Shown: positions 1 through 64,000 of the stretch, piece by piece
Layout: each line of letters begins with the position of its first letter
How positions within the stretch are numbered: the first letter of the stretch is position 1
Assembly: GCA_044892525.1 (NCBI GenBank)
Contig: CM097886.1
Coordinates: forward strand, 99,076,001-99,140,000
Length of the DNA: 64,000 nt
Source: Schmidtea polychroa
Lineage: Eukaryota
Direction of reading: 5' to 3'
The notes under the pieces: generated by a model
The model's database searches: none
What the model was told of the DNA's origin: nothing
The model's input: the letters and a program-made list of their open reading frames with translations, nothing else
Made by a program: the position numbers and the translations under genes

Positions 1-2
1 GG

Positions 3-1109
3 TGCACAGTTGATTGCAAAGACCACCCAAACGATTGCATCAGTGAAAATCTTATTATGGTCATGGCCGACAAAATGGCTGTAGAATACAAAGATGTTGG
101 ATATGAATATGTCATGATTGATGATTGTTGGCTAGCAAAGAATCGTGCTGCCAATGGGTCTTTAATGCCGGATCCTGAAAGATTTCCAAGAGGAATGAAA
201 TATTTAGCTGACTATGTGCATAGCAAGGGTCTTAAGTTTGGAATTTATGAAGATTTTGGTTTGAAAACATGTGCAGGCTATCCTGGTAGTTTGGGTCACT
301 TGAAAATGGATGCTTTTACCTTTGCCAGTTGGGGGATTGATTATGTAAAATTTGATGGATGTTGGAGTTTTGCGTTTATGCAACCGTGGGGAATTGAATT
401 ATTCAGTAAATTTCTAAATGAAACTGGGCGACAAATATTTCTCAATGCTGAATGGCCTTTCTATATGGGAGTGAAACACATGTCAAATGAGAGGATTTCT
501 CTTCTCGAACGGACCACAAACATGGCTAGGGTATTTAATGATATTGATGGTAGTTGGAATTCACTATTAAGTGTCATCAATTTCTATAAAAAGAATGAGA
601 ATAATTTCGCGTCATGGTCACGGCCGGGATATTTTAATGACCCAGATATGCTGTTGCTTGGTAATAACTATGTAACTTTTGATCAGGAGAAACTCCAAAT
701 GATGATGTGGGCGATTTTTGCTGGTCCACTTATTATGTCGAATGATTTGAGAAACATTTCCAAAGCTTCGAAATCTATTCTCACCAACAAGAACATTATT
801 TCCATCAATCAGGATAAATTAGGAATCCAAGGTCGATTTATCAAAACTATTGGTAAGTTAGACTTTTGGATGAAACCAATGAGTCCTGTCTTTGGCCATC
901 AGCAATTGGCCATAGCAATTTTGAATTTAGGAAATCAAACTTCAACATCATCCTTTACTATTGACGATCTCAATGTGATCAAGCCGGGAAATGTCAGTGC
1001 ATTAGACGTGTTTACTAATGAGCGCACAAACCTTTCAAGTAGTGAAACTTTGTCCATTTTGTTGGACCCAACCTCAGGTACAATGGTTATATTTCAGGCT
1101 TTCCAGTGA
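3..1109 (+). CDS. Glycoside hydrolase family 27 alpha-galactosidase / alpha-N-acetylgalactosaminidase, 5'-truncated by the window edge, intronless over the visible part
   Basis: The frame is open from base 3 (CTVDCKDHPNDCISENLIM). GH27 motifs: YVMIDDCW, TCAGYPGS, YVKFDGC (nucleophile Asp), RVFNDI (acid/base Asp), NDPDMLLLGN, WAIFAGPLIMSNDLR, INQDKLGIQG. Confidence 0.93.
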   Translation, partial: CTVDCKDHPNDCISENLIMVMADKMAVEYKDVGYEYVMIDDCWLAKNRAANGSLMPDPERFPRGMKYLADYVHSKGLKFGIYEDFGLKTCAGYPGSLGHLKMDAFTFASWGIDYVKFDGCWSFAFMQPWGIELFSKFLNETGRQIFLNAEWPFYMGVKHMSNERISLLERTTNMARVFNDIDGSWNSLLSVINFYKKNENNFASWSRPGYFNDPDMLLLGNNYVTFDQEKLQMMMWAIFAGPLIMSNDLRNISKASKSILTNKNIISINQDKLGIQGRFIKTIGKLDFWMKPMSPVFGHQQLAIAILNLGNQTSTSSFTIDDLNVIKPGNVSALDVFTNERTNLSSSETLSILLDPTSGTMVIFQAFQ

Positions 1110-1317
1110 CTCCTTTTTAATGACATCCTTCGTATCTTGCTGACAACTTTCATAAAAACTAATTTGTGATGTTTATTAAATATTTTATTTTATTTCAAAT
1201 TATTAAATCATTTAATATTAAATGCTCATTTCTTTACAATTCAATTGGGATAGATATGTGTCGGACCCTTTACGATTATCATATAGGGCTCCTTTTGTGT
1301 TGCATAATGCTTCATAA

Positions 1318-1690
1318 TACGTGTCTCAATGCGCGTACTAATACGTGCTCTAATAAGTGTTTTGGTACGCCTCCCAATGCGCGTACTAATACGTGATCCA
1401 GTAAGCGTCCCAGTACGTATCCCAATGCTCTTATAAATACGTGTTCTAATAAGCATTTCGCTACGCACCCACATGCGCGTATTAATACGGGTTCTAGTAA
1501 GTCTAACAAATCGCGTCTTTATGTGTGTTATAGTTAGCGTCCCAGTACGTATACTAATGCTCGTCCTATGACGTGTTCTAGTAAGCGTTCCAGTACGTGA
1601 CTCAATGCGCGTATTAATAGGTGTTCTTATAAGCGTCCCAGTACACATCCCAATGCGCTTATTAATACGTGTTCCAGTAGGCGATTCAGT
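1318..1690. repeat. Degenerate minisatellite with a 48-bp unit built from 12-bp subunits
   Basis: Successive units such as CAATGCGCGTACTAATACGTGCTCTAATAAGTGTTTTGGTACGCCTCC and CAATGCGCGTACTAATACGTGATCCAGTAAGCGTCCCAGTACGTATCC. This explains the repetitive ORFs 1241-1648 and 1312-1509. Confidence 0.8.
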
Positions 1691-4600
1691 ATGTCCAAGT
1701 TCACCTTTTAAGGATTGGATTTTGTTATATTAAAATATTTAGGGTACAATGTCACCTCCAAAACAGAGGAATTGGAAGGTTTGTTGTTAAAAATCATTTG
1801 GTCATCTTTTGGGCTTTGGAAGAACTCGATTTGAAAGAAAGAGTTCATTCCAACAAAACTTGTATCAAAGTATAATTATATGAAGAGTAGGTGGACTAGT
1901 GGTCACCAATGTCTGTCTATATGGCTTGATGTTCTTGATGGACGTTTGAACCTTCAATGTTTTATCACATTTGAAATGACTCATTAAAATATTGTTTACT
2001 CTTTTTATTTTTTTAATTTTATCTTTGTCCTAGAAATGTAAGCCGCTTTGAAAATATAAAACTTAACCATATGAATGAAATTGTGCTCAAATGGGATGTT
2101 GAGGTCCATTTTCCCATTTGAATCATTGAAAGATCCCAAATATTGGAACCTTATAAATTCGGATTAACCTATTTAAAATGCGAAAAAAAAATCTTTGAAC
2201 AGAAAAATATTTCGTCGATCGACATTTCTCCTCCTGGGATAATTTTAAAAAGTAAAGAAATGTAAGAGATTTGCTAGGGATATTGAATGGACGATAAATG
2301 TGAAGAGGGAGAGAGAATAAATCGCACAAAATCCACACCATCTGACATTTCCCAGCGAGTTTTCCATACATATTTTCAATCTCTCGCTCTCGCCATCTCC
2401 AGCGCATGAATCTCGCTGCAAATGTCATCATTCGGTTGTGTCGGTAGCATTACAAACTTAACATTGGATTCGACTGTATATTTCCCAATTTCCATTTTAT
2501 CGGGTTTGATTCTATTGATAAATAGTTAAAATATTAAAACAATAAATTCTGAAATTCATTTCAACCGTTAAAACAATAATTGGATATTTATGGGCGGAAT
2601 CATCAAGCCCAACAACGTCTTTGGAATCTATTTAATGTTCATTTTATTCTCTCTGGCAGTCCATTCGGTCACCTCCAGAATTCGTCTCAGTCACAACCGA
2701 ACGTCAAGTAATCGTTTTTTCTTCACTGAATTTCTCCCATAGGAGAATTTTGGTTTTTCATTTTCAATTTTCATCAAGGTCATGGGGATATTTTACAATT
2801 CATCAAAATCGGCCAACGTCCATTCGTCCAGACTCAGACCGGCATGTGCTCCATGCCGGGATCAAAATTCGGTTACATTGTTGGTCCTGAGGCTAATTTA
2901 CATTTGAAGTCCAATTTCATTTTTAAAAGTATTTTAGTTATTTTGTTTTAACTATTTCCGTAATTTCTCTTTGATCCTAATAAAAATATTTTCAACAATT
3001 TATTAATTAATCAATTAAAACAAAATCATATTAATATTAGTGAATAATTAATCTAAATAATATAATATATATTTATAAAGTAATATTCAATGCAATATTT
3101 AATGGCAGACGAATTTCGAGTTTATTTCAATTTCATTTTCAGCTAATTTTATTCAGTAAATTATTGGATGCCATTGCAAACTTTAATTGTATTTACGCTT
3201 TCCTGTTGTCCGGGATGAAGTTGTGAGATATTAAATGCATTTATATACAATTATTAAAAATAGTATAAAACTTGTAGTATTTTATGCAATCTGGTGACAA
3301 AGTTACAGGATTTAGATCCAGGGTGGGATCGAGTTTCTTACATGATACGGATGAGAGACAAGCAAGATCGAAACAAATCTGACATTGTAATTTTCATTAA
3401 ATATTGCTTTAAAAACTTTATTCAGTGACTCATCCGAAAACTAAATCCATTTGATAACAATAATATTAATTTCAAGTAATTTGTATATAATACTGATAAT
3501 TAATCAGTGACAAAATATAATTAGATGGAATAGATTATTCAAATAAATTATAACATAAATAATTTTAAAATTATTCACAATCCATAAATTTAAAGAAATT
3601 TCACACAATTTTTTCGGATTCAATGATCCTATCAACAAAGCTTCACATATTACATGTTCCCAATAATTATTAAAAAAAAGTTTTATAAATGTTTTAAATC
3701 ATAAATGCCTGTTTAAAACATACAGCCCTCATTGCACTCATTAATATAGGTTAATGCCTTTGGTTAATAATGTTCATGAACTCTCATATAGATATGACAG
3801 GGAATCTTCCCCATGTATGTGGCAGTACATCTATTACATGTATATTGATAAACAAGATCAGAACGCAATGCAACTGGAGTTTTAGACTTATTAATGATCA
3901 TATTGCCTACTTAGGTCACAGTAATTAGAGACAATCCAATAATTTTAATTACCCAATTNNNNNNNNNNNNNNNNNNNNNNNNNNNNNNNNNNNNNNNNNN
4001 NNNNNNNNNNNNNNNNNNNNNNNNNNNNNNNNNNNNNNNNNNNNNNNNNNNNNNNNNNNNNNNNNNNNNNNNNNNNNNNNNNNNNNNNNNNNNNNNNNNN
4101 NNNNNNNNNNNNNNNNNNNNNNNNNNNNNNNNNNNNNNNNNNNNNNNNNNNNNNNNNNNNNNNNNNNNNNNNNNNNNNNNNNNNNNNNNNNNNNNNNNNN
4201 NNNNNNNNNNNNNNNNNNNNNNNNNNNNNNNNNNNNNNNNNNNNNNNNNNNNNNNNNNNNNNNNNNNNNNNNNNNNNNNNNNNNNNNNNNNNNNNNNNNN
4301 NNNNNNNNNNNNNNNNNNNNNNNNTTTTATCATTGTAAATAATCTCATTATTTCATGTAGATGATTTATATAAATAATTTAATATTTTTATTAATTACAA
4401 AATATAATTAATTGAATTATTTGGCAAAAAGAATTTAAGTTTTCGGTGATTTGATGTGGTCTATGTATAAATTGTCCTAAAAGAGGTTTGCCAACCGAAT
4501 ATTATCAAATAAAATATCTTATAAATATGAAATGATAATATAGAAATGTTTGATTAGAGAATTATATATTTACATTGCTTGCTCAGTTCCACGTAAAAAA

Positions 4601-4968
4601 TCAACAGCTACCCCCCTCTCCTCTGTTAGATATGAAAATGAAGGTTTTTATAAAGCTTCTTTGTTATTAAATAATTCCGTTTTCAATGCAAGTGTGATAA
4701 TATGGGTCGAGGTTAAGATGAGGTAAGAGGGAAATTTGTTTCAGGCGTAAAATTATATTTTGCACAACCGCATAAACCTAAACTTCATTGAAGGAGGGTG
4801 GAGGGGAGGGGAGGGTCTTTAACATGTATTTTGAATTTTCGTTCACAAAATGGAATGGTAAAATATGTCATATTGCACTGCCTTGAATCTCCTATTCTTT
4901 TCCTTACTTTGAATGATACAAAAGTCAAGAAATAATACAATGATAAAGATTAAAAACCTTATGTTTAG

Positions 4969-7900
4969 CGGAAAGGTTGAAAGGTAGTTTCTCCATCCTT
5001 CTGACTGCCAAAGTTGACCGGCTGTCGTCTGATACGATTTTCTCCGTCAATGATATCACTGGGCAATTGAATTTGGGTTTCAACATCGGCCGAAAAACTG
5101 TGTTCCATTTCAGGGAACCTGGGGGTATCACACAAACGATTGAATTTAAAACGCAATTGGATGATTTAAGGTAGGAAAGAATTGTCAAATGAAAAGAAGG
5201 TTAATGTTTGAATTTTTAGTTGGCATCGGGTGGCTCTCTTGGTGGCAGTAAATACTGTCAAGTTGTTTGTAGATTGTCAAATGGTTGAGGTTGTACCTTT
5301 AACAAGGGAGAGTGATGAAATCCTTGTGTCGGGAGAAATGGAACTTTTAGGTCAAGGATATACCGTTTGTAAACAATTCTCGTGAGATGTTTAATAAATC
5401 ATATATAGGGGGTCATTCAAGATTTGTTTGTTGTTCCCGGACAAGAAGCCGCTTATAGACAATGTGAAATATATACGCAAGACTGTCCAGGATCCCACGA
5501 TATTATGATGAATCAACAGGTTCATTAATTATTATCTTTTACCTTTTTTATTCTATATTTTCTATTTCAGCCAGATGATGCAAANNNNNNNNNNNNNNNN
5601 NNNNNNNNNNNNNNNNNNNNNNNNNNNNNNNNNNNNNNNNNNNNNNNNNNNNNNNNNNNNNNNNNNNNNNNNNNNNNNNNNNNNNNNNNNNNNNNNNNNN
5701 NNNNNNNNNNNNNNNNNNNNNNNNNNNNNNNNNNNNNNNNNNNNNNNNNNNNNNNNNNNNNNNNNNNNNNNNNNNNNNNNNNNNNNNNNNNNNNNNNNNN
5801 NNNNNNNNNNNNNNNNNNNNNNNNNNNNNNNNNNNNNNNNNNNNNNNNNNNNNNNNNNNNNNNNNNNNNNNNNNNNNNNNNNNNNTAAAAAATTAGGGAA
5901 CACGAGGAAGAATTGGAGATATGGGAGAACCGGGAGAAAAAGGAAATGCGGTATTTTACTTAATTTTCATAAAATTTGTTTATCTAAAGATAGGGTAAAA
6001 ATGGTGGTATTGGATTAAGTGGCGCTAGAGGAGCACCTGGTCCACAGGGACAGGTTTTTATCATTCCCTTAAATCTTGGTACGGGTGGCAATGATGTTGC
6101 CCGACAAGCCAATTTCAGGAATTCATTAATAAACCATATGGTAACGCCTGTTGGAAGTAATAAATTATGGTACTAGTTTAGATGGTTATGAAAGGAGTTC
6201 GAGGGAAAAGAGGTTCTACTGGTTCCCCTGGACCAGATGGTTCATTAGGTGGGTTCGGATTTAAAGGAGAAAATGGTCCACCAGGAGATACAGGATTTCA
6301 AGGGCCTAGAGGACTTTCAGGACCTCAAGGAAGACGTGGGGGATCGGTTAGATAATATTAATTTACTCAATTTTATTAATGTAATTGAAATAGATGATTT
6401 GATTGGATTATATTTCATTATTTGGCTATTGAATATATTTAAGACTTTGAATTCTCTATATGATTTTCAATATTTTGTTTTAGGGACGATCCGGGAATGA
6501 TGGTGAAAGAGGTGATCCCGGAGTACCAGGATTAAAAGTAACATCAAGTTTTATAATTTAAATAGTGCAATATTTTTAGGGGAAAGATGGAAAACCTGGA
6601 GATTCTGGCCCAAGAGGTTTAAGAGGGAGTAAAGGAGATTTCGGTCAAATAGGCGTAAAAGGAGATAATGGGGTCATGGGAGAAGATGGGCCACGAGGAG
6701 TTTTTGGTGATCCAGGAGATCAAGGTGAAGTCGGATTATTAGGTTTCCAAGGAGGAAGAGGTGCTGGAGGACCACCGGGTCCAAGTGGACCTGCAGGAAA
6801 CCAAGGTCCTAGTGGGTCTAAAGGTGAAGTGGGACCAACAGGATCAATGGGATTATCTGGACCATCAGGTCCTAGAGGTCCCCCAGGCCCAGAAGGTATT
6901 TCTGGTCCAAGAGGTTCAACTGGTCCTGTTGGTGGAAGAGGAAGACAAGGATCACCAGGAGTTCCTGGAAGTGATGGGCCTCCAGGATATTCGGGTATGA
7001 TCATTTTTATTAAACTATGGTTTTATATTTTTATTTTTAGGTATTAAAGGAGATCAGGGAGTTAAAGGTGATTCAGGTCAAATAGGTCAAAGAGGAGATG
7101 ACGGAGGATTTGGAACCAGAGGATACAAAGGTGAAAGAGGAAAACCAGGAGGTTTTGGTCCGAAAGGAGATGTTGGAAAACCAGGCGCTCTCGGAATTCC
7201 AGGTGATGCTGGACCTAAAGGAGTTAAAGGAGATATTGGACCTGCAGGAATACCCGGTGTAGAAGGCCCAGTTGGACCAAAAGGAGAACCCGGAGTACAG
7301 GGTCCTCTAGGTGGTAGAGGAGTAGCTGGTTTGAAAGTAAGTATAATATTTACTAAAATTTGAAAACCGTTGGTGATCTGAAAGGTTTATGGATAATAAG
7401 CATTCAGTTTAACAAACTTTTTGAAAAAATTAATAATTATATCCATTTCATACATTTATAAAAATAATTTTTTCTTCATAATCATGTGTTTAATTATTAT
7501 AGAAATTTATTTAAGATCCTATTTTGATTTGAGTGTATCATCTTTAATGAATAGGGAACTGGTGGAATTATGGGCCCACCTGGAATCAGTGGTCCAGATG
7601 GAGAGAAAGGTCCTAATGGACCTACTGGTAACCGTGGTGTTGATGGAGAAAAGGGAGATTTAGGAGTTAGAGGGCCAATTGGCGATATTGGAGATCAAGG
7701 TCAAAGGGGTCCTCCTGGATCAAGAGGAAGCCCAGGAAGTGTAGGTCCATCAGGTCTTAAAGGTGACATGGGTCCTCTCGGTCCTCCAGGACCCCCTGGT
7801 CCATTGGGATTACAAGGCTCATCAGGTCCATCAGGACCAATTGGAACAACCGGCCCAGCAGTAATTGATTAACTTTATAATATTCTAATTTATTATGATA

Positions 7901-10900
7901 GGGGCCAATTGGAAATCAAGGTCCTTCAGGATATCCAGGCGAACGAGGGGAAACTGGTGAGCCTGGTTCAGTTGGTCCGACTGGTTTGATAGGTAGCATT
8001 GGTGCTCCTGGATCAACTGGAGATCCAGGTTCTGATGGAGAGAGAGGATCCATTGGATCTAGAGTATATATTAATTGTCATGGACTTAAATATCAATTTT
8101 CTGTAAAATCAGGGTCCAACTGGAGATCCTGGTAAAGATGGTCTTGCTGGAATTGATGGAAATTCAGGTGCAAAAGGAGCGGTTGGGCCACGAGGATCTC
8201 CTGGCGCCAGAGGAAACATTGGGTATAGAGGATTTGATGGAATCCCTGGGCCTCCAGGTCCATATGGAGCTAAAGGAGAACAAGGAACAGATGGGGAAAT
8301 TGGCCCAATTGGAGATAAAGGGGGACGAGGAGATACTGGAATGATCGGAGGTCCTGGCCCATCAGGTATTGATATAGTCAATTGTTTTATTATTTGAACA
8401 AAATGCGTTAAAAGCACAATATATTGGTGTGAAAATTTATATTAATTTAAAATATTTTTTAAATTAATAATCCAATTATTAAATTATTAAATAAATTATT
8501 ATAAATTATTAAGCAAATAATTAAATAAATTATTAATACAATAATATATTTTTTCATGATTCGTGTTGCTAACTTTTGAATAATATATTGCTGACAAATA
8601 ATAAGATTTTGCGGTGCATTTCAAAATTTAAATTTAAATTTAAAATATTTTCATTACTATTTATTATTTAAAGGCCCCACTGGATCAAGAGGACCTCCAG
8701 GATCAGTTGGTACAAAAGGAAATATTGGTTTGGATGGTGATTTTGGTCCTATTGGGGATACGGGTGCAAGAGGACGTAATGGAAGACCTGGAGCAACGGG
8801 GCCAGTTGGATTAGCTGGTGCGGCGGGACAAAAAGGTGACAAAGGAGGAATAGGAATAAATGGAAAGCCCGGGGATAAAGGCTTCATGGTACGTACATTT
8901 TTACATTTTTTAGTAATTTATTAATTTATATATTTTATGTATTTATGTATTTATGTATTATATATTCCAAATATTCCAAATTTCTTGATTAATTATTTTT
9001 CATTATTAAAATCAAATTTTTCATTCCTCCTTCCTATTCAATTATTAAAAGCNNNNNNNNNNNNNNNNNNNNNNNNNNNNNNNNNNNNNNNNNNNNNNNN
9101 NNNNNNNNNNNNNNNNNNNNNNNNNNNNNNNNNNNNNNNNNNNNNNNNNNNNNNNNNNNNNNNNNNNNNNNNNNNNNNNNNNNNNNNNNNNNNNNNNNNN
9201 NNNNNNNNNNNNNNNNNNNNNNNNNNNNNNNNNNNNNNNNNNNNNNNNNNNNNNNNNNNNNNNNNNNNNNNNNNNNNNNNNNNNNNNNNNNNNNNNNNNN
9301 NNNNNNNNNNNNNNNNNNNNNNNNNNNNNNNNNNNNNNNNNNNNNNNNNNNNNNNNNNNNNNNNNNNNNNNNNNNNNNNNNNNNNNNNNNNNNNNNNNNN
9401 NNNNNNNNNNNNNNNNNNNNNNNNNNNNNNNNNNNNNNNNNNNNNNNNNNNNNNNNNNNNNNNNNNNNNNNNNNNNNNNNNNNNNNNNNNNNNNNNNNNN
9501 NNNNNNNNNNNNNNNNNNNNNNNNNNNNNNNNNNNNNNNNNNNNNNNNNNNNNNNNNNNNNNNNNNNNNNNNNNNNNNNNNNNNNNNNNNTATTAATAGA
9601 AATTCCTGCTGCCTCGTATACATTTGTTGAAATTAATTGAAATAATCCTTTAAACAAAATTAAATCTTATTTCCTCATTTTACATCAGTTGACTAAGAAG
9701 GCAATTTGATATTTTCAATGATAAAATTCTTATATGGTTTCGTTTATTTCTAATAATATTCTCGATGGAAAATTTTTAATTTTATTTTCTAATTTGCAGG
9801 GACCTCAAGGTCCAAATGGACCAATAGGAAGTCCAGGACTTCCTGGAATTCAAGGTTCCCCGGGAGTTCCTGGTGACATGGGTGAGCATGGACCTACAGG
9901 TTTTAAGGGTCCTGAAGGTGCAAGAGGATCCACTGGAAATCCTGGAGATCAAGGAATGCCCGGTGTACCTGGTGAACTTGGTCCACAAGGAGAAAAGGGC
10001 GATCGTGGTAAAACTGGACCTCCAGGCTCTCCTGGATCTACTGGTCCATTAGGTCCAAATGGCCTTCCTGGAAAAGAAGGACCATCTGGAGTTCAAGGTC
10101 CAATGGGCTTGATGGGTGAAAAGGGAGAAAATGGACCAATGGGCCCTATTGGAGAAATAGGTGTCCCTGGTATTTCTGGCTTGCAAGGCGAACCTGGAAC
10201 AAAAGGTGATGATGGTTCTCCAGGTGAACAAGGGCCTCCGGGAGGTTCTGGACCTCAAGGACCACAAGGACCTAAAGGCGACTTCGTAATAATATAATAT
10301 TTCTAAATCAATTAATAAAATTTCTAGGGTTCAATCGGACCACCTGGGCCCCCGGGTCCCATTGGAGTAAATGGTGCTAAAGGAGTTCAGGGAATAGTGG
10401 GTGAGGATGGGCCAATTGGGTCTCCGGGAAACCCTGGAAGACAAGGAGCTCAAGGTCCCCCTGGAAAATCTGGTGTTGTAGGAAAACCTGGTAAAACCGG
10501 GGCTCAAGGTGAACAAGGAAGTTCGGGTATCAAAGGAGGTAAAGGAGAAAGAGGACAAGCTGGTCCACAAGGCCCATCCGGACCATTAGGACCAATGGGA
10601 CAAATGGGACCTCAGGGCCCTATTGGAAAACCTGGAATTCAAGGATCAATGGTAATAATAATGAAACTTTATAGTTACATTTATCATTCATTGAAAGGGT
10701 AAACAAGGTCCTCTAGGAGAACCAGGTCTTTCTGGACCGCAAGGCGAACAGGTATGTTTATATTATTTATTACTTTATTAATTATCTAAAATAAAATGAC
10801 AAATATTTGCTGTCTATTGTAATCAGCAGTATGTGACAAAATATTTCTATGCATGTGCCCATTATCTATAATTGTCGTATACACACATACACATACACAC

Positions 10901-13900
10901 TCACACCCAATTGTCACAACGTGACTGTACTGTATTTTGACCTAGTTTACTTTCCGCTAACTGGATTTTCATTGGTCGTTTCATTTCTATATAAATATAA
11001 GCTGTCTAATCAATTCTTTATTTATAATCAATTTGGATTTATAAATTTATTGATATTGGATTTACGTTAGACATAAATTTCATTAATTTTCAAATTTCCT
11101 TTAGTAAGATTATTCATTAATTTGTTTAATAATTTTCTAAATGAAATAGATTATTTTCATTAATTATTCAAATGGCTAAAAGAGTAATTTTGATTCCAAT
11201 TGATACTAGCGAGCATAGCAAAAGAGCATTTCGATGGTACTTGAAAAATATGAAACAGGAGAATGATATAGTGCTATTTATTCACGTAGTTGAACCTGTT
11301 TATGCTACTCCAGCAGTTGGAATGATGGAGCCACCTCCAATTGTTTTAGATGACATGTCACGTATGATGGAAGATGCTATTAATGAGGGCAAGAAGTTGG
11401 GCCAGGAATTCATGCATGAAGCGAAAGATACTGGGTTAGAACCCAAAGCTTTTATTCATGTTGACACCAAGCCAGGAGCTGCATTAGTGAAGTCAGCAAA
11501 GGATCATCAAGCTGATGTTATTGTAATAGGTAATCGAGGAGTAGGCACGTTGCGTCGTACATTTTTAGGCAGCGTTAGTGACCATATTCTCCATCATGCA
11601 CACATTCCAGTTGTTGTCGTTCCGCCAGAAGCTAAATAAGCTAATAGAATCAGAAAACTTGCGATTTCTTTTTGATTGTTTTGTCGTAAAATTCGTATTA
11701 AAATAAAAATATTGTTTTGCAATTTACATAAATTTTTTTTTCGACAGCTTTTTATTTCATTGTCAAGGAAATTTTTTTATTTATTGTTTGCTATTGTGTA
11801 ATATTTGAGAAATAAATGAATTATTTGCTTCCTAACTAATGTTTACATCAGTTGAATAGCTCGATTCAAATTTGTTGGCATTATTTAAACACGGATTTAA
11901 ATTAAATATCAAATAAAATAATTTGGAATTTTCTTTTAATTTGTTAATCTAGTAAATGTTTTTATAGAGTTTTCAATAATTTATTTTTATTTCAAGCCTT
12001 TCAGCATATTATTTGTCGAATAATATAATCAGATTAAAAATTGAAATTAAAGCAATTAAGTATTCACAATAGACAATTTAATTACAGAATTTTCATTAAT
12101 TCGGAAATTTTAAATCATTTATCAATAATTGAAACTTAATTTCTACAACTTTAATGTCTATTTGTCAACTAGATTTTAGATGATGGAAATTGGAATTAAC
12201 TATTTTGTTCCGTTTAACCATGTAGGTCAGCGGTGCTTAAATCTTTGGTAGGGAACGCTAAAGGGGTCGAAAAAAATTGGTTTTATCATTTTGAAATATC
12301 TATTAAAAGATATTTTTTAAATTTTGTGTAACTACATTTGTTAAAAATTTTTTGATTTTTTTCAATAAATTTTGCTAGGTGGGGTCGAATAATTTTTTTT
12401 ATTTAAATAGACTCGCAGTTGGAAAAAAAATGCGTATCATTGATGTAGGTAATAAAACTCAGTGTGAGATACAGGATTCTTGGAACTGAAACTGACACCA
12501 GCTAAATTCAAGGAATTAGTACGCTAGGATGTAGCAAAGTATAGATTTGGTATTTTGAGCATAAACTGATTTCAAGGTGCTTAGTAAGTCAAAAACACAA
12601 TTCACTGGACAATATATTTATTTGAATCAATAGAACTACAATTGCATCTTCTGAATTCCCATCACTATTCTATGCTCAAAGGGGTTACCATTACAGACTA
12701 AAATCGAAATTGTTCTATTTGTTCATCACGTATATGACTTGCGAATTATTTAATTCAGTTTTTTGACTTACTCCATTTATTACATTTTTATGCTTCTCTC
12801 GTTTCGCAGCTTCCGAATCGTAGCAATCTCTTTGATGATATTTTACTCAAACTTGAATTATTAGCGCAAATAAATAATAAGTGTCCGACAATTATAAGTT
12901 ATAATATTATTTTTTTAATTGAATGCTGCACTATAAAAATTAAAATTTGGTTACATTTAAATAATAATAACTAATTTAAAATTCAAAAATTTAATTTTTT
13001 TATAAGTTAAAAATATATTTTTATTTGTTTGGAACCTTGGACGTGCGTCCCGGTCATCTATGTTTCTGTCACTTTTTGAAAGCATCTTACCAACAAGTTG
13101 AACTTTAGGGTCTTCACAGATTACCATTAACCCGCCACTTCCTTTCAGCTTGTTGAAGTTGTGGCATTCAGTCTTCATTCTTTACTCTTCTTTCCATAAC
13201 TGACAAAATAAATTTGCATAAATTAATAGTGGATGTAGTATAAAGATAATTAGTAAATTTTATATAATCAATAACGTAACTACAAATTTAAGTCCTTAAG
13301 CTAAATTTATTTTGAAACCTATTGACATCTGAATATTCTGAACGAATGAAATATGTTACGAAAGAATTTGAGCAAGTTTAAATAATTTTAAAAAAATTTA
13401 ATTGTATAAAATACTAAATACAATTAAAACTGTTTTTTTTTAACCAAGAAAATATTACATTTTATAATTATAAAAATATATTTTATAGTTCTCTCTTACT
13501 TTTTCATTCGAAGATTTTGAAATTTTTATCTGAGAAGCTCAAAGCATTGATTTCTTTTGCTAATCCACTGAGTGGGTCCTGTATATGGTTGTAAGAATGA
13601 ACCTAAAGGTATGGGTGGAAATGCATAACTGTGCATAAATCATTGTAATTTCTGAGATTAAGTAACTTAGATCTCTTCAAAATTTCAGAAAATGATTAAT
13701 ATAAAATTTTCAAGTATAAAACTACATGACTCCAGCGAGTATATCAAGTATTGAAATATACAGTTAGAATGGATTCCCCTTTATCAGACACGTTTACCAT
13801 TTTTGACAAAAGCAATTAAATTAACCGTTTCATATGTCTAGTTAAATGTAAAAAAATATTTTTCAGCACGCGTAAAATGTGAAGTATTTTACAGTTGAAA

Positions 13901-16900
13901 ATCTTTTACAATTAATTTTAAAAAGAAATTTATAGGGGCCAACTGGAGATCGAGGTATAAAAGGAGGGGTCGGTATAAGAGGAATGAAAGGCGTTGAAGG
14001 AATAAGAGGTCCACAGGGACCTCAAGGATTAAAAGGTGAACCTGGAAGTTCTGGAAAAGAAGGTCCAATGGGAGAAGATGGTCCGAAAGGAGCTATTGGA
14101 CCAAGAGGACAGCGAGGAGACCCAGGTTTGGCCGGAGAAAGAGGTCCAAACGGACCTCCTGGACCAATAGGCCCAGTTGGACCTTTAGGTTTTTTTTAAA
14201 AAAATCAGATATTTTGTTTAACTAAACGTTCAGGACCAGGTGGACTAAAAGGTGAAAAGGGCGTTAAAGGACCTGATGGAGCTCCTGGCTTACCTGGACC
14301 GGTAAAAATTGTTGATATGCAAGAAGGAAGCTCTAAATATGTAAATACTGGCACCAGATTTAAGCGTGAAGCCAAAACCGAGGATAACAAAGAAAAAATT
14401 GGTAATATTTATTATTCAGTCTGATATTTACTAAATAAAATTTTCCAAGCAAGAAAAAAATATTCATAAATTCTCTGAGCAAATAGTTTGTAAAATTTCC
14501 CAATTTTCAATTATCCAATTTATTAAGTTCTAATCTTACTGATTCTGTTGATATCAAGGCATTACTATGCTTGCATCATGAAGGTAGCTTATAATGATGT
14601 TATATCTAGGACATGAAGAAATTTTCCAAATGCCTTACTTTTTTCTCTTCAATTCTTCCATTTTTTGTTGCTTGATATCTACAAAAAGTATAAAAATAAA
14701 TTCTTATTTTCGTATACCAATGACAATATTCACAAAGGCCTGGATCCGTGTAACAATTACAACTGAAGTGCTAATAGAGCTCCATTGAAATTTGATTTGC
14801 TGACCAAATGGACTTTAACATTTTCAGACTTCATCGGGTCAACCATTTGAAATCAGTGTTACGTAATCTCTTAGAGAGAAAATATTCATAAAACGTCTAG
14901 GGTTCAAGTTTGGCATAGTTCTGCACCACAGACTTATTGATTATTTTTATATCTTTCTGTGAAATTTCAATGCAGTTTTCATTGGTTGGTTGAGTTATTG
15001 TTATGATGTGCAAGACGTATCAAAAAGATCTTGCTACTATAAACACAATGCACAAGTAAGTAACATTTGTCAAGTGTGAAACATTTCAAAGTTTAATTAT
15101 ATTCAAATCACTTATTAGTGAACTAATCAAAGGAACATTTTGAGATCTTAATTGATTATGTCAGCATTTAAACAAAATACGTAAGAAATAAATATCAGAT
15201 GGTATAATGTTCAGAACTTGAGGTCGAGGAGTGAGGACGGAGGGAGGAGGAGTGTTGACAAAAGAACCATTGAAAAAGGTGTTTTTTATCTGTCATTTTA
15301 AGGGTGAATTTAAAAATATCTGTTTAATTTAATGTCTGATGCGTTTCTAAAAGAGCTCTTCTTCTTTGTCTTTGCATACTCAATCAGAACTAGTGAGTGT
15401 TTGACTGGAAAAGAATATTTTTTTACTATAACATTTTTCAATTTTCACCACTGATTTCTTTTCAATTGACATTGTATTTATATTTAGAAAGAAAAATAAG
15501 CTAACTCAAAAATTGACACCTTCACAAAATGATATTTAAATTCCTACCAAATTAAATATGGTAAAACAAAAAATTAAAGAAAGCAGGCTGATTAAATGTT
15601 ATTACACACGCGTTAGTAATTATGTTAAACCTGCAGACAATTTTTTACATATTATATTCATATTAGATAAATGCACAAATATTGTTCCCAGGCCCGGTTC
15701 CAGTCATTTGGCGGCCCTAGACAGCTATATGTTGGCTACTCTATCCATATATGATATATCAATGTCACCATGTCAGTGACTTGGAGGAAAACTTATTTTC
15801 GTTTTTCAGCAACAGAATCTTTTTTAGTTCCTTTTAACGCTGACATCGATAAATCAAATTTTAATTTTAATTATTCATTAAAAATAAAGAAATTTGAAAA
15901 TGATCTAGATTAAAATGAACACAATGTTGATATATACTTTCGTAAAACGAATGATTAAAAATTATATATCGAATAAAGTGAAAAATAATTAAAAATATTT
16001 ATTAAACGACGTTGTTACATAATTTATTTTAATTTCAAAAAATATTTTTAATGTTTATTTAAATCATTTTGCAAATTTGGCGGCCCTAGGCAGGTGCCTA
16101 GTTTGCCTAACGGAAGAACCGGGCCTGTGTTCCTCATGTAATGTTAAATTGTAGGTAAAGCAAACCCACTATGCTTAATAAAATTCAATGGCGTAGTTTG
16201 TATTTTGCGTTGATTTGTCTATTGTAAAATTACTTCAGACAGGTGATTAATTTAAATAGCCTCAATTATCCTAATTTGTTGAGAGAAAGCATTAATATTA
16301 CATTACGGTCAAAAATGACGGCACCATCCTTCCAGGTATATATATTTCCCCATTCTTTTAATGTTAATCAACATATGCCCCCCATGTGACATCTTTGAAA
16401 TTCCTGAATCATTTTATAATACACTTATTTTTACAAATTTATAAATTTTAATTCCTTTGAACACTTTTGAACATTTGATCTTTTTAAACAAAAAATATTG
16501 CTTTTCTTTTTATGAGAATTAACACAAAATCCCATCCGAACAAATTTGATTAAATTTTTAAACAAAAGGTGAAAGGTCATTCGCGAAATGAAGGTTGACC
16601 CCAATTGCTTCATTTTGCAAATAAAAAAAGAAATTATAGAAAAAATTCTTTACATGGGAGAAATTTCGACGGGCATCATTTGTGTTCCGCTTGTTTTACT
16701 AGTCTCATTTCATACATTTTTAATAATTATACTACTTTCAATTTGTTTTGTTTTAATAAATATTAAAATGTTGTTTCAGAAAATCCAGAAATCCCAAAAG
16801 ACACCAACGGAATTATCAACATCCTAAAGAGATTATATTCAAACATTGATAAATTGGAGAAAAATATGGTTTCTATACAGAGACCCATCGGTAGTAAATC

Positions 16901-19900
16901 TAATCCTGCTCGACATTGCAGAGATATCTTCCTCAGTGATCCGAAAGTTGCTTCTGGAAACTTTTGGATTGACCCTAATCTTGGATCTATAAACGATTCG
17001 ATAGAAGTCGAATGCAAATTTGAAAAAGAAGCTATTAAAACATGCGTGTCAGCGACGAAACAGTCACATATGGTAATACTTTTCTTTTTTAAATGGTCCT
17101 TTTATTTCAGTAACTTTGAATTTCCATTCTTTATGTTCCCATAAGGAAGGAGATGTAAACTATCCATATAGCTTTTACTTATCTTCCTCAGGTTTGGCAA
17201 ATCACTTTTGACATTTCATCTTGTTTTACATATTCTTTACAACGGTATCCAAGAAGTCCCGCAAAATATAAGGTCTTTCATTGCCCTTCACGTTCATTAG
17301 ACCATAGGTCAAGCCTGTGCCACCTAAATCATACAACACGCCTCAATGACAGTTCCAAATCTTTAGTGGGCTACACATTGTAATTAATTTTTCAATTAAT
17401 CATATTTTACAATTAAAAGGGAAGAAAAATGAGATCATTTACTCTTACCGCCTATCAAGTCAAGTGTAAAATAATTCGAATTCTAGTGTTGACGTTGGCA
17501 TAAATGATCGTCTTTAAAATTTAGAAATCCTTAACTACATTCAAGAAGACAGAGAATCCAAGACAGTGGTGGCTCAGCCAAATTCTTGACCAGAGTGGCA
17601 ACAGAATGAGAAAGGTGACTTGAAATAAATGGATTAAAATGTGCAAATTATTAAATATTTCAAGATCAAATATTGCCCCATGAGCCAACTGGTATTCCTT
17701 CAGATGTTACATACGAAGGCAGAACAGACAATAACTATGATGTGCAACGAAGCCACTGTCTATTATGATAGCATCAATAAAAATCACGACAACGCAATAC
17801 GCATGAGGGCTTTCAATGACCGTATCATAGACACGCACGTCGACAGGAAGTTGAAGAGTGAGTCCGGCAGTACTTTGTTGGAAATCAAAGTTAAAGACGA
17901 TTGCATGGTAAGATTTATTTCGTGTATATTCAACAGTGTAGTGTAAGGACCTCAAAAGGATTTAAGCGAGTCTTTTTTTTAAATTTCATTGAAATATATC
18001 AGTTGCTCAAATATTAAATATCATAAGAAGATTAAAACAATAAATTACAGAATTACCACTAAATAAAGAGGGGAACTTTGTAATTTTGTTTTTATTTTTG
18101 CAGCAGCGTTCTTTGGAGGCTTGTACAGACTTCCCGACCACTTTGTTAAACTATTAACAGCACAACTGTTAATATTAAAGTTTTGTGAGTAAAGTTTTCT
18201 TGTATACATTTTATACGGGGGTAATATTAGTTATGCTCTAAAACATACCTGTTCAACGTGTGGCTCTTGAGCCACGTATTGCTTTATAGTTTTATTTCGT
18301 GGCTCCCAATATAAATCTGAATAAAGGAGTCGTGGCTCTTATAAAAAAATGAAATTTCATAGAAAAAAGGCAAATTACATATTTAGTTAAAATTAATTTA
18401 TAATAAAATATAAAATAAATCACTCGTTTTTGGTTTAATTTTTTTTCTCTCAAATTAGATAATTTTGAGATTGGCTCCTAAATAGATTTGTGTTGGACAG
18501 GCCTGCTTTAAAATATATTTATTTTGGAAACTAAAAACTATAAGTTGTGCTCTAAAAGGATTTGAAAGATCACATAATTATTTTAATAGAGCTGTTGTTT
18601 ATAAATGAGTTATAATTGTAATAGAATCTATTTAATAGATAATTGAAAGATTAAATAAATTAAATGGAATCTTAAAATTATTAATCTTAACCCTAAAAAA
18701 TTATTTTCAATAACAATTCTGTAAATTTGTATATTTTTATTAAATTTTTATATATTTCCCTAAAAATCTCTATAACATAATTTTTAAATTTTATATCTCA
18801 TTTAATATATTTTATAGCTCACTTTTATTTATATAAGAGCACAGGTAATATTAGAGCACACTTAAAGCCACTCTTTAGGAAGTGTTAAACTTTTCTTATG
18901 CAAAGTTTGACGAAGGTTTTATCAAGTAAGAGCTTTAGGTCTGAATAACAAGAACGCCAACATAAATCAAACTCTTACTTTTCCGAAGTCGAGTTAATTT
19001 GATTTTTATATTTTTTAAATAATCTTTTGAAATGCGTTCCCAGATGATCAAGAGTCAATGGACTTTAGGCAAATATTCTTTTATTAATTTAGAGGAGTTC
19101 TGTGTAACCTTCAACACCTTTCCATCTGTATGGCGCCTTTAGGCACCAATGTTAACCTTGCCATCAATGACGGGATCAGGAAAAACCAATAATATAAAAG
19201 GAGGGGGGATGAATTAACTAAACGAATTATCTCAAGGTTAGCTACCAATCTAGACAGAGGCAGCCAATTAATCATTTTATTTTATGATAAATGGAAAGAA
19301 ATTTGAATAATTCTTGATTGTCGCGACTATTAATTTTGTTTAAATGCTTATAAATCATTATTTTTTTAATTTCAGTTTATTCTACGCTGACAAATTTAAC
19401 AGTAAACTGGAATAATAGTTTTCATTACTTTAAATTTTACTGAAAAATTTGGATGAAAATTTCAAGTTTTCTTTCTAATATAAAAATGAAAAGCTAATCA
19501 GAGTAAATATCCAAACAAAACTCTCTAATAATTCTCTATGTCGTACTCCCCTCCATTTATAAATATTAGGATTTCTACCCCTGATCTCACTCGGCTTTAT
19601 ACTATCTTCAATTTCCCAGGGAAATTATCTTAGCTAGAAGTTTAGGGTTGCTACTTTCCTTTTTCTATATTCTAAGCTTTTCGTCCCTTCAAGTGAACCT
19701 GTAAAGATATATAGCCAAATGCAGTGTAAACTTCATTTCTAAACCCAGCTTCGTAGTTGTCCCTTAGTTCTGACTTCATATCACTAATGTGTACCTGTAC
19801 ATAACCATCTATTCATTTAATATAATTAAATTTAATACATCTCCCTGAAAGTAAGGCCGGGTCTCTTAATAATTTTTACTACAACAAACCCACCATGACT

Positions 19901-20835
19901 TGGTATCAAGGGGTGTCTTACTTTGTCATGTACAAAAACAATTTAATTATGTATATTATTATTTGATAATTCAATACGCATATTATATGTTGTAAGGAAT
20001 GTACCATTTGCGTCTATCTGGCTTATTTTGGGGGTTAGGGCTTTTATTACAAACATTCTCAAAGGTTATGCATGGCCTTATTTTATCTGGGTTGGTATTC
20101 GTTTTGGACACCTTGATTTCTTTTCCTTTACGTTTCAATAAGCAGATAACTTATGCCTTTAGTTCAACTACACACTAGTCACTCCGATTTACTCCGTTCC
20201 CTTTATTATAACAAAGTAACAATTGATAATCTTCACTTCAATCTTAAAATGCCTGAAAGGGCAAAAGTGATGAATCCAAAAATATCTGAGCTGAAGGCCC
20301 AAGGTTTGAGGAACCAATTTATCAATGATATTGAAATCGTTACTACCCTCGTTACTACCCCTCGTTACTACCCCTAGGTCTTACTGACATAGAGGAACTT
20401 TATTGAAAAACAATTTTAAAGTTTTGGAAGTTAAGACTACTATTTTTCAAAATAAAATGAGAAACGCCAAATGGATATATATTAATAAAAACTCAAATTT
20501 GCGGTAAAACGCGAGTTAAACATGCGTTGAGATAAACAGCGCTTGCGTCATTGTGAACCGTTCAACATTCTGTCACTATTTTAGAATGAATTTTTAATAA
20601 TTTACTGACTATTTGTCAACAAATTCCAAATTATTTGCTATCAACTTTATAAATATAGTTGAAAAGTTGTTAAATGAATTTATTTAAGGATCGGTTGAGA
20701 ACGCCAACGAATTCCCAGTTTCAGATCTCCGCCAAGAAAACCGAATACCTTCCGATCGTTGATATCCAATTGAAGGATTTTGGAACTGATAACCAAAAAT
20801 TGGGCTATTATGTTTATTCGGTTTGTTATAGTTAG
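4969..20835 (+). CDS. Fibrillar collagen alpha chain, COL5/COL11 (clade B)-like: TSPN domain, minor helix, 1014-aa major helix, COLFI C-propeptide; 5' exons not located
   Basis: GT-AG exons read by hand: 4969-5170, 5220-5364, 5409-5519, 5571-gap, 5897-5950, 5994-6053, 6182-6346, 6484-6537, 6580-6994, 7041-7336, 7555-7860, 7902-8063, 8113-8365, 8674-8888, 9800-10285, 10328-10651, 10698-10751, 13936-14188, 14234-14401, ~16779-17072, ~17526-17615, ~17664-17907, 20689-20835. TSPN motifs [19 protein letters not shown] and [22 protein letters not shown] motifs [21 protein letters not shown] and [12 protein letters not shown]...VCYS*. Confidence 0.95.
11172..11639 (+). CDS. Universal stress protein (UspA-like), intronless, nested in collagen intron 10752-13935
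   Basis: N-terminal [15 protein letters not shown] and LFIHV. C-terminal [38 protein letters not shown] carries the G-2x-G-9x-GS ATP-binding motif. TATA-like CTATATAAATA near 10987 and AATAAA near 11702. Confidence 0.93.
   Translation: MAKRVILIPIDTSEHSKRAFRWYLKNMKQENDIVLFIHVVEPVYATPAVGMMEPPPIVLDDMSRMMEDAINEGKKLGQEFMHEAKDTGLEPKAFIHVDTKPGAALVKSAKDHQADVIVIGNRGVGTLRRTFLGSVSDHILHHAHIPVVVVPPEAK
15689..16127. mobile_element. MITE (hAT-like) in a collagen intron
   Basis: Perfect 12-bp TIR CAGGCCCGGTTC / GAACCGGGCCTG, with TGTTCC directly flanking both ends. The subterminal motif ATTTGGCGGCCCTAG occurs near both ends. Confidence 0.75.
18244..18505. mobile_element. hAT (Charlie-like) MITE in a collagen intron
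   Basis: Imperfect 14-bp TIR CATACCTGTTCAAC / GTTGGACAGGCCTG. 8-bp flanks CTCTAAAA / CTTTAAAA. Internal GTGGCTC motifs typical of this group. Confidence 0.6.
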
Positions 20836-22788
20836 ACAAATGGACTAATATATCAGACAATCAAATGAGATGGTGAGGATGAATCTTAGGGTTGACCTGT
20901 TTGAATGATGCTGTGGACAATGTACAAGTTCTTTACGTTTGGGTCTGAGTTCTGTGTTGAGTATTTTGTATTTATTTATGTTCGGTCAATCAAATCTTTT
21001 AATATTATTTTNNNNNNNNNNNNNNNNNNNNNNNNNNNNNNNNNNNNNNNNNNNNNNNNNNNNNNNNNNNNNNNNNNNNNNNNNNNNNNNNNNNNNNNNN
21101 NNNNNNNNNNNNNNNNNNNNNNNNNNNNNNNNNNNNNNNNNNNNNNNNNNNNNNNNNNNNNNNNNNNNNNNNNNNNNNNNNNNNNNNNNNNNNNNNNNNN
21201 NNNNNNNNNNNNNNNNNNNNNNNNNNNNNNNNNNNNNNNNNNNNNNNNNNNNNNNNNNNNNNNNNNNNNNNNNNNNNNNNNNNNNNNNNNNNNNNNNNNN
21301 NNNNNNNNNNNNNNNNNNNNNNNNNNNNNNNNNNNNNNNTCAAAGGGATCATATACGAACTCGTGTTTCATATGGAATATTTAGATTTTTCGATTAGTTG
21401 AATACATTTTTGACTCTATCGTCATTTTATTTGTTTCAAAACCATTGAAAATTCTCATGAATTCAAAAACAATAATGAAATTTGGGCAGGATTTGCTAGG
21501 TATTTAATTTGGGTTTCATATTTGCTGAAGCCCCCCCCCGACATGATGATACACAATATTATTATTTTAATAAATTTTTTTTTCAAAAAGTTCACTATTT
21601 AAATGGATTGTCGTAATTAATTATTTTTTATTGTTCAAAATATTGTAAACAAAAACATTTAATTGCACTTCTTGTTCAGTTTATACTACTCATAAATTCA
21701 AAAATATGAATCATTTCATTATAGTGACTCATTTAAACAAATTAAGGTTTATAAGAATATTTCCTAGTGACATAACAGCTTTGTAGAATTTGTTCTCTTT
21801 TCTTTCTATGTTGAAACGGTTGATAAAAATACATTAATATCATACATAATAGCTAGTTGTTTTAATCGATTAATACNNNNNNNNNNNNNNNNNNNNNNNN
21901 NNNNNNNNNNNNNNNNNNNNNNNNNNNNNNNNNNNNNNNNNNNNNNNNNNNNNNNNNNNNNNNNNNNNNNNNNNNNNNNNNNNNNNNNNNNNNNNNNNNN
22001 NNNNNNNNNNNNNNNNNNNNNTGACAAAAAAATGTTACACCATTACTTTATAAGTTAAAAAATGCTAAAGGTAATCGGATGCACTTGTAAACAGTTTCTG
22101 TGTATCGACTAATTTTTTAGTCCGCAGAGGTGATTATGATTTTTCATAAGCCATGTTTACAAGTTTACAGATTTTTCTGTGACCAAGCTAATTTGCAAGC
22201 GATGTAATTTCCAGTGTACCGGGGAAAGTATGCAATAGAATTGAATCAGCAATATTGTATACTTATCTGATGCGAAGAGAAATCTTCGTGTCTCCTGCAT
22301 AGTACTGATGAGAGCTGTTGGTTACTTTAGGGGAAAAATAATAAAAGAAAATTTCACATACTCAGAGCGGGTTCCCTAAGCAACCAGTATGACTTGCAGA
22401 TCATATCCCTTATGTGTGCCCGTGGTGATGTAACACGTTGGTAATGCGCACATAGGTCGGAGTTTACCAGCAGGTGAGCTCCTATGGGAGAACTATACGC
22501 GTATGTAAACTAATAACTAACCCCTAACAACTGTGAGATGAAACATAACAATATATATCAAATATGATTATATCAATAATTACAATGGAATNNNNNNNNN
22601 NNNNNNNNNNNNNNNNNNNNNNNNNNNNNNNNNNNNNNNNNNNNNNNNNNNNNNNNNNNNNNNNNNNNNNNNNNNNNNNNNNNNNNNNNNNNNNNNNNNN
22701 NNNNNNNNNNNNNNNNNNNNNNNNNNNNNNNNNNNNNNNNNNNNNNNNNNNNNNNNNNNNNNNNNNNNNNNNNNNNNNNNNNNNNNAA

Positions 22789-23742
22789 TTATATCAAGAT
22801 TTCAACATTGGGGGAGTCTGTAGGAACAGTTTCATATATGTTAATATCATGTAATTCCTTTGGAAGTTTAATAGAATTATTTTGAGGAGTCTTCCAGTCG
22901 ATTTCATCAGCAAACCAGGGATGAGTTTTAAGAGTTTGCTCCTTCCCCATGATACAACCTAGGCGTTTCGTGGGATCAACTGCCAGAAGTCTCTTAACTA
23001 AATCCCGAAGCTCATCAGAGAAATGAGGAGGAAATTGAAATTTGCCGGAAATTATTTTTTTCACTAGGTTCAGTTGAAATTCCATTTTGAATGGTGAATA
23101 GCCGGCACCTAATTCATATAGTAGAACGCCGAAAGCCCACCAATCCACAGCTAAACCATGACCTTGATTAAGGAGAATTTCTGGTGCCATGTATTCCAAT
23201 GTTCCTTGGCACGTGTAGGATCGACCTGTAATTCTTTTGGAAAAACTAAAATCTGTCAACTTTATCATCCAACTGGAACTTATCATTGTATTTTCCGGTT
23301 TCAAATCTCTATAAGCTATTTCTTTCGAATGAAGATATTCCAAACCTAGGAGTATCTGAAAACTGAAAAATCTGACTGATGATTCTCCTAAATAAATATT
23401 TTTCTTGAGCACATTAAAAACTGTCGTCGGGAGGTATTCGAGTAGAATATTGAATGTGCAATTCGACTCAAATGAACCGTAGTACTTGATCAGAAATTCG
23501 TTTGATATCGAGGAAAGAATTTCGACTTCATAGCTTACCTTTGATGCTAGATTCAATTCATCGAATTGGGTCTTTGATATTTCTTTAATGGCCACAAAGT
23601 CTGGAGCATCATCTGGTTTGTTATTCATCCATTCAGCCATGAATACCTTTGAGAATGCTCCTTCACCTATTTCTTTAATTATATAGAAATCTGTGAGACT
23701 CAAATCGTTTGATAATTCTTGTTGATCATCTTCAGACGTCAT
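22789..23742 (-). CDS. Intronless, divergent AGC-group (PKA catalytic subunit-like) Ser/Thr kinase
   Basis: GEGAFSKV, VAIK, alphaC Glu (YEVEIL), YRDLKPEN, DFS in place of DFG, YTCQGTLEYMAPE, GHGLAVDWWAFGVLLYE and HPWF. First ATG at 23742. Confidence 0.9.
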   Translation of the reverse strand: MTSEDDQQELSNDLSLTDFYIIKEIGEGAFSKVFMAEWMNNKPDDAPDFVAIKEISKTQFDELNLASKVSYEVEILSSISNEFLIKYYGSFESNCTFNILLEYLPTTVFNVLKKNIYLGESSVRFFSFQILLGLEYLHSKEIAYRDLKPENTMISSSWMIKLTDFSFSKRITGRSYTCQGTLEYMAPEILLNQGHGLAVDWWAFGVLLYELGAGYSPFKMEFQLNLVKKIISGKFQFPPHFSDELRDLVKRLLAVDPTKRLGCIMGKEQTLKTHPWFADEIDWKTPQNNSIKLPKELHDINIYETVPTDSPNVEILI

Positions 23743-24312
23743 CAAAACCCTTCAAATAATAATTCCAATACAAAATTAATTGATTGAACAAAGTTCAAAA
23801 TGATAAAGATTAGACCCATAAATCCAGCACAATTGATTAAGCATAGAAATCAATAAATCACTGATTATAATCAATAATTATGAGGAATTGATTATTTAAA
23901 TTATATTTTAACCAAATTTATTCCTACAATTGCCTCACTGATACTGTATCCCTTGAAGCTGATAAAGTCCATTGTAGTTTAGGTCTAACCTCTTAAACAT
24001 AGAATGACATAGTTGGCTACGGTGGATTAGGTCTATCCCGAGTGGTCTACGATAACATTGGTCAATGTCACATTTACCAGATTTGTGAGATTTTAGAAGG
24101 ATATCATTATGTGAACATTATTTCTGATGAAAAGATTTATTAATATATTTGACCATTCTTTTTGAAGCCACTACTTAATTTATCAATAACATTTCATGTA
24201 ATTGACAGTTTATTTTGACAATTTATCTTGATGGCAATATGTTTGTGTGTATATATGATCGTAACATTTTGATGATAATTGTGATTATTATACCATTTAT
24301 TATAGGTATATT

Positions 24313-24316
<4 letters not shown>

Positions 24317-24386
<70 letters not shown>
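24317..24386. repeat. (TA)n microsatellite
   Basis: About 35 consecutive TA units. Confidence 0.95.
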
Positions 24387-24390
<4 letters not shown>

Positions 24391-24773
24391 AGTGCATTTT
24401 ATATCGCAATAAATGTGAGGAAAACATAGATTGAATCGGGTTTATTAAAATAAAGAATAAATTGAATAAAGGTTACATTATTTATTATTAAAATAATTTA
24501 TTTAAATTTCTTTTTATCAATTATATTAGAATTATTTTTTTTAAAAAGTTATAATAGTTACATTAAATTTTAAAATATTTATTATTAATATTCACTTGAA
24601 AAATGCAGTGCCGAAAATTCGTGAGTATCAACAAACATCGATATATTACTGATTTAGAGTCATCAAGCTCTCTTTTCAATAAATTCAACTGAAAAAATAA
24701 TCAGTGGTGAAATTGGAAGAAATAAAAGTTTTTATAATAATATTAATAATAAATTAATAATTTTTTTTAATTT

Positions 24774-25766
24774 TGTTGAGGTTTGAAAATAAATTATTAA
24801 ATTATATAGTTCAGATTAAAAGGAAAGCCGAAATTGAATGGCGGTCAAGCGGAGAAGCAATGGCAAAGAAAGATATGATAAAAACAGAACTATAAAAGGG
24901 TACAATCAGACATGAAATGGGAAAATGCGCAAACCGGAGGAAGTGGAATAAAGTGAAAAGTTATCGAAATTGAAGCTGGAAAACGGGAGAGGGGTAGATT
25001 AAGGGATGGTGAAGAAGACAGTGAGTAAGAAATTGTTAGAAAATGTGTGGAAAGGGTAGTAAAACAGACAAATGTGGAAAAACGTAAAATATTAATTAAT
25101 TAATTAATTGGCTAATGGGAAACCCGAGCTAATGGGAAGCCCGAGCCAATGGAGAACCCGAGCGATGAAGAAAACCCGAGCACGGCAATTTGGAAGGGTA
25201 AACAAACGAGGAATTCAGAGGGCAATTATCCAAACAACCGGATAAACGAGGGTAACAAAAGACGGGGAATTACGAAGAGGGTCAACAAAAATAGTCAATT
25301 AGGGAATGATAGCGGAAGAAGTCAAAACCAATTAGGTCACAAACGGGCCAATTACAACGATTATGGGAGTATATAAGGAAACTCAAAATTCACATAATCG
25401 GCGATAGCCTTAGGTAGGGATACGAAGAAACAGACGATAGGAGTTCGAGGAATAAAATAAAAGGAAAAAGGAATTATAAGAGGAATTTAGGAGTCAGAAA
25501 GGAATATTAAAAGAGTTCGGATCAGAGAGCGGAATCAAACAAAAGGTGAAACCTATTTTTTTTTAAATCGTACAAGGCCGAGACCTTCCAGAGCGGAGTT
25601 CGAGCTGAAATTGTGTAAGAATTGTGATTAACCAACAGTGTGATTAATTGTTGAGAGTTGTGAATTGTTATAAAACAAATATACGTTGGGAGTTTGTGTT
25701 TATTGATTTTGGAACACGTGGAGTCAGAGTAACCAACGGTTGATTTTGGTATCATAAAACCCAACA
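24774..25766 (+). repeat. 5' LTR (993 bp)
   Basis: TG...CA termini. Four ~17-bp tandem AATGG(G)AAACCCGAGC-like repeats near 25116-25182, a TATA-like GTATATAAG near 25369 and AATAAA near 25452. Duplicated at 33036. Confidence 0.95.
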
Positions 25767-25773
25767 TATATTT

Positions 25774-25791
25774 TGGTGAGCCCGACGTGAT
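25774..25791 (+). promoter_or_regulatory. Primer-binding site complementary to the tRNA-Trp 3' end
   Basis: TGGTGAGCCCGACGTGAT differs at one base from the complement of the conserved eukaryotic tRNA-Trp 3' end (ATCACGTCGGGGTCACCA). It lies 7 nt after the LTR. Confidence 0.85.
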
Positions 25792-25952
25792 TAAACGTTG
25801 GTGGGCGAATATTGAAGGGTGAAAGAGGTGAAGAAAATTAAAGTAATAAGAAAATTGAAAATAATTGGAAATTGGAAGAGGTAGTAATTATTGATTATTA
25901 ATTTTAATATTTAGCCGTGAGTGAATACAATTTGAAGAACCGAAAAGTAAAG

Positions 25953-28043
25953 ATGGCCAGAGAGAACGCTGAGATGATAGATTTTGCCAGTTGTCAAAAA
26001 TTACCGGTGAATCAGTATGGAGGAGACCCGGTTGATTTTGCCGATTTCATGGGCGATTATTATATGTACGCTTCGGCCTATGGGTGGTCACAAGCCATAA
26101 TGGTAGAAAGATTCCCACTCTATTTAAAAGGAGCCGCAAGAGAAGCTTGGCAGCAAGTGGATAAAAAGACAATTGGAAATGATTGGGCCAAACTCAAGGA
26201 TGCGATGGCAATGAAATTGGTGGGAGGCGACATAAAAAGAATAATGCGCCAAAAATTTTATGCCAGAGTACAAAATCCAAATGAATCGGTAAGTGAATTT
26301 GCATACAATTTAACGACTTTAGCAGACAAGGCCTTCGAAGCAAAACCTGAACAAGTGGAGATGGTGAAACAAGTCAAAGAATTGCTAGAAGATCAATTTA
26401 TAACTGGAGCCCATCCTCAAATAAAAAAAGCACTATGCTACGTGGATTTTTCGAATTTCGATGAACTCGTGAAGAAAGCAATGAAAATTGAATTGAATTT
26501 AAAAAGTACCAGAAAATCTGAAGTATTTGCCGCAAATATTGAGAAAGAAGAAAGGTCGATAACTCCAGTAAAGAATCAATGGGAATCAAACGAACCAATC
26601 CAACCAAACAGGTCTCCAAGATTAGGTAATAAATTGGAAGTTAATAAAGCAACTTTTAGCAATCAAATAAACGAGATATCGAATAATATTGTATGCGAGT
26701 TTTGCAAGAAGCCTGGACATTATTCAAATCAATGTTGGTTCAGAAATGGTAGAAATAGGAGTCCTAAAGGAAAAAGTACTGAAAATAAGCCAAACAATGG
26801 TGACATTGAATGTTATCGATGTGGAAAAATGGGCCACATTAGCAGAAATTGTTTTTCAAGAACTATATCACCTTCTAGATATCCCAAGAAATCAAGTAAA
26901 TTTCAAGGTGAATCAATCAATGCCAATGTAGCTTATGCTCAAAAAGACGACTTTAAAGAAAAGATGGAAAATGAAGTTCGAGAAATGAGAAAAAAATTAG
27001 ACAAGTTGATGTCGAAAATTGAATTTGATGATGAAGCAGACTCTTATATGGCGTACGAAAATATTTCGGAAAACTTTGCTAATAAAGTAAAAAATGACTT
27101 GTTGAACGAAAAGGCTACGTTGTTATTAAATAAAATGGAAAGATGGCTCGAAAATATGGAAACAAACAATCCAAGATTGAAAGAGTGGGTTACAGAGTTA
27201 AGTCAGATCCAACTTAGTCATAAGAAATTGAAAAGTGCATTGAACTTATGTTCTAAGCTTTACAGCATACTCCAAGATGAGGAAATTGCTAAATTAATGA
27301 GAACATTTGGAAAAGCATTAAGATCCAAAAACGATTTGGATAATATTATCGTGGAGACCACAGACATCAATGGTATTAAAGCTCAATTTTCTATCAATCC
27401 TTATGGACAAATCAAAGATTTGACAATGCTTATTCTGGCTAAATACAATAAAGGCAGCGTGAAATTGACACAACGGCAAATGGGACAACTGAGGGATGAG
27501 GAATACTTGGTAGATTGTGGTTTAATCCCTGGATTAAAAAATGAGGTAAATATTTTGGATACTTTTAATCATTCAAATTCAGATTTTAAAAATTGGAACG
27601 AAACTTTAGGGAATTTGCGAGAAATGTTATATATCGGAGATGAGGACGAGATCAATAAATGTCTTGAATTAGTGATGAGTTCAAAAATGAATGGAAAAGA
27701 TAAAGAGAAGTTGTTCGAATGTATTTTGCCGCATATTCATAAAGAAACGAAATATCAAACCAGATTAAAGGAAACTCTACGGAAATTAAAATATGATTAC
27801 AGAGAACCGGAGTGTAATAAGAAATCATTAATGATAGCTCAAAATATTGATGGAAAAGTTGAATACTTTCAAGAGCACTGGAGTGTAAAGGTGTCAAAAT
27901 TACGACAAAAAGCTGCAGAAACAATGGGAAATAATGGAATTATTAACGAAAATCTAGTTAATTACGGATTTAATCCAAATGACATAAATAATGTTTATGC
28001 AACGAAGTCAAAGGATGCATGTCTGAAAACGAGGTTATTGTAA
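25953..28043 (+). CDS. Gag-like polyprotein: capsid region, two CCHC zinc knuckles, long C-terminal extension with a probable ubiquitin-like domain
   Basis: FADFMGDYYMYASAYGWS...FPLYLKGAAREAW is typical of gypsy gag. Knuckles CEFCKKPGHYSNQC (26694-26735) and CYRCGKMGHISRNC (26811-26852). UBL-like segment at 27342-27554. Confidence 0.88.
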   Translation: MARENAEMIDFASCQKLPVNQYGGDPVDFADFMGDYYMYASAYGWSQAIMVERFPLYLKGAAREAWQQVDKKTIGNDWAKLKDAMAMKLVGGDIKRIMRQKFYARVQNPNESVSEFAYNLTTLADKAFEAKPEQVEMVKQVKELLEDQFITGAHPQIKKALCYVDFSNFDELVKKAMKIELNLKSTRKSEVFAANIEKEERSITPVKNQWESNEPIQPNRSPRLGNKLEVNKATFSNQINEISNNIVCEFCKKPGHYSNQCWFRNGRNRSPKGKSTENKPNNGDIECYRCGKMGHISRNCFSRTISPSRYPKKSSKFQGESINANVAYAQKDDFKEKMENEVREMRKKLDKLMSKIEFDDEADSYMAYENISENFANKVKNDLLNEKATLLLNKMERWLENMETNNPRLKEWVTELSQIQLSHKKLKSALNLCSKLYSILQDEEIAKLMRTFGKALRSKNDLDNIIVETTDINGIKAQFSINPYGQIKDLTMLILAKYNKGSVKLTQRQMGQLRDEEYLVDCGLIPGLKNEVNILDTFNHSNSDFKNWNETLGNLREMLYIGDEDEINKCLELVMSSKMNGKDKEKLFECILPHIHKETKYQTRLKETLRKLKYDYREPECNKKSLMIAQNIDGKVEYFQEHWSVKVSKLRQKAAETMGNNGIINENLVNYGFNPNDINNVYATKSKDACLKTRLL

Positions 28044-28882
28044 CTCACTGGCCTAGAATCGTAAAAGAGGAAGATGATGAGATTGGAGCAATTAAAACTG
28101 AATTATCTGAGGAGCTAAATGAAGCTGAGTTGAAAGGTTTTGAGTCAAAAAACAAAATTTTACATGAAGTGCGAAATGGAAATGTAACTGATGTCAATGA
28201 AACTGATGCAGCAAGTCAAGAAATTTATAATATGAATGACAAGCCGATAAAAACGGAAGAATTAAAATGCGAATTGAAGTTTGTTGAAATTGGTAATACT
28301 GATAAATCAAATAACCGTAAGCGGAAAAAGTGTGAGTTAACAGAAAAAGACGATTTAAGCGATGTAAAAACAGATTTAAATGATTTTATTGAAACAAAAG
28401 TGATTTTAAAAAGGTTGGTAATGGAAATATATGCACTAAATGAAGAGAATGTATATGAAAATGAATTTATGCAACAACTTGCGAAACAGCTGAAAAGGAG
28501 ATTTCCAATCATACTTCAACATAGCGTTAAAAGAAATGTATTTTGTGATGAAACAGTAATCAAGAAGGTAATTAATAAGGGTTTGAACAGAGATGTAGTA
28601 TTGACGGTTCTAGCTTGTATTGTCTTGGAAATTGGCACACATGGTTGTTTGGAATCGGAAAAATTGGAAAAGTGGATCGAAAAAGCCACAAAAGTGGCAA
28701 ATACATATGTGACAAACTGGATAAAATATAATGGTGGATGGAAAAATTTGGTACTAAAACCGAGGAATTCAAAAAGGGTGTATGAGTTAAAAAAAGGCAA
28801 AAATGATATATACATGGTTGACGATGTTTGTTTTTGTAATTTTAGGAATCATCAACAATACAACGTTATTGGTAGTATATGA
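28019..28882 (+). CDS. LTR-element ORF2: acidic N-terminus plus a Bcl-2-like domain
   Basis: BH2-like YVTNWIKYNGGWKNL, degenerate BH1-like VINKGLNRDVVLTVLAC and BH3-like FMQQLAKQLKRRF, in Bcl-2 order and spacing. Confidence 0.62.
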   Translation: MSENEVIVTHWPRIVKEEDDEIGAIKTELSEELNEAELKGFESKNKILHEVRNGNVTDVNETDAASQEIYNMNDKPIKTEELKCELKFVEIGNTDKSNNRKRKKCELTEKDDLSDVKTDLNDFIETKVILKRLVMEIYALNEENVYENEFMQQLAKQLKRRFPIILQHSVKRNVFCDETVIKKVINKGLNRDVVLTVLACIVLEIGTHGCLESEKLEKWIEKATKVANTYVTNWIKYNGGWKNLVLKPRNSKRVYELKKGKNDIYMVDDVCFCNFRNHQQYNVIGSI

Positions 28883-29852
28883 TTATTCTCAAATTAAAAA
28901 GAAAATTCCTAGAAATGTAAAAATTTATAAAAAATATAAAATTGTGAGTACTGATCTGAAAGACAACGAGAGGAAAAATTTCAAAGATTGGGAAAATGAA
29001 ACAAAAAAGGACACGAAACTTCAACAAATATTTACCAAAAATAAAACTTTAAACAGCTATAGTAATAAAGTGTTAATTACAACAAAACAAATAGAGAATA
29101 ATAACTTACGAGAGCCATTCACACCGAATTATGACAAAAATACTTACGTGGCACGAGAGCTAAAGGCAAATTTTAAGCCCCCTTGGAAGAATGAGCAAAA
29201 TGAGACATACACTCCTGGAAAATTCAACAATCAAATTATAGTTAAAGTAAAAACAAATGAATTATATAACAATGAGAAAGTAATAGAAAATAAATGGTCA
29301 TTGTTTAAAGTTGACAGCCAGGTAAACCATTGGAAAAACGAGTCAAATCGAGTAGTTTTTACAGTTCAAAATAAATTAGCGATAGCATATCAAAATTCGG
29401 AAATCGACAAAAGAAGCATTATCAGTAGTGGACAAAAAATTATCGTTTTGTTGGATGCCGGTAAAAGCTATTTTTCATTTATTACTCCTAATTTAGAATA
29501 TAATTACCTGATAAAAATTAAATACCAACAACGGATATTCGAGCCATATCGATGGCAAACAGTTTTAGAGAAAACAAGAATAGTGCCAAAGCCGAAACCC
29601 GACATAACCACCACACGTCCAATTTCTACAAGTCAATATCAATGTAACAATCGTGTAATAAATAAACGGACTCAAATTGAGATTCGTCCAACTTTAATCA
29701 TCTGTGAATGTTTGATATACCTCATACTGACAGCATTCCTCATACTATCGCTTAGGTTAAGAGTAATAACAATCATTTTGTGTGGAAATAGACAGCATAC
29801 TATAGATGACTTACGACTTGAATCTTTCAATGTGATCAAAACCACTGTATAA
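28803..29852 (+). CDS. LTR-element ORF3: predicted membrane protein of unknown function
   Basis: 349-codon ORF with hydrophobic segments at both ends (YTWLTMFVFVILGII; LIICECLIYLILTAFLILSL) and a beta-strand-like central region. Confidence 0.6.
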   Translation: MIYTWLTMFVFVILGIINNTTLLVVYDYSQIKKKIPRNVKIYKKYKIVSTDLKDNERKNFKDWENETKKDTKLQQIFTKNKTLNSYSNKVLITTKQIENNNLREPFTPNYDKNTYVARELKANFKPPWKNEQNETYTPGKFNNQIIVKVKTNELYNNEKVIENKWSLFKVDSQVNHWKNESNRVVFTVQNKLAIAYQNSEIDKRSIISSGQKIIVLLDAGKSYFSFITPNLEYNYLIKIKYQQRIFEPYRWQTVLEKTRIVPKPKPDITTTRPISTSQYQCNNRVINKRTQIEIRPTLIICECLIYLILTAFLILSLRLRVITIILCGNRQHTIDDLRLESFNVIKTTV

Positions 29853-30012
29853 AAACTATTATAAAATTACATGCGTGTAAACAAATTTTATAAAATTAGC
29901 ATGGTTATATGAATGTAGATGTGTTACTTTGTTTGGTCGGACTTCGCTATGGTATGCTTGGCCTTGCGCGATAAAGAGTGTTTAAAAAAACTTTAATTAT
30001 ATTTAACTTCAG

Positions 30013-30258
30013 GAAGCCCAAGAGGAAGAGTCAATCAAAGAGTGTCGAAACTCAATGAAAGAAATGAGAAGAAAAATGAAAGCAATGGAGAGGAAAATTG
30101 ACGACTTGGAACTAGAGGATATGATTTGCAAAAGAAAGCTGGAAAGGATGGAAATTCTCCTGTTCCAATACGAAGCGGAAGTCGTGTTGCTAAGAATGCA
30201 GATACAGGGAAATGAATGCCCGACCGATGAGGAAGGAGAGATGGATGAGTTAGAATAA
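30013..30258 (+). CDS. LTR-element ORF4: acidic coiled-coil peptide, probably a spliced exon
   Basis: Acceptor-like TTTAACTTCAG ends at 30012. It is followed in frame by EAQEEESIKECRNSMKEMRRKMKAMERKIDDLELED, which has a heptad pattern. Confidence 0.5.
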   Translation, partial: EAQEEESIKECRNSMKEMRRKMKAMERKIDDLELEDMICKRKLERMEILLFQYEAEVVLLRMQIQGNECPTDEEGEMDELE

Positions 30259-31329
30259 TTTAATGATTAATAAAATTTACAATTTAAACCTCACTTTTCG
30301 TCCTCGAAGTAGTAAAAGAGAAGGGCTAAACGATAATAACATTTACATTAATAAAACGAAATTTTAAAAGGGAATAAATGAATAGAACAAAATAGTCAAT
30401 AAACAAAATTTATTGATAAGTTAGTCCTCTAGCAGGACAAAACTCTCGATGTGGGAGTCGTCCACTACACCCCGAGGAGGTCTTTTTTCGAACCTTTTGA
30501 ACCTGTGGGACAAGTCCACACAGGCAAAAGTACGTTTTAGACCCGAGCGAGGTGGCGCGGGTACAGGAAACCTAAGTAAATCCTACAGTAATTTTAATCA
30601 AATAGAAACGAAACTAACCACATGAGGGGATCATATTTTACTAATGAGTCCTAAATTAAAGAATAAAATTAAATCAAGCAAAAAAAAAAAAAAATTAATT
30701 CCGACATAAAACAAAAGTAAAGTGACAAACAGCATAAGTGAAAAGGCTAAAGCTGTGAGGAAAATTTATATTTATAAATAACTGGCAAATAAAAACCAAC
30801 ATAAAATCTGTCGCTGTACTCATCATCGACCGTCGATATCCGGAGAAATGTTACCATAGCAAACACGCTCTATAATTAATAATGCATAATTGATAGCTTT
30901 CAATCATTAAGATACACTCAACATTTAGATAGGAAGCTAGTTATATTGGAAAATCGAATTCCTATTACAAGGAAGATGAAAGAGAAATATTTAATAATGA
31001 AATGGAAAAATATTTTTTTAATATTTTTTTTGAATAATTATTAGAATGTAATTTTTCACATAAATAATTTTAAAAGTTTAATAATATTTTTTAATATTTT
31101 TTTTGAATAATTATTAGAATGTAATTTTCACATAAATAATTTTAAAAGTTTAATAATTTTCTATTAACTGTCTTAAAATTGCTCATTTGAAATCCAAACG
31201 ATATTGGGCATGAATACATATTGCGGTAACGACACAAGCTACTCCAAGAAAAAGCATAATAATAAAATAATAAAATGTAAAATAATAATTTGTAGTTACA
31301 TTTAACAAAAAAAAAATTTTTTTTTCCAT

Positions 31330-31830
31330 TACAGCAAGTCACAAACTTGATACAGAACTTCTGTTTCCATTCTTCAGCTGTTTTCTGCTGTAATCGACCA
31401 TAACTATCTTCAAGTCAACGAGCTCTTGAAACTTGTAGTTCAAGTTCTTTTTCATTGGAAATGGATATCAAATTTTTGGGTATGATTTCGTAAAACCCTT
31501 CGAGAAAACTATGAAGTTGTTGGTGAATAGCTCCAATCATTTTCTCTTGACGAACTGATTTAACATATTCAGATTTATTTTCCTCTGTGAGAAGTACTAG
31601 AGAGTTTCTGTCGGTCCAAATTCTGATATTTGAATAGAAAACGTTTGATAGAGAGGCATTGCCAAAACATCCTTTTCTATAGGAATTCCAAATCAGGGAA
31701 AAACTGATAGTATTCTTTTTCTAGATCAGTATATCAAATAGAGATGCCGAGTATATGTTTGTAGAATGCACGAATCATCATCCGGAATTATAGTGCGCTT
31801 GTAACGATCTGTAGAGAAATATTGTCGATT
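31330..31830 (-). pseudogene. HUWE1: Decayed HECT E3 ligase fragment (HUWE1-like) carried antisense inside the LTR element
   Basis: Minus-strand translation gives RAFYKHILGISI*YTDLE, then after frameshifts [21 protein letters not shown], then [57 protein letters not shown] (31597-31427). These are collinear with the HUWE1 HECT N-lobe. Confidence 0.85.
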
Positions 31831-33022
31831 GCCTAACATGTTCAATAAAATTTTGTGCGTTGATTAGAATTAGCGAGAAGAAATGTTCCGTCTTTGGAAT
31901 TTGTTGTTATAATAATCTGTGATGATATATTGAATTTAATATCAAAATGATGATAAAACATTTTTAAAATTATTCGATCTTTTAATCTAAAATGTATTAA
32001 CCCTTTCCTCTCCTCATTATTTTCTGCGCCCTGCATATTTCAATACCAATTTACATACACAGGATAGAAAAGGATTAACGATATATTTTCAATTATGAAT
32101 TTAAACAAATTAATTAAAAAATTTCAAGAAACATATGATCCTCTACTGTGACATTAATTACTCTAAATTCATCAAATTTTTATGACTTCTATATCTTTTA
32201 AAAAAAAAAGAAAAAAAATCAACGAAAATTCAAATACGAACACACCTAACTGAAAATAAATAAATAAAATTCAAATAGCAAATCATCCTTGCCCTTTAAC
32301 GTAGTTGATGAAAATAACAAATAATGTCGATGGAGTTTTGTTGTGATGGAATAAATAAAATTCAATTAGCAAATTGCCAGACAAATCCGAATGAGATTTT
32401 GGGTATTAGTACAGTTTATATATGATATTTCTCTGCCAGCAGTAATTGCACAGCACTTCAGCACCAGCCGATCAGAATTGATAAGTCGTGCAGACACGCC
32501 TATATCGTAGATTGTTTGGTATATTTGTGTATTTGGGTTAATGTGAGTTTGGAATCACTATTTGTGCAACCACTACACAAATCAATGTTTATCATATTGG
32601 TTCCGGTGGACGGTTGGAGTGGGTCGTTTGAAAATTAGCTCCTATCTCGGAACAAACAAACTGTGATAAATTTTAACCTCCTTTAACTCGATTCGAATGT
32701 TGATCGATGGAATATTTTAAATTGAACTGCAATGATAAAACTGATATATGGTTAATCTAAATCATTAAACATTATGCATGTTAAATTAAAGACGAATTTT
32801 AATAAAATTAATAATAGTCTAATAAAGTCTAATAAAATTAATAATAGTCTCAAAATTTTAAATATCTATCAATTAAAAAAAAATAATCTCAAAATTTTAA
32901 TATTCTAAATATTTTATGACTCTCCAATCAAATGAAATTAAAATAATAATAATAATAATATATGTGAATTTTAACTGAAATTACATTCTCGAATAAGCAT
33001 ATTTCGAGGACGAAATTTTTTT

Positions 33023-33033
33023 AAGGGGGGAGA
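33023..33033 (+). promoter_or_regulatory. Polypurine tract
   Basis: AAGGGGGGAGA, 2 nt before the 3' LTR. Confidence 0.85.
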
Positions 33034-33035
33034 TA

Positions 33036-34028
33036 TGTTGAGGTTTGAAAATAAATTATTAAATTATATAGTTCAGATTAAAAGGAAAGCCGAAATTGAA
33101 TGGCGGTCAAGCGGAGAAGCAATGGCAAAGAAAGATATGATAAAAACAGAACTATAAAAGGGTACAATCAGACATGAAATGGGAAAATGCGCAAACCGGA
33201 GGAAGTGGAATAAAGTGAAAAGTTATCGAAATTGAAGCTGGAAAACGGGAGAGGGGTAGATTAAGGGATGGTGAAGAAGACAGTGAGTAAGAAATTGTTA
33301 GAAAATGTGTGGAAAGGGTAGTAAAACAGACAAATGTGGAAAAACGTAAAATATTAATTAATTAATTAATTGGCTAATGGGAAACCCGAGCTAATGGGAA
33401 GCCCGAGCCAATGGAGAACCCGAGCGATGAAGAAAACCCGAGCACGGCAATTTGGAAGGGTAAACAAACGAGGAATTCAGAGGGCAATTATCCAAACAAC
33501 CGGATAAACGAGGGTAACAAAAGACGGGGAATTACGAAGAGGGTCAACAAAAATAGTCAATTAGGGAATGATAGCGGAAGAAGTCAAAACCAATTAGGTC
33601 ACAAACGGGCCAATTACAACGATTATGGGAGTATATAAGGAAACTCAAAATTCACATAATCGGCGATAGCCTTAGGTAGGGATACGAAGAAACAGACGAT
33701 AGGAGTTCGAGGAATAAAATAAAAGGAAAAAGGAATTATAAGAGGAATTTAGGAGTCAGAAAGGAATATTAAAAGAGTTCGGATCAGAGAGCGGAATCAA
33801 ACAAAAGGTGAAACCTATTTTTTTTTAAATCGTACAAGGCCGAGACCTTCCAGAGCGGAGTTCGAGCTGAAATTGTGTAAGAATTGTGATTAACCAACAG
33901 TGTGATTAATTGTTGAGAGTTGTGAATTGTTATAAAACAAATATACGTTGGGAGTTTGTGTTTATTGATTTTGGAACACGTGGAGTCAGAGTAACCAACG
34001 GTTGATTTTGGTATCATAAAACCCAACA
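33036..34028 (+). repeat. 3' LTR (993 bp)
   Basis: Same length as the 5' LTR with no differences noticed; the internal ORFs 25149-25376 and 33411-33638 translate identically. Followed by the ATTT TSD. Confidence 0.95.
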
Positions 34029-34153
34029 ATTTTGTTAAATAATTTATAACAAAAACACAAAAGTCCTCAAATAAAGCGCTAACACATTTTAGTGTCAATA
34101 AAAATATTTTTTAAGAGCTTAAGAAAAAATGTCAATTAAAATTGACATATTAA

Positions 34154-34748
34154 CTCTTTGGATAAAATCCTGACCTTATGGGCCCAGGGCTATTTTCTCC
34201 CAAAATAGATCAAAGGCACAGATCAAAGGATTTTACATCATTATTTAGAACTTATAATAACGAACATTTTGAGATATAAAACAAATTTTTATCATATTCT
34301 GATCGTCAGATAATTGAGTTACAATTTTAAAAAAGGACAAAAAATAAAAGAAGAAAAAATTCATGAAACATAAATAGTAAATACCTAATTTTGAAAAATT
34401 TGAATTTTTTTTTACAAATTTGAATAATTTAGAAATCTCTGAACCAAATTTGCAAACGTCCACGGTTTTGCATCTTTACACAATGAAAAATACAAAATTT
34501 AGCTTTTAGAACTTTTCTATGACATTTTAGAATGTTCTAGAAGAAAAAAATTGATATAAATAGCCATCAGTAAATCATTTGTTATCAAAAATTTTATTTC
34601 AAGAAATCGATTTTATGATAATTTGAGATGCCTTCACTCCAGCAATAATCGTGAAAAGAGTACAGTGTAAATGTGTAAAATGATTATCATGAAGTATTCT
34701 TCCACATAAATTTTCTTTGGTAGAAAAAATATTTTGGGACTCAAAGGG
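34154..34748. mobile_element. Probable piggyBac-type non-autonomous element
   Basis: TTAA flanks both ends. Termini are CTCTTTG...CAAAGGG. Confidence 0.5.
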
Positions 34749-36014
34749 TTAAAATAAAAATAAATAACAAGTGCGTAAGTTCTTAAAATATGATAGACAT
34801 ATTATTTAGGGATAAATACTAACCGATTTTTCAGTCAGAACAGACCCAAAAATTTCTTGCTTTCAAGAAGAATTTCATAGTTGGTAATCGACTTTAGAAA
34901 TTTAAACTAGAACACGCAAGACATCGAGCTCAGAACCCCTTGAAATTCATTTAAATAGCATACATTAAAATATAAGACCAACAAGTTGCGATTCTGGGAA
35001 ACTCAACAATATACTATTTACAATAACTAGTACCTAAGGGAGTACGACCAAAAATGGAGCTACTCTGTCGTCTTTAATTGGTATTTTCTCGCAATATATG
35101 GAAATGGGTTTAATGTGGGTACATAGGGTACATGGATTGTCCCATACTGACTAATAAAAATATTTTAGAAATTATCAAAATACAGAAGGATCCTTCAGTC
35201 GAATAGTTTGTCTTTTTATAAAAAACAGAGGAATGTTTTTGGTACCCGAAGTTCGCTACATATAATAATAATAGAGAAAGTTTAAGGCTTTAAGAAGGAA
35301 ACTCAAAAAAAGAGTGGACGGAATAATTATTTTCAATTGATCTAGACCAGTGTTCTCAACCGACGTATGGAGGCTATGGTCAAAATAAAAGATATGATAA
35401 CAATTAAAATTATACCTGAATCAAAGATAAAAATATAAATTCATAAATATATAAAAATGAAACATTTACTCTAATTGACTAAACTTATAATATGTCATCG
35501 GTGGAAGGATGAAAAGGTGGGAAAGGAGGGAAAAACGACTTGATTCAGACACGTGGTTGTATACAACAATTGTATACCATTTTATACAAATGGTGAAGTT
35601 ATTTGTTTTCATTTATTTATAAGTACTTATATCAATATCGAGTAATCTAGAACTTATTTCTCCTGACAGCCTCCTTATCGTCTATTTGGAAACTATCTAA
35701 TATATTCATAAAAATTCGGGCCCACAGAAAAGTCTAGGCTTTAATTATTCTTTAGAAAAAGTTTAAAAATAAAATTTCCAACTGCATGTCCAAAAGAAAA
35801 TGACAACTACGCAATGGATCACTGGATTGCGTTATACACAATCTAAACTGAGGACAGTCAGTTGTGGAATATTCTGTCCATGACAGTAATAAAATTCACT
35901 CTTTTCCAATTTCCCTTAGTTAATTTTTAACCTTTTTTAATTTACTTCAATTACTTATGTGCTTTAATCAGTTTCCAAACAAATGACTCTTAGTCCCTAG
36001 CAAAGGTTCCTAGC

Positions 36015-38734
36015 CAGGGCCGTACCTGGGTATATGGCCGCCTGCGTGCTAGTATGCATGGCCGCCCTTTGAGATAACATCAAAATCAAAGAAAAAAATC
36101 AAATTTTCATTCTTAATGTTTATTATTATACTTATATATCTAATGTACATGTACATATTACCATTGAATATAAAACATTAATATGTTTTGGCACATATAT
36201 AAATCTATGATATTACAATCAAAAATTTACTCTACGTGATTTTTTAGAGGCAAATTCTTCAATTGCCCCTTCAATATTTAAGGAATCAGCAATTTCACTT
36301 TCAATTGCAATAATTGATATATTACTGAGACGTTCTTGAGTCATTGAAGTTCTCAGGTGGTTTTTGATTATTTTTAATTTTGAAAAACTTCACTCTCCAG
36401 ATGCAACAGATACTGGAACTGTCAGTAAAAGTTTTAAACTTCTGGCGACATTTGGAAAAGAAGTCTCCAAGTTGTATTTGTATAAAAACTTTATGAGTTC
36501 TTCGGGCTGCTTTCTGTTTTTTATGATAATTTTTAGAGAAATTAACTCTTGATATAATTCTACGCCACTGATATCGCAAGATTCATCATCTTTAAATTTA
36601 TTATGAAGATCAAAACAACTTTTTTTTTATTTCCTCATGTTCCATATCGATAAATTTGTATAGAAATCCAAAACATTGTTCGAAATTTGACAAAGTTTCA
36701 AAACGGGTGGTAAGAGATGAAATAGCTGAATCTAGTATTACATAGAAAAAATTAATTTGAAAATGTTCTTCTGGAGTAAATTGAATATCTTCATCTCCTT
36801 CATAGCTAAATTGTTTTCGGTGATGTCGGCGACGTACACTAATTTCAGCAGGAAAATCCGGTTCTGTTTCAAGTGCTTTACAAAGTTCATTAGAAATCTG
36901 CAAATAATTTTCGAAACTTTAGTTATTTCTAATGCTTTTGAAAAATTTCTAAAATTCCTTAATTGATTCAGCACACGAACTGATATTCCAAGAAACTTTC
37001 TGCATCATTTTGCTAATAAAATCTACCTTTTCAAAGATTTCGTACCATATTATTATTGAAGAAATAAATTTATAAGATTTAAGTTTCATTGCAAAACATT
37101 CAGCTTCATGTTGAACTGTTGGCATTGAAGATTCCTCAGCTATTTCTATAAGGCTGTCATAAATTTCACTTAATTCATTTCGCAGTGGTCTAATCGCTTT
37201 AATTCTTGCTTCCCATCGAGTTTCACTAACTTGTTTCAATGTTAAAGATTTTACATTTTTCTTTAAAACTTGCCATCTAAATGGTGATTCACTGAAAAAG
37301 TTGTATATTGCAGATACATTACTGAAAAAATCCACCGTTGAAAACGAAACTTTAGCTGCATCATTAATGGCCAAATTTAATGTATGCGCGTTGTATGGCA
37401 TAAACAGAACTCGTGGATAATTGTCCAAAATTCGTTTTTCCAATCATTTATGTTTTCGGGACATATTAGACCCATCATCGTATCCCTGGCCCCTCATATC
37501 GTTAATATTTAAATCAAGATAGTTTAACTTTTGAATTAAGAAGTCGTAAAAAGATTCCCCAGTACATTTTTCAGCTTGATAAAAGCCAATGAAATTTTCT
37601 CTTACTTCAACTTCATAATTTTTAATATGTGCATACCTAATAATCATTGTAATTTGCTCGACATGTCCAGTGTCCGACGTACAGTCCAAAATGACTGAAA
37701 AATATTTTATTGATGTTAATATATATTTTTGAATTTGGGTTGCAAGGATAGTGATTATTTCATTTTGAAAGCGATTTCCCAGGTAATGTGGCATGTGGTT
37801 CTTTAAAGCGATTGGTTCTTGTACGCGTTTTATGTGGTCTGCCATTATATCATCAAATTTTCCTATCATTTCAATTGCTTTCAGAAAATTTCCATTATTT
37901 TTTTCGTACAATTTGCTGGAAGAACCTTTAAAAGCTAAACACTGTCCTGCTAGAAATTGTACCACAGATATCATGCACCTGACAATTTGACACCATCGTT
38001 TTTTCTCGGCGTCATAATACCGTTGCATATTCTTATCAATTGTAGTTTTTCTTTTTAAATTTAATTCCAATTTTTTCCAACGGGTGCAATTTTCGATGTG
38101 CAGCGATGTTTTTTCGTGACGAGATAAGTTGTCAGATATGTGTTGCCAATCGTTGAAGCCTTCATTAACTAATTTTATTTCTTGTTTGCCAAATAATTTA
38201 CAACAGAAGCAAAATGTGGCATCATTTTTTGGAGAATAGATTAACCACTCACGATTAAATTTTTCACCATTTGGCAGTTTTCTATAGAAATAAACCTTTG
38301 AAAATGATCTTCCAAATTCATTTAGTGGATATGTAGATTGTATATTTTGAATAGGGCCTTTTTCAATTAAAATATCCAGCATTTTATTGGTAAGTGTTAA
38401 AGGCCAGCAAGCTGGATCATTTAGTTCTATACACAGCAAAATATTCTAAATCAATTTCAGTGATATCGTCGATATTTGTAACTGCAATATCTCCTATTTC
38501 ATCATTACTATTAATATTATCATTATCATTTGTATTTTCGTCAGATAATTCATTTTCATTGGAAAAAAATTCACTGCTTAGATTTGCTTGGCTACTGCAA
38601 GCATTTTGCATTTCTGGAGGTTTTTCCAAATATTTGGTTAGTGAACCAAAGATTTTTTTAGCAACATGTTGTTTTTCTTCTCGCTTTCTTTTATATTGTG
38701 CTCCAGACAATCTTTTCGTTTTTCTCCCAGTCAT
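36015..38734 (-). mobile_element. Inactivated hAT transposon (ZMYM1-like / DUF4371 transposase with hATC dimerisation domain)
   Basis: Starts MTGRKTKRLSGAQYKRK at 38734. Motifs WLIYSPKNDATFCFCCKLF, FSVILDCTSDTGHVEQ, RGQGYDDGSNM, SETRWEAR and FPNVARSLKLLLTVPVSVASGE*SFSKLKIIKN, ending at 36219. Frameshifts near 38430 and 36960, stops at 37444 and in hATC, and CxxH changed to YxxH. TIR-like CAGGGCCGTAC at 36015. Confidence 0.9.
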
Positions 38735-41035
38735 TCTTAGGCATTTTACTAAAATGTTTAAAAATATCAATAAGGATTTATATTAAAATTAATTTATTGT
38801 AGAATTAAATTCATTACCTTTTTCAACCTTTTGTAACAAAGCGTTGGGTGAGGCGGTGAGGGAATCTGCCCAAGCGCTTTCCGAGTTTGAATAAGGTTTT
38901 ATTGCCACGCAGCTGAGACGCTTGCCGTGCTATAGACAGACAGGTAAATCACATATTATAACACACACACGCGCTCCCAACTTACCTACAACTAGGTAGA
39001 GCAACTGAACACACGTGAAAGATGAATTTGCACTTTGCACTTGATTCTGATATGGCCTATGCCGGGAGCATGTGATCGCATGCTGGCGCGTAGAACCCGT
39101 AGAACTCAGTAAGGTTAAAATCAGTTAGAATAAAGAGAGATGTACTCTGTTCATCGTGGGTTAAAAAGAGTGTTCATCTCTATTTATTCTTACATCACGG
39201 AGTTCTATGCGGCCACTGCGCCAGCATGCGCTCGCCAATAAGCGCACAGAATAATATTCTGTGATAAGCGCAGCTAAAAAAAATTTAGTACGCCATAGAG
39301 CGCAATGATAATGATTACAATTGACGAATTGACAACAACACTCAACTATTTGACAATTTACTTCGATTATATATGACTATGACTATATATTAACATTGTT
39401 ATTTTGCTTTTTAACTTTTTTTTTTCTACAAACGGGTGGATTCAAACCTAACTCCCAATAAAAATGCAAAAAGTAAGTCAATTTGAAAGAAAGGTGCTTT
39501 AGTGTGGTATCAGTAAATATTAATATATTATTTGGTAATACTTTTCAAATACGGCTTTCTGGGAATTATTGTGCCGTTCAACAGATCTTCTTTCCATTGA
39601 AGGTTTTCAATAGAAATAAGATTCTAAGGTTTCATATTCGCTACTAACTTATTCACATACTAATCCTGATTCATAACAAATTGGGTTTTGAAAATTAACC
39701 CAAACTTAATAGTAATTGGGGTTCTTATTTAGATATGAGAAAAGGCCCACAGTACTCTTCGATGATCATACAAAAAATTATTTTATTGTCAGAGATAATG
39801 AAACTACTTTCATTTTTTTTAAAGAATAAAAATAGAATTTTTGATATAATATAATAATATGTACATATTTTTGGTAATTACAAAACCTCACCTGACTTTC
39901 TATCTTTCTCACGCAACAGGAAGTAATTTAATACTCTCTATTGTCTAATCTAGGTCTGTGTTTCTTGTGTGTAATAAGTAATGGTTTCTGTTTTTATAGG
40001 ACATCATTTCACTTCTGTTATGTAATATTATGATTACCTCATATCTATTATCTTTTTCACGTCAATTTGGTAAATTATCACTATTAATACAACCTATACA
40101 GGCGTCAGCGTGACATTTTTAGGGGCATAATTCCTTAATTAGTAGAAAACTGTACAATATACAAATGAGATTTTAATATAGATTTGTTTAGATAAATATA
40201 GAAGCGAATATAAATCATTGAAAAATTATCAACTTTAAAGTATAAAGTATTAAAAAAACATTGCAAACATTCTTGATTTTCATTTACAATTGCATAAAAG
40301 AGAGAAAGAAAATGAGACATTTGCCTTCACCAGGGTGGTTGGGAAATTATTAGTCATTTTTAACATGCAAAATCCAAAAATAATACATCAAAGCATGATT
40401 TTCACTTATATTAGAATAAGAAGTAGGCTATGAAATTTTTAACAAAGGCTCGCCTTTTTATTTACTCGAGAATCGTATGAACTAGAACCCTAGTAATGTG
40501 TCACTGTTAATTAAATGTTAATTAAATAGTTTATTTAACACAAAAATCATCACTTTACAAATGTATGTAATGAAAATGATTTCAAGGAATTTTATTTTCT
40601 TTTTGGAAAAATAGTTACCAAGAAGAAAAAGGGGCTCACAAATCATAGAATAATTTAACAAAGGGCCTCCTATAGCTTAGAATTTACTATTGCATTGCAC
40701 TAAAGGGCATAACAATTGTCTACTATATATTTAATAAAAAAAATTAAAAATAATATTAAAATTCTATCTGAAAATATTATATAGAATCTAAATTATAATT
40801 TCTATTTATTTTTAATATTTCCGAAGCAAAACTAGATTATAATTGATAAAAAATATTTGTTTTGAAATAGTTTTCAATCATTAAAGAATTTATTACTGAG
40901 TGTTTAAATACATTAAAATATTCAAAATTGCTACTGAAATTATTTTAAATATTTTAATTATTTCATTTTGTGTTAAAATTAATTTTGATAAAAATTTGAA
41001 ATTTTATTTTTTGTAGAATTATAAATAAGAAAAAT

Positions 41036-44000
41036 ATGAAAATATTTCTGTTGATAATCTTAACTATTTGTAAGTATGTTAAGATATATAGATATATATT
41101 GATATGACTTTAGATGCTACACATTCGAAGAGGTTAAGAAAATCCGTTTCTAATAATAAAAATCAAAATCTATTTCGTTTAATTGATAATTCTAAAGGGA
41201 TAACATTGCCGAAATTTGTAATTTTGCCGAACTTTAAAAACCACAATGAATCTTTTGAAATCCAGTACAAATCTTTCAGGAAAAGCACGACGATTATATC
41301 CTCGTCTTCCAAGTGGATTTTATCCGTTTATATTGACCAGCATTTCTTCTATAACAATCAATCGAATGAGCCTCTACATGCCCTTTGTTTCTTGGAATTT
41401 TCCATTGAAAATATCAGCAATGAAGTCGGCCAAAATGCCAGCTGTAAAGTCATCGTTCGGGTGGATAATTTCACTGCCAGTGCAAATTGTTCTTTGAAAA
41501 TAGGAAGACCACCAAGCACCTGCAGTGTACATTTTGAGTTGGGAGAAACAATGCTTTCGAATTCCCCAAAGAGCTGGGCGTCAGTTTCAGGAGAATTAAC
41601 GTTGCCTTCATCGCCATCCATTACAAGCTCCATCAATCGGCCGGCATTTCTAATCAATAGCTTGAAACCGGTCAATTGGACAGTTATCCAATCGGATGAG
41701 AAATTCGGGAAATTTGGTCTCGGTCTACCGATCTCATCTGTCAGAACTGGATCGAGATTCAAAATACCGTTTTCAATTACGAAAATTGATCGACTGAATT
41801 CCGCAAAAATCCTGGTGGAATATAATGATTGTTTCTCGTTCAATGGCCTGGAGAATGTCAACAGTTCCCGTTGGGAAATTGAGAATGCTTTCTATCAGAT
41901 GGACAAAAGACAAACTGGATTTATTCGAGTGACTTCGTTGGATAAGACTTATCGAGTTGGCGAGGAGTTGTACAAAGAGAGGTGAGACATAATTTGCCCG
42001 AATCATAAGGAAAACTGAGACAATCCCACTTCATTCCCCCCAGGCCTCATCGGGTTAGATTACTCAACGATTCGACACACACTCTCACACACATACACGC
42101 CCGTATTTCAATGGCAGCTGGAGTAAAATTTAATTTGCATTTGTTCGACACATGCACACCAACACACACACAAGAATACACACAGCAACATTACGCTAAC
42201 ACAAACAGTAACATGAGGTGAACGTGATTTAATTCAACAAAACAATTGCTTTTTCCTTAAATAAACATTTTCAATCTCATTTGTATACATAACAATAACA
42301 AATCTCGATGTAATTGTAATTCTCGATTCCTATTGGCTGATAATTCGATTGGTCCGTTAACGCATCAATGTGACGTGATGCAATTTCCAGTAGAGAGACA
42401 GATTTCTTTTTCTCCCGGAGGCCCCACTTAACATGTCGATCTTAATTCTTTTTCTTTCATTTTTCATTTGTTCAATGAGATTTTTCAAATATCTATTTTA
42501 TGATTGATTTAATGATTTTATTACAATAATTATTATTAATTATTATTAATTATTTATAATGATATTTTATATTGGATAAATGCATTTAATCCTGACCTTG
42601 CCATAATTTGGTTAGGGTGCTTAATTGGCTGTCATTGTCAGTAACTCATTGATATATATGGAACATTAATTTGATTCGTTAACAATTCCACAAACGGATA
42701 AATCATAGTGCGTTGAATATTGTTGCCGGAGAGCATTTCGTAACCTGGTTCCTGGTTATCCAAACTAGCGCACCAACAGCATAGCAATAATAACAACAAC
42801 AACAATAAATATTGACAGTGCTTGTCTGACCAGAGAGAGAGAGAAAGAACAATCTATTGAATGTTGATCGGAACAGTTTGTTACAGTAAATGAGTCAACC
42901 AATCATAGAAGGATATGATTGTTTATTTTACTGTGTTATAGCGGGGACAATATCACCAGCAGTCATGGCCATTGATTGGTGGCCGTCCATAACTCTCTGA
43001 TTCATATCAATAAATAGGAAATGAGTTCTCCAATGAAATTGTCATTTCCATGCGTCTAATCCTATTAATTAATAATGAGACAAATAAATGTTTACCTAGT
43101 TGATTTTGTTTACTTTTAAACATTCACCGGTATAAAAGATGCAAAGAAATCATGGAAAAATTCAGTGAAAATGCGAATTGTCTATTTCAAATATATTTTG
43201 TAAGATATTGTTTGGTAACTGAGTTTCTATTAATTGAAGGCCAGCGAGAAAGCACTTGAGAAGAAGTGCAAAATCAATAAATCAAATAGCACAACAATAT
43301 TATTCAGATATATCAATAATGATTTGGTTGGAAATTCGATTCTGGCCAAATAAGCAATGTAACAATAGGATGGTGCAGTGGGGAATTATTCCCTGCAATT
43401 AGTGCCCATTCAGTTGAAGCTTGAATTGGGGAATTTAGTGTCAATGTGGATCAACTATCTAAATGATGTCGGCTTCCAGCACTGTCAACGGGACAGCGGT
43501 TCAAAGTCAATATTGAAGTCAGCTGCAAATCAACATTTGATACAGGAGGTCGAAAGAAAAAAAACTTACATATCATTACTTCTCGACATCAATCGAATAT
43601 TTAGGACGGCGTTTTGTTTAGCCATGTGAAATTGCATCGTGATTAGTGTTGTTTCAATTGCCCTTATACACTGTTTACATTAATCTGTCTGGTTTCATCG
43701 GGCTGACTCTCGGCATTTTACTGATAGGGAACTACTAGTGACACTTTAGGCACCTTTATTTAGTTTTTACAATGATTACGGTCTCCCCTCTCTTCTCTCT
43801 CTCTCTCTTAACAATCTTCAATACTCCATATTTACCTTGTTGGTCATGCAGCTAGACCAATCAAATTGATCCATTAAATCATCTTAGTATACATTTCAAC
43901 AACAGATATAGAATAACACCGGATTTTAGAGTGATCATGATGATGAAGTCCAGGAGCATATAAATGCTTTGATGGTTTGAATTATCGGATTAGTTGATGT

Positions 44001-47000
44001 GAGATTTATAACGTTATGGTCAGTTGGGTTGCTAACGCAAAAATGTAGCCTTGATGTTATATAGAATCCTTTCAGCCTTATTGATGGGCTAGAACGATTT
44101 AGAAAGAGGATTATTGGAAATATATATCCTGTAACATATAAGATCATTTACCACGCCTTCCTCAAGTTTGATCTACATATTGAAATTAAAGAAAAAAGGT
44201 GTAAAGCGTATATTTGATTAATGAAAACCCAGTATTCTGGGGTTTTATTATTTTTTAATAAAGGAATTACAAGGCAGAAGAGGCGGTGGGTGGGGGGGGG
44301 GGGAGGATAAGGGCATATTGGCAATCCGCATGCAATCCACGTGCAATCCACATGCAATCACAACACAATGCGAGTCATGTCAAAAGTTGCATAAATATTA
44401 TTCAATTCAATTGATGAGAGCGAATATTTTCCCATTTATCAATGATAAGGTGATAAAATAAATAAATATGAAAGGATAGTATCAAAGATGCTAAATAAAA
44501 TTTATACAATTTATAAAAGCTGAGGAAATGGTGAACTTGATGTGCCATACGAATTTCCCACTGATGAGATTTGGGAAATGGCGATTGCATCTATCTGGCG
44601 AATGATATATCAGTAATATATATAACTATATATAAATATATCATGTGAGGCAAATTGTAGGCATCTATCAGTCAATGTGATATCGCTACTGACCCAGTTA
44701 TGACATGATTATCTAGAATTCGTGGGCGATTATTTTCATCCTCGGCATCACTTCATCTGGCAACCTACTCACTGTGTAATTAAGGCAGTTGCTCCTAATC
44801 ATTACGATCGAGCTTCCTTCAATTAAATCATTTATAAAGGATACATGTATCATGTCTTATATTTATCCTCTTTCATTACGCTGTTACCAATGAAATATTA
44901 AAATCTCCCTCTATCGGCTTATGATAACAATTCACTTTCTTTTCTTCTTCATGGAGGAGAATGAAACAAAATCTGTCAAGAAACTGGGATATTATTTTTA
45001 TATTGCAATTATTAGTTTAGAAAATACTCGAGTTTTCCATATCAACTCACGGTGATGAGGGGGGCATAATGGGGATGATGGGTTAGGAAATGTATTTTTA
45101 CTTGTGCCTATGAAATGTAATTATTTTANNNNNNNNNNNNNNNNNNNNNNNNNNNNNNNNNNNNNNNNNNNNNNNNNNNNNNNNNNNNNNNNNNNNNNNN
45201 NNNNNNNNNNNNNNNNNNNNNNNNNNNNNNNNNNNNNNNNNNNNNNNNNNNNNNNNNNNNNNNNNNNNNNNNNNNNNATGGAAAGAAATCGGGTTTTTGG
45301 AGTTCATTGTAAAAGAAAATCCTTCGAAAGATGTTTGCTGGATTCGTGCGGGAATATCAAAGATAGAAGTTGCTCAAGGATCGACAAAAAAGTACTTCGA
45401 CAAAAATAATTTTCAAGTCTTCCAAACAACGATTCCAGTGTCAGTGGATTTGATAAACATAATCATGATCGTATTTCCTGAGGTTGGTAGGTTTGATTCT
45501 CTGATATACTGTCACATAGAGTGCAATGGTTTCCTGACAAATGGAAACCGATTGACTCGATTCCTATCACTCTTTCACCGCATTAGAAATGTGATATCTT
45601 GTTTATGTTTAATTAAATTAATTATTTACTTGCTGACCTTTTTTATATGTTATCTCCCCTCTCTCCTTTCAGTAGCAACACTTGGATGTACCAACTGTGA
45701 TTATGTGGCGGATATTTATGCAAGGGATAAACTGTACTGTTGATCCACTGCAAGGATAATTTGATTATAATTATATAATTTTATGTGAATGAATAATGAT
45801 GATTAATNNNNNNNNNNNNNNNNNNNNNNNNNNNNNNNNNNNNNNNNNNNNNNNNNNNNNNNNNNNNNNNNNNNNNNNNNNNNNNNNNNNNNNNNNNNNN
45901 NNNNNNNNNNNNNNNNNNNNNNNNNNNNNNNNNNNNNNNNNNNNNNNNNNNNNNNNNNNNNTATTAAAAAATCAACAAATGTACAATGTGTATAAAAAGA
46001 AAATCGATAAAAGCATATATATATATATAAGCATATTGGTATGGCAATTGAGAAATAGGCGAGTGAGAAAATCTAAGAATTCTCCATGAATAGTAGATAT
46101 TGTCTGAGTCATAGATTCCCATTATTGCATCACTGGCTACACGTCAATGCAGTCTTAGTCTATTAGCTGGTAATTAAAGAAATGCTTTGCCAAAAACAGT
46201 TCTCCTTCGCTCCCATTGATATTGTAACGGTTATGTGTAGTAGCACCCGATATATTGATTATATTTGTGAAATTATTCAACCTATGACTCATCAGCACTA
46301 ATTGATTACATGAATATGTCATATGAACTTGCCTTAAGGTTTACTCATTTCATAATTTCAGCCCTACGTAACCCCATTGGAAATATACTCACAATTGCGT
46401 TCCAGTGCACCTATGTCAAGCCATATTTACTCATATCTTCTGCATAAATCCGGTGATTTCTATTTCCCGCAACTGGCCAAAAAATTCCCATGCCATTCCA
46501 ATGAATTTTCAAGAGGAATTTCCAGGGACCAATGCTTCCCAACTCGATTCTCTGATTCCTGGGTGTTACCAGTCGAGATAGAGCATTGGAGAACTGTTGT
46601 TTTTAACATGTTTAATGCCTGGCAGCCAGAATCATGGAAGATTTCTCTGTCGGACAATGAGTTGAATCCGATCAGCGGCTGGAAGGTTTACCGCAACCAC
46701 AGCTGTGTCGTTCTGTATCAATCTGCAGTACTGAAAATTGGAACCAGGTAAACCTTGTTTATTTTGCAATTTATCATTCACATTCTTATGTATTGTAATA
46801 ATTTCATTATTATTATTATTGATTATTATTGATTATTATTGATTATTATTAATATTATTATTATTATTTATTAAAAAGAGAGCTTGCAGACTATAAACCA
46901 GTAATATATCGATGTTTTTTGATACTCACGAATTTTCGGAAGTGCAGAGTTACCGTGAGTATCAACAAACATCGATATATTACTGATTGATAGTCTGCAA

Positions 47001-47068
47001 GCTCTCTTTTTAATAAATTCAATGGAAAAAATAATCAGTGGTGAAATTTGAAAAGAAAGTTCTTATAA

Positions 47069-47127
<59 letters not shown>

Positions 47128-50100
47128 GAATGAGAATGAGAATGAATAAAATGGGAATTAAACTTGACATTTGTGATTGCCCTAAAATCTGTCACTGTTA
47201 AATATTAATTAATAATCAAATTCTTAGCAATATAAAATTATTTCTAACATTTATTGCATCCTCTCCAAATAAATAATCTATTTGTCTGCAAATAAATGTT
47301 ATTCAAATAATAAAAATCTCGTCTACTAATGATTGGAATTACTCCCCCTCCCTGCGCCCTCCTATATAAATATTATTTGATCCAGTTCATAGGTAGGTAT
47401 AAATGGCGTTCAATATGTGACGACATGCTTTTAATCAATAGAAAATTCAAATCCATAAAATCAATAAGATTAGTGCTAATCAATTTCAGCACTGTTGTCA
47501 TTGACAACGCACAGTTCCAGCACATAGAGATATAAAGATATAGATAGTATAGAGATACTATAATTGCTTAAACATTGAAATGATATACTTGATCTCTTAT
47601 CAATATTTCTTTCTCTAATATAATGTTCTCATTGCCTCGATGAAATGCTTATTGTTGCACCTGTGTAATTCACCGCCATCTCAATATATCCTCCAATGCT
47701 TCCCAGTGGCAATAACTAACTAAATAGCAACTAAATCATCCGTGAAAATTGAAATAGATAATTTGGTGAAATTTATGGCTGATTTACTACAACTAGTGGA
47801 TTTTATTGTTTCCAGTTAATGGCTGTCGGCTAGGGTACTGGATGCGAGGGATGTGATGGATGTGAGAGGGAGGGGGGGGGGGGGGGTCATACGGATATTT
47901 ATATCTATAGGACACCTATCAAGTGCAATGCCATTGGCATATCTTAATTGCTGCGGTAATAATATTCCGCATGCTAGCGATATGTATAGGTTGTATAATT
48001 GCCATTTCAATGTCACATTGCCTTGTATATATTGTATACATGTATATAATGCCAATGGTTTGAGAATCAACAGGTCGCATAGTTGGTCATTATCAGTTAT
48101 AAATTATGAGATATTTACATGTAGTTGGCTAGCTCATAGCTGAATTGGTTATGATCAACTTTACTCAGATATCTCTAATGCTGCCACCGGATATGCTATG
48201 CACAATAGCATGATATCAGATAGCCCCCCTTCATCTTGCACCAATAATATATCAACCATTAATAGAATGGAAATCATTTCATAAAGATCGCCATTTGATG
48301 TTGTATTATTAAAGTGACATAATCTCATATATACGATGTCAAAGGATAAAGCTGAAAGGATCGAGAAACATGAAAAAGAGAAAGAATATATGAAAGTATG
48401 ACAGAATATTTGTGAGAGGACCCATTCTATAGGGGGGGGGGGGGATATTCTGAGGCATTGGCCAATGACTACTTGAGACCCATATAAGGTCGATTATTAT
48501 GGTAGATTGAATGCATAATAACCATTGATCATTGCATCCTTGACAAAATTTACAGTTTTTTCCTTTCTTGGTTGCATGATCCGCTGACAGAATAATGAAT
48601 GGAAAGTATGAATTTAATATTTTCCCTTTCCCATGTTATTTTCGCTCAAAATTTTCATTCACTGATTGCAGTCAAGCAGACCTCTTGGATATGAGTTTCA
48701 CTTCAATGGCATTTTTATTGTTTTTACCTTTCGTTGATTTAGCTCTCAATTGTGTTGCGGATTTGTTGTTAATTGTCCCTTCTTTCTATTCATTATTATT
48801 ATTATTATTGATTATTATTATCATNNNNNNNNNNNNNNNNNNNNNNNNNNNNNNNNNNNNNNNNNNNNNNNNNNNNNNNNNNNNNNNNNNNNNNNNNNNN
48901 NNNNNNNNNNNNNNNNNNNNNNNNNNNNNNNNNNNNNNNNNNNNNNNNNNNNNNNNNNNNNNNNNNNNNNNNNNNNNNNNNNNNNNNNNNNNNNNNNNNN
49001 NNNNNNNNNNNNNNNNNNNNNNNNNNNNNNNNNNNNNNNNNNNNNNNNNNNNNNNNNNNNNNNNNNNNNNNNNNNNNNNNNNNNNNNNNNNNNNNNNNNN
49101 NNNNNNNNNNNNNNNNNNNNNNNNNNNTGATAGAGAAATGATATGAAATGTAAAGATGAGCCTGCCCCTGAGAATGGATATNNNNNNNNNNNNNNNNNNN
49201 NNNNNNNNNNNNNNNNNNNNNNNNNNNNNNNNNNNNNNNNNNNNNNNNNNNNNNNNNNNNNNNNNNNNNNNNNNNNNNNNNNNNNNNNNNNNNNNNNNNN
49301 NNNNNNNNNNNNNNNNNNNNNNNNNNNNNNNNNNNNNNNNNNNNNNNATTCCGTCCACCATATCAAGTATCAAGTGTAGAAATGAAACTCATTTGAAATC
49401 ATGTGAAAAATTTGGCTATTGAAATCAACGTAATTAAAAAATAATTAACTCGATTAAAATCTAATTAAAACAAATGGAGTAAAATGAATGCATTAATTAA
49501 AGGATGGAATCATATGATTAATGGGAGAGATGTAAAAGAGACAATATTCCCTATCTCTCTCTTGAATATGATTGTTTCATATAATTATTATATATATATG
49601 ATATTATTCATTCATTATGATTCTAGGTTCAGCCGGTTGAATTCATTTGGCATTAGGACATACTTGGCAGCAACGATGGAGGACAGAAAGCCATGGATTG
49701 ATGTGAGTAAGGAAACTGATATATCCTCACTCATAACTAGTAAGCCATCAGATGTAGTCAGTTTCTCCAGAAACAATAAAGGCTCCATCCTAGTTGATGT
49801 GAAATCCAATCAACGGACTGTAATCAGTCTGGTTGACAAGAGGAACAAATTGCTAGCTGATACTGAAATATCAGTATTCAGTGAACATTGGGCATCGGTT
49901 ATAAGATTCTTTGGCCGTTGCCTTTCTCAAGTTGATATAGAGAAATATGAAGCTCATCCAAATGGGGAAGCGCAGTTCCATAATTACAAGCTGAAAGCGA
50001 GAAAGTTAGAATTGGGAGAAAAGTGCCGGTTATATCTAGGAGTAGTGTTCAATGATAATTCGGAAATGGTTCTAGAGGACATGGCAGCAGAGGATTATCG

Positions 50101-50998
50101 GGTTGAGGTGAATGGTATAGAATTTAGGAATGGTGATCTTGTACATTTCCAGCTAGAAATGAATATTGGATTATATGGTTCAGTGGAATGTGGTACATCA
50201 AGCATTGTGAGGATGGGTATCATTGATCTGAGCCATGATTGGATAAGACGCAATGAAGCGCATATCAATATTTCTAACACACCTCAAGCAATGATAACAA
50301 CAGAAAGAATGATTGAAAGTGAAACAAATGGAAAGCCCTCTGAATCATTCCTTGAACCGCGAAACTCCTTATCCATTGCCATTTATTGTATAGTTGGTAT
50401 TGTTGCCATGGCAATGGTGATATTATTATTAAATTGCTTAATTGGATTAAACATTCGGAGAAATTCAACAACTCATATGCAAAGGAGACTCAGTAAATCA
50501 GGAAATTTTGATAGGCAAAGTCATATGAAAGCTGATCATGCTCATCATGCTCAGAAAGCATTACAAGAACATTATCCTCCATTGTTACCTCCTCCTGGAC
50601 CAATTGTACCTCCTAGTAAACCCATAGTTGATTGGGCAGTCTCATCAGAATCTGGCATAGGATTAGAACGTTCTTCACTTGGCTCTCAGCAAGACCAGCT
50701 TGGCTTATCCACCTTCCGAATATCTATGGCAAATGGGTCAATGCATCCATCTGACTCATCATCTTATATCCATCGTACCTCTCCATTCAATGAGATAATC
50801 ATTGAGTCAAATCCTCCAATGTATAATGTTGAATCTGCTCCACAACAGATTGAGTTACAAACCTCCAGCAACCGATCATTCTGGCCTAGAATTAATTCAC
50901 CTTATCGAATGTCTAATCTCGACAATTGCCAAGATTTCAGGAGCACTCATGACAGCACTCTCTCATCAGAAAGCAAAAAGAAATTAGACATTGTGTGA
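41036..50998 (+). CDS. TMEM132: TMEM132-family type I membrane protein, multi-exon, interrupted by gaps
   Basis: Signal-peptide exon 41036-41069 (MKIFLLIILTI), exon 41114-41981, partial exon ~45278-45482, an exon ending at 46747 (KISLSDNELNPISGWKV...CVVLYQSAVLKI, resembling TMEM132 IEVSDTELSQIKGWRV...YQHA). A phase-2 splice joins it to the last exon 49627-50998, which has the TM segment LSIAIYCIVGIVAMAMVILLLNC. Some internal exons are unresolved. Confidence 0.78.
46868..47016. repeat. Long palindrome (63-bp arms, 23-nt spacer) flanked by (ATT)n tracts
   Basis: TTATTAAAAAGAGAGCTTGCAGAC...GATACTCACG pairs with CGTGAGTATC...GTCTGCAAGCTCTCTTTTTAATAA. A related single arm occurs at ~24605-24730. 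Confidence 0.85.
47069..47126. repeat. (ATT)n microsatellite
   Basis: About 19 consecutive ATT units. Confidence 0.95.
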
Positions 50999-51744
50999 TA
51001 TCGGATGGTGAGAAAGAAGAGAAGGAAGAGAAAGCCTTCTAAATTTGTACAAAGATTTATCCTATTCTATCAATGCTCACATTGCCGACACTCGGCATAT
51101 TGCGTAATGTCAGCACTTGCATGCACCCTAAATGACCGTATTGACAAGTGCAATCATTGCGCAATATGTTTCAAATTCAAATTAGCCGGATACGGGCAAT
51201 GATCAAATGCATTTTTGATTTCCTAATACTGCTCGACTCTTCTTTTGTTTTGATCTGTTGTTTTGTTAATAGTGTATAATATTCTCGGTCTTTCATTTCT
51301 CTATTATTATGTCACTTATTATCCAATACGGTTCTCTACTTCTATTGNNNNNNNNNNNNNNNNNNNNNNNNNNNNNNNNNNNNNNNNNNNNNNNNNNNNN
51401 NNNNNNNNNNNNNNNNNNNNNNNNNNNNNNNNNNNNNNNNNNNNNNNNNNNNNNNNNNNNNNNNNNNNNNNNNNNNNNNNNNNNNNNNNNNNNNNNNNNN
51501 NNNNNNNNNNNNNNNNNNNNNNNNNNNNNNNNNNNNNNNNNNNNNNNNNNNNNNNNNNNNNNNNNNNNNNNNNNNNNNNNNNNNNNNNNNNNNNNGGTGA
51601 GAGAAATTGAAACGTGCGTAAAGAGCTGTCCTAATATTTGTATTGAAGGGTCAAATGAATAACCCTGCCACATGTACGCAAACATATCAAAATGGAGGGA
51701 TTGTAAAAATCATTAAATCGGTGTATTTGAAGTGTTGAGTTTGA

Positions 51745-51945
51745 CTATAGCGATAATGAATACATTACAGTGGGCATGAGTGAGTGAGAAAGGGTCAAAT
51801 AAGGAGAGCTAGGTGAGCCGAGTGCTGTCAACACAGGGTCATGGCTATAGCGATAATGTATACATTGACAGTGGGCATGAATGGGTGAGAAAGGGTCAAA
51901 TAAGGAGAACTAGGTGAGCCGAGTGCTGTCAACACAGGCTCATGG
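51745..51945. repeat. Tandem duplication, two copies of ~100 bp
   Basis: CTATAGCGATAATG...GTGCTGTCAACACAGG repeats at 51745 and 51845. Confidence 0.85.
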
Positions 51946-54900
51946 CTACAATAGCGTGCGTCTCATTATTCCAATCCAGTCCTAATTAATTGACATTCAG
52001 TTCATATTTGCACATGTTTTTTCATTTCTAATTCATTAATAATTGATCAGAAATGGCAAATCTGTCCGGAAAGTTGACGAGTTTTTGAGTCTCGCGATGT
52101 TGAACAGTGAGATTTGTCATTGTAATTAATCAATATTCAATTACCGTGAAATCGTGATGCAATAACTCGATTCAATCATAATTAATTCATTAATTTATTG
52201 ATTGCACTTTTCTGATTGACTATTGTCAATTTAATCAATTTGATTAATAATAAAAATAAATATTAAATTTAATAATTACAATGAAATAATCAATTAAAAA
52301 TTAAAAAAGTTTCAATTTCAATTAGTAAAAAACAGAGAGAATATTTAATCAATTTTGAGGAGGTATCAGAATTAATGGGCAATTTGATCGGATCAATCGT
52401 TGGATCAGTTGATATTCCAAAACTGCTGAATTATTAATTATGAGTTGTTTACAGTTGGGGGGGGGGAGTTTTTCTCATTGTTGATTTATGATTTCATTTG
52501 CCGTTTATGGTAAATTGTTATCTTATACTCACATTTGAGAGACGAGAAAAAAGAAAGAAAAGAAAATAATACACAAATAAATAAACGGAGTAAAGGTAAT
52601 TTGTGAGATTATCATGAAATATTTATGAGAGCTTTTGGAAATCATTCAGTGGAGCATATTGAGGAATTGAGAGGAAGACAGATTGACTGCCTTCATCGCA
52701 CTCGGGAAGGCCCAAAATAAATACTTTTGCTTCTCCTTTCATTTGTTTAGTATAGATCGTTGCGCTGCATAGGAGCCCTCAATCCCAATCCGTGTCCTAG
52801 TAATTCTCTCCCACAACATTTCTGCACCTCAATATTTTCTCGTTCGTGAATTTATTATTTTGAACACGATTAACTGAAATTAATTAATTACTATTGATAT
52901 TTAATTATGTTTATTTGGAATTTGGACTCAACTTTGTGCTAAGATCTCCCGGTCCTGTCCACATCTACTTTGGTTGCAACTGCTACAAGAGTGTCGAGAA
53001 CTCTTTAAACGAAAGCATACTGGTAGGAAGGAAAAAGAAAATTGCCAAACTATGGAGAGAGCTGAAATTCCAGGAACCTTAATTATTGTATTTATAATTT
53101 GAAGAAAAATAAATGTCAACTGTTAGAAGGAAAACAAAAATGTTACCAACAGTTAGTCTATGTCAACCGCCACCCAATGTCCCCTTTCCAAAAAATTCAT
53201 CATACGAAATTGATTTTTCTAGCCTCCATGCCCGCAAATTTGTCAATAATGGCATCAAAGTCTATTTTTTATCTGTTTTCTTCTATATACTGAGAAGTAC
53301 AAGATCACAAAGACAATCTTATTCCCTCGACGCCCTTAGATATCTGTTTTAAACAGAAATATTAACGAAGGAAGAAAACTACAGTTGTTTCTTTCTGTCT
53401 TCTGAATTGAACTTTGTAAAATTTAAAGTCCAACGCGAATGCAATGAATCCTCTTCTGGCGCCCCTTAATTTCGATGCCAAAACAAATTGCATCCTGCTC
53501 CCTTAGCTACGCCTCTGGTCAAGTATATTGGGGATAGGAGCCTTATTTTATTATTTTCTCAACAATTTTTAATGTTTCAAAATCCTGGAAATCATATTAA
53601 AAATCAGTTGGAAAGGGAGTTCAAGATCTCGCTCGTTTTTTCATTGTAATTAATGGGAAAGAAGATGTGAGACATAAAATCCAGTTATTAATTTAGTTGC
53701 TCTGGGGCTGCACATTTGAAAAATAATTACTACTCATCATCTAAATATGCATAAAAAAACTTCCCCACCGAAACGCATTAATGGAATGGAGTCTATGAAT
53801 TATTGATTACATGAATTCTTTAGGATTCTGAGAAATCTCTAGGAGAATTATTCGGCATTTTGGAAGATATGTTGAAATAATAAATTAGCTGCTGTGGATA
53901 ATTTAACTGATTTACTCTGATATCATATTCAAAAAAGGGGGAGGACTGAGGGGGTAACATGACAGTAAGCTTTTATTTATCGATGAAAAGGCTGGTGGAA
54001 ATATGATGCTGCTGATTCAGACGGCTGATTCTAATCCCATTAAGTCACACCTCTTACTCAGCAGTGGTTTAATTGGGCCTTGTCATCTGGACGGATTAAA
54101 CATTTACTTTTAATCAAATTTTTTCCATTTCAATTGCCAACTATTAGAATTCGAAATTAAATGAAATTAAATTTGAAAAATATGAAAACTAAAAAATTAA
54201 GGTTTTTAAAAATTATTTTAACTGAAATAGGATAATCAAATCCTTTTGACTCACTGAGTTTCCCATGAAATGATGTAAGGAGAGATTCCCAGCACTCAGA
54301 AGAACTTGCTCAGTAAAATCCAAAAGTTGACCTCTTCCTGGCTTGGTCTCCGAACTTGTATTCCCAAATTTAAAGAGGATAAATCATTCTCTGATTATTC
54401 CTCTGTTAAAGGGTTTTCATGAATCAAATAATAAATTATACTCAGATTGATAAATAGTTTTTTTAATTTTTAACTCGATTTTAATTTTTTCTAAATTTTG
54501 TAAAAAATAATTTTAATTCACCGCAGTTTTTATTTTAATTGCAATTTTTTTACGATGAAATATTTTTATTTCTTTGAATAAAGTTGAAATAATTCAAAAT
54601 TAAACTTGTTAATAATAAATTATCATTTTTTTAATTAAAAATTTTTTTATTTGAACATGAAATATTTTTATTTCTTGCTGAATTCGATCTATGAAAAATA
54701 GAAAATAAAATTTATTAAATATAAAATTATTGATTTTTTGAATTAAAATTTTTAAATATTGATTTTTGAATCTTTTCTATTTGTTGCTGGATTCGAGCAA
54801 TGAAAATTGAAAATAAAATTTATTATATATATAATTATTGATTTTTTGAATTTGAATATATAGATAAATAATTTAAATTTGTAAATAATTAATTTGTTTA

Positions 54901-54984
54901 AATTAACAGATTAATTAGAATATATTTTATTCAAAGTAAGAAAATCAAATTAAGTCTTTAATTTATTGAAAAATTATTTTTAGA

Positions 54985-55059
54985 ATGCGTGATAAGTGGA
55001 AGAAAAAGAGAACGAGAAGACTTCAACGTAAAAGGAGGAAGATGAGGTCCAAGAAATAA
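54985..55059 (+). CDS. RPL41: Ribosomal protein L41 (eL41/eS32), copy 1
   Basis: MRDKWKKKRTRRLQRKRRKMRSKK* matches RPL41 ([25 protein letters not shown]). A TTTTTAG acceptor lies one base before the ATG. Not in the ORF track. Confidence 0.88.
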   Translation: MRDKWKKKRTRRLQRKRRKMRSKK

Positions 55060-55771
55060 ATTTTTAATAAATTTTGATTTCGGAATTTCTTTATCAATTT
55101 GTCACAATTTTTATTGTTTATACTGACTTATTTTTATTTACATTTTTGTCTCATTTCATTTTTAGAATGAACAATCTGACGAATTTGCAACGTGACGAGT
55201 GACTAAGGCTGTCTTATCTCATTTTTGTATGCATTTCTTGTGTATTTTCTTTTCTATTGTGAATCATTATCGATTGAATTTTGCACGGATTCTCAGAACG
55301 GCTGCATTATGAAACAGTTTTTTGTAGTGATAATTAATTAGGAAATCCATGTCTTTAATCTACTTACTAATTTATTAGTAATACATTTTTGAATATGCGC
55401 AATTCAGGAAATTTGAAAGCTGTTTTTAAGTTAATATTTTCTATTATTTAAAAATTTTATATTGGTAACTATCAATTAAGATAAATGTTTATTATCTTAG
55501 CTAATTATCATGTTAATAACGAATAATAATTACTAGAGTAGTTTATTGTTCATTTATTGCATTATTTAATCTAATATCAGAATAACAATATCTAACGCAA
55601 CCGTGTTCATAAATGATAACATAATATAACAAAAATGATTCATCCAAGGAACGATTGCCAATAAAAGTAAATTCATAACAGGAAATTAAATAACAAAATT
55701 AAATTTTATTCACATCAAATTATAATGGCACAAAGTTATGATATACGTTCAATGAATATGAATTCCATCTT

Positions 55772-55849
55772 TTACTTACTTTTTGCCCTCATCTTCCTTC
55801 TTTTTCTCTGTAATCTTCTAGTTCGCTTTTTCTTCCATTTATCTCGCAT
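55772..55849 (-). CDS. RPL41: Ribosomal protein L41 (eL41/eS32), copy 2
   Basis: MRDKWKKKRTRRLQRKRRKMRAKSK*, the canonical 25 aa. A CTTTTC pyrimidine stretch lies just upstream and AATAAA downstream on the minus strand. Not in the ORF track. Confidence 0.92.
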   Translation of the reverse strand: MRDKWKKKRTRRLQRKRRKMRAKSK

Positions 55850-56848
55850 TTTGAAAAGTCAAATCGTTGTTTACAGTTTAAACAAATTACAAAAACATTG
55901 ACAAACAAATAATTGAATAATAACATCCTTATTTAATAAAATGAATGAAAATTTTATTCAATTCATTCCAGTTTAATTTACGAATATTTTTAGAATTTTG
56001 AGAAATAAAATGATTGAAAATTTAAGGGGTCGGTCAAACTTTATAATGATTTACGAAAATAGTTTCAGAAAATAATTAATTAGTAATAAATTGTAGGCAT
56101 TCAGTGTTATGCTTTGCCCTGAGTTTTTGAGCTTATCGTGAAAGTAACCAACATGATAATGTTTAATGTTATCATGAAATTTAGTCATTCAGGGCGGATG
56201 GGGGCAGTGAGCAAGCAATGTTATTTAATATCATCAAATGAAATTATAAATTCATTATATATACTATGTATATGGCAAGGAAATCAACCTTTAGAAAAAT
56301 AGGCATTTTATAATTCTACTCATGTAGTAATATAAGACGAGGTGGCCATCAGCAAAGATGAGTCTCATCACCTTGATTTCACTTGTCATTTACAAGAAGC
56401 TTTAAAGTATGAACAAATCTCCGATTAAGCATATCGTTTCATCGAAACAGTAGGGAAATTAACCAAAAGTATATTAAAACACGAGTGAAACGAATAAGCA
56501 ATTAAACAAATTCCTTCTCGTGAATAGGGCTCAAGAAAAAATGTTAATAAAGAAATAGAAATTCAAAAACCAAAGATGTAAAAAGAAATTAAAGACACAA
56601 TTTGAAAAGTTGAAAATGTGAATAAAGTTATAGGGTGCGTCTATGGGTACGACCTATAACATATCCTAATCCCGCTGAAAGCTACAGAGATGCGTTCGAA
56701 GACCTCTCAAAAAATGTAAACAGATGTCAAAATCATGTGAAATGACTTTAATGTGAAGAAAACATGACCATATATTATATGACCATATATGGCATATAAG
56801 CAGGGAATTTACTATGAAGAGGAACATCCAGTGCTTTGGATGTGGAGA

Positions 56849-57140
56849 TTATAGACAGGTAGTGTTATGATGATAAGGGCTAGAAAATTGTAGCTGTATA
56901 TTGTGATTCTTAGCCAACTCTTTTATCAAGTTAGACTCAAATGTTTTTCCACAATCAACATGAATAATTCTCGGTGCACCGTATTTTAATATCCAGAATT
57001 TCACAATAATATTCGCTGTAGTTTTTTCGTCCTGCTTTGCTACTGCTGTCAACGAAATGTATCGACTACACATATCTATAATTCCCAAAATATATTTCTT
57101 TCCATGAATGTTTGCCTGCAAAGGTCCACAAAAATCTGAT
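56849..57140 (-). mobile_element. Gypsy integrase core fragment
   Basis: DFCGPL...GKKYILGIIDMCSRY...YGAPRIIHVDCGKTFES...SSPYHH. Confidence 0.85.
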
Positions 57141-58010
57141 GATCTCAGACAATGGCACAAATTTCATAGGCGCCACTTCTACAGTAAAGAATTTTGTAAT
57201 CGACAACTATAAAACTCAAAGAGAGTTGTCGAAGCATCAATGTAGTTGGATCTTCAATCCTCCATCAGCACCGCATTTTGGGGGAGTTTTTGAGTCCATG
57301 ATCAAATCGGCAAAGCGAGCTATGAATGCCATACTGACAAGTGCAGATGTGACCGACGAAGAATTGGGAAATGTTTTGACAAGGGCTGAAATGTTGATAA
57401 ATTCTCGGCCCTTAGTGGTTCAGGCAGTAGACAGTAAGGAAGACGCTGTGCTAACTCCAAATCATTTATTAATTGCCGGTTGGAAAGGAGAAGCTGTGGA
57501 AAATATAGAAGTGAAGAAAATGTCATGTACGATGTTTCGGTGGAGACGAGTTCAGGACTTAACCGAGCACTTCTGGCGGCGATGGATGAAAGAATTGGTC
57601 CCGTGCTGGTGGCAAAGGGCGAAATGGAATAAGATAGAAGATGATGTCAAGACAGGGTCAACAGTGTGGGTTTTAGACAAAAGGAATGAGTATGGGAAGT
57701 GGCCAATGGGGAGAGTAATCGAAGTGATACCGGGAGAAGACGGAAAGCTACGCGTGATGAGGATAAAATGTGAAGGAAAGGAGGTATTAAGATGCATATC
57801 TAAATTATGCTTGATCACAAAAGAAGGAGAAGTTAATGGGGATGTGAGATTGACACCAAAGTGTCAAGGGGGGAGGATGTTTAATTCGATGTTGGCTGTG
57901 GGCGCACACAGACGCATATAGTTGTGGGTGTTGTTTGGCTTTTTGTGTTCGCGTCTGTGTGCGCGGTCTGGTTAGACCGATTCTGGTGGGTGTGCGCACA
58001 CAGACGCGAG
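57139..58010 (+). mobile_element. BEL/Pao 3' fragment: integrase C-terminal part, DUF5641-like tail, PPT and the start of a 3' LTR
   Basis: ISDNGTNF, FNPPSAPHFGGVFESMIKSAK, INSRPL, LTPNHLL, HFWRRWMKE and WPMGRVIEVIPGEDG. CAAGGGGGGAGGA is followed by TGTT at 57878. Confidence 0.88.
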
Positions 58011-58050
58011 AAAAATTCTGGATTTTTAATTCGAATTGATTTGTTTTAAA

Positions 58051-58719
58051 ATGGGTTCGTTGGGTGGAAGTTTAAAAAGGGCTTTCGGTTCTGGAACAAG
58101 TTCCTTTGTTAAAATGGCGTTTATTTCATGGATGAAATATCATTTTAGTGATGATTCTGATAGCAAAATTGAGATTTGTGCCAATCCTGAAGATTTTGAG
58201 ATGTTTTTAAGAAAAATTCCATCAAATATTAATTACCCTTCTGTATTGTCAAATAATCGGACAGCAAATTGTGAGTTTGCGCTCCTCGTGGTCAAATGTA
58301 ATCTACTACAATCTTCTGTAGAAATGCCTTCTAATACAAAATTGTTTTGGAATTTATTAGATGATAACAAAATTCAATATATTGCCTCATCTATGGTTGA
58401 TGTTGACGGATCTATGATTTACAAATTACGCAATATTGCGAGTCTCAATCCATCAGGAGTTCAATTAGCAAAGGAAACGAGATATTTATGCATTGTGGCT
58501 ACAGGAAGAATTTCTTCTACTATAACGAGCGATGTGATAAAATCAAACTTAGACTTTATGAAATCGGATTATGACTTATGTGATGATGTTTATGTAAATT
58601 ATGCTTTCGAACAGATCATTCAATGCTGTGAAATTTTGTTGCCACATAGAGCCGACTCCATCGAGTCTATTTCAAATAAAATTGTTATTCGTTCAATTCG
58701 ATTAGTTCAATCCTATTAA
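58051..58719 (+). CDS. Orphan ORF (~222 aa) just downstream of the BEL LTR start, apparently cut at its 3' end by the gypsy junction
   Basis: Open frame with globular-protein composition and no recognised motif. Confidence 0.45.
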   Translation: MGSLGGSLKRAFGSGTSSFVKMAFISWMKYHFSDDSDSKIEICANPEDFEMFLRKIPSNINYPSVLSNNRTANCEFALLVVKCNLLQSSVEMPSNTKLFWNLLDDNKIQYIASSMVDVDGSMIYKLRNIASLNPSGVQLAKETRYLCIVATGRISSTITSDVIKSNLDFMKSDYDLCDDVYVNYAFEQIIQCCEILLPHRADSIESISNKIVIRSIRLVQSY

Positions 58720-61351
58720 AGCAGAACTGTCCAGATCTTGTTGAGAACGCTGTCTTTTCTTGCGAATTTGCTGTCAATTCAACCTGATAATACGCGCTTC
58801 CCAGATCAATGGTGCTAAAGTACATTGATCCATTTAATGAATCTAACATCTGTTCGATATTAGGCATTGGGAAGATTTGTCTTTCTGTCATTTTATTTAA
58901 ACTTCTAAAATCTAAACATAATTGAATATCATTTTTCTCCTTCTTCCAGACACATACTAACGGCGTATTCCACGGTGAGTCACACTTCCTAATTATGCCG
59001 TTTTCTTCCAAATTTTTAATAGCTTCTTCAATCTTTTCTTCTAGGTGGGCTGGCTGTCTTCTTGGGTTCAAATGGATTGGTCCTTCAACAGTTTTAATAT
59101 CATGCTTTAATAGATTGGTTTTGCCTATATCCCACTTATCTATCATAAATACTTCGGCATTTTTTTATTACTCCATAAAGTTTGTTGTCACACCTTAATC
59201 CTATTAATTCTATTGCTCTTTTAAATCGAAGTTCATCACTCGTTCTTTTCCCAAATTTGGCTTCAATGTTGCATATTTCCATATTATTATATTCGCTTGC
59301 ATTTTTGATGTTATTTCCGATAACTTTCATTAGTTTTATGTCAAACCTACGTAATAAATCGATTCCTCCAATTATCGATGGAGATACATTTTCAACTACT
59401 ACAAAAACAATATTTTCTTCTCTACTTCCTATATTTATTCTAAGCTTGATTCTTCCCAAAGTTTTTAATGGACTACCATTTGCGCACCAGATTTTGTCTC
59501 CGTGTTCGTTTAAAACTGGATTTCCGATCTCCTTTATAATCGAACTATCAATCACATTCATTCTAGCTCCTGTATCCAACAAACAATTCTTAAAGTAATT
59601 ATTTATACCTATTATTACACTTGGACGTCCACCCATTTTATCATAAACAATATTATACTCATCCTTCTTCAAATATGTTTCACTTCTATATTGTATTTTA
59701 CAGTCACATGTATCAAATATTTTATTCTTTTCATTATGTACATAAATCATATTTTCTGGTTTTTTTAATTTTTTTACGTCATCTATCGATAAAATCTGAG
59801 TACAATTATTTCTACATTCTTTTTTATTATCGTCATCAATTTTTATTTTTTCAAAATTGTTTTCATTAGGCATATTTAAAATAATTGCATCATGAATATC
59901 CGTAACTTTATTTTTTACACTTTCTATTATATCACATTGATTCGCTTTTTTAAAATTTGTTTCTAGCTCATTATTTTTTCCAACTATATCGATATTTCCT
60001 ACAATTCTACTGCTGCCATTATTTCTGATTACATTATTCTCATCCAACATTTTATTATTTACTTTATTTAAATTATCTACTAAAGGACTTATACTATTCA
60101 CGTTATTATTAATATTTTCTACATTATATACATTATTTACAAAAGGAATTATACTATTCACTTTACTACTAATACTATTAATATATTTATATTTACTTAT
60201 ACAATTATACTAGCATACACAATCGTCATTATTACCCATTAATTCATTGCTCCGATCATCTCGCCCAACGATGGAGCTTCTTGGTTTAGGTAGTCTTCGT
60301 CTTGGCATGAAATCTTTTCGTCGTTCTCGGCTTGATCGGTCTGAAACGCGGCTACCTGTGTCCGTCTCGGTGGTCCCCGCTTGTCTGCGCATCTTCTTCT
60401 GTCTGTCTGATTACAGCATTGAAATCGTAGGTGGCCTCTTCTACCGCATCCTGAGCACGATATTGATGGGAATTCTCGTCTGTTGTGTCCAATATCTTTA
60501 CACGCAAAACGTCTCATCTCTGCATTCTGTAATCTCTGATTGCACTCTCTGGATTGGTGCCCTTCTTTTCCACATTGGAAGCATTTCTGAACCGTTGGTT
60601 TCCGACATTCTCGACTCATATGACCCACCTCCTGACAATTCCAACATGTAATAACTGGTCTGCTTCTAACCGGCATTTCTCTTTGTTGGAATCTGTTCTG
60701 GAAATTATCGGCTTTCATCCTCGGTGTTGAATCATATCTTCGTTGTGAATTTGTAAAAGTTCTGCTTTGGTTCTGTCTATCGGCAAATCCTTGTCTCGTC
60801 TTGACAATACTCGCAAACGTTTCCTTCCTTCTATTCAAAACTGAAATTCCGGATACTTCAATGTTTATATCATCGACCTTCTTTATCACTCCTTTTATTT
60901 CGTCGACGCTCATCACATCTCGCATCTTTATTTCTTTCTGTGTATCCTTGTCTTTGATACAATGGACCAAAAAATATGACATTAATTCTTTCTTGTCCCA
61001 TTTGTGCTTCAGAACTTGGTCAACCATCTTTTCTATTTTTTCGAAATATACTGGAGCAGTATCATCGTTCTTTTCATAATTGCAGAGGGTTAGAAAACCC
61101 CCTATCAACGTCGTTGGTTTCTTGAAAGCCTTTTTCAATCTGTCTTCAAAACAAATTTCATTTTCTTCTATTGCTTCATAAATTGGCAACAACTCTCTTG
61201 CGATTAAACATTTGATCATCATACTTTGGCTGGATTGTTCTAGTCCACATAATTGGAAATACCTCTTGCATTCTCCAATAAAAACGTCTACATCGACGCT
61301 GCCATCGTAAATATCCGGGATCATTTTATTGATCATTGCCAGGGTCGCCAT
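58712..61351 (-). mobile_element. Gypsy LTR retrotransposon remnant: gag, aspartic protease and N-terminal half of RT
   Basis: Gag 61351-60239 with CWNCQEVGHMSREC, CFQCGKEGHQSREC and further knuckles. Protease motif CLLDTGARMNVI. RT motifs SPWNTPLVCV, LCLDFRSLN, FSTIDLGSAYYQV and KTAFSTRSGQFCFNR, truncated there. Pol has a stop at 60210 and a frameshift near 59140. Confidence 0.92.
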
Positions 61352-62009
61352 GTTAATAATAACTAGTTAATAATCTAGAAATATTTATTTTTTAATACAA
61401 AATGCAAAATACAAATTATTGCCCAAATCTGGTATTATTAAAACACCCGATTTAAATGGCGAATTAATTAATTAAATAATAATGATAATTATGCGTGCCA
61501 GCTTTTATACTTATTATACTTTTTCTTATAATATAATATATATTTTATTTATAAATTAATTATTTAAATATCCCTAACAGTTGATAAAAGAAAGAGATTG
61601 GCTAATAACGGCATATAGGCCAATGATTGAAGAGATAAATGAAAAGAACACCAAACAGAAAAGGAAACATCAGAATCTCAGCAACTACAAGAAAAGTCGA
61701 GGACACAACTTCAAAACTCGAATAGGATAAACTAGTCGAAAAAATAGAACCCAAAGTTATGACGAAAGATAACTATAAACCAAAACAAGAGGTGGAGAAA
61801 ATTATTGAGGCCTGTAGTGCAGTGTTAATTTTTCTTTTTATGAATTTGTAATTAGGGCTTGTAATGTATTGTTATTTTTATTATTATGCATATTATATAA
61901 AAATATAATAAAACTATATAGTATAATTCTTTATTAAAACTGATGTCAACTTTAACAAACGGCTTCTGATATCTACCCTTTCATTCTTGATAAGTCGTGC
62001 CAGGTCCTC

Positions 62010-62816
62010 AGAAAAAAACGTTATTTAGTTTTGAAGCTAAACTTCGGCTTTTTGTGAACGATCTTAGGTCGAAAATATTTAATCATTTTCCACGAATAAA
62101 AGCTAATATATTTGATATTACAGAAGAAAAAGTAAACGAATACAGTGAAAAATTGCAAGAATTGCAAGCGGATTTCAAATGTAGGTTTGAAGATTTGAAA
62201 AGTTATAAATCTACATTTGCATTTTTTGTGAACCCATTTATTTGTGATATTATTGAAGATGGATTTCCAATTTCTGAAGTAATACTTGTTAAAAAAGCGG
62301 TTGGGGAATTGGAGTTATTAGATATGAAAGAGGACCAGGCTTTGCAAATGCACCATAAATCTACTTCTATAGTTGAATTTTGGAAACTCGTACCAGAGGC
62401 AAAATATCCACACTTAAAACAAGCTGCTTGCCGTCTAATTTCAATTTTTGGTACAACATATTGTTGTGAATCTTTGTACTCCACAATGAAGTTCGTAAAG
62501 TCGAAATATCGTTCACAGTTGACCAATCAGCATCTTACAGAATTGCTGCGAACAGCTTTAACAAAGTATACACCAAATTTCAAAGATTTGACCAAAAGTC
62601 TTCGTTAATTCAAGAAATTTTATTACTTTTTATTAATGGATTTTTATGTTTGTTACTTAATGTTTGAAATAATTATTTTGTTTTTTTTTAATAGCGTTTA
62701 AGTCTCTTTAATCAAATTAATGAAATAAAAAAAAATATGTACTTTACTATGGTGGCTCTGTAAAAAATAAATTTTCGGAAAATGGCTCTTATTGAACCCA
62801 TGCGTGCCCACCCTTG
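62010..62816 (+). mobile_element. 3' half of a Charlie/SPIN-type (GTF2IRD2-like) hAT transposon with its right TIR
   Basis: FVNPF, EFWKLVPEAKYPHLKQAACRLISIFGTTYCCESLYSTMKFVKSKYRSQLTNQHL. TIR-like GTGCCCACCCTTG (62804-62816) is followed by CTATAGAG. Confidence 0.85.
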
Positions 62817-63804
62817 CTATAGAGAATTACAAAAAATACAAAAAAACAAATAATAAATAAACAAATTTAAAAAAATCAATATAAATAAATAGTTTAACAA
62901 ATTTTGAAGTTAAATGTAATTTTTGGATATACAGCAATCTCTCCTATAACGCGGGGATACTTTCCTGACCCACCGCATTATTGGCGAGTCAGCGTATATC
63001 TTAAATCAACCTGAAAATATTTTAAGTCAGTTGCGAGTGCCTAAAACATATTAGCTTGAAGTCTATAGTAAATAAATATATTAAATAAAAAAAATCGAAA
63101 TATAAAATAAATTCACTCTACTTAAATTTTGACTTTTTTATACGATGTATATAATGTCACTAAAACTATAAAATGATATACTTCTCCGATACGATGCGAG
63201 GAATACACTTGTTTTACTTCAATTTTAACTTAATTCCATCGTCTTTCACGTTTTAGAAACCGACAATAACCAATTAAAATCCCGGCTTCAATTCTGAGTG
63301 TCGAATTACATATTCTTCCAATTGGATGGGGGAATTTATCATTTTATGGTTTTTGTGACATTATATACTGAATTTTATATAGCATAAATCGCATAAATAC
63401 TTAAAAACCATATAAAAAGTTAAAATTTAAGTAAAGCGAGTGAATTCTTCGCATCGGATCTGCCAGTGACGCAATAATAGCATTGTTAGTATTTTCGGAA
63501 TTGAACTTTTCACAATTTTTTCCGAAAAAAAATTTTTTTCGATTTTTTAAAAGTTTTTTCTTTACTTTCATTCTATTTTTTACGAACCGTGTATTAGGGA
63601 GATCGTGTTCTACGAGAGATTGCTGTACGTTTTCTGGTGGATTACAAAATATTATGAATTTAAGATGTGTAAGAAATCAGTTTTTTGTTTTTTTAATTAA
63701 ATAAAGTTGCTTTAATCATTATTTTTCTTATTGATAGTTGTATCACACAATCACCCCATCTGACCCGACACAATTTTTAGAGGTAACTCTACTGTGGACT
63801 ACTG

Positions 63805-63807
<3 letters not shown>

Positions 63808-63862
<55 letters not shown>
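63808..63862. repeat. (TA)n microsatellite
   Basis: Uninterrupted TA run. Confidence 0.95.
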
Positions 63863-63866
<4 letters not shown>

Positions 63867-63945
63867 GGTTGTTAATATCGGTTTTTCGAGCAATCCGATT
63901 ATCGTTTGTATAAATCCGATTTTAAACCGATTATCGTTTGCACTT
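63863..63945 (+). mobile_element. Possible hAT terminal sequence
   Basis: TAGGGTTGTTAATATCGG followed by repeated CCGATT subterminal motifs; no partner end in the window. Confidence 0.35.
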
Positions 63946-64000
63946 TGCATAACCAAAGCTACTTACATTATTACTATTCACGCACGTGTATAGTATAATT

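Follow-up and report, generated by a model that had tools for sequence, protein, structure and literature searches.

The window, which is the whole stretch of 64,000 nucleotides of DNA that was analysed, contains one copy of a genuine LTR retroelement whose insertion was very recent. Its boundaries and end signals are located as follows.

24774-34028: whole LTR element, 9,255 bp
24770-24773: target-site duplication (TSD) ATTT, 5' copy, recognised by its match outside both LTRs
24774-25766, plus strand: 5' LTR, 993 bp, TGTTG...CAACA, 100% identical to the 3' LTR
25774-25791, plus strand: primer-binding site (PBS), an 18-mer starting with TGG, unique in the window and found in relatives
33023-33035, plus strand: polypurine tract (PPT) adjoining the 3' LTR
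33036-34028, plus strand: 3' LTR, 993 bp
34029-34032: TSD ATTT, 3' copy

The two LTRs are identical at 993 of 993 positions, and the identity stops at the LTR ends without running into the flanks. In agreement with the original prediction of a young element with intact cis signals, the end signals of Ty3/gypsy elements are all present, namely LTRs of the TG..CA form, the PBS, a PPT that abuts the 3' LTR and, on both sides, a TSD of the 4-6 bp class. In flanks this AT-rich, the chance of any 4-mer match is ~0.013. The plus strand of the LTR is purine-rich. The PBS is separated from the 5' LTR by 7 nt, which is toward the long end of the usual spacing, and it occurs a single time in the window, with 0 matches across 100 shuffles. 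The relative L004 carries the 18-mer identically, and a 13-nt core of it is common to the relatives L002 and L003, where it lies upstream of gag in each. The tRNA-Trp primer of the original prediction is putative: neither the window nor the relatives contain a tRNA gene, and when the complement of the PBS was scanned against IMG/VR, only one of the 59 matches overlapped a tRNA gene (tRNA-Met, at an internal position). An Rfam search of the entire window returned no family.

The coding part of the element starts with ORF1.

25953-28043, plus strand: ORF1, Gag by Pfam, 696 aa from the first ATG (708-codon open frame)
~26112-26342, plus strand: capsid domain of ORF1
~26694-26855, plus strand: two CCHC knuckles of ORF1
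27324-27566, plus strand: ubiquitin-like (Ubl, beta-grasp) domain of ORF1

ORF1 is uninterrupted, and the probability that it stayed open by chance, given the local composition, is 8e-29. It comprises, in this order, the capsid domain, the two CCHC knuckles, a coiled-coil stretch, the Ubl and a shortened second Ubl-like tail. Pfam recognises Retrotrans_gag (8.5e-9) and, in two stretches, zf-CCHC (4.1e-9), so ORF1 has the capsid domain and the CCHC knuckles of a Ty3/gypsy Gag. ORF1 is 32-38% identical to the proteins P0001-P0003, in alignments that cover as much as 95% of it. The Ubl aligns with the region of P0001 that matches Pfam ubiquitin (E = 2.7e-8), and a profile built from five Ubl sequences matches ubiquitin, ISG15 and FAT10 in the PDB, with single-domain chains at ~2e-5. 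The expected Gag with a ubiquitin-like domain was thus recovered by both Pfam and the PDB comparison.

The second ORF overlaps the end of ORF1.

28019-28882, plus strand: ORF2, 287 aa, open, with an acidic linker and then a Bcl-2-like module
~28469-28741, plus strand: Pfam Bcl-2 stretch of ORF2

ORF2 lies in a frame that differs from those of ORF1 and ORF3, and its probability of staying open by chance is 4e-12 at the local composition. When a leave-one-out profile of the module that precedes env in the relatives was used, ORF2 was found with E = 1.9e-8, while the next-best piece of the window scored 0.069. In a pairwise phmmer comparison, ORF2 matches P0005, the protein of L004, at 7e-5 and at the very residues that bear the Pfam Bcl-2 match of P0005. 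The alignment also reveals a GGWK motif common to ORF2 and the pre-env module of the relatives. Judged by these sequence comparisons, ORF2 is evidently homologous to the module just upstream of env in the relatives.

The resemblance of ORF2 to the Bcl-2 family appears remote and reproducible. Pfam Bcl-2 matches the entire ORF with E = 0.011 and the domain alone with 0.0022; the match spans profile positions 1-100 of 100 and stays under the gathering score of PF00452 (16.7-18.9 vs 31.4 bits). Against the PDB, the best 60 of the 97 matches to profile A4, which includes ORF2, are all Bcl-2 or Bcl-xL (best E, 0.0039), and so are all the matches listed for a module profile made from the relatives only. 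The alignments of both profiles run from BH1 to BH2, and the matches listed are anti-apoptotic chains, although the E-values for the module are weak (0.004-0.02). ORF2 alone matches a schistosome Bcl-2 protein (3qbr) weakly at the BH2 region (E = 1.5). A BH2-like W...GGW is present in ORF2 as well as in the relatives, and the BH1 position aligns but the NWGR is not retained. A hydrophobic 19-mer lies in the central helix (residues 192-212), and a C-terminal membrane anchor is missing from ORF2. The single-sequence AF2 model is all-helical at residues 114-238, but its pLDDT of 35 makes it unusable. The Bcl-2-like ORF of the original prediction therefore stands as a weak but consistent likeness, seen by Pfam and by two profiles against the PDB.

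Across the four elements that have the Bcl-2-like module, the W-K is invariant and the preceding GG is near-invariant, while their Gags are only ~25% identical. The module was not detected in the closest Gag relatives, L001-L003, and it is therefore patchy within the lineage. Neither a word search of 5.8 billion proteins nor a full phmmer search of 1.84 billion representatives returned close homologues or sister copies of ORF2, and an exact-sequence look-up of ORF1, ORF2, ORF3 and four neighbouring ORFs found no identical record.

The third ORF overlaps ORF2.

28803-29852, plus strand: ORF3, 349 aa, open, env remnant
28815-28892, plus strand: homology to the env signal peptide (ORF3 residues 5-30), by BLASTP against L001
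~29682-29789, plus strand: C-terminal transmembrane (TM) helix of ORF3

ORF3 has a probability of 1e-14 of staying open by chance at the local composition. In BLASTP, it matches the env signal peptide and the first mature residues of the relative L001 (54% over 26 aa, E = 4e-5), and it remains open for 320 codons past the last env homology. Both ends are hydrophobic and there are 6 N-glycosylation sequons, consistent with the membrane protein that had been predicted. ORF3 has no match in Pfam, including Monjiviricetes_fusion, or in the PDB, and its body resembles nothing known; the single-sequence AF2 model (pLDDT 41) is unusable, and only the two terminal helices are confident. Its head thus appears to be the env signal peptide of the lineage, with the env body gone, and the view of ORF3 as cargo of the element is not supported.

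We also considered that the accessory modules, as decaying relics or as portions of the polyprotein that have diverged and serve as structure or linker, might have no effect on apoptosis or ubiquitin pathways, and that ORF3 is non-functional. This is possible but doubtful. It would fit the remote, sub-threshold Bcl-2 likeness, with an unconserved BH1 motif and no C-terminal anchor in ORF2, but sits poorly with the W-K/GG module having been kept in four elements with such dissimilar Gags and with the PDB matches listed, all of which are anti-apoptotic Bcl-2/Bcl-xL in the BH1-BH2 register. Likewise, the absence of the module from the closest Gag relatives and the lack of a homologue for the body of ORF3, or of a confident fold, would be expected under it, while the published Burro annotation independently has BCL2-like, BIR and Ubl motifs (PMC6431247).

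In agreement with the original prediction, neither Pfam nor queries with the proteins of the relatives detected protease, RT, RNase H or integrase in the element. With 15 such proteins, no leftover env or pol was seen in any interior frame. As a positive control, a query that found no pol in the element did pick up the pol of a gypsy fragment elsewhere in the window (58.7-59.6 kb) that is unrelated to it. As the element has no pol, it is non-autonomous; with its Gag kept, the description of a non-autonomous element with its own capsid holds.

The enzymes are present in the relatives. The PR-RT-RNase H-IN order of Ty3/gypsy, which is missing from the element, is found in L001, L004, L006 and L007, and it therefore places the lineage but not the present copy. 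L001 is a metagenomic relative with a Gag/Ubl/env/pol architecture; L004 (protein P0005) shows a weak Pfam Bcl-2 match directly before env; L007 is a single frame of 3,700 aa from Gag through IN; and L006 is also pol-bearing with the architecture of the lineage. L006 and L007 were obtained from a search of the JGI metagenomes with the env alignment A2, which found no match in IMG/VR, while the Gag alignment A1 had no match in either IMG/VR or the JGI metagenomes. In pol-bearing members of the lineage, the modules follow one another as Gag, zinc knuckles, Ubl, the Bcl-2-like module, a fusion glycoprotein of the mononegavirus type, PR, RT, RH and IN, and they are often joined in one giant polyprotein. 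Ankyrin repeats occur in P0005 and L005.

The remaining interior lies between ORF3 and the PPT.

29853-30800, plus strand: purine-rich non-coding stretch that keeps the strand skew of the element
30007-30255, plus strand: short 'coiled-coil' frame (ATG ORF at 30055-30258)
30800-32900: ~2.1 kb of presumed captured host DNA, with approximate bounds from the composition profile
31009-31157: 73-bp tandem duplication within the host-like DNA
31427-31618 (wider, 31418-31720), minus strand: HUWE1-type HECT fragment of ~64 codons, by Pfam and PDB

These 3' 3.2 kb of the interior contain no long ORFs. The predicted coiled-coil ORF exists as a plus-strand frame, but it has only 67-83 codons and no significant family match. 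The stretch at 29853-30800 has no resemblance to the env or pol of the relatives, and no significant internal duplication derived from gag was found in the 3' region. From 30.8 to 32.9 kb, the sequence has a low GC content and no strand skew, like the flanking genome, and the composition shifts abruptly near 30.8 kb.

The antisense HUWE1-type HECT remnant of the original prediction is well supported. The fragment matches Pfam HECT with E = 7e-11 at positions 132-187 of 306 (in the N-lobe), and its best PDB matches are HUWE1, at 1.2e-16 and without gaps, corresponding to HUWE1 residues 4192-4252 of 4374. On the minus strand, an AG precedes the fragment and a GT follows it. Since the catalytic lobe is missing, this single exon-sized antisense fragment is not a ubiquitin-ligase gene. 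No other HECT pieces were found inside the element; a second candidate at 31340-31414 on the minus strand was dropped because it was unsupported by phmmer or Pfam. A native HUWE1 locus was rejected, as ten flanking minus-strand frames gave no HECT match. The HUWE1 piece is probably host DNA that was captured incidentally.

Identical LTRs around such an odd interior could also arise from an assembly artefact in which repeat copies were collapsed or mis-joined, for example if host DNA beside a solo LTR had been linked to the 5' half of another copy. The 100% LTR identity, the abrupt composition shift and an assembly that is repeat-rich and gapped (11 N runs in the window) would all be in keeping with this. 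The N runs, however, are absent from the inside and the vicinity of the element, the ATTT duplications match outside both LTRs, the PPT lies exactly at the 3' LTR and the flanks lack the HECT exons expected of a native HUWE1 locus. We therefore regard an artefact as highly improbable.

Burro-type elements make up a large share of planarian genomes, and a putative interference with host apoptosis and ubiquitin pathways has been proposed for them. The Burro/GYPSM1 elements of planarians are said to go back to Jurka 2007 and Grohme et al. 2018. They are giant gypsy-like LTR retrotransposons (Arkhipova and Yushenova 2019, PMC6431247), in which the order is Gag, CCHC, ..., Ubi2/SUMO-like, BCL2, env in frame, PR, dUTPase, RT, RH and IN (PMC6431247). 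The Gag has retrotrans_gag and 2-3 CCHC knuckles, and an env of the mononegavirus type lies between gag and pol (PMC6431247). The annotation lists BCL2-like, BIR and Ubl motifs as well as MATH/TRAF and ankyrin, and the internal region reaches 25 kb (PMC6431247). The references of this type are Burro-1 to -4 and GYPSM1, and the hosts belong to the planarian family Dugesiidae.

Our element keeps the same order of Gag, CCHC, Ubl and Bcl-2-like module up to the env signal peptide, and the metagenomic relatives show the entire order, one of them in a single frame. An Ubl lies downstream of the Gag domains, where Burro has its Ubi2/SUMO-like domain, and a module that corresponds to BCL2 in position and homology lies between the Ubl and env, its assignment to Bcl-2 being remote. 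The original prediction had taken these modules for cargo loaded into the element. Their equal order and position in the pol-bearing relatives and in the published Burro/GYPSM1 argue against this, and the Ubl and the Bcl-2-like module appear from these comparisons to be inherited modules of the lineage that survived deletion and not newly captured genes.

The element also differs from Burro in several ways. It is 9.3 kb long compared with >30 kb, and its coding part is split into three ORFs that overlap, where Burro has a single polyprotein. Only ~26 env residues remain, and ORF3 is out of frame with ORF2, whereas the relatives have an env at this place. PR, dUTPase, RT, RH, IN and the env body are missing, Pfam finds no MATH/TRAF, BIR, ankyrin or dUTPase motifs in the ORFs, and an antisense HUWE1 exon lies in a host-like stretch of the element. 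The membership in the Burro type, which we consider on the basis of architecture and the metagenomic relatives, is suggested by comparison with Burro as described in print. The advice that came with the original prediction, to compare with Burro first, was sound and decides the question of novelty: the Burro-type architecture is already known, and the present copy is probably a pol-less variant of it.

From the observed anatomy, homologies and absence of pol, we consider it likely that the element integrated very recently, is non-autonomous and arose by deletion from a Burro-type lineage of Ty3/gypsy, ERV-like elements, of which it kept the 5' modules. The derivative would have retained the cis signals (LTRs, the PBS of the lineage and PPT) and, of the coding region, the 5' third, while the body of env and the whole of pol would have been lost. 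Their place is taken by ~3.2 kb without coding function, and the distal ~2 kb of this DNA looks host-derived and bears one antisense HUWE1 exon. Because reverse transcription makes identical LTRs, it was probably the deleted RNA itself that was copied and integrated, by RT and integrase provided in trans by an autonomous relative, and the Gag of the element may package this RNA. Most simply, the host piece would have been acquired at a parent copy that lay antisense in a HUWE1 intron, through read-through or template switching. If expressed, the Bcl-2-like and Ubl modules would act on cell death and ubiquitin pathways as proposed for Burro; a role in keeping host cells alive during mobilisation, as the original prediction suggested, would be putative.

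The same structure might be a one-off defective provirus, in which an autonomous element inserted and then underwent a chromosomal deletion with filler that included the HUWE1 fragment, so that no family exists and the ORFs remain open merely through the youth of the copy. The identical LTRs imply little time for decay, and open frames alone therefore do not show selection. Only one copy is also seen in the 64 kb and none in the searchable collections, and the 3' 3.2 kb lack long ORFs. Such a history, however, needs two rare events, a large deletion and the filler, before any LTR substitution in 1,986 bp. Moreover, the PBS, the PPT and the entire gag, which are the needs of a transmissible derivative, are exactly retained, and the 320 open codons of ORF3 past env (P ~1e-14) would not be expected of random filler. 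We thus find a defective provirus unlikely.

The element might also belong to a propagating 'satellite' family of the Burro-type endogenous retroviruses that has shed env and pol and is selected for its capsid, Bcl-2-like survival factor and small membrane protein, with a transcript whose antisense HUWE1 exon feeds the small-RNA machinery of the host against HUWE1. The E3 ligase HUWE1 promotes the turnover of a Bcl-2-family survival protein, and two parts of the element would in that case push the cell the same way, but we think this very unlikely.

Loss of pol with retention of Gag has parallels elsewhere. TR-GAG elements are defined by LTRs, PBS, PPT and a gag ORF that are kept while the pol enzymes are absent (PMC13570524). 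As in TR-GAG, LARD and TRIM elements, our element combines a gag ORF and intact LTRs, PBS and PPT with the lack of pol, and presumably relies on an autonomous partner. TR-GAG elements, however, are plant elements with gag alone, whereas the present element lies in an AT-rich, animal-like genome and has two more long ORFs, the Bcl-2-like one and the one for an env-derived membrane protein.

Anti-apoptotic Bcl-2 homologues are encoded by herpesviruses, poxviruses and adenoviruses. By analogy, the element may be seen as a mobile, virus-like genome with a diverged Bcl-2-family module, although the likeness of ORF2 is far weaker than that of recognised Bcl-2 members, and it lacks the NWGR of BH1 and a membrane anchor. 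The position of the host piece, between the coding region and the PPT and 3' LTR, resembles the capture of gene fragments by LTR elements, and the antisense orientation and intron-like flanks of the HUWE1 piece fit the capture of unspliced flanking sequence. The element has one exon-sized piece that has no coding potential in its own sense, and the mechanism of capture is inferred.

A single dead copy would be an ordinary defective provirus of little wider interest. As a deletion derivative of the Burro-type lineage, a 9-kb element whose LTRs are identical would be a sign of very recent activity of the lineage, or of a trans-acting helper, and would represent a natural 'minimal' version of a Burro-type element. 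If so, those of its modules (Gag-Ubl, Bcl-2-like, ORF3) that are kept from copy to copy by purifying selection would be the ones that matter beyond the enzymes. The four independent sequences of the Bcl-2-like module, together with the PBS conserved in the lineage, should aid the annotation of Burro-type elements.

The element contains all the cis parts needed and none of the enzymes. Its features are the following:

24774-25766 and 33036-34028, direct repeats: 5' and 3' LTRs, 993 bp each, identical at 993 of 993 positions
25774-25791: primer-binding site (PBS), an 18-mer with first bases TGG, 7 bases past the 5' LTR
25953-28043, plus strand: ORF1 (Gag)
27324-27566, plus strand: ubiquitin-like domain (Ubl) in ORF1
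28019-28882, plus strand: ORF2 (Bcl-2-like)
28803-29852, plus strand: ORF3 (env-headed membrane ORF)
31418-31720, minus strand: HECT fragment (Pfam HECT, 7e-11)

The LTRs start with TGTTG and end with CAACA, and the identity between them ends sharply at each outer boundary. ATTT is present on either flank of the element, where a 4-mer coincidence is expected at ~1.3%. The PBS 18-mer occurs once in the window and in none of 100 shuffles, and the polypurine tract (PPT) is a purine run directly adjoining the 3' LTR. Because these observations hold, the cis anatomy of the original prediction (identical 993-bp LTRs, a PBS, a PPT and an ATTT target-site duplication) is real, as borne out by the repeat, flank and shuffle analyses. 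The window is AT-rich (~30% GC) with much transposon debris and 11 N runs, though none of these runs touches the element; that its structure is an assembly artefact is very improbable. Among the metagenome-derived contigs of relatives (L001-L007), the 18 nt of the PBS are identical in L004 (954-971), and L002 (124-136) and L003 (873-885) each contain the first 13 of them ahead of gag, as matched by sequence, while the Gag proteins of these PBS-sharing relatives are only 25-38% identical to ORF1. Use of the same primer tRNA is thus evidently a stable trait of the lineage, judging from these matches, and the PBS a handy search key for it.

The region 25953-29852 is filled by three overlapping plus-strand ORFs of 696 aa (from the first ATG), 287 aa and 349 aa, with ORF1 and ORF3 in one frame and ORF2 in another. 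The odds of these frames remaining open at the local base composition are 8e-29, 4e-12 and 1e-14, respectively, and all three are coding or were so until very recently. Compared with the relative L007, whose single 3,700-aa frame runs from Gag through Ubl (845-900) and env to integrase, the retained coding region has two frame changes, giving three open frames. ORF1 contains Pfam Retrotrans_gag and two CCHC knuckles without any stop or frameshift, confirming that the element keeps its Gag. Four relatives of ORF1 were found in the protein collections. One of them, P0001 (encoded on L001), is 32% identical over 95% of the ORF1 length, and its C-terminal half contains both a Pfam ubiquitin domain (2.7e-8) and a Rad60-SLD domain; relative to P0001, ORF1 has one short internal deletion, within the second Ubl-like tail. 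The Ubl of ORF1 can be aligned to that of P0001, which is Pfam-positive, and to the matching segments of L002, L004 and L007, and a profile of these five sequences retrieves ubiquitin, ISG15 and FAT10 from the PDB (single-domain chains at ~2e-5), in agreement with the predicted Gag-linked ubiquitin-like domain. The closest Gag sequence found in the databases searched is a C-terminal stretch of P0004, a metaclust protein of 458 aa with EF-hand domains, which is 67% identical to ORF1 residues 1-120; P0004 represents one of two things, a chimeric gene model or, in a related species, a host gene to which a Gag fragment has been fused.

ORF3 is hydrophobic at the N-terminus, bears six N-glycosylation sequons, has a transmembrane helix at the C-terminal end and matches no Pfam family and no PDB entry. 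Its residues 5-30 resemble the signal peptide and first mature residues of the L001 env (54% over 26 aa, E=4e-5), and past residue ~30 no similarity is left to the env of any relative searched. The env is therefore represented by its first ~26 homologous residues only, with the frame downstream staying open, a state equivalent to one large loss or replacement. Neither Pfam searches of the ORFs nor tblastn using pol proteins from five relatives detected protease, RT, RNase H or integrase in the element, while the same pol query recovered, as a positive control, pol sequence at 58.7-59.6 kb that belongs to an unrelated gypsy fragment. The predicted absence of pol is thereby upheld, and it corresponds in effect to one deletion covering all four domains.

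The match of ORF2 to Pfam Bcl-2 is weak (E=0.011, or 0.0022 with the isolated domain) and below the gathering score, yet it spans the full profile, and the second-best PDB match of ORF2, weak at E=1.5, is the BH2 region of the schistosome Bcl-2 protein 3qbr. ORF2 residues ~116-255 align to the segment that L004, L006 and L007 carry immediately upstream of their env signal peptide, with a GGWK motif in common. In a leave-one-out test, a profile from these three relatives only was run on 307 six-frame pieces of the window, and ORF2 ranked first (E=1.9e-8; runner-up 0.069). Against the PDB, this profile gave only Bcl-2 or Bcl-xL chains among the matches listed (best 0.018), and with ORF2 added the best match was 0.0039 and all 60 matches listed were Bcl-2/Bcl-xL in the BH1-BH2 register. 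The Bcl-2 likeness claimed for this ORF is thus sub-threshold but reproduced by Pfam and by two PDB profile searches. No relative of ORF2 was detected in either of two large protein collections, and no Bcl-2-like module was detectable in L001-L003, which are closest to ORF1 in Gag, or in L005; since L004, L006 and L007 have it, the module is patchy, or exchanged, within the lineage. ORF2 has no stops or frameshifts and, by likeness to viral Bcl-2 homologues, would delay cell death; it is possible, though less likely than not, that the accessory modules are real but functionally inert.

The planarian Burro/GYPSM1 elements have a Gag with two to three CCHC knuckles, a Ubi2/SUMO-like domain and a BCL2-like motif, a mononegavirus-like env in frame between gag and pol, and a PR-dUTPase-RT-RH-IN pol (Arkhipova and Yushenova, PMC6431247). 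The same paper discusses the apoptosis- and ubiquitin-related domains of the lineage and suggests interference with host apoptosis and ubiquitination. This architecture, compared here through its published description, is matched by the relatives that we found. Downstream of P0001, L001 has a 1,661-aa frame with a Monjiviricetes-type fusion glycoprotein (7.5e-87), protease, RT, RNase H and integrase. A search with the L001 env region recovered P0005 (on L004) and P0006 (on L005), and a metagenome scan recovered L006 and L007. P0005 has the order Gag, CCHC, a weak Pfam Bcl-2 match (1172-1233), env from 1293, protease and ankyrin repeats, followed in L004 by a PR-RT-RH-IN frame. L004 also contains repeats at 412-507 and 17552-17647, 89% identical and 17.1 kb apart, which would fit diverged LTRs of a giant element. 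Upstream of its gag, L005 has long arrays of 41-47-bp tandem repeats (2457-5336); tandem repeats are marked in the published Burro figure legend. Because Burro already has the domain set and order (PMC6431247), the apoptosis and ubiquitin cargo headlined in the original prediction is present but not new. Our literature searches found no compact pol-less derivative that combines a retained Gag-Ubl, a Bcl-2-like module encoded in a separate ORF and a membrane ORF headed by env with identical LTRs and a captured antisense host exon.

The 3.2 kb from 29853 to 33035 contain no frame longer than ~100 codons. A strong purine excess on the plus strand extends from the 5' LTR to ~30.8 kb and returns in the 3' LTR, and at ~30.8-32.9 kb both skews are about zero and the GC content is lower, resembling DNA outside the element. 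This host-like stretch includes a tandem duplication of a 73-bp unit (31009-31157, 97% match). It also includes the HECT fragment, whose top PDB matches are without exception HUWE1 (1.2e-16; no gaps across ~64 residues, HUWE1 4192-4252 of 4374), so that Pfam and PDB both corroborate the predicted antisense HUWE1-type remnant. On the minus strand, the fragment has AG upstream and GT downstream, and no further HECT-like sequence lies on either side; HUWE1 is thus present as one exon-sized fragment only. Lacking the catalytic lobe, it cannot encode a ligase. A native HUWE1 gene at the site is ruled out because ten minus-strand frames in the outer flanks have no HECT match.

In the simplest reading, the host-like stretch would be captured unspliced genomic sequence. 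The parent copy of the element would have sat antisense within a HUWE1 intron, and either read-through or template switching may account for the capture, after which recombination would have restored the PPT and 3' LTR. Since identical LTRs arise in reverse transcription, it was probably an RNA already carrying the deletion that was copied and integrated; that this is a lone defective provirus, rearranged at its insertion site, is unlikely. For such copying and integration of the deleted RNA, the enzymes would come from an autonomous relative using the same primer, and the RNA may be packaged by the element's own Gag. Our element would then function much like TR-GAG, a class of non-autonomous elements in plants (PMC13570524), with two extra ORFs.

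The surroundings of the element contain the following features:

57-1109, plus strand: alpha-galactosidase A ORF (Melibiase_2 2e-91, from profile position 33)
22789-23745, minus strand: single-exon protein-kinase ORF, 318 codons (Pfam Pkinase 1e-57), ~1 kb upstream of the 5' LTR
36949-38439, minus strand: ORF pair, DUF4371 and C17orf113-type zinc finger
41104-41985 and 49484-50998, plus strand: two long ORFs, 293 and 504 aa
57112-57921, plus strand: DUF5641 (BEL/Pao-type) ORF adjoining the gypsy-like fragment
58715-61351, minus strand: second gypsy-like fragment, unrelated to the element
58715-59164, minus strand: its RT piece, 37% identical to the L001 RT
59136-60161, minus strand: its aspartyl protease
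60239-61351, minus strand: its gag with CCHC knuckles

The gypsy-like fragment was rejected as a helper candidate because it has no LTR in common with the element and is truncated. The two long ORFs have no significant Pfam family, and the exact sequence of the protein-kinase ORF is absent from the protein collection. We take the DUF4371/C17orf113-type pair to be a DNA-transposon-derived gene or remnant, and the alpha-galactosidase A ORF probably represents one exon from a host gene whose start lies before the window.

Follow-up and report, generated by a model that had tools for sequence, protein, structure and literature searches.

A predicted Bcl-2-fold domain in a young planarian LTR retroelement family that lacks env and pol

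Introduction

Bcl-2 mimicry is a strategy of large DNA viruses, and a Bcl-2-like domain encoded within an LTR retroelement raises the question of how it came to be there and what it does for the element. We addressed this question for a single planarian locus, located in a 64-kb stretch of DNA that was analysed as a whole and is referred to here as the window. An earlier note, made from the sequence of the window alone, had recognised a BH2-like motif and judged that a Bcl-2 homologue in an LTR retroelement would be unusual. As a claim of novelty this did not survive comparison with the literature: Arkhipova and Yushenova (2019, PMC6431247) describe a BCL2-like motif in Burro-2, -3 and -4, with Env lying between BCL2 and the protease (PR), so that the motif stands directly before Env. 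Burro (GYPSM1) elements are giant Gypsy-like LTR retroelements of Schmidtea mediterranea and Dugesia tigrina (PMC6431247, citing Grohme 2018 and Jurka 2007). The questions pursued below are therefore whether the domain has a Bcl-2 fold, which kind of element carries it, where it came from and whether it is still under selection.

Results

The element carrying the domain

The locus had been taken for an LTR retroelement, and an identical LTR pair, a target duplication, a tRNA-Trp primer site and gag bear this out. The element is 9,255 bp in size and lies on the forward strand between a 5' LTR (24774–25766, TGTTG...CAACA) and a 3' LTR (33036–34028), both 993 bp long and 100% identical to each other, which are flanked by a 4-bp target-site duplication, ATTT (24770–24773 and 34029–34032). 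The primer-binding site (25774–25792, +) consists of 19 nt complementary to the 3' end of a host tRNA-Trp(CCA), as called by ARAGORN in L122 with CCA added, and a polypurine tract (33023–33035, +) directly precedes the 3' LTR. Tandem tRNA-Trp(CCA) genes with a period of 284 bp were observed in the genome (L122–L125, G000:C4:55.02 Mb onward), with 821 genomic matches to their pattern.

Three open reading frames follow one another on the plus strand. ORF1 (25908–28043) encodes Gag, with a capsid domain (Retrotrans_gag, E 8.7e-9) and two CCHC knuckles (zf-CCHC, E 4.1e-9), together with a middle region; it is 94% identical to aa 1–714 of a 1,333-aa ORF in the sibling copy L037 and stops at a frame break private to the window copy. 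ORF2 (27992–28882, 296 aa from stop to stop) comprises an acidic linker and the Bcl-2-like domain, is 95% identical to aa 716–976 of the same L037 ORF, and in sibling copies is part of one long frame with Gag. ORF3 (28791–29852) is a remnant in which the initial residues of Env are joined to a short segment that lies between protease and RT in full-length elements and to the C-terminal tail of the polyprotein, as established by piecewise mapping to the full-length elements L031 and L042. A Pfam scan of the ORFs found no Env or Pol family in the window element, and a domain scan of ORF3 and two sibling ORFs gave the same result: the element has lost Env, PR, RT, RNase H and IN. Just 3' of the long ORF lies an acidic, coiled-coil-like frame of 83 aa (30007–30258, +) with no significant family.

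The window itself is AT-rich and of animal origin; besides collagen repeats and a kinase-like ORF, it contains several pieces of transposons. Its resemblance to published planarian elements makes a Schmidtea-type planarian the likely source. It holds a multi-exon collagen gene (5894–14299, +), a 320-aa protein-kinase-like frame named from its motifs (22789–23751, −), and exons that likely belong to a gene for a TMEM132-like membrane protein (41092–41985 and 49469–50998, +; TMEM132_C, E 0.001, below cut-off). Other transposon remains are found at 36610–38445 (−), 57082–57921 (+), 59136–61366 (−) and 61994–62608 (+); the kinds present are hAT-type (DUF4371; dimerisation domain), a DUF5641 frame, which we take to be BEL/Pao-type, and a second Gypsy-type gag-protease.

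A diverged domain with a predicted Bcl-2 fold

The motif said to match the BH2 consensus, WIKYNGGWKNL, was confirmed at 28718–28750 (+) within ORF2. A BH2-like pattern written to describe it is found a single time across the six frames of the 64-kb window and in none of 60 base shuffles, a weak control because the pattern was composed after the motif had been seen. The degenerate BH1 proposed at the right distance upstream also holds: the BH1-like segment KGLNRDVVLTVL (28577–28612, + strand of ORF2) reads NRDV at the NWGR position (28586–28597), and 51 residues separate the BH1 Asn from the BH2 Trp, compared with 52 in two NWGR-bearing host Bcl-2 proteins of the same genome. NWGR is replaced in all four retroelement groups of this genome, by NRDV, NKDV, DRDV or NRDK, and the groove Gly and Arg of BH1 are thus lost in the retroelement domains. 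The BH3 consensus in helix 2 of Bcl-2 proteins is LxxxGD. Of the BH3-like helix that had been suggested, the helix is present in the model (residues 32–42), but a motif search of the domain did not find LxxxGD.

Profile comparisons place the domain at the edge of detection. Its match to PF00452 spans the full Pfam model (1–100 of 100) with an E value of 0.002 and 19 bits, under the gathering cut-off of 31.4; the relative P0003 attains 31.4 bits, and 14 of 16 members of the retroelement alignment match PF00452 at E 1 or better (best E 1.8e-7). A PDB search with the single sequence returned three matches, two of which are schistosome Bcl-2 (E 0.72 and 0.87). Another group of retroelements (L075–L082, L088), whose frames are about 3,050 aa long, carries a Bcl-2-like domain with NRDK and scores 29–32 bits on PF00452, nearer to the Pfam model than the window domain.

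The alignment used for both profile and structure prediction contained 16 natural retroelement copies and zero host proteins. The resulting retroelement-only profile matches Bcl-2/Bcl-xL chains (E 3e-4), and the AlphaFold model built from it has eight helices with a pLDDT of 78.6 and a pTM of 0.78, the five models spanning pLDDT 51–79. A model made from the single sequence was poor (pLDDT 46.8) and was excluded from fold searches, and the ESM Atlas had no entry for the domain sequence. In Foldseek against the PDB, all 40 rows among the matches listed belong to the Bcl-2 family, none reaching E 0.001, and the top named viral matches are vBcl-2 proteins. In a VIA-align search over 48,161 chains, the top 36 of the best 50 rows have a Bcl-2 fold; the best row has Z 12.7 (rmsd 3.0, 131 aligned) and the first unrelated row Z 5.2, to be read with the tool's caution that a Z under about 13 can be ordinary among helical bundles. 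The closest structures are the BH3-binding pro-survival proteins Bfl-1, CNP058, A179L and Bcl-xL, where rows within 1 Z unit are ties; vaccinia A52 and B14 are also among the structural matches, at Z 8.5 and 7.0. The AlphaFold and Foldseek check that had been proposed for this locus thus returned a predicted Bcl-2 bundle, and given this fold and its structural matches the NGGW motif does not stand isolated. Profile, fold and motif evidence together delimit a diverged helical-bundle domain at 28370–28762 (+), with eight predicted helices, that is predicted to adopt the Bcl-2 fold.

A hydrophobic stretch and two frame breaks

Downstream of the domain lies a hydrophobic stretch (28797–28853, +) which forms the start of Env in full-length relatives and, in the window copy, does not share the domain's frame. 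Its hydropathy is 1.96 in L037 and 1.88 in L041, and the Env profile starts over the corresponding stretch in P0002. It was found in frame with the domain in 25 of the 28 sibling loci readable by pattern (29 loci were tried, one of which was unreadable). The stretch is likely to be both the Env signal sequence and a putative membrane anchor of the Bcl-2-like domain.

The reading frame of the window copy is broken twice, at about codons 710 and 970 of the sibling frame. The domain itself is uninterrupted but is cut off from Gag on one side and from the hydrophobic stretch on the other. Each break occurs in one of 23 copies, and both lie in or at A-runs in an element with identical LTRs, leaving either real mutation or assembly error as their cause. 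The window copy is likely broken and inactive.

A young deletion family and its full-length relatives

The genome (781 Mb, 1,012 contigs) was searched for relatives, and 150 matches out of 1,238 candidates were scored. Seventy-seven of them are 76–100% identical, have frames of at most 1,333 aa and constitute the deletion family; the others fall into groups of 33 (53–63% identical) and 40 (44–47% identical), both with frames up to about 3,340 aa. These long frames read Gag, Bcl-2-like domain, Env fusion glycoprotein, PR, RT, RNase H and IN in one frame (relatives L031, L034/L035, L041/L042 and L043/L044), and in family B a sub-threshold ubiquitin-like match lies upstream of the domain. In the sibling L037, a single 1,333-aa frame spans ORFs 1–3 of the window, with Gag and its CCHC knuckles followed by the Bcl-2-like domain; it then jumps from the first Env residues to the short piece intervening between PR and RT and from there to the polyprotein tail. 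Two large deletions (Env–PR and RT–IN) have left one open frame. The family-specific junction falls within 28820–29080 of the window, and all 40 matches scored, out of 122 candidates, contain the junction stretch at 98–100% identity.

Among 20 fetched copies, 13 hold both LTRs and measure 8,959–9,804 bp. The LTR pairs of 12 of these 13 are 98.8–100% alike, which indicates that the deleted form itself has been spreading recently. The family has kept its LTRs, primer site, polypurine tract and Gag-to-anchor coding; LTRs, primer-binding site, polypurine tract and target-site duplication in the absence of pol, in many dispersed copies, are the marks of a non-autonomous LTR retroelement, and the family shows them. 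The window element is a member of this young env-less and pol-less deletion family, derived from planarian GAG-ENV-POL elements. In four sets of contigs of uncertain kind, family DNA covers all 30 bins in three, which shows the presence of DNA only.

The LTRs of the window family are 97–98% identical to those of the full-length elements L041/L042 (family A1). Outside the LTRs, identity to L041/L042 is 92% in the 5' part, 88.5% in the 3' part and 68% in the middle, which includes the domain. The L041 letter is carried by 20 of the 36 shared capsid variants of the deleted family, and pieces of the window's 3' cargo recur 8–11 kb downstream of three family-A domain matches. From these shared LTRs, capsid variants and 3' pieces we infer that family A1 may mobilise the deleted family in trans and may have recombined with it. 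Three consecutive LTR copies were observed upstream of a full-length family-A1 element (L041:1448–4910).

The 3' cargo of the window element (30845–32990) is a patchwork that differs among copies, the window version being present in 3 of 20 fetched siblings. It includes, in altered order, two pieces of a host gene for a HECT E3 ligase (31339–31773, −), antisense to the element; they are 94% (99 bp) and 85% (361 bp) identical to L126, in which a 680-aa frame matches HECT with E 4.8e-55. These scrambled antisense pieces suggest that the family captures host sequence in its 3' region. Over the wider interval 30410–33035 and the same region of L089–L108 and L042, several distinct patchwork versions occur among 20 copies and are partly common to full-length relatives.

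Selection and origin of the domain

Between lineages the domain was under purifying selection. Its dN/dS is 0.23–0.30 over 128 codons in four of five lineage pairs, the fifth being saturated; the flanking linker is about as constrained (0.24–0.41) and the capsid has 0.03–0.09, all of these values being rough owing to nearly saturated synonymous sites. Among copies of the deleted family, 7 of 26 domain variants are synonymous (expected share 0.23, p 0.40), and shared domain variants comprise one synonymous and five non-synonymous changes, in a test of low power that used the best-scoring copies and small counts. Since the deletion, the domain looks neutral and passenger-like, and linker, anchor and tail also appear neutral-like within this family.

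A phylogeny against host Bcl-2 genes, as the earlier note had advised, separated the retroelement domains from the host rows and named no donor. In the 22-row tree, a 97/96 branch separates 11 polyprotein domains and two unlabelled rows from six host and two Maverick rows; P0001 and P0007, unrelated repeat proteins among the 11 proteins from the profile search, were left out. With its long branches, the tree of 22 rows resolves no host donor gene, and a word-indexed search for longer homologues yielded none among 190 candidates. One ancient capture of the domain from a host gene would be the simplest reading, given the grouping in the tree and the BH1 changes in all four groups.

Other Bcl-2 sequences were encountered in the same genome. 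Dozens of short, dispersed Bcl-2 genes, one type apparently with two exons (L060–L074 and L127–L132, e.g. G000:C1:50166606-50169914), adjoin TBP-like, A32-type ATPase and integrase frames in multi-copy elements and are consistent with Mavericks/Polintons; the idea that they are accessory genes of Burro was dropped, their neighbours being Maverick-like. At least seven near-identical host-type Bcl-2 exons with intact NWGR lie at G000:C4:89.9–90.8 Mb (L045–L051), and a host exon with a BH3-like motif (L133:9023–9199), about 90 bp before a BH1–BH2 exon, likely belongs to a Bak/Bax-type gene.

Discussion

Relation to known elements

The full-length relatives share the order of Burro, namely Gag with CCHC knuckles, ubiquitin-like, BCL2-like, in-frame Env, PR, RT, RNase H and IN (PMC6431247). 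They differ in size, with about 3,330–3,350 aa and roughly 15–16.5 kb as opposed to about 4,900 aa and over 30 kb in Burro (PMC6431247), and the MATH, BIR and ankyrin domains described for Burro1–4 were found neither in the 10 ORF pieces scanned nor in the window ORFs. The window element measures 9,255 bp and has lost Env and Pol. In gene order and size the full-length relatives also resemble Smed_errantivirus_1 and _2, GAG-ENV-POL elements of Schmidtea mediterranea of 14.8 kb with an HSV/gB-type Env (eLife 2026, PMC13524379). The first 34 listed Env residues of Smed_errantivirus_2 differ from family B at one position when compared by eye (PMC13524379); the window family differs from these elements in being 44–47% identical to family B in the domain and in having no Env and Pol. 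The terms "Bcl" and "non-autonomous" do not occur in the main text of PMC13524379.

Viral Bcl-2 homologues (canarypox CNP058, ASFV A179L, KsBcl-2, ORFV125, M11L, F1L) offer a parallel in their compact Bcl-2 fold, degenerate BH motifs and mobile genome, but they are separate DNA-virus genes with measured BH3 binding, whereas the retroelement domain is part of a polyprotein known from sequence and a model. Another parallel is B-IAP of Burro1, reported to be a functional, protective IAP (Lee et al. 2026, as cited in PMC13465017): it too is a host-derived anti-apoptotic cargo of a planarian retroelement, the role of our domain being putative, although it is a RING-BIR caspase inhibitor with reported function and not a Bcl-2 fold.

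In the literature searched, retroelement Bcl-2 was found reported only for planarian Burro elements, as a motif annotation. To this the present analysis adds a fold prediction, evidence for a single ancient capture, the loss of NWGR common to the groups and long-term constraint. Bcl-2 cargo of planarian elements is hence already known; we could not find the deletion family, its patchwork 3' cargo or a test of the domain described in the literature searched, whose coverage did not extend to Grohme 2018 and Lee 2026.

Probable function and alternatives

We consider it probable that the predicted Bcl-2-fold domain was captured once from the host by Burro/errantivirus-type GAG-ENV-POL elements, where it likely serves as a membrane-tethered death blocker, and that it is likely a passenger here, in a young env-less and pol-less deletion family of which the window copy is frame-broken on both sides of the domain. 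In the parent elements, the hydrophobic stretch would route Env into the ER and would remain on the C-terminus of the domain as a tail anchor; the protease would release the domain from Gag, and the freed domain could then hold pro-death BH3 proteins, so that the particle-making cell would stay alive. Full-length family A1 would supply RT and IN to the deleted family in trans. An anti-apoptotic function of the domain is thus putative, and the blocking of apoptosis would be the likelier function in the parent elements. The Gly and Arg of NWGR are important for BH3 binding in cellular proteins (PMC9027176), and for BH3 binding by some viral Bcl-2 proteins, BH motifs or the Arg–Asp salt bridge can be dispensable, according to PMC3847314. 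There, vaccinia A52 and B14 are described as having a Bcl-2 fold with a closed groove, acting on NF-kB and possessing no membrane segment. With viral precedents of both kinds, the function may be apoptosis blocking or action on another pathway.

The second of these, in which the fold was kept and BH3 binding lost, so that the domain targets a different pathway, in the manner of A52 and B14 with NF-kB, or is a membrane-tethered spacer between Gag and Env, appears unlikely. NWGR is lost in all retroelement groups, the BH3 consensus is absent, A52 and B14 with their closed groove (PMC3847314) are among the structural matches (Z 8.5 and 7.0), and ubiquitin-like domains lie upstream in relatives, below cut-off. 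Yet the best structural matches are BH3-binding pro-survival proteins, albeit as ties within 1 Z unit, and the domain retains both BH2 and a hydrophobic stretch at its C-terminus, a membrane segment being absent from A52 and B14 (PMC3847314).

Also improbable is that the deleted family retains Gag–Bcl-2–anchor as a selected, working protein which protects host cells, or cells producing the helper, against death, like B-IAP of Burro1, whose protection is reported second-hand in PMC13465017. Both the Env–PR and the RT–IN deletion preserve one open frame; all three widely shared indels in the deleted family are in frame, something a pure passenger would not require, with the single shared frameshift lying downstream of the domain; 19 of 28 sibling loci are open for at least 616 codons upstream, and the anchor is in frame in 25 of 28; and codons 331–700 show an excess of synonymous variants (34 of 91, p 0.001). 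Open frames are, however, expected in copies this young (LTR pairs 98.8–100% alike in 12 of 13), which were moreover chosen by score, and the one synonymous to five non-synonymous shared domain variants, with neutral-like linker, anchor and tail, argue against selection. Recombination with the helper, whose letter is found at 20 of the 36 shared capsid variants, can explain the upstream synonymous excess, which we therefore did not count as selection acting in the deleted family.

Quite doubtful is the more far-reaching proposal that a hitch-hiking family without env and pol keeps a one-frame, Gag-fused and membrane-anchored Bcl-2 mimic that protects planarian cells while its 3' end samples pieces of host genes, which would make it a second anti-apoptotic transposon mutualism beside the Burro1 IAP. 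That the NGGW match arose by chance in an unrelated helical bundle, as the PDB sequence search (E 0.72), the single-sequence model (pLDDT 47) and the sub-cut-off Pfam score might suggest, is very improbable and already largely refuted, because profile, family and fold searches all indicate Bcl-2, the PF00452 score of a related group of retroelements is as high as 32 bits, and the BH1–BH2 spacing agrees with host proteins.

On the reading that we favour, a captured Bcl-2-like domain that has become a passenger after deletion, the deleted family offers a natural comparison for what stays once env and pol go, the domain so far looking passenger-like there. Should the domain prove to bind the BH3 proteins of planarians, what a transposon carries could influence the survival of cells in an animal that serves regeneration research.

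Follow-up and report, generated by a model that had tools for sequence, protein, structure and literature searches.

Within the 64,000-nucleotide stretch of Schmidtea polychroa DNA analyzed here (the window), an LTR element carries a piece of the host gene HUWE1 that is probably a neutral passenger, a fragment of one exon that would have entered the 3′ non-coding region of the element family likely once and probably as a small DNA circle. In the mechanism we propose, a 687-base circle would have formed at a 2-base overlap and opened once at insertion. Subsequently, co-packaged element RNAs would undergo template switching at short common words, which would reshuffle and trim the 3′ region, with the HUWE1 piece riding along and gathering stops, deletions and substitutions without codon bias.

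The 57-codon stretch at 31427–31597 (minus strand) matches the Pfam HECT domain with E = 4.6e-11, and its best match among solved structures is human HUWE1 with 62.8 bits, compared to 41 for NEDD4. The first-pass annotation, made from the sequence alone, had recognized a HUWE1-type HECT fragment with about two-thirds identity over these codons and one exact 11-residue run; counted from the alignment, 38 of 57 residues are identical to human HUWE1 and the 11-residue run is exact, but the last three residues of the stretch stem from a separate host block (block B in Table 1). The donor is the HUWE1 orthologue of the host on G000:C3, which scores 451 bits against human HUWE1. Because HUWE1 is the best match and the HUWE1 locus was the only one of the 30 host HECT loci compared that matched the fragment, another HECT gene as donor is ruled out. 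No separate HUWE1 pseudogene that could have acted as a go-between was present among the genome matches listed to the fragment and to 1.8 kb of the host exon.

The insert spans window positions 31339–31773, less than the 31330–31830 initially assigned to it, and is antisense to the element and bracketed by its LTRs, as had been described. Compared with the host gene, 399 of 437 aligned bases agree, corresponding to an ungapped identity of 91.3%. The CGA-to-TGA change, the further stops and the frameshifts noted from the letters are all present, with three stop-making changes in total, a 1-base deletion and a 22-base deletion. The absence of introns, previously taken to suggest capture from mRNA, is uninformative in this respect because the donor segment sits inside one exon; the swapped order of the blocks and the introns kept in sister cargo (see below) also speak against that suggestion. 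The donor segment lies within a 681-codon open frame of the host, and in two runs presumed to be RNA, spliced contigs cross it gap-free, the nearest splice site being 84 bases past the fragment end. Among the records listed as containing the fragment, none was RNA. Contigs from four presumed RNA runs include one 289-base piece over the fragment at about 91%, and as contigs show neither strand nor level, this is evidence neither for nor against its expression.

Table 1. Features of the carrier element and its cargo, in window positions
Feature	Positions	Strand	Remarks
5′ LTR	24774–25766	+	TG...CA; target duplication ATTT directly before
Primer-binding site	25774–25791	+	read from sequence; we take it to be tRNA-Trp-like
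Gag frame	25953–28043	+	Retrotrans_gag, two CCHC knuckles
Frame with divergent Bcl-2-like domain	28019–28882	+	weak Pfam Bcl-2 match
Third frame	28803–29852	+	remnant of the far part of the polyprotein
Hypervariable non-coding 3′ cargo region	30410–33022	+	mosaic, subfamily-specific, with host pieces
HUWE1 block B	31339–31437	-	runs from C3:122405132 to 122405034 of the host, where it lies upstream of block A; after block A here
HUWE1 block A	31436–31773	-	HECT N-lobe/hinge codons, from G000:C3:122404804 to 122404444 of the host; with the CGA-to-TGA stop and deletions of 1 and 22 bases
Further cargo piece	31891–32001		matches non-element locus G000:C1:172747457-172747717 at 90%
Further cargo piece	32083–32213		matches the same locus at 82%
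Polypurine tract	33023–33033	+	read from sequence
3′ LTR	33036–34028	+	target duplication ATTT directly after

The insert does not consist of collinear pieces, as was first thought, but of two host blocks in swapped order. At the inner junction, host position 122405132 is joined to 122404444 with a 2-base overlap. An old copy at C1:206.43 Mb, whose LTR is 89% alike to that of the window, has the same junction and a block B prolonged to 122404806, and the end of block A at 122404804 is common to the window and to another old copy at C3:69.89 Mb. Using 1.8 kb of the host exon as query (40 of 83 candidates scored, the additional candidates shown being intron repeats), we found HUWE1 pieces at at least 22 element loci, indicating that the piece is not limited to the window copy. 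Among the scored candidates (40 of 83, and 25 of 25 in an earlier search with the fragment), no piece extended outside C3:122404444-122405132 and none ran across host position 122404805. Together, the pieces tile a 687-base host segment as a ring opened once, with one base unaccounted for. If both ends were free, they would come to lie within 1 base of each other in about 3 of 687 cases; the end at 122404806 is known from a single old copy.

A permuted order is a mark of a circular DNA intermediate, and the pieces display the expected arrangement, with the donor ends joined and the ring opened at one inner point (122404804/122404806). From this arrangement we infer that the simplest reading of the permutation is a small DNA circle inserted into an element; reinsertion of circular DNA has reportedly occurred at KIT in cattle and at vasa in tilapia. 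An assembly artefact is ruled out by the recurrence of the junction at at least 20 loci and in contigs of run X2. As there is no GT donor at the junction, ordinary back-splicing into a circular RNA does not account for it, even though AG precedes block B in the host. The permuted joint was absent among the joints listed for runs X1 and X7, which stand beside 19 further ones outside the list and come from contigs that give neither strand nor level. At L051:8444-9132, the ring comprises 229 codons with the junction in frame, such that the HECT frame reads across it, which would happen by chance in 1 of 3 cases. Microsimilarity at the switch points amounts to the 2 bases at the inner junction and a 9-base word at the left border of the window insert, common to the element flank and the host and likely a mark of later trimming. 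The first, empty insertion site was not found among the copies compared, the flanks of which are reshuffled.

The carrier is a 9,255-base element at window positions 24774–34028 with 0 mismatches between its LTRs over 993 bases and a 4-base target duplication. In the window copy, frame breaks isolate the Bcl-2-like frame on both sides, from Gag as well as from the frame that follows; among 43 close copies, 12 have the Bcl-2-like region within one frame of at least 1250 codons. The assignment to Bcl-2 is weak, with a Pfam score of 16.7 bits (cut-off 31.4), a profile E of 0.02 and structure models of low confidence (pLDDT 45.2 and 48.5), and the Foldseek rows listed for the latter model all belong to the Bcl-2 family, with E values of 0.02 or worse. 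The frame has at least 137 matches in the host genome. A Pfam search of the frames of the window copy found no protease, reverse transcriptase (RT), integrase or envelope domain. Longer relatives of about 15–16.5 kb have the LTR and the 3′ region in common with the window element and encode, in a single long frame, Gag, the Bcl-2-like region, a Monjiviricetes-type fusion glycoprotein, protease, RT, RNase H and integrase, in this order.

By this frame order and by the single polyprotein of the longer relatives, the window element appears to belong to a Burro-like Gypsy family, the layout of which is already published, both for the planarian Gypsy-like elements Burro/GYPSM1 (PMC6431247) and for the GAG-ENV-POL errantiviruses of Platyhelminthes (PMC13524379), which share the whole series of domains from Gag to integrase with the longer relatives. 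Burro is reported to measure 30 kb, more than the longer relatives found here, and the available portions of the Burro and errantivirus descriptions (PMC6431247, PMC13524379) do not mention a 3′ cargo region that varies and contains host pieces, as in the present family. Judged by its domain content, the window copy is a non-autonomous form, 9.3 kb long, from which the env and pol domains are deleted; the longer relatives would mobilise it owing to their common LTR and 3′ region. Short relatives lacking env and pol and long relatives (L128-L133) are only about 52% identical in the Bcl-2-like frame, yet they have near-identical LTRs and exchange the same cargo blocks, a pattern that points to recombination of co-packaged RNAs. 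At L128:447-3909, three LTR copies of different ages are arranged head to tail ahead of a long relative.

To compare the 3′ regions, we took 60 close copies, 59 by rank of their match to the Bcl-2-like frame and one known carrier, of which 17 were dropped and 43 had the whole 3′ region. These 43 copies are alike before about position 30410 and beyond about 33000, with many classes in between. The HUWE1 piece is not a constant part of the family, as it is present in 8 of the 43 copies and missing from 35. An innexin piece, in sense orientation and with upstream DNA, occurs in 17 copies (96% identity to the donor), part of the gene at C2:166.55 Mb in 11 (antisense, 96%) and a foxC-like piece that starts at the last bases of an intron in 10 (antisense, 94%); 13 copies have none of the four. 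Three of the four identified gene pieces are antisense, too few to judge a bias (P 0.63).

The commonest cargo is the 5′ part of the innexin gene plus upstream DNA, found in sense orientation at about 37 loci (e.g. L058:1930-2690; donor L218:4418-5287, G000:C1:176.976 Mb), in a host genome with 122 innexin matches. The foxC-like cargo reaches 1.9 kb and comprises the second exon and downstream DNA in antisense, at 93–96% identity (L076:590-4266, L126; donor L200:4996-6957, G000:C2:162.475 Mb). The cargo from the C2:166.55 Mb gene (L076, L104; donor G000:C2:166550734-166552096) derives from a multi-exon gene without a Pfam match, and its longest versions contain an exon together with its two splice sites and some 0.95 kb of intron, the exon limits being deduced from frames and GT/AG. 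Among the observations made, this arrangement speaks most strongly for capture in the form of DNA or unspliced RNA. Another common cargo piece, L058:2808-3014, was traced only to other element copies and to loci of no assigned kind. A Pfam scan of 140 listed stop-free stretches of cargo (tool count 150 proteins; 180 of 756 passed the filters) yielded no matches other than HECT, forkhead and nested transposon domains and did not pick up the innexin piece, so that the cargo list is a minimum. A 677-base stretch upstream of the foxC-like gene (L200:450-1126) matches an insert in the L115 cargo at 100% identity and is probably a small mobile element.

The pattern of change in the HUWE1 piece resembles neutral decay. 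Relative to the host, the window fragment has 10, 15 and 13 changes at codon positions 1, 2 and 3, and of the 119 distinct changes counted across the copies, 38 are synonymous, against 26–29% expected (P 0.15–0.48); since this share is as in neutral decay, the piece is not coding cargo. Retention for pairing would predict less variation in the piece than around it, but divergence among carriers is 3.2% in the HUWE1 piece and 1.5–2.8% in the flanks, values pooled over related copies that are not independent. The length of HUWE1 sequence held varies from 437 bases at 8 loci through 403 plus 33 displaced bases at 6, 316 at one and 184 at 5, and the two old copies have 509 and 229. By LTR identity, carriers are no younger than non-carriers, with medians of 99.74% in 14 carriers and 99.75% in 32 non-carriers (P 0.63). 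Selection for silencing is not supported, given the neutral decay, the shrinking of the piece and the lack of any gain in the youth or number of carriers, and from these features we infer that the piece has no selected function. The piece has drifted 8–9% from the host and occurs in young copies among short as well as long relatives, and the part kept in the five shortest versions, of 184 bases, is the best-matching one, at 95.7% identity to the host; survival through such drift, together with the choice of the part kept, could also reflect retention by selection. Seven of the differences of the window fragment from the host are shared with one old copy (2 at third positions) and 9 with the other (5 at third positions), and few differences appear to be host-side changes.

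As to the route of capture, the same insert could have arisen from RNA, either because reverse transcriptase made two jumps on one huwe1 transcript (pre-mRNA, antisense RNA or, during plus-strand synthesis, mRNA) or because it copied a circular RNA, a scenario that is also compatible with neutrality and to which we assign a minor, though not negligible, probability. Multi-switch capture with microsimilarity has been described for LTR elements (PMC5131818), the circle contains whole codons with its junction in frame, and an AG stands before block B in the host, but the other end has no GT donor, the antisense orientation and the exact abutting demand extra steps, and sister cargo with an intron and both splice sites fits only DNA or unspliced RNA. 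We therefore regard a DNA circle as the likely route, clearly ahead of RNA.

With respect to possible effects, the nucleotide identity is not too low for small-RNA targeting, which the earlier annotation had named as a point to check. The fragment has 42 exact 21-mers in common with the host, the longest exact run is 36 bases, and 132 of the 398 windows of 32 bases mismatch the host at 2 positions or fewer. For Drosophila, an identity of about 90% is reported to be enough for silencing and 79–82% not (PMC13534243). Pairing with huwe1 mRNA thus appears physically possible. Orientation imposes a restriction, because RNAs antisense to the element have the same sense as huwe1 mRNA and cannot pair with it; only element-sense RNAs could do so, and huwe1-derived RNAs could equally hit the element. 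Incidental cross-talk following neutral capture, in which element RNA or element-sense small RNAs slightly lower huwe1 mRNA, or in which sense small RNAs from huwe1 target carrier RNAs and impose a mild burden that leads to trimming of the piece, is unlikely in either direction or both together. It would agree with the identity and with the stepwise loss of the piece among copies, but planarian transposon piRNAs are described as mostly antisense to the transposon (PMC8532177), the orientation that cannot pair here, and little of the difference looks host-side.

The first-pass annotation raised, as a speculation, that transcripts of the element yield silencing RNA against HUWE1, the ligase that degrades Mcl-1, given the antisense piece beside a Bcl-2-like frame. 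Selected silencing of this kind, be it to protect the Bcl-2-like protein or to drive stem-cell division, is the least probable reading of those considered. Identity would suffice, knockdown of huwe1 in a planarian is reported to give stem-cell hyper-proliferation (PMC8583885), which could favour an element, and Drosophila telomeric elements are described as acting in this way against piRNA genes (PMC13534243, PMC7785250). On the other side, the great majority of complete copies possess the Bcl-2-like domain without the HUWE1 piece, innexin cargo is twice as common, there is neither excess conservation nor an age difference, and the orientation is opposite to that of TART/nxf2, in which element-antisense piRNAs are the active ones (PMC7785250). 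The Mcl-1-binding BH3 motif of HUWE1 is reported, in the available part of the source, only from vertebrates (PMC7184716), and one host HUWE1 exon tried for the motif gave no match to solved structures. A functional tie between HUWE1/Mcl-1 and the Bcl-2-like domain is consequently not supported, and the HUWE1 piece is not evidence for an anti-apoptosis module. Also very improbable is a wider model in which the 3′ region of enveloped LTR elements traps host DNA, including reinserted circles, and turns it into trans-acting small RNAs, such that the HUWE1 piece would dampen the ligase and the element would gain through stem-cell over-proliferation.

A neutral passenger derived from a DNA circle has partial parallels in known systems. 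TART-A with nxf2 and Drosophila telomeric elements with pieces of piwi and aub likewise carry a short non-coding host piece of about 90% identity in an untranslated region (PMC7785250, PMC13534243). According to the available descriptions, those systems involve piRNA-gene targets, repeated capture, carriers at higher copy number and active piRNAs antisense to the element (PMC7785250, PMC13534243), whereas here, known from sequence alone, the genes are unrelated, carriers are a minority, LTR ages are equal and the orientation is opposite. LTR-mediated retroposition, as in maize Bs1, similarly places partial pieces of several host genes between LTRs, with short common words at junctions and re-copying as non-autonomous elements (PMC5131818). 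It is described as copying spliced mRNA (PMC5131818), unlike the present cargo, which includes introns, is mostly antisense and, in the case of HUWE1, is circularly permuted; the collinearity with a transcript that marks an mRNA retrocopy is lacking here, as the blocks are swapped. Pack-MULE and Pack-TIR elements resemble the present case in capture at the DNA level with one to a few bases of microhomology (PMC8277862), and reinserted circular DNA in the DNA-level route via a circle (PMC9527254), but here the carrier is an LTR retroelement that multiplies the piece through RNA.

Neither the type of element nor gene capture in itself is new, and the novelty lies in the permuted insert and the cargo region; no published report of HUWE1 capture was found in the open-access literature. 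The family provides a clean, dated example of an animal LTR family sampling host DNA, with a likely fossil of a circular intermediate spread over many loci beside intron-bearing pieces. It extends the range of capture by LTR elements in animals to routes other than spliced mRNA, and it may offer a clue to how the many host-like domains of Burro-like elements were acquired.

The window contains several further features. By eye, an intronless 350-codon frame at 57–1109 resembles alpha-galactosidase/NAGA, a multi-exon collagen gene extends over 5575–14300, and a frame similar to universal stress proteins lies between collagen exons on the same strand (11172–11639). An intronless, PKA-like protein kinase frame (Pfam Pkinase) is located at 22789–23742. 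The stretches at 36949–38734, 57139–57921 and 58685–61351 contain pieces of hAT-like transposase, the integrase end of a BEL/Pao element (DUF5641) and another Gypsy element, which is broken. The frame at 58051–58719 is near-identical to L198:3077-3814 inside a gene region at C2:166.54 Mb and, given this counterpart, is likely part of another repeat.
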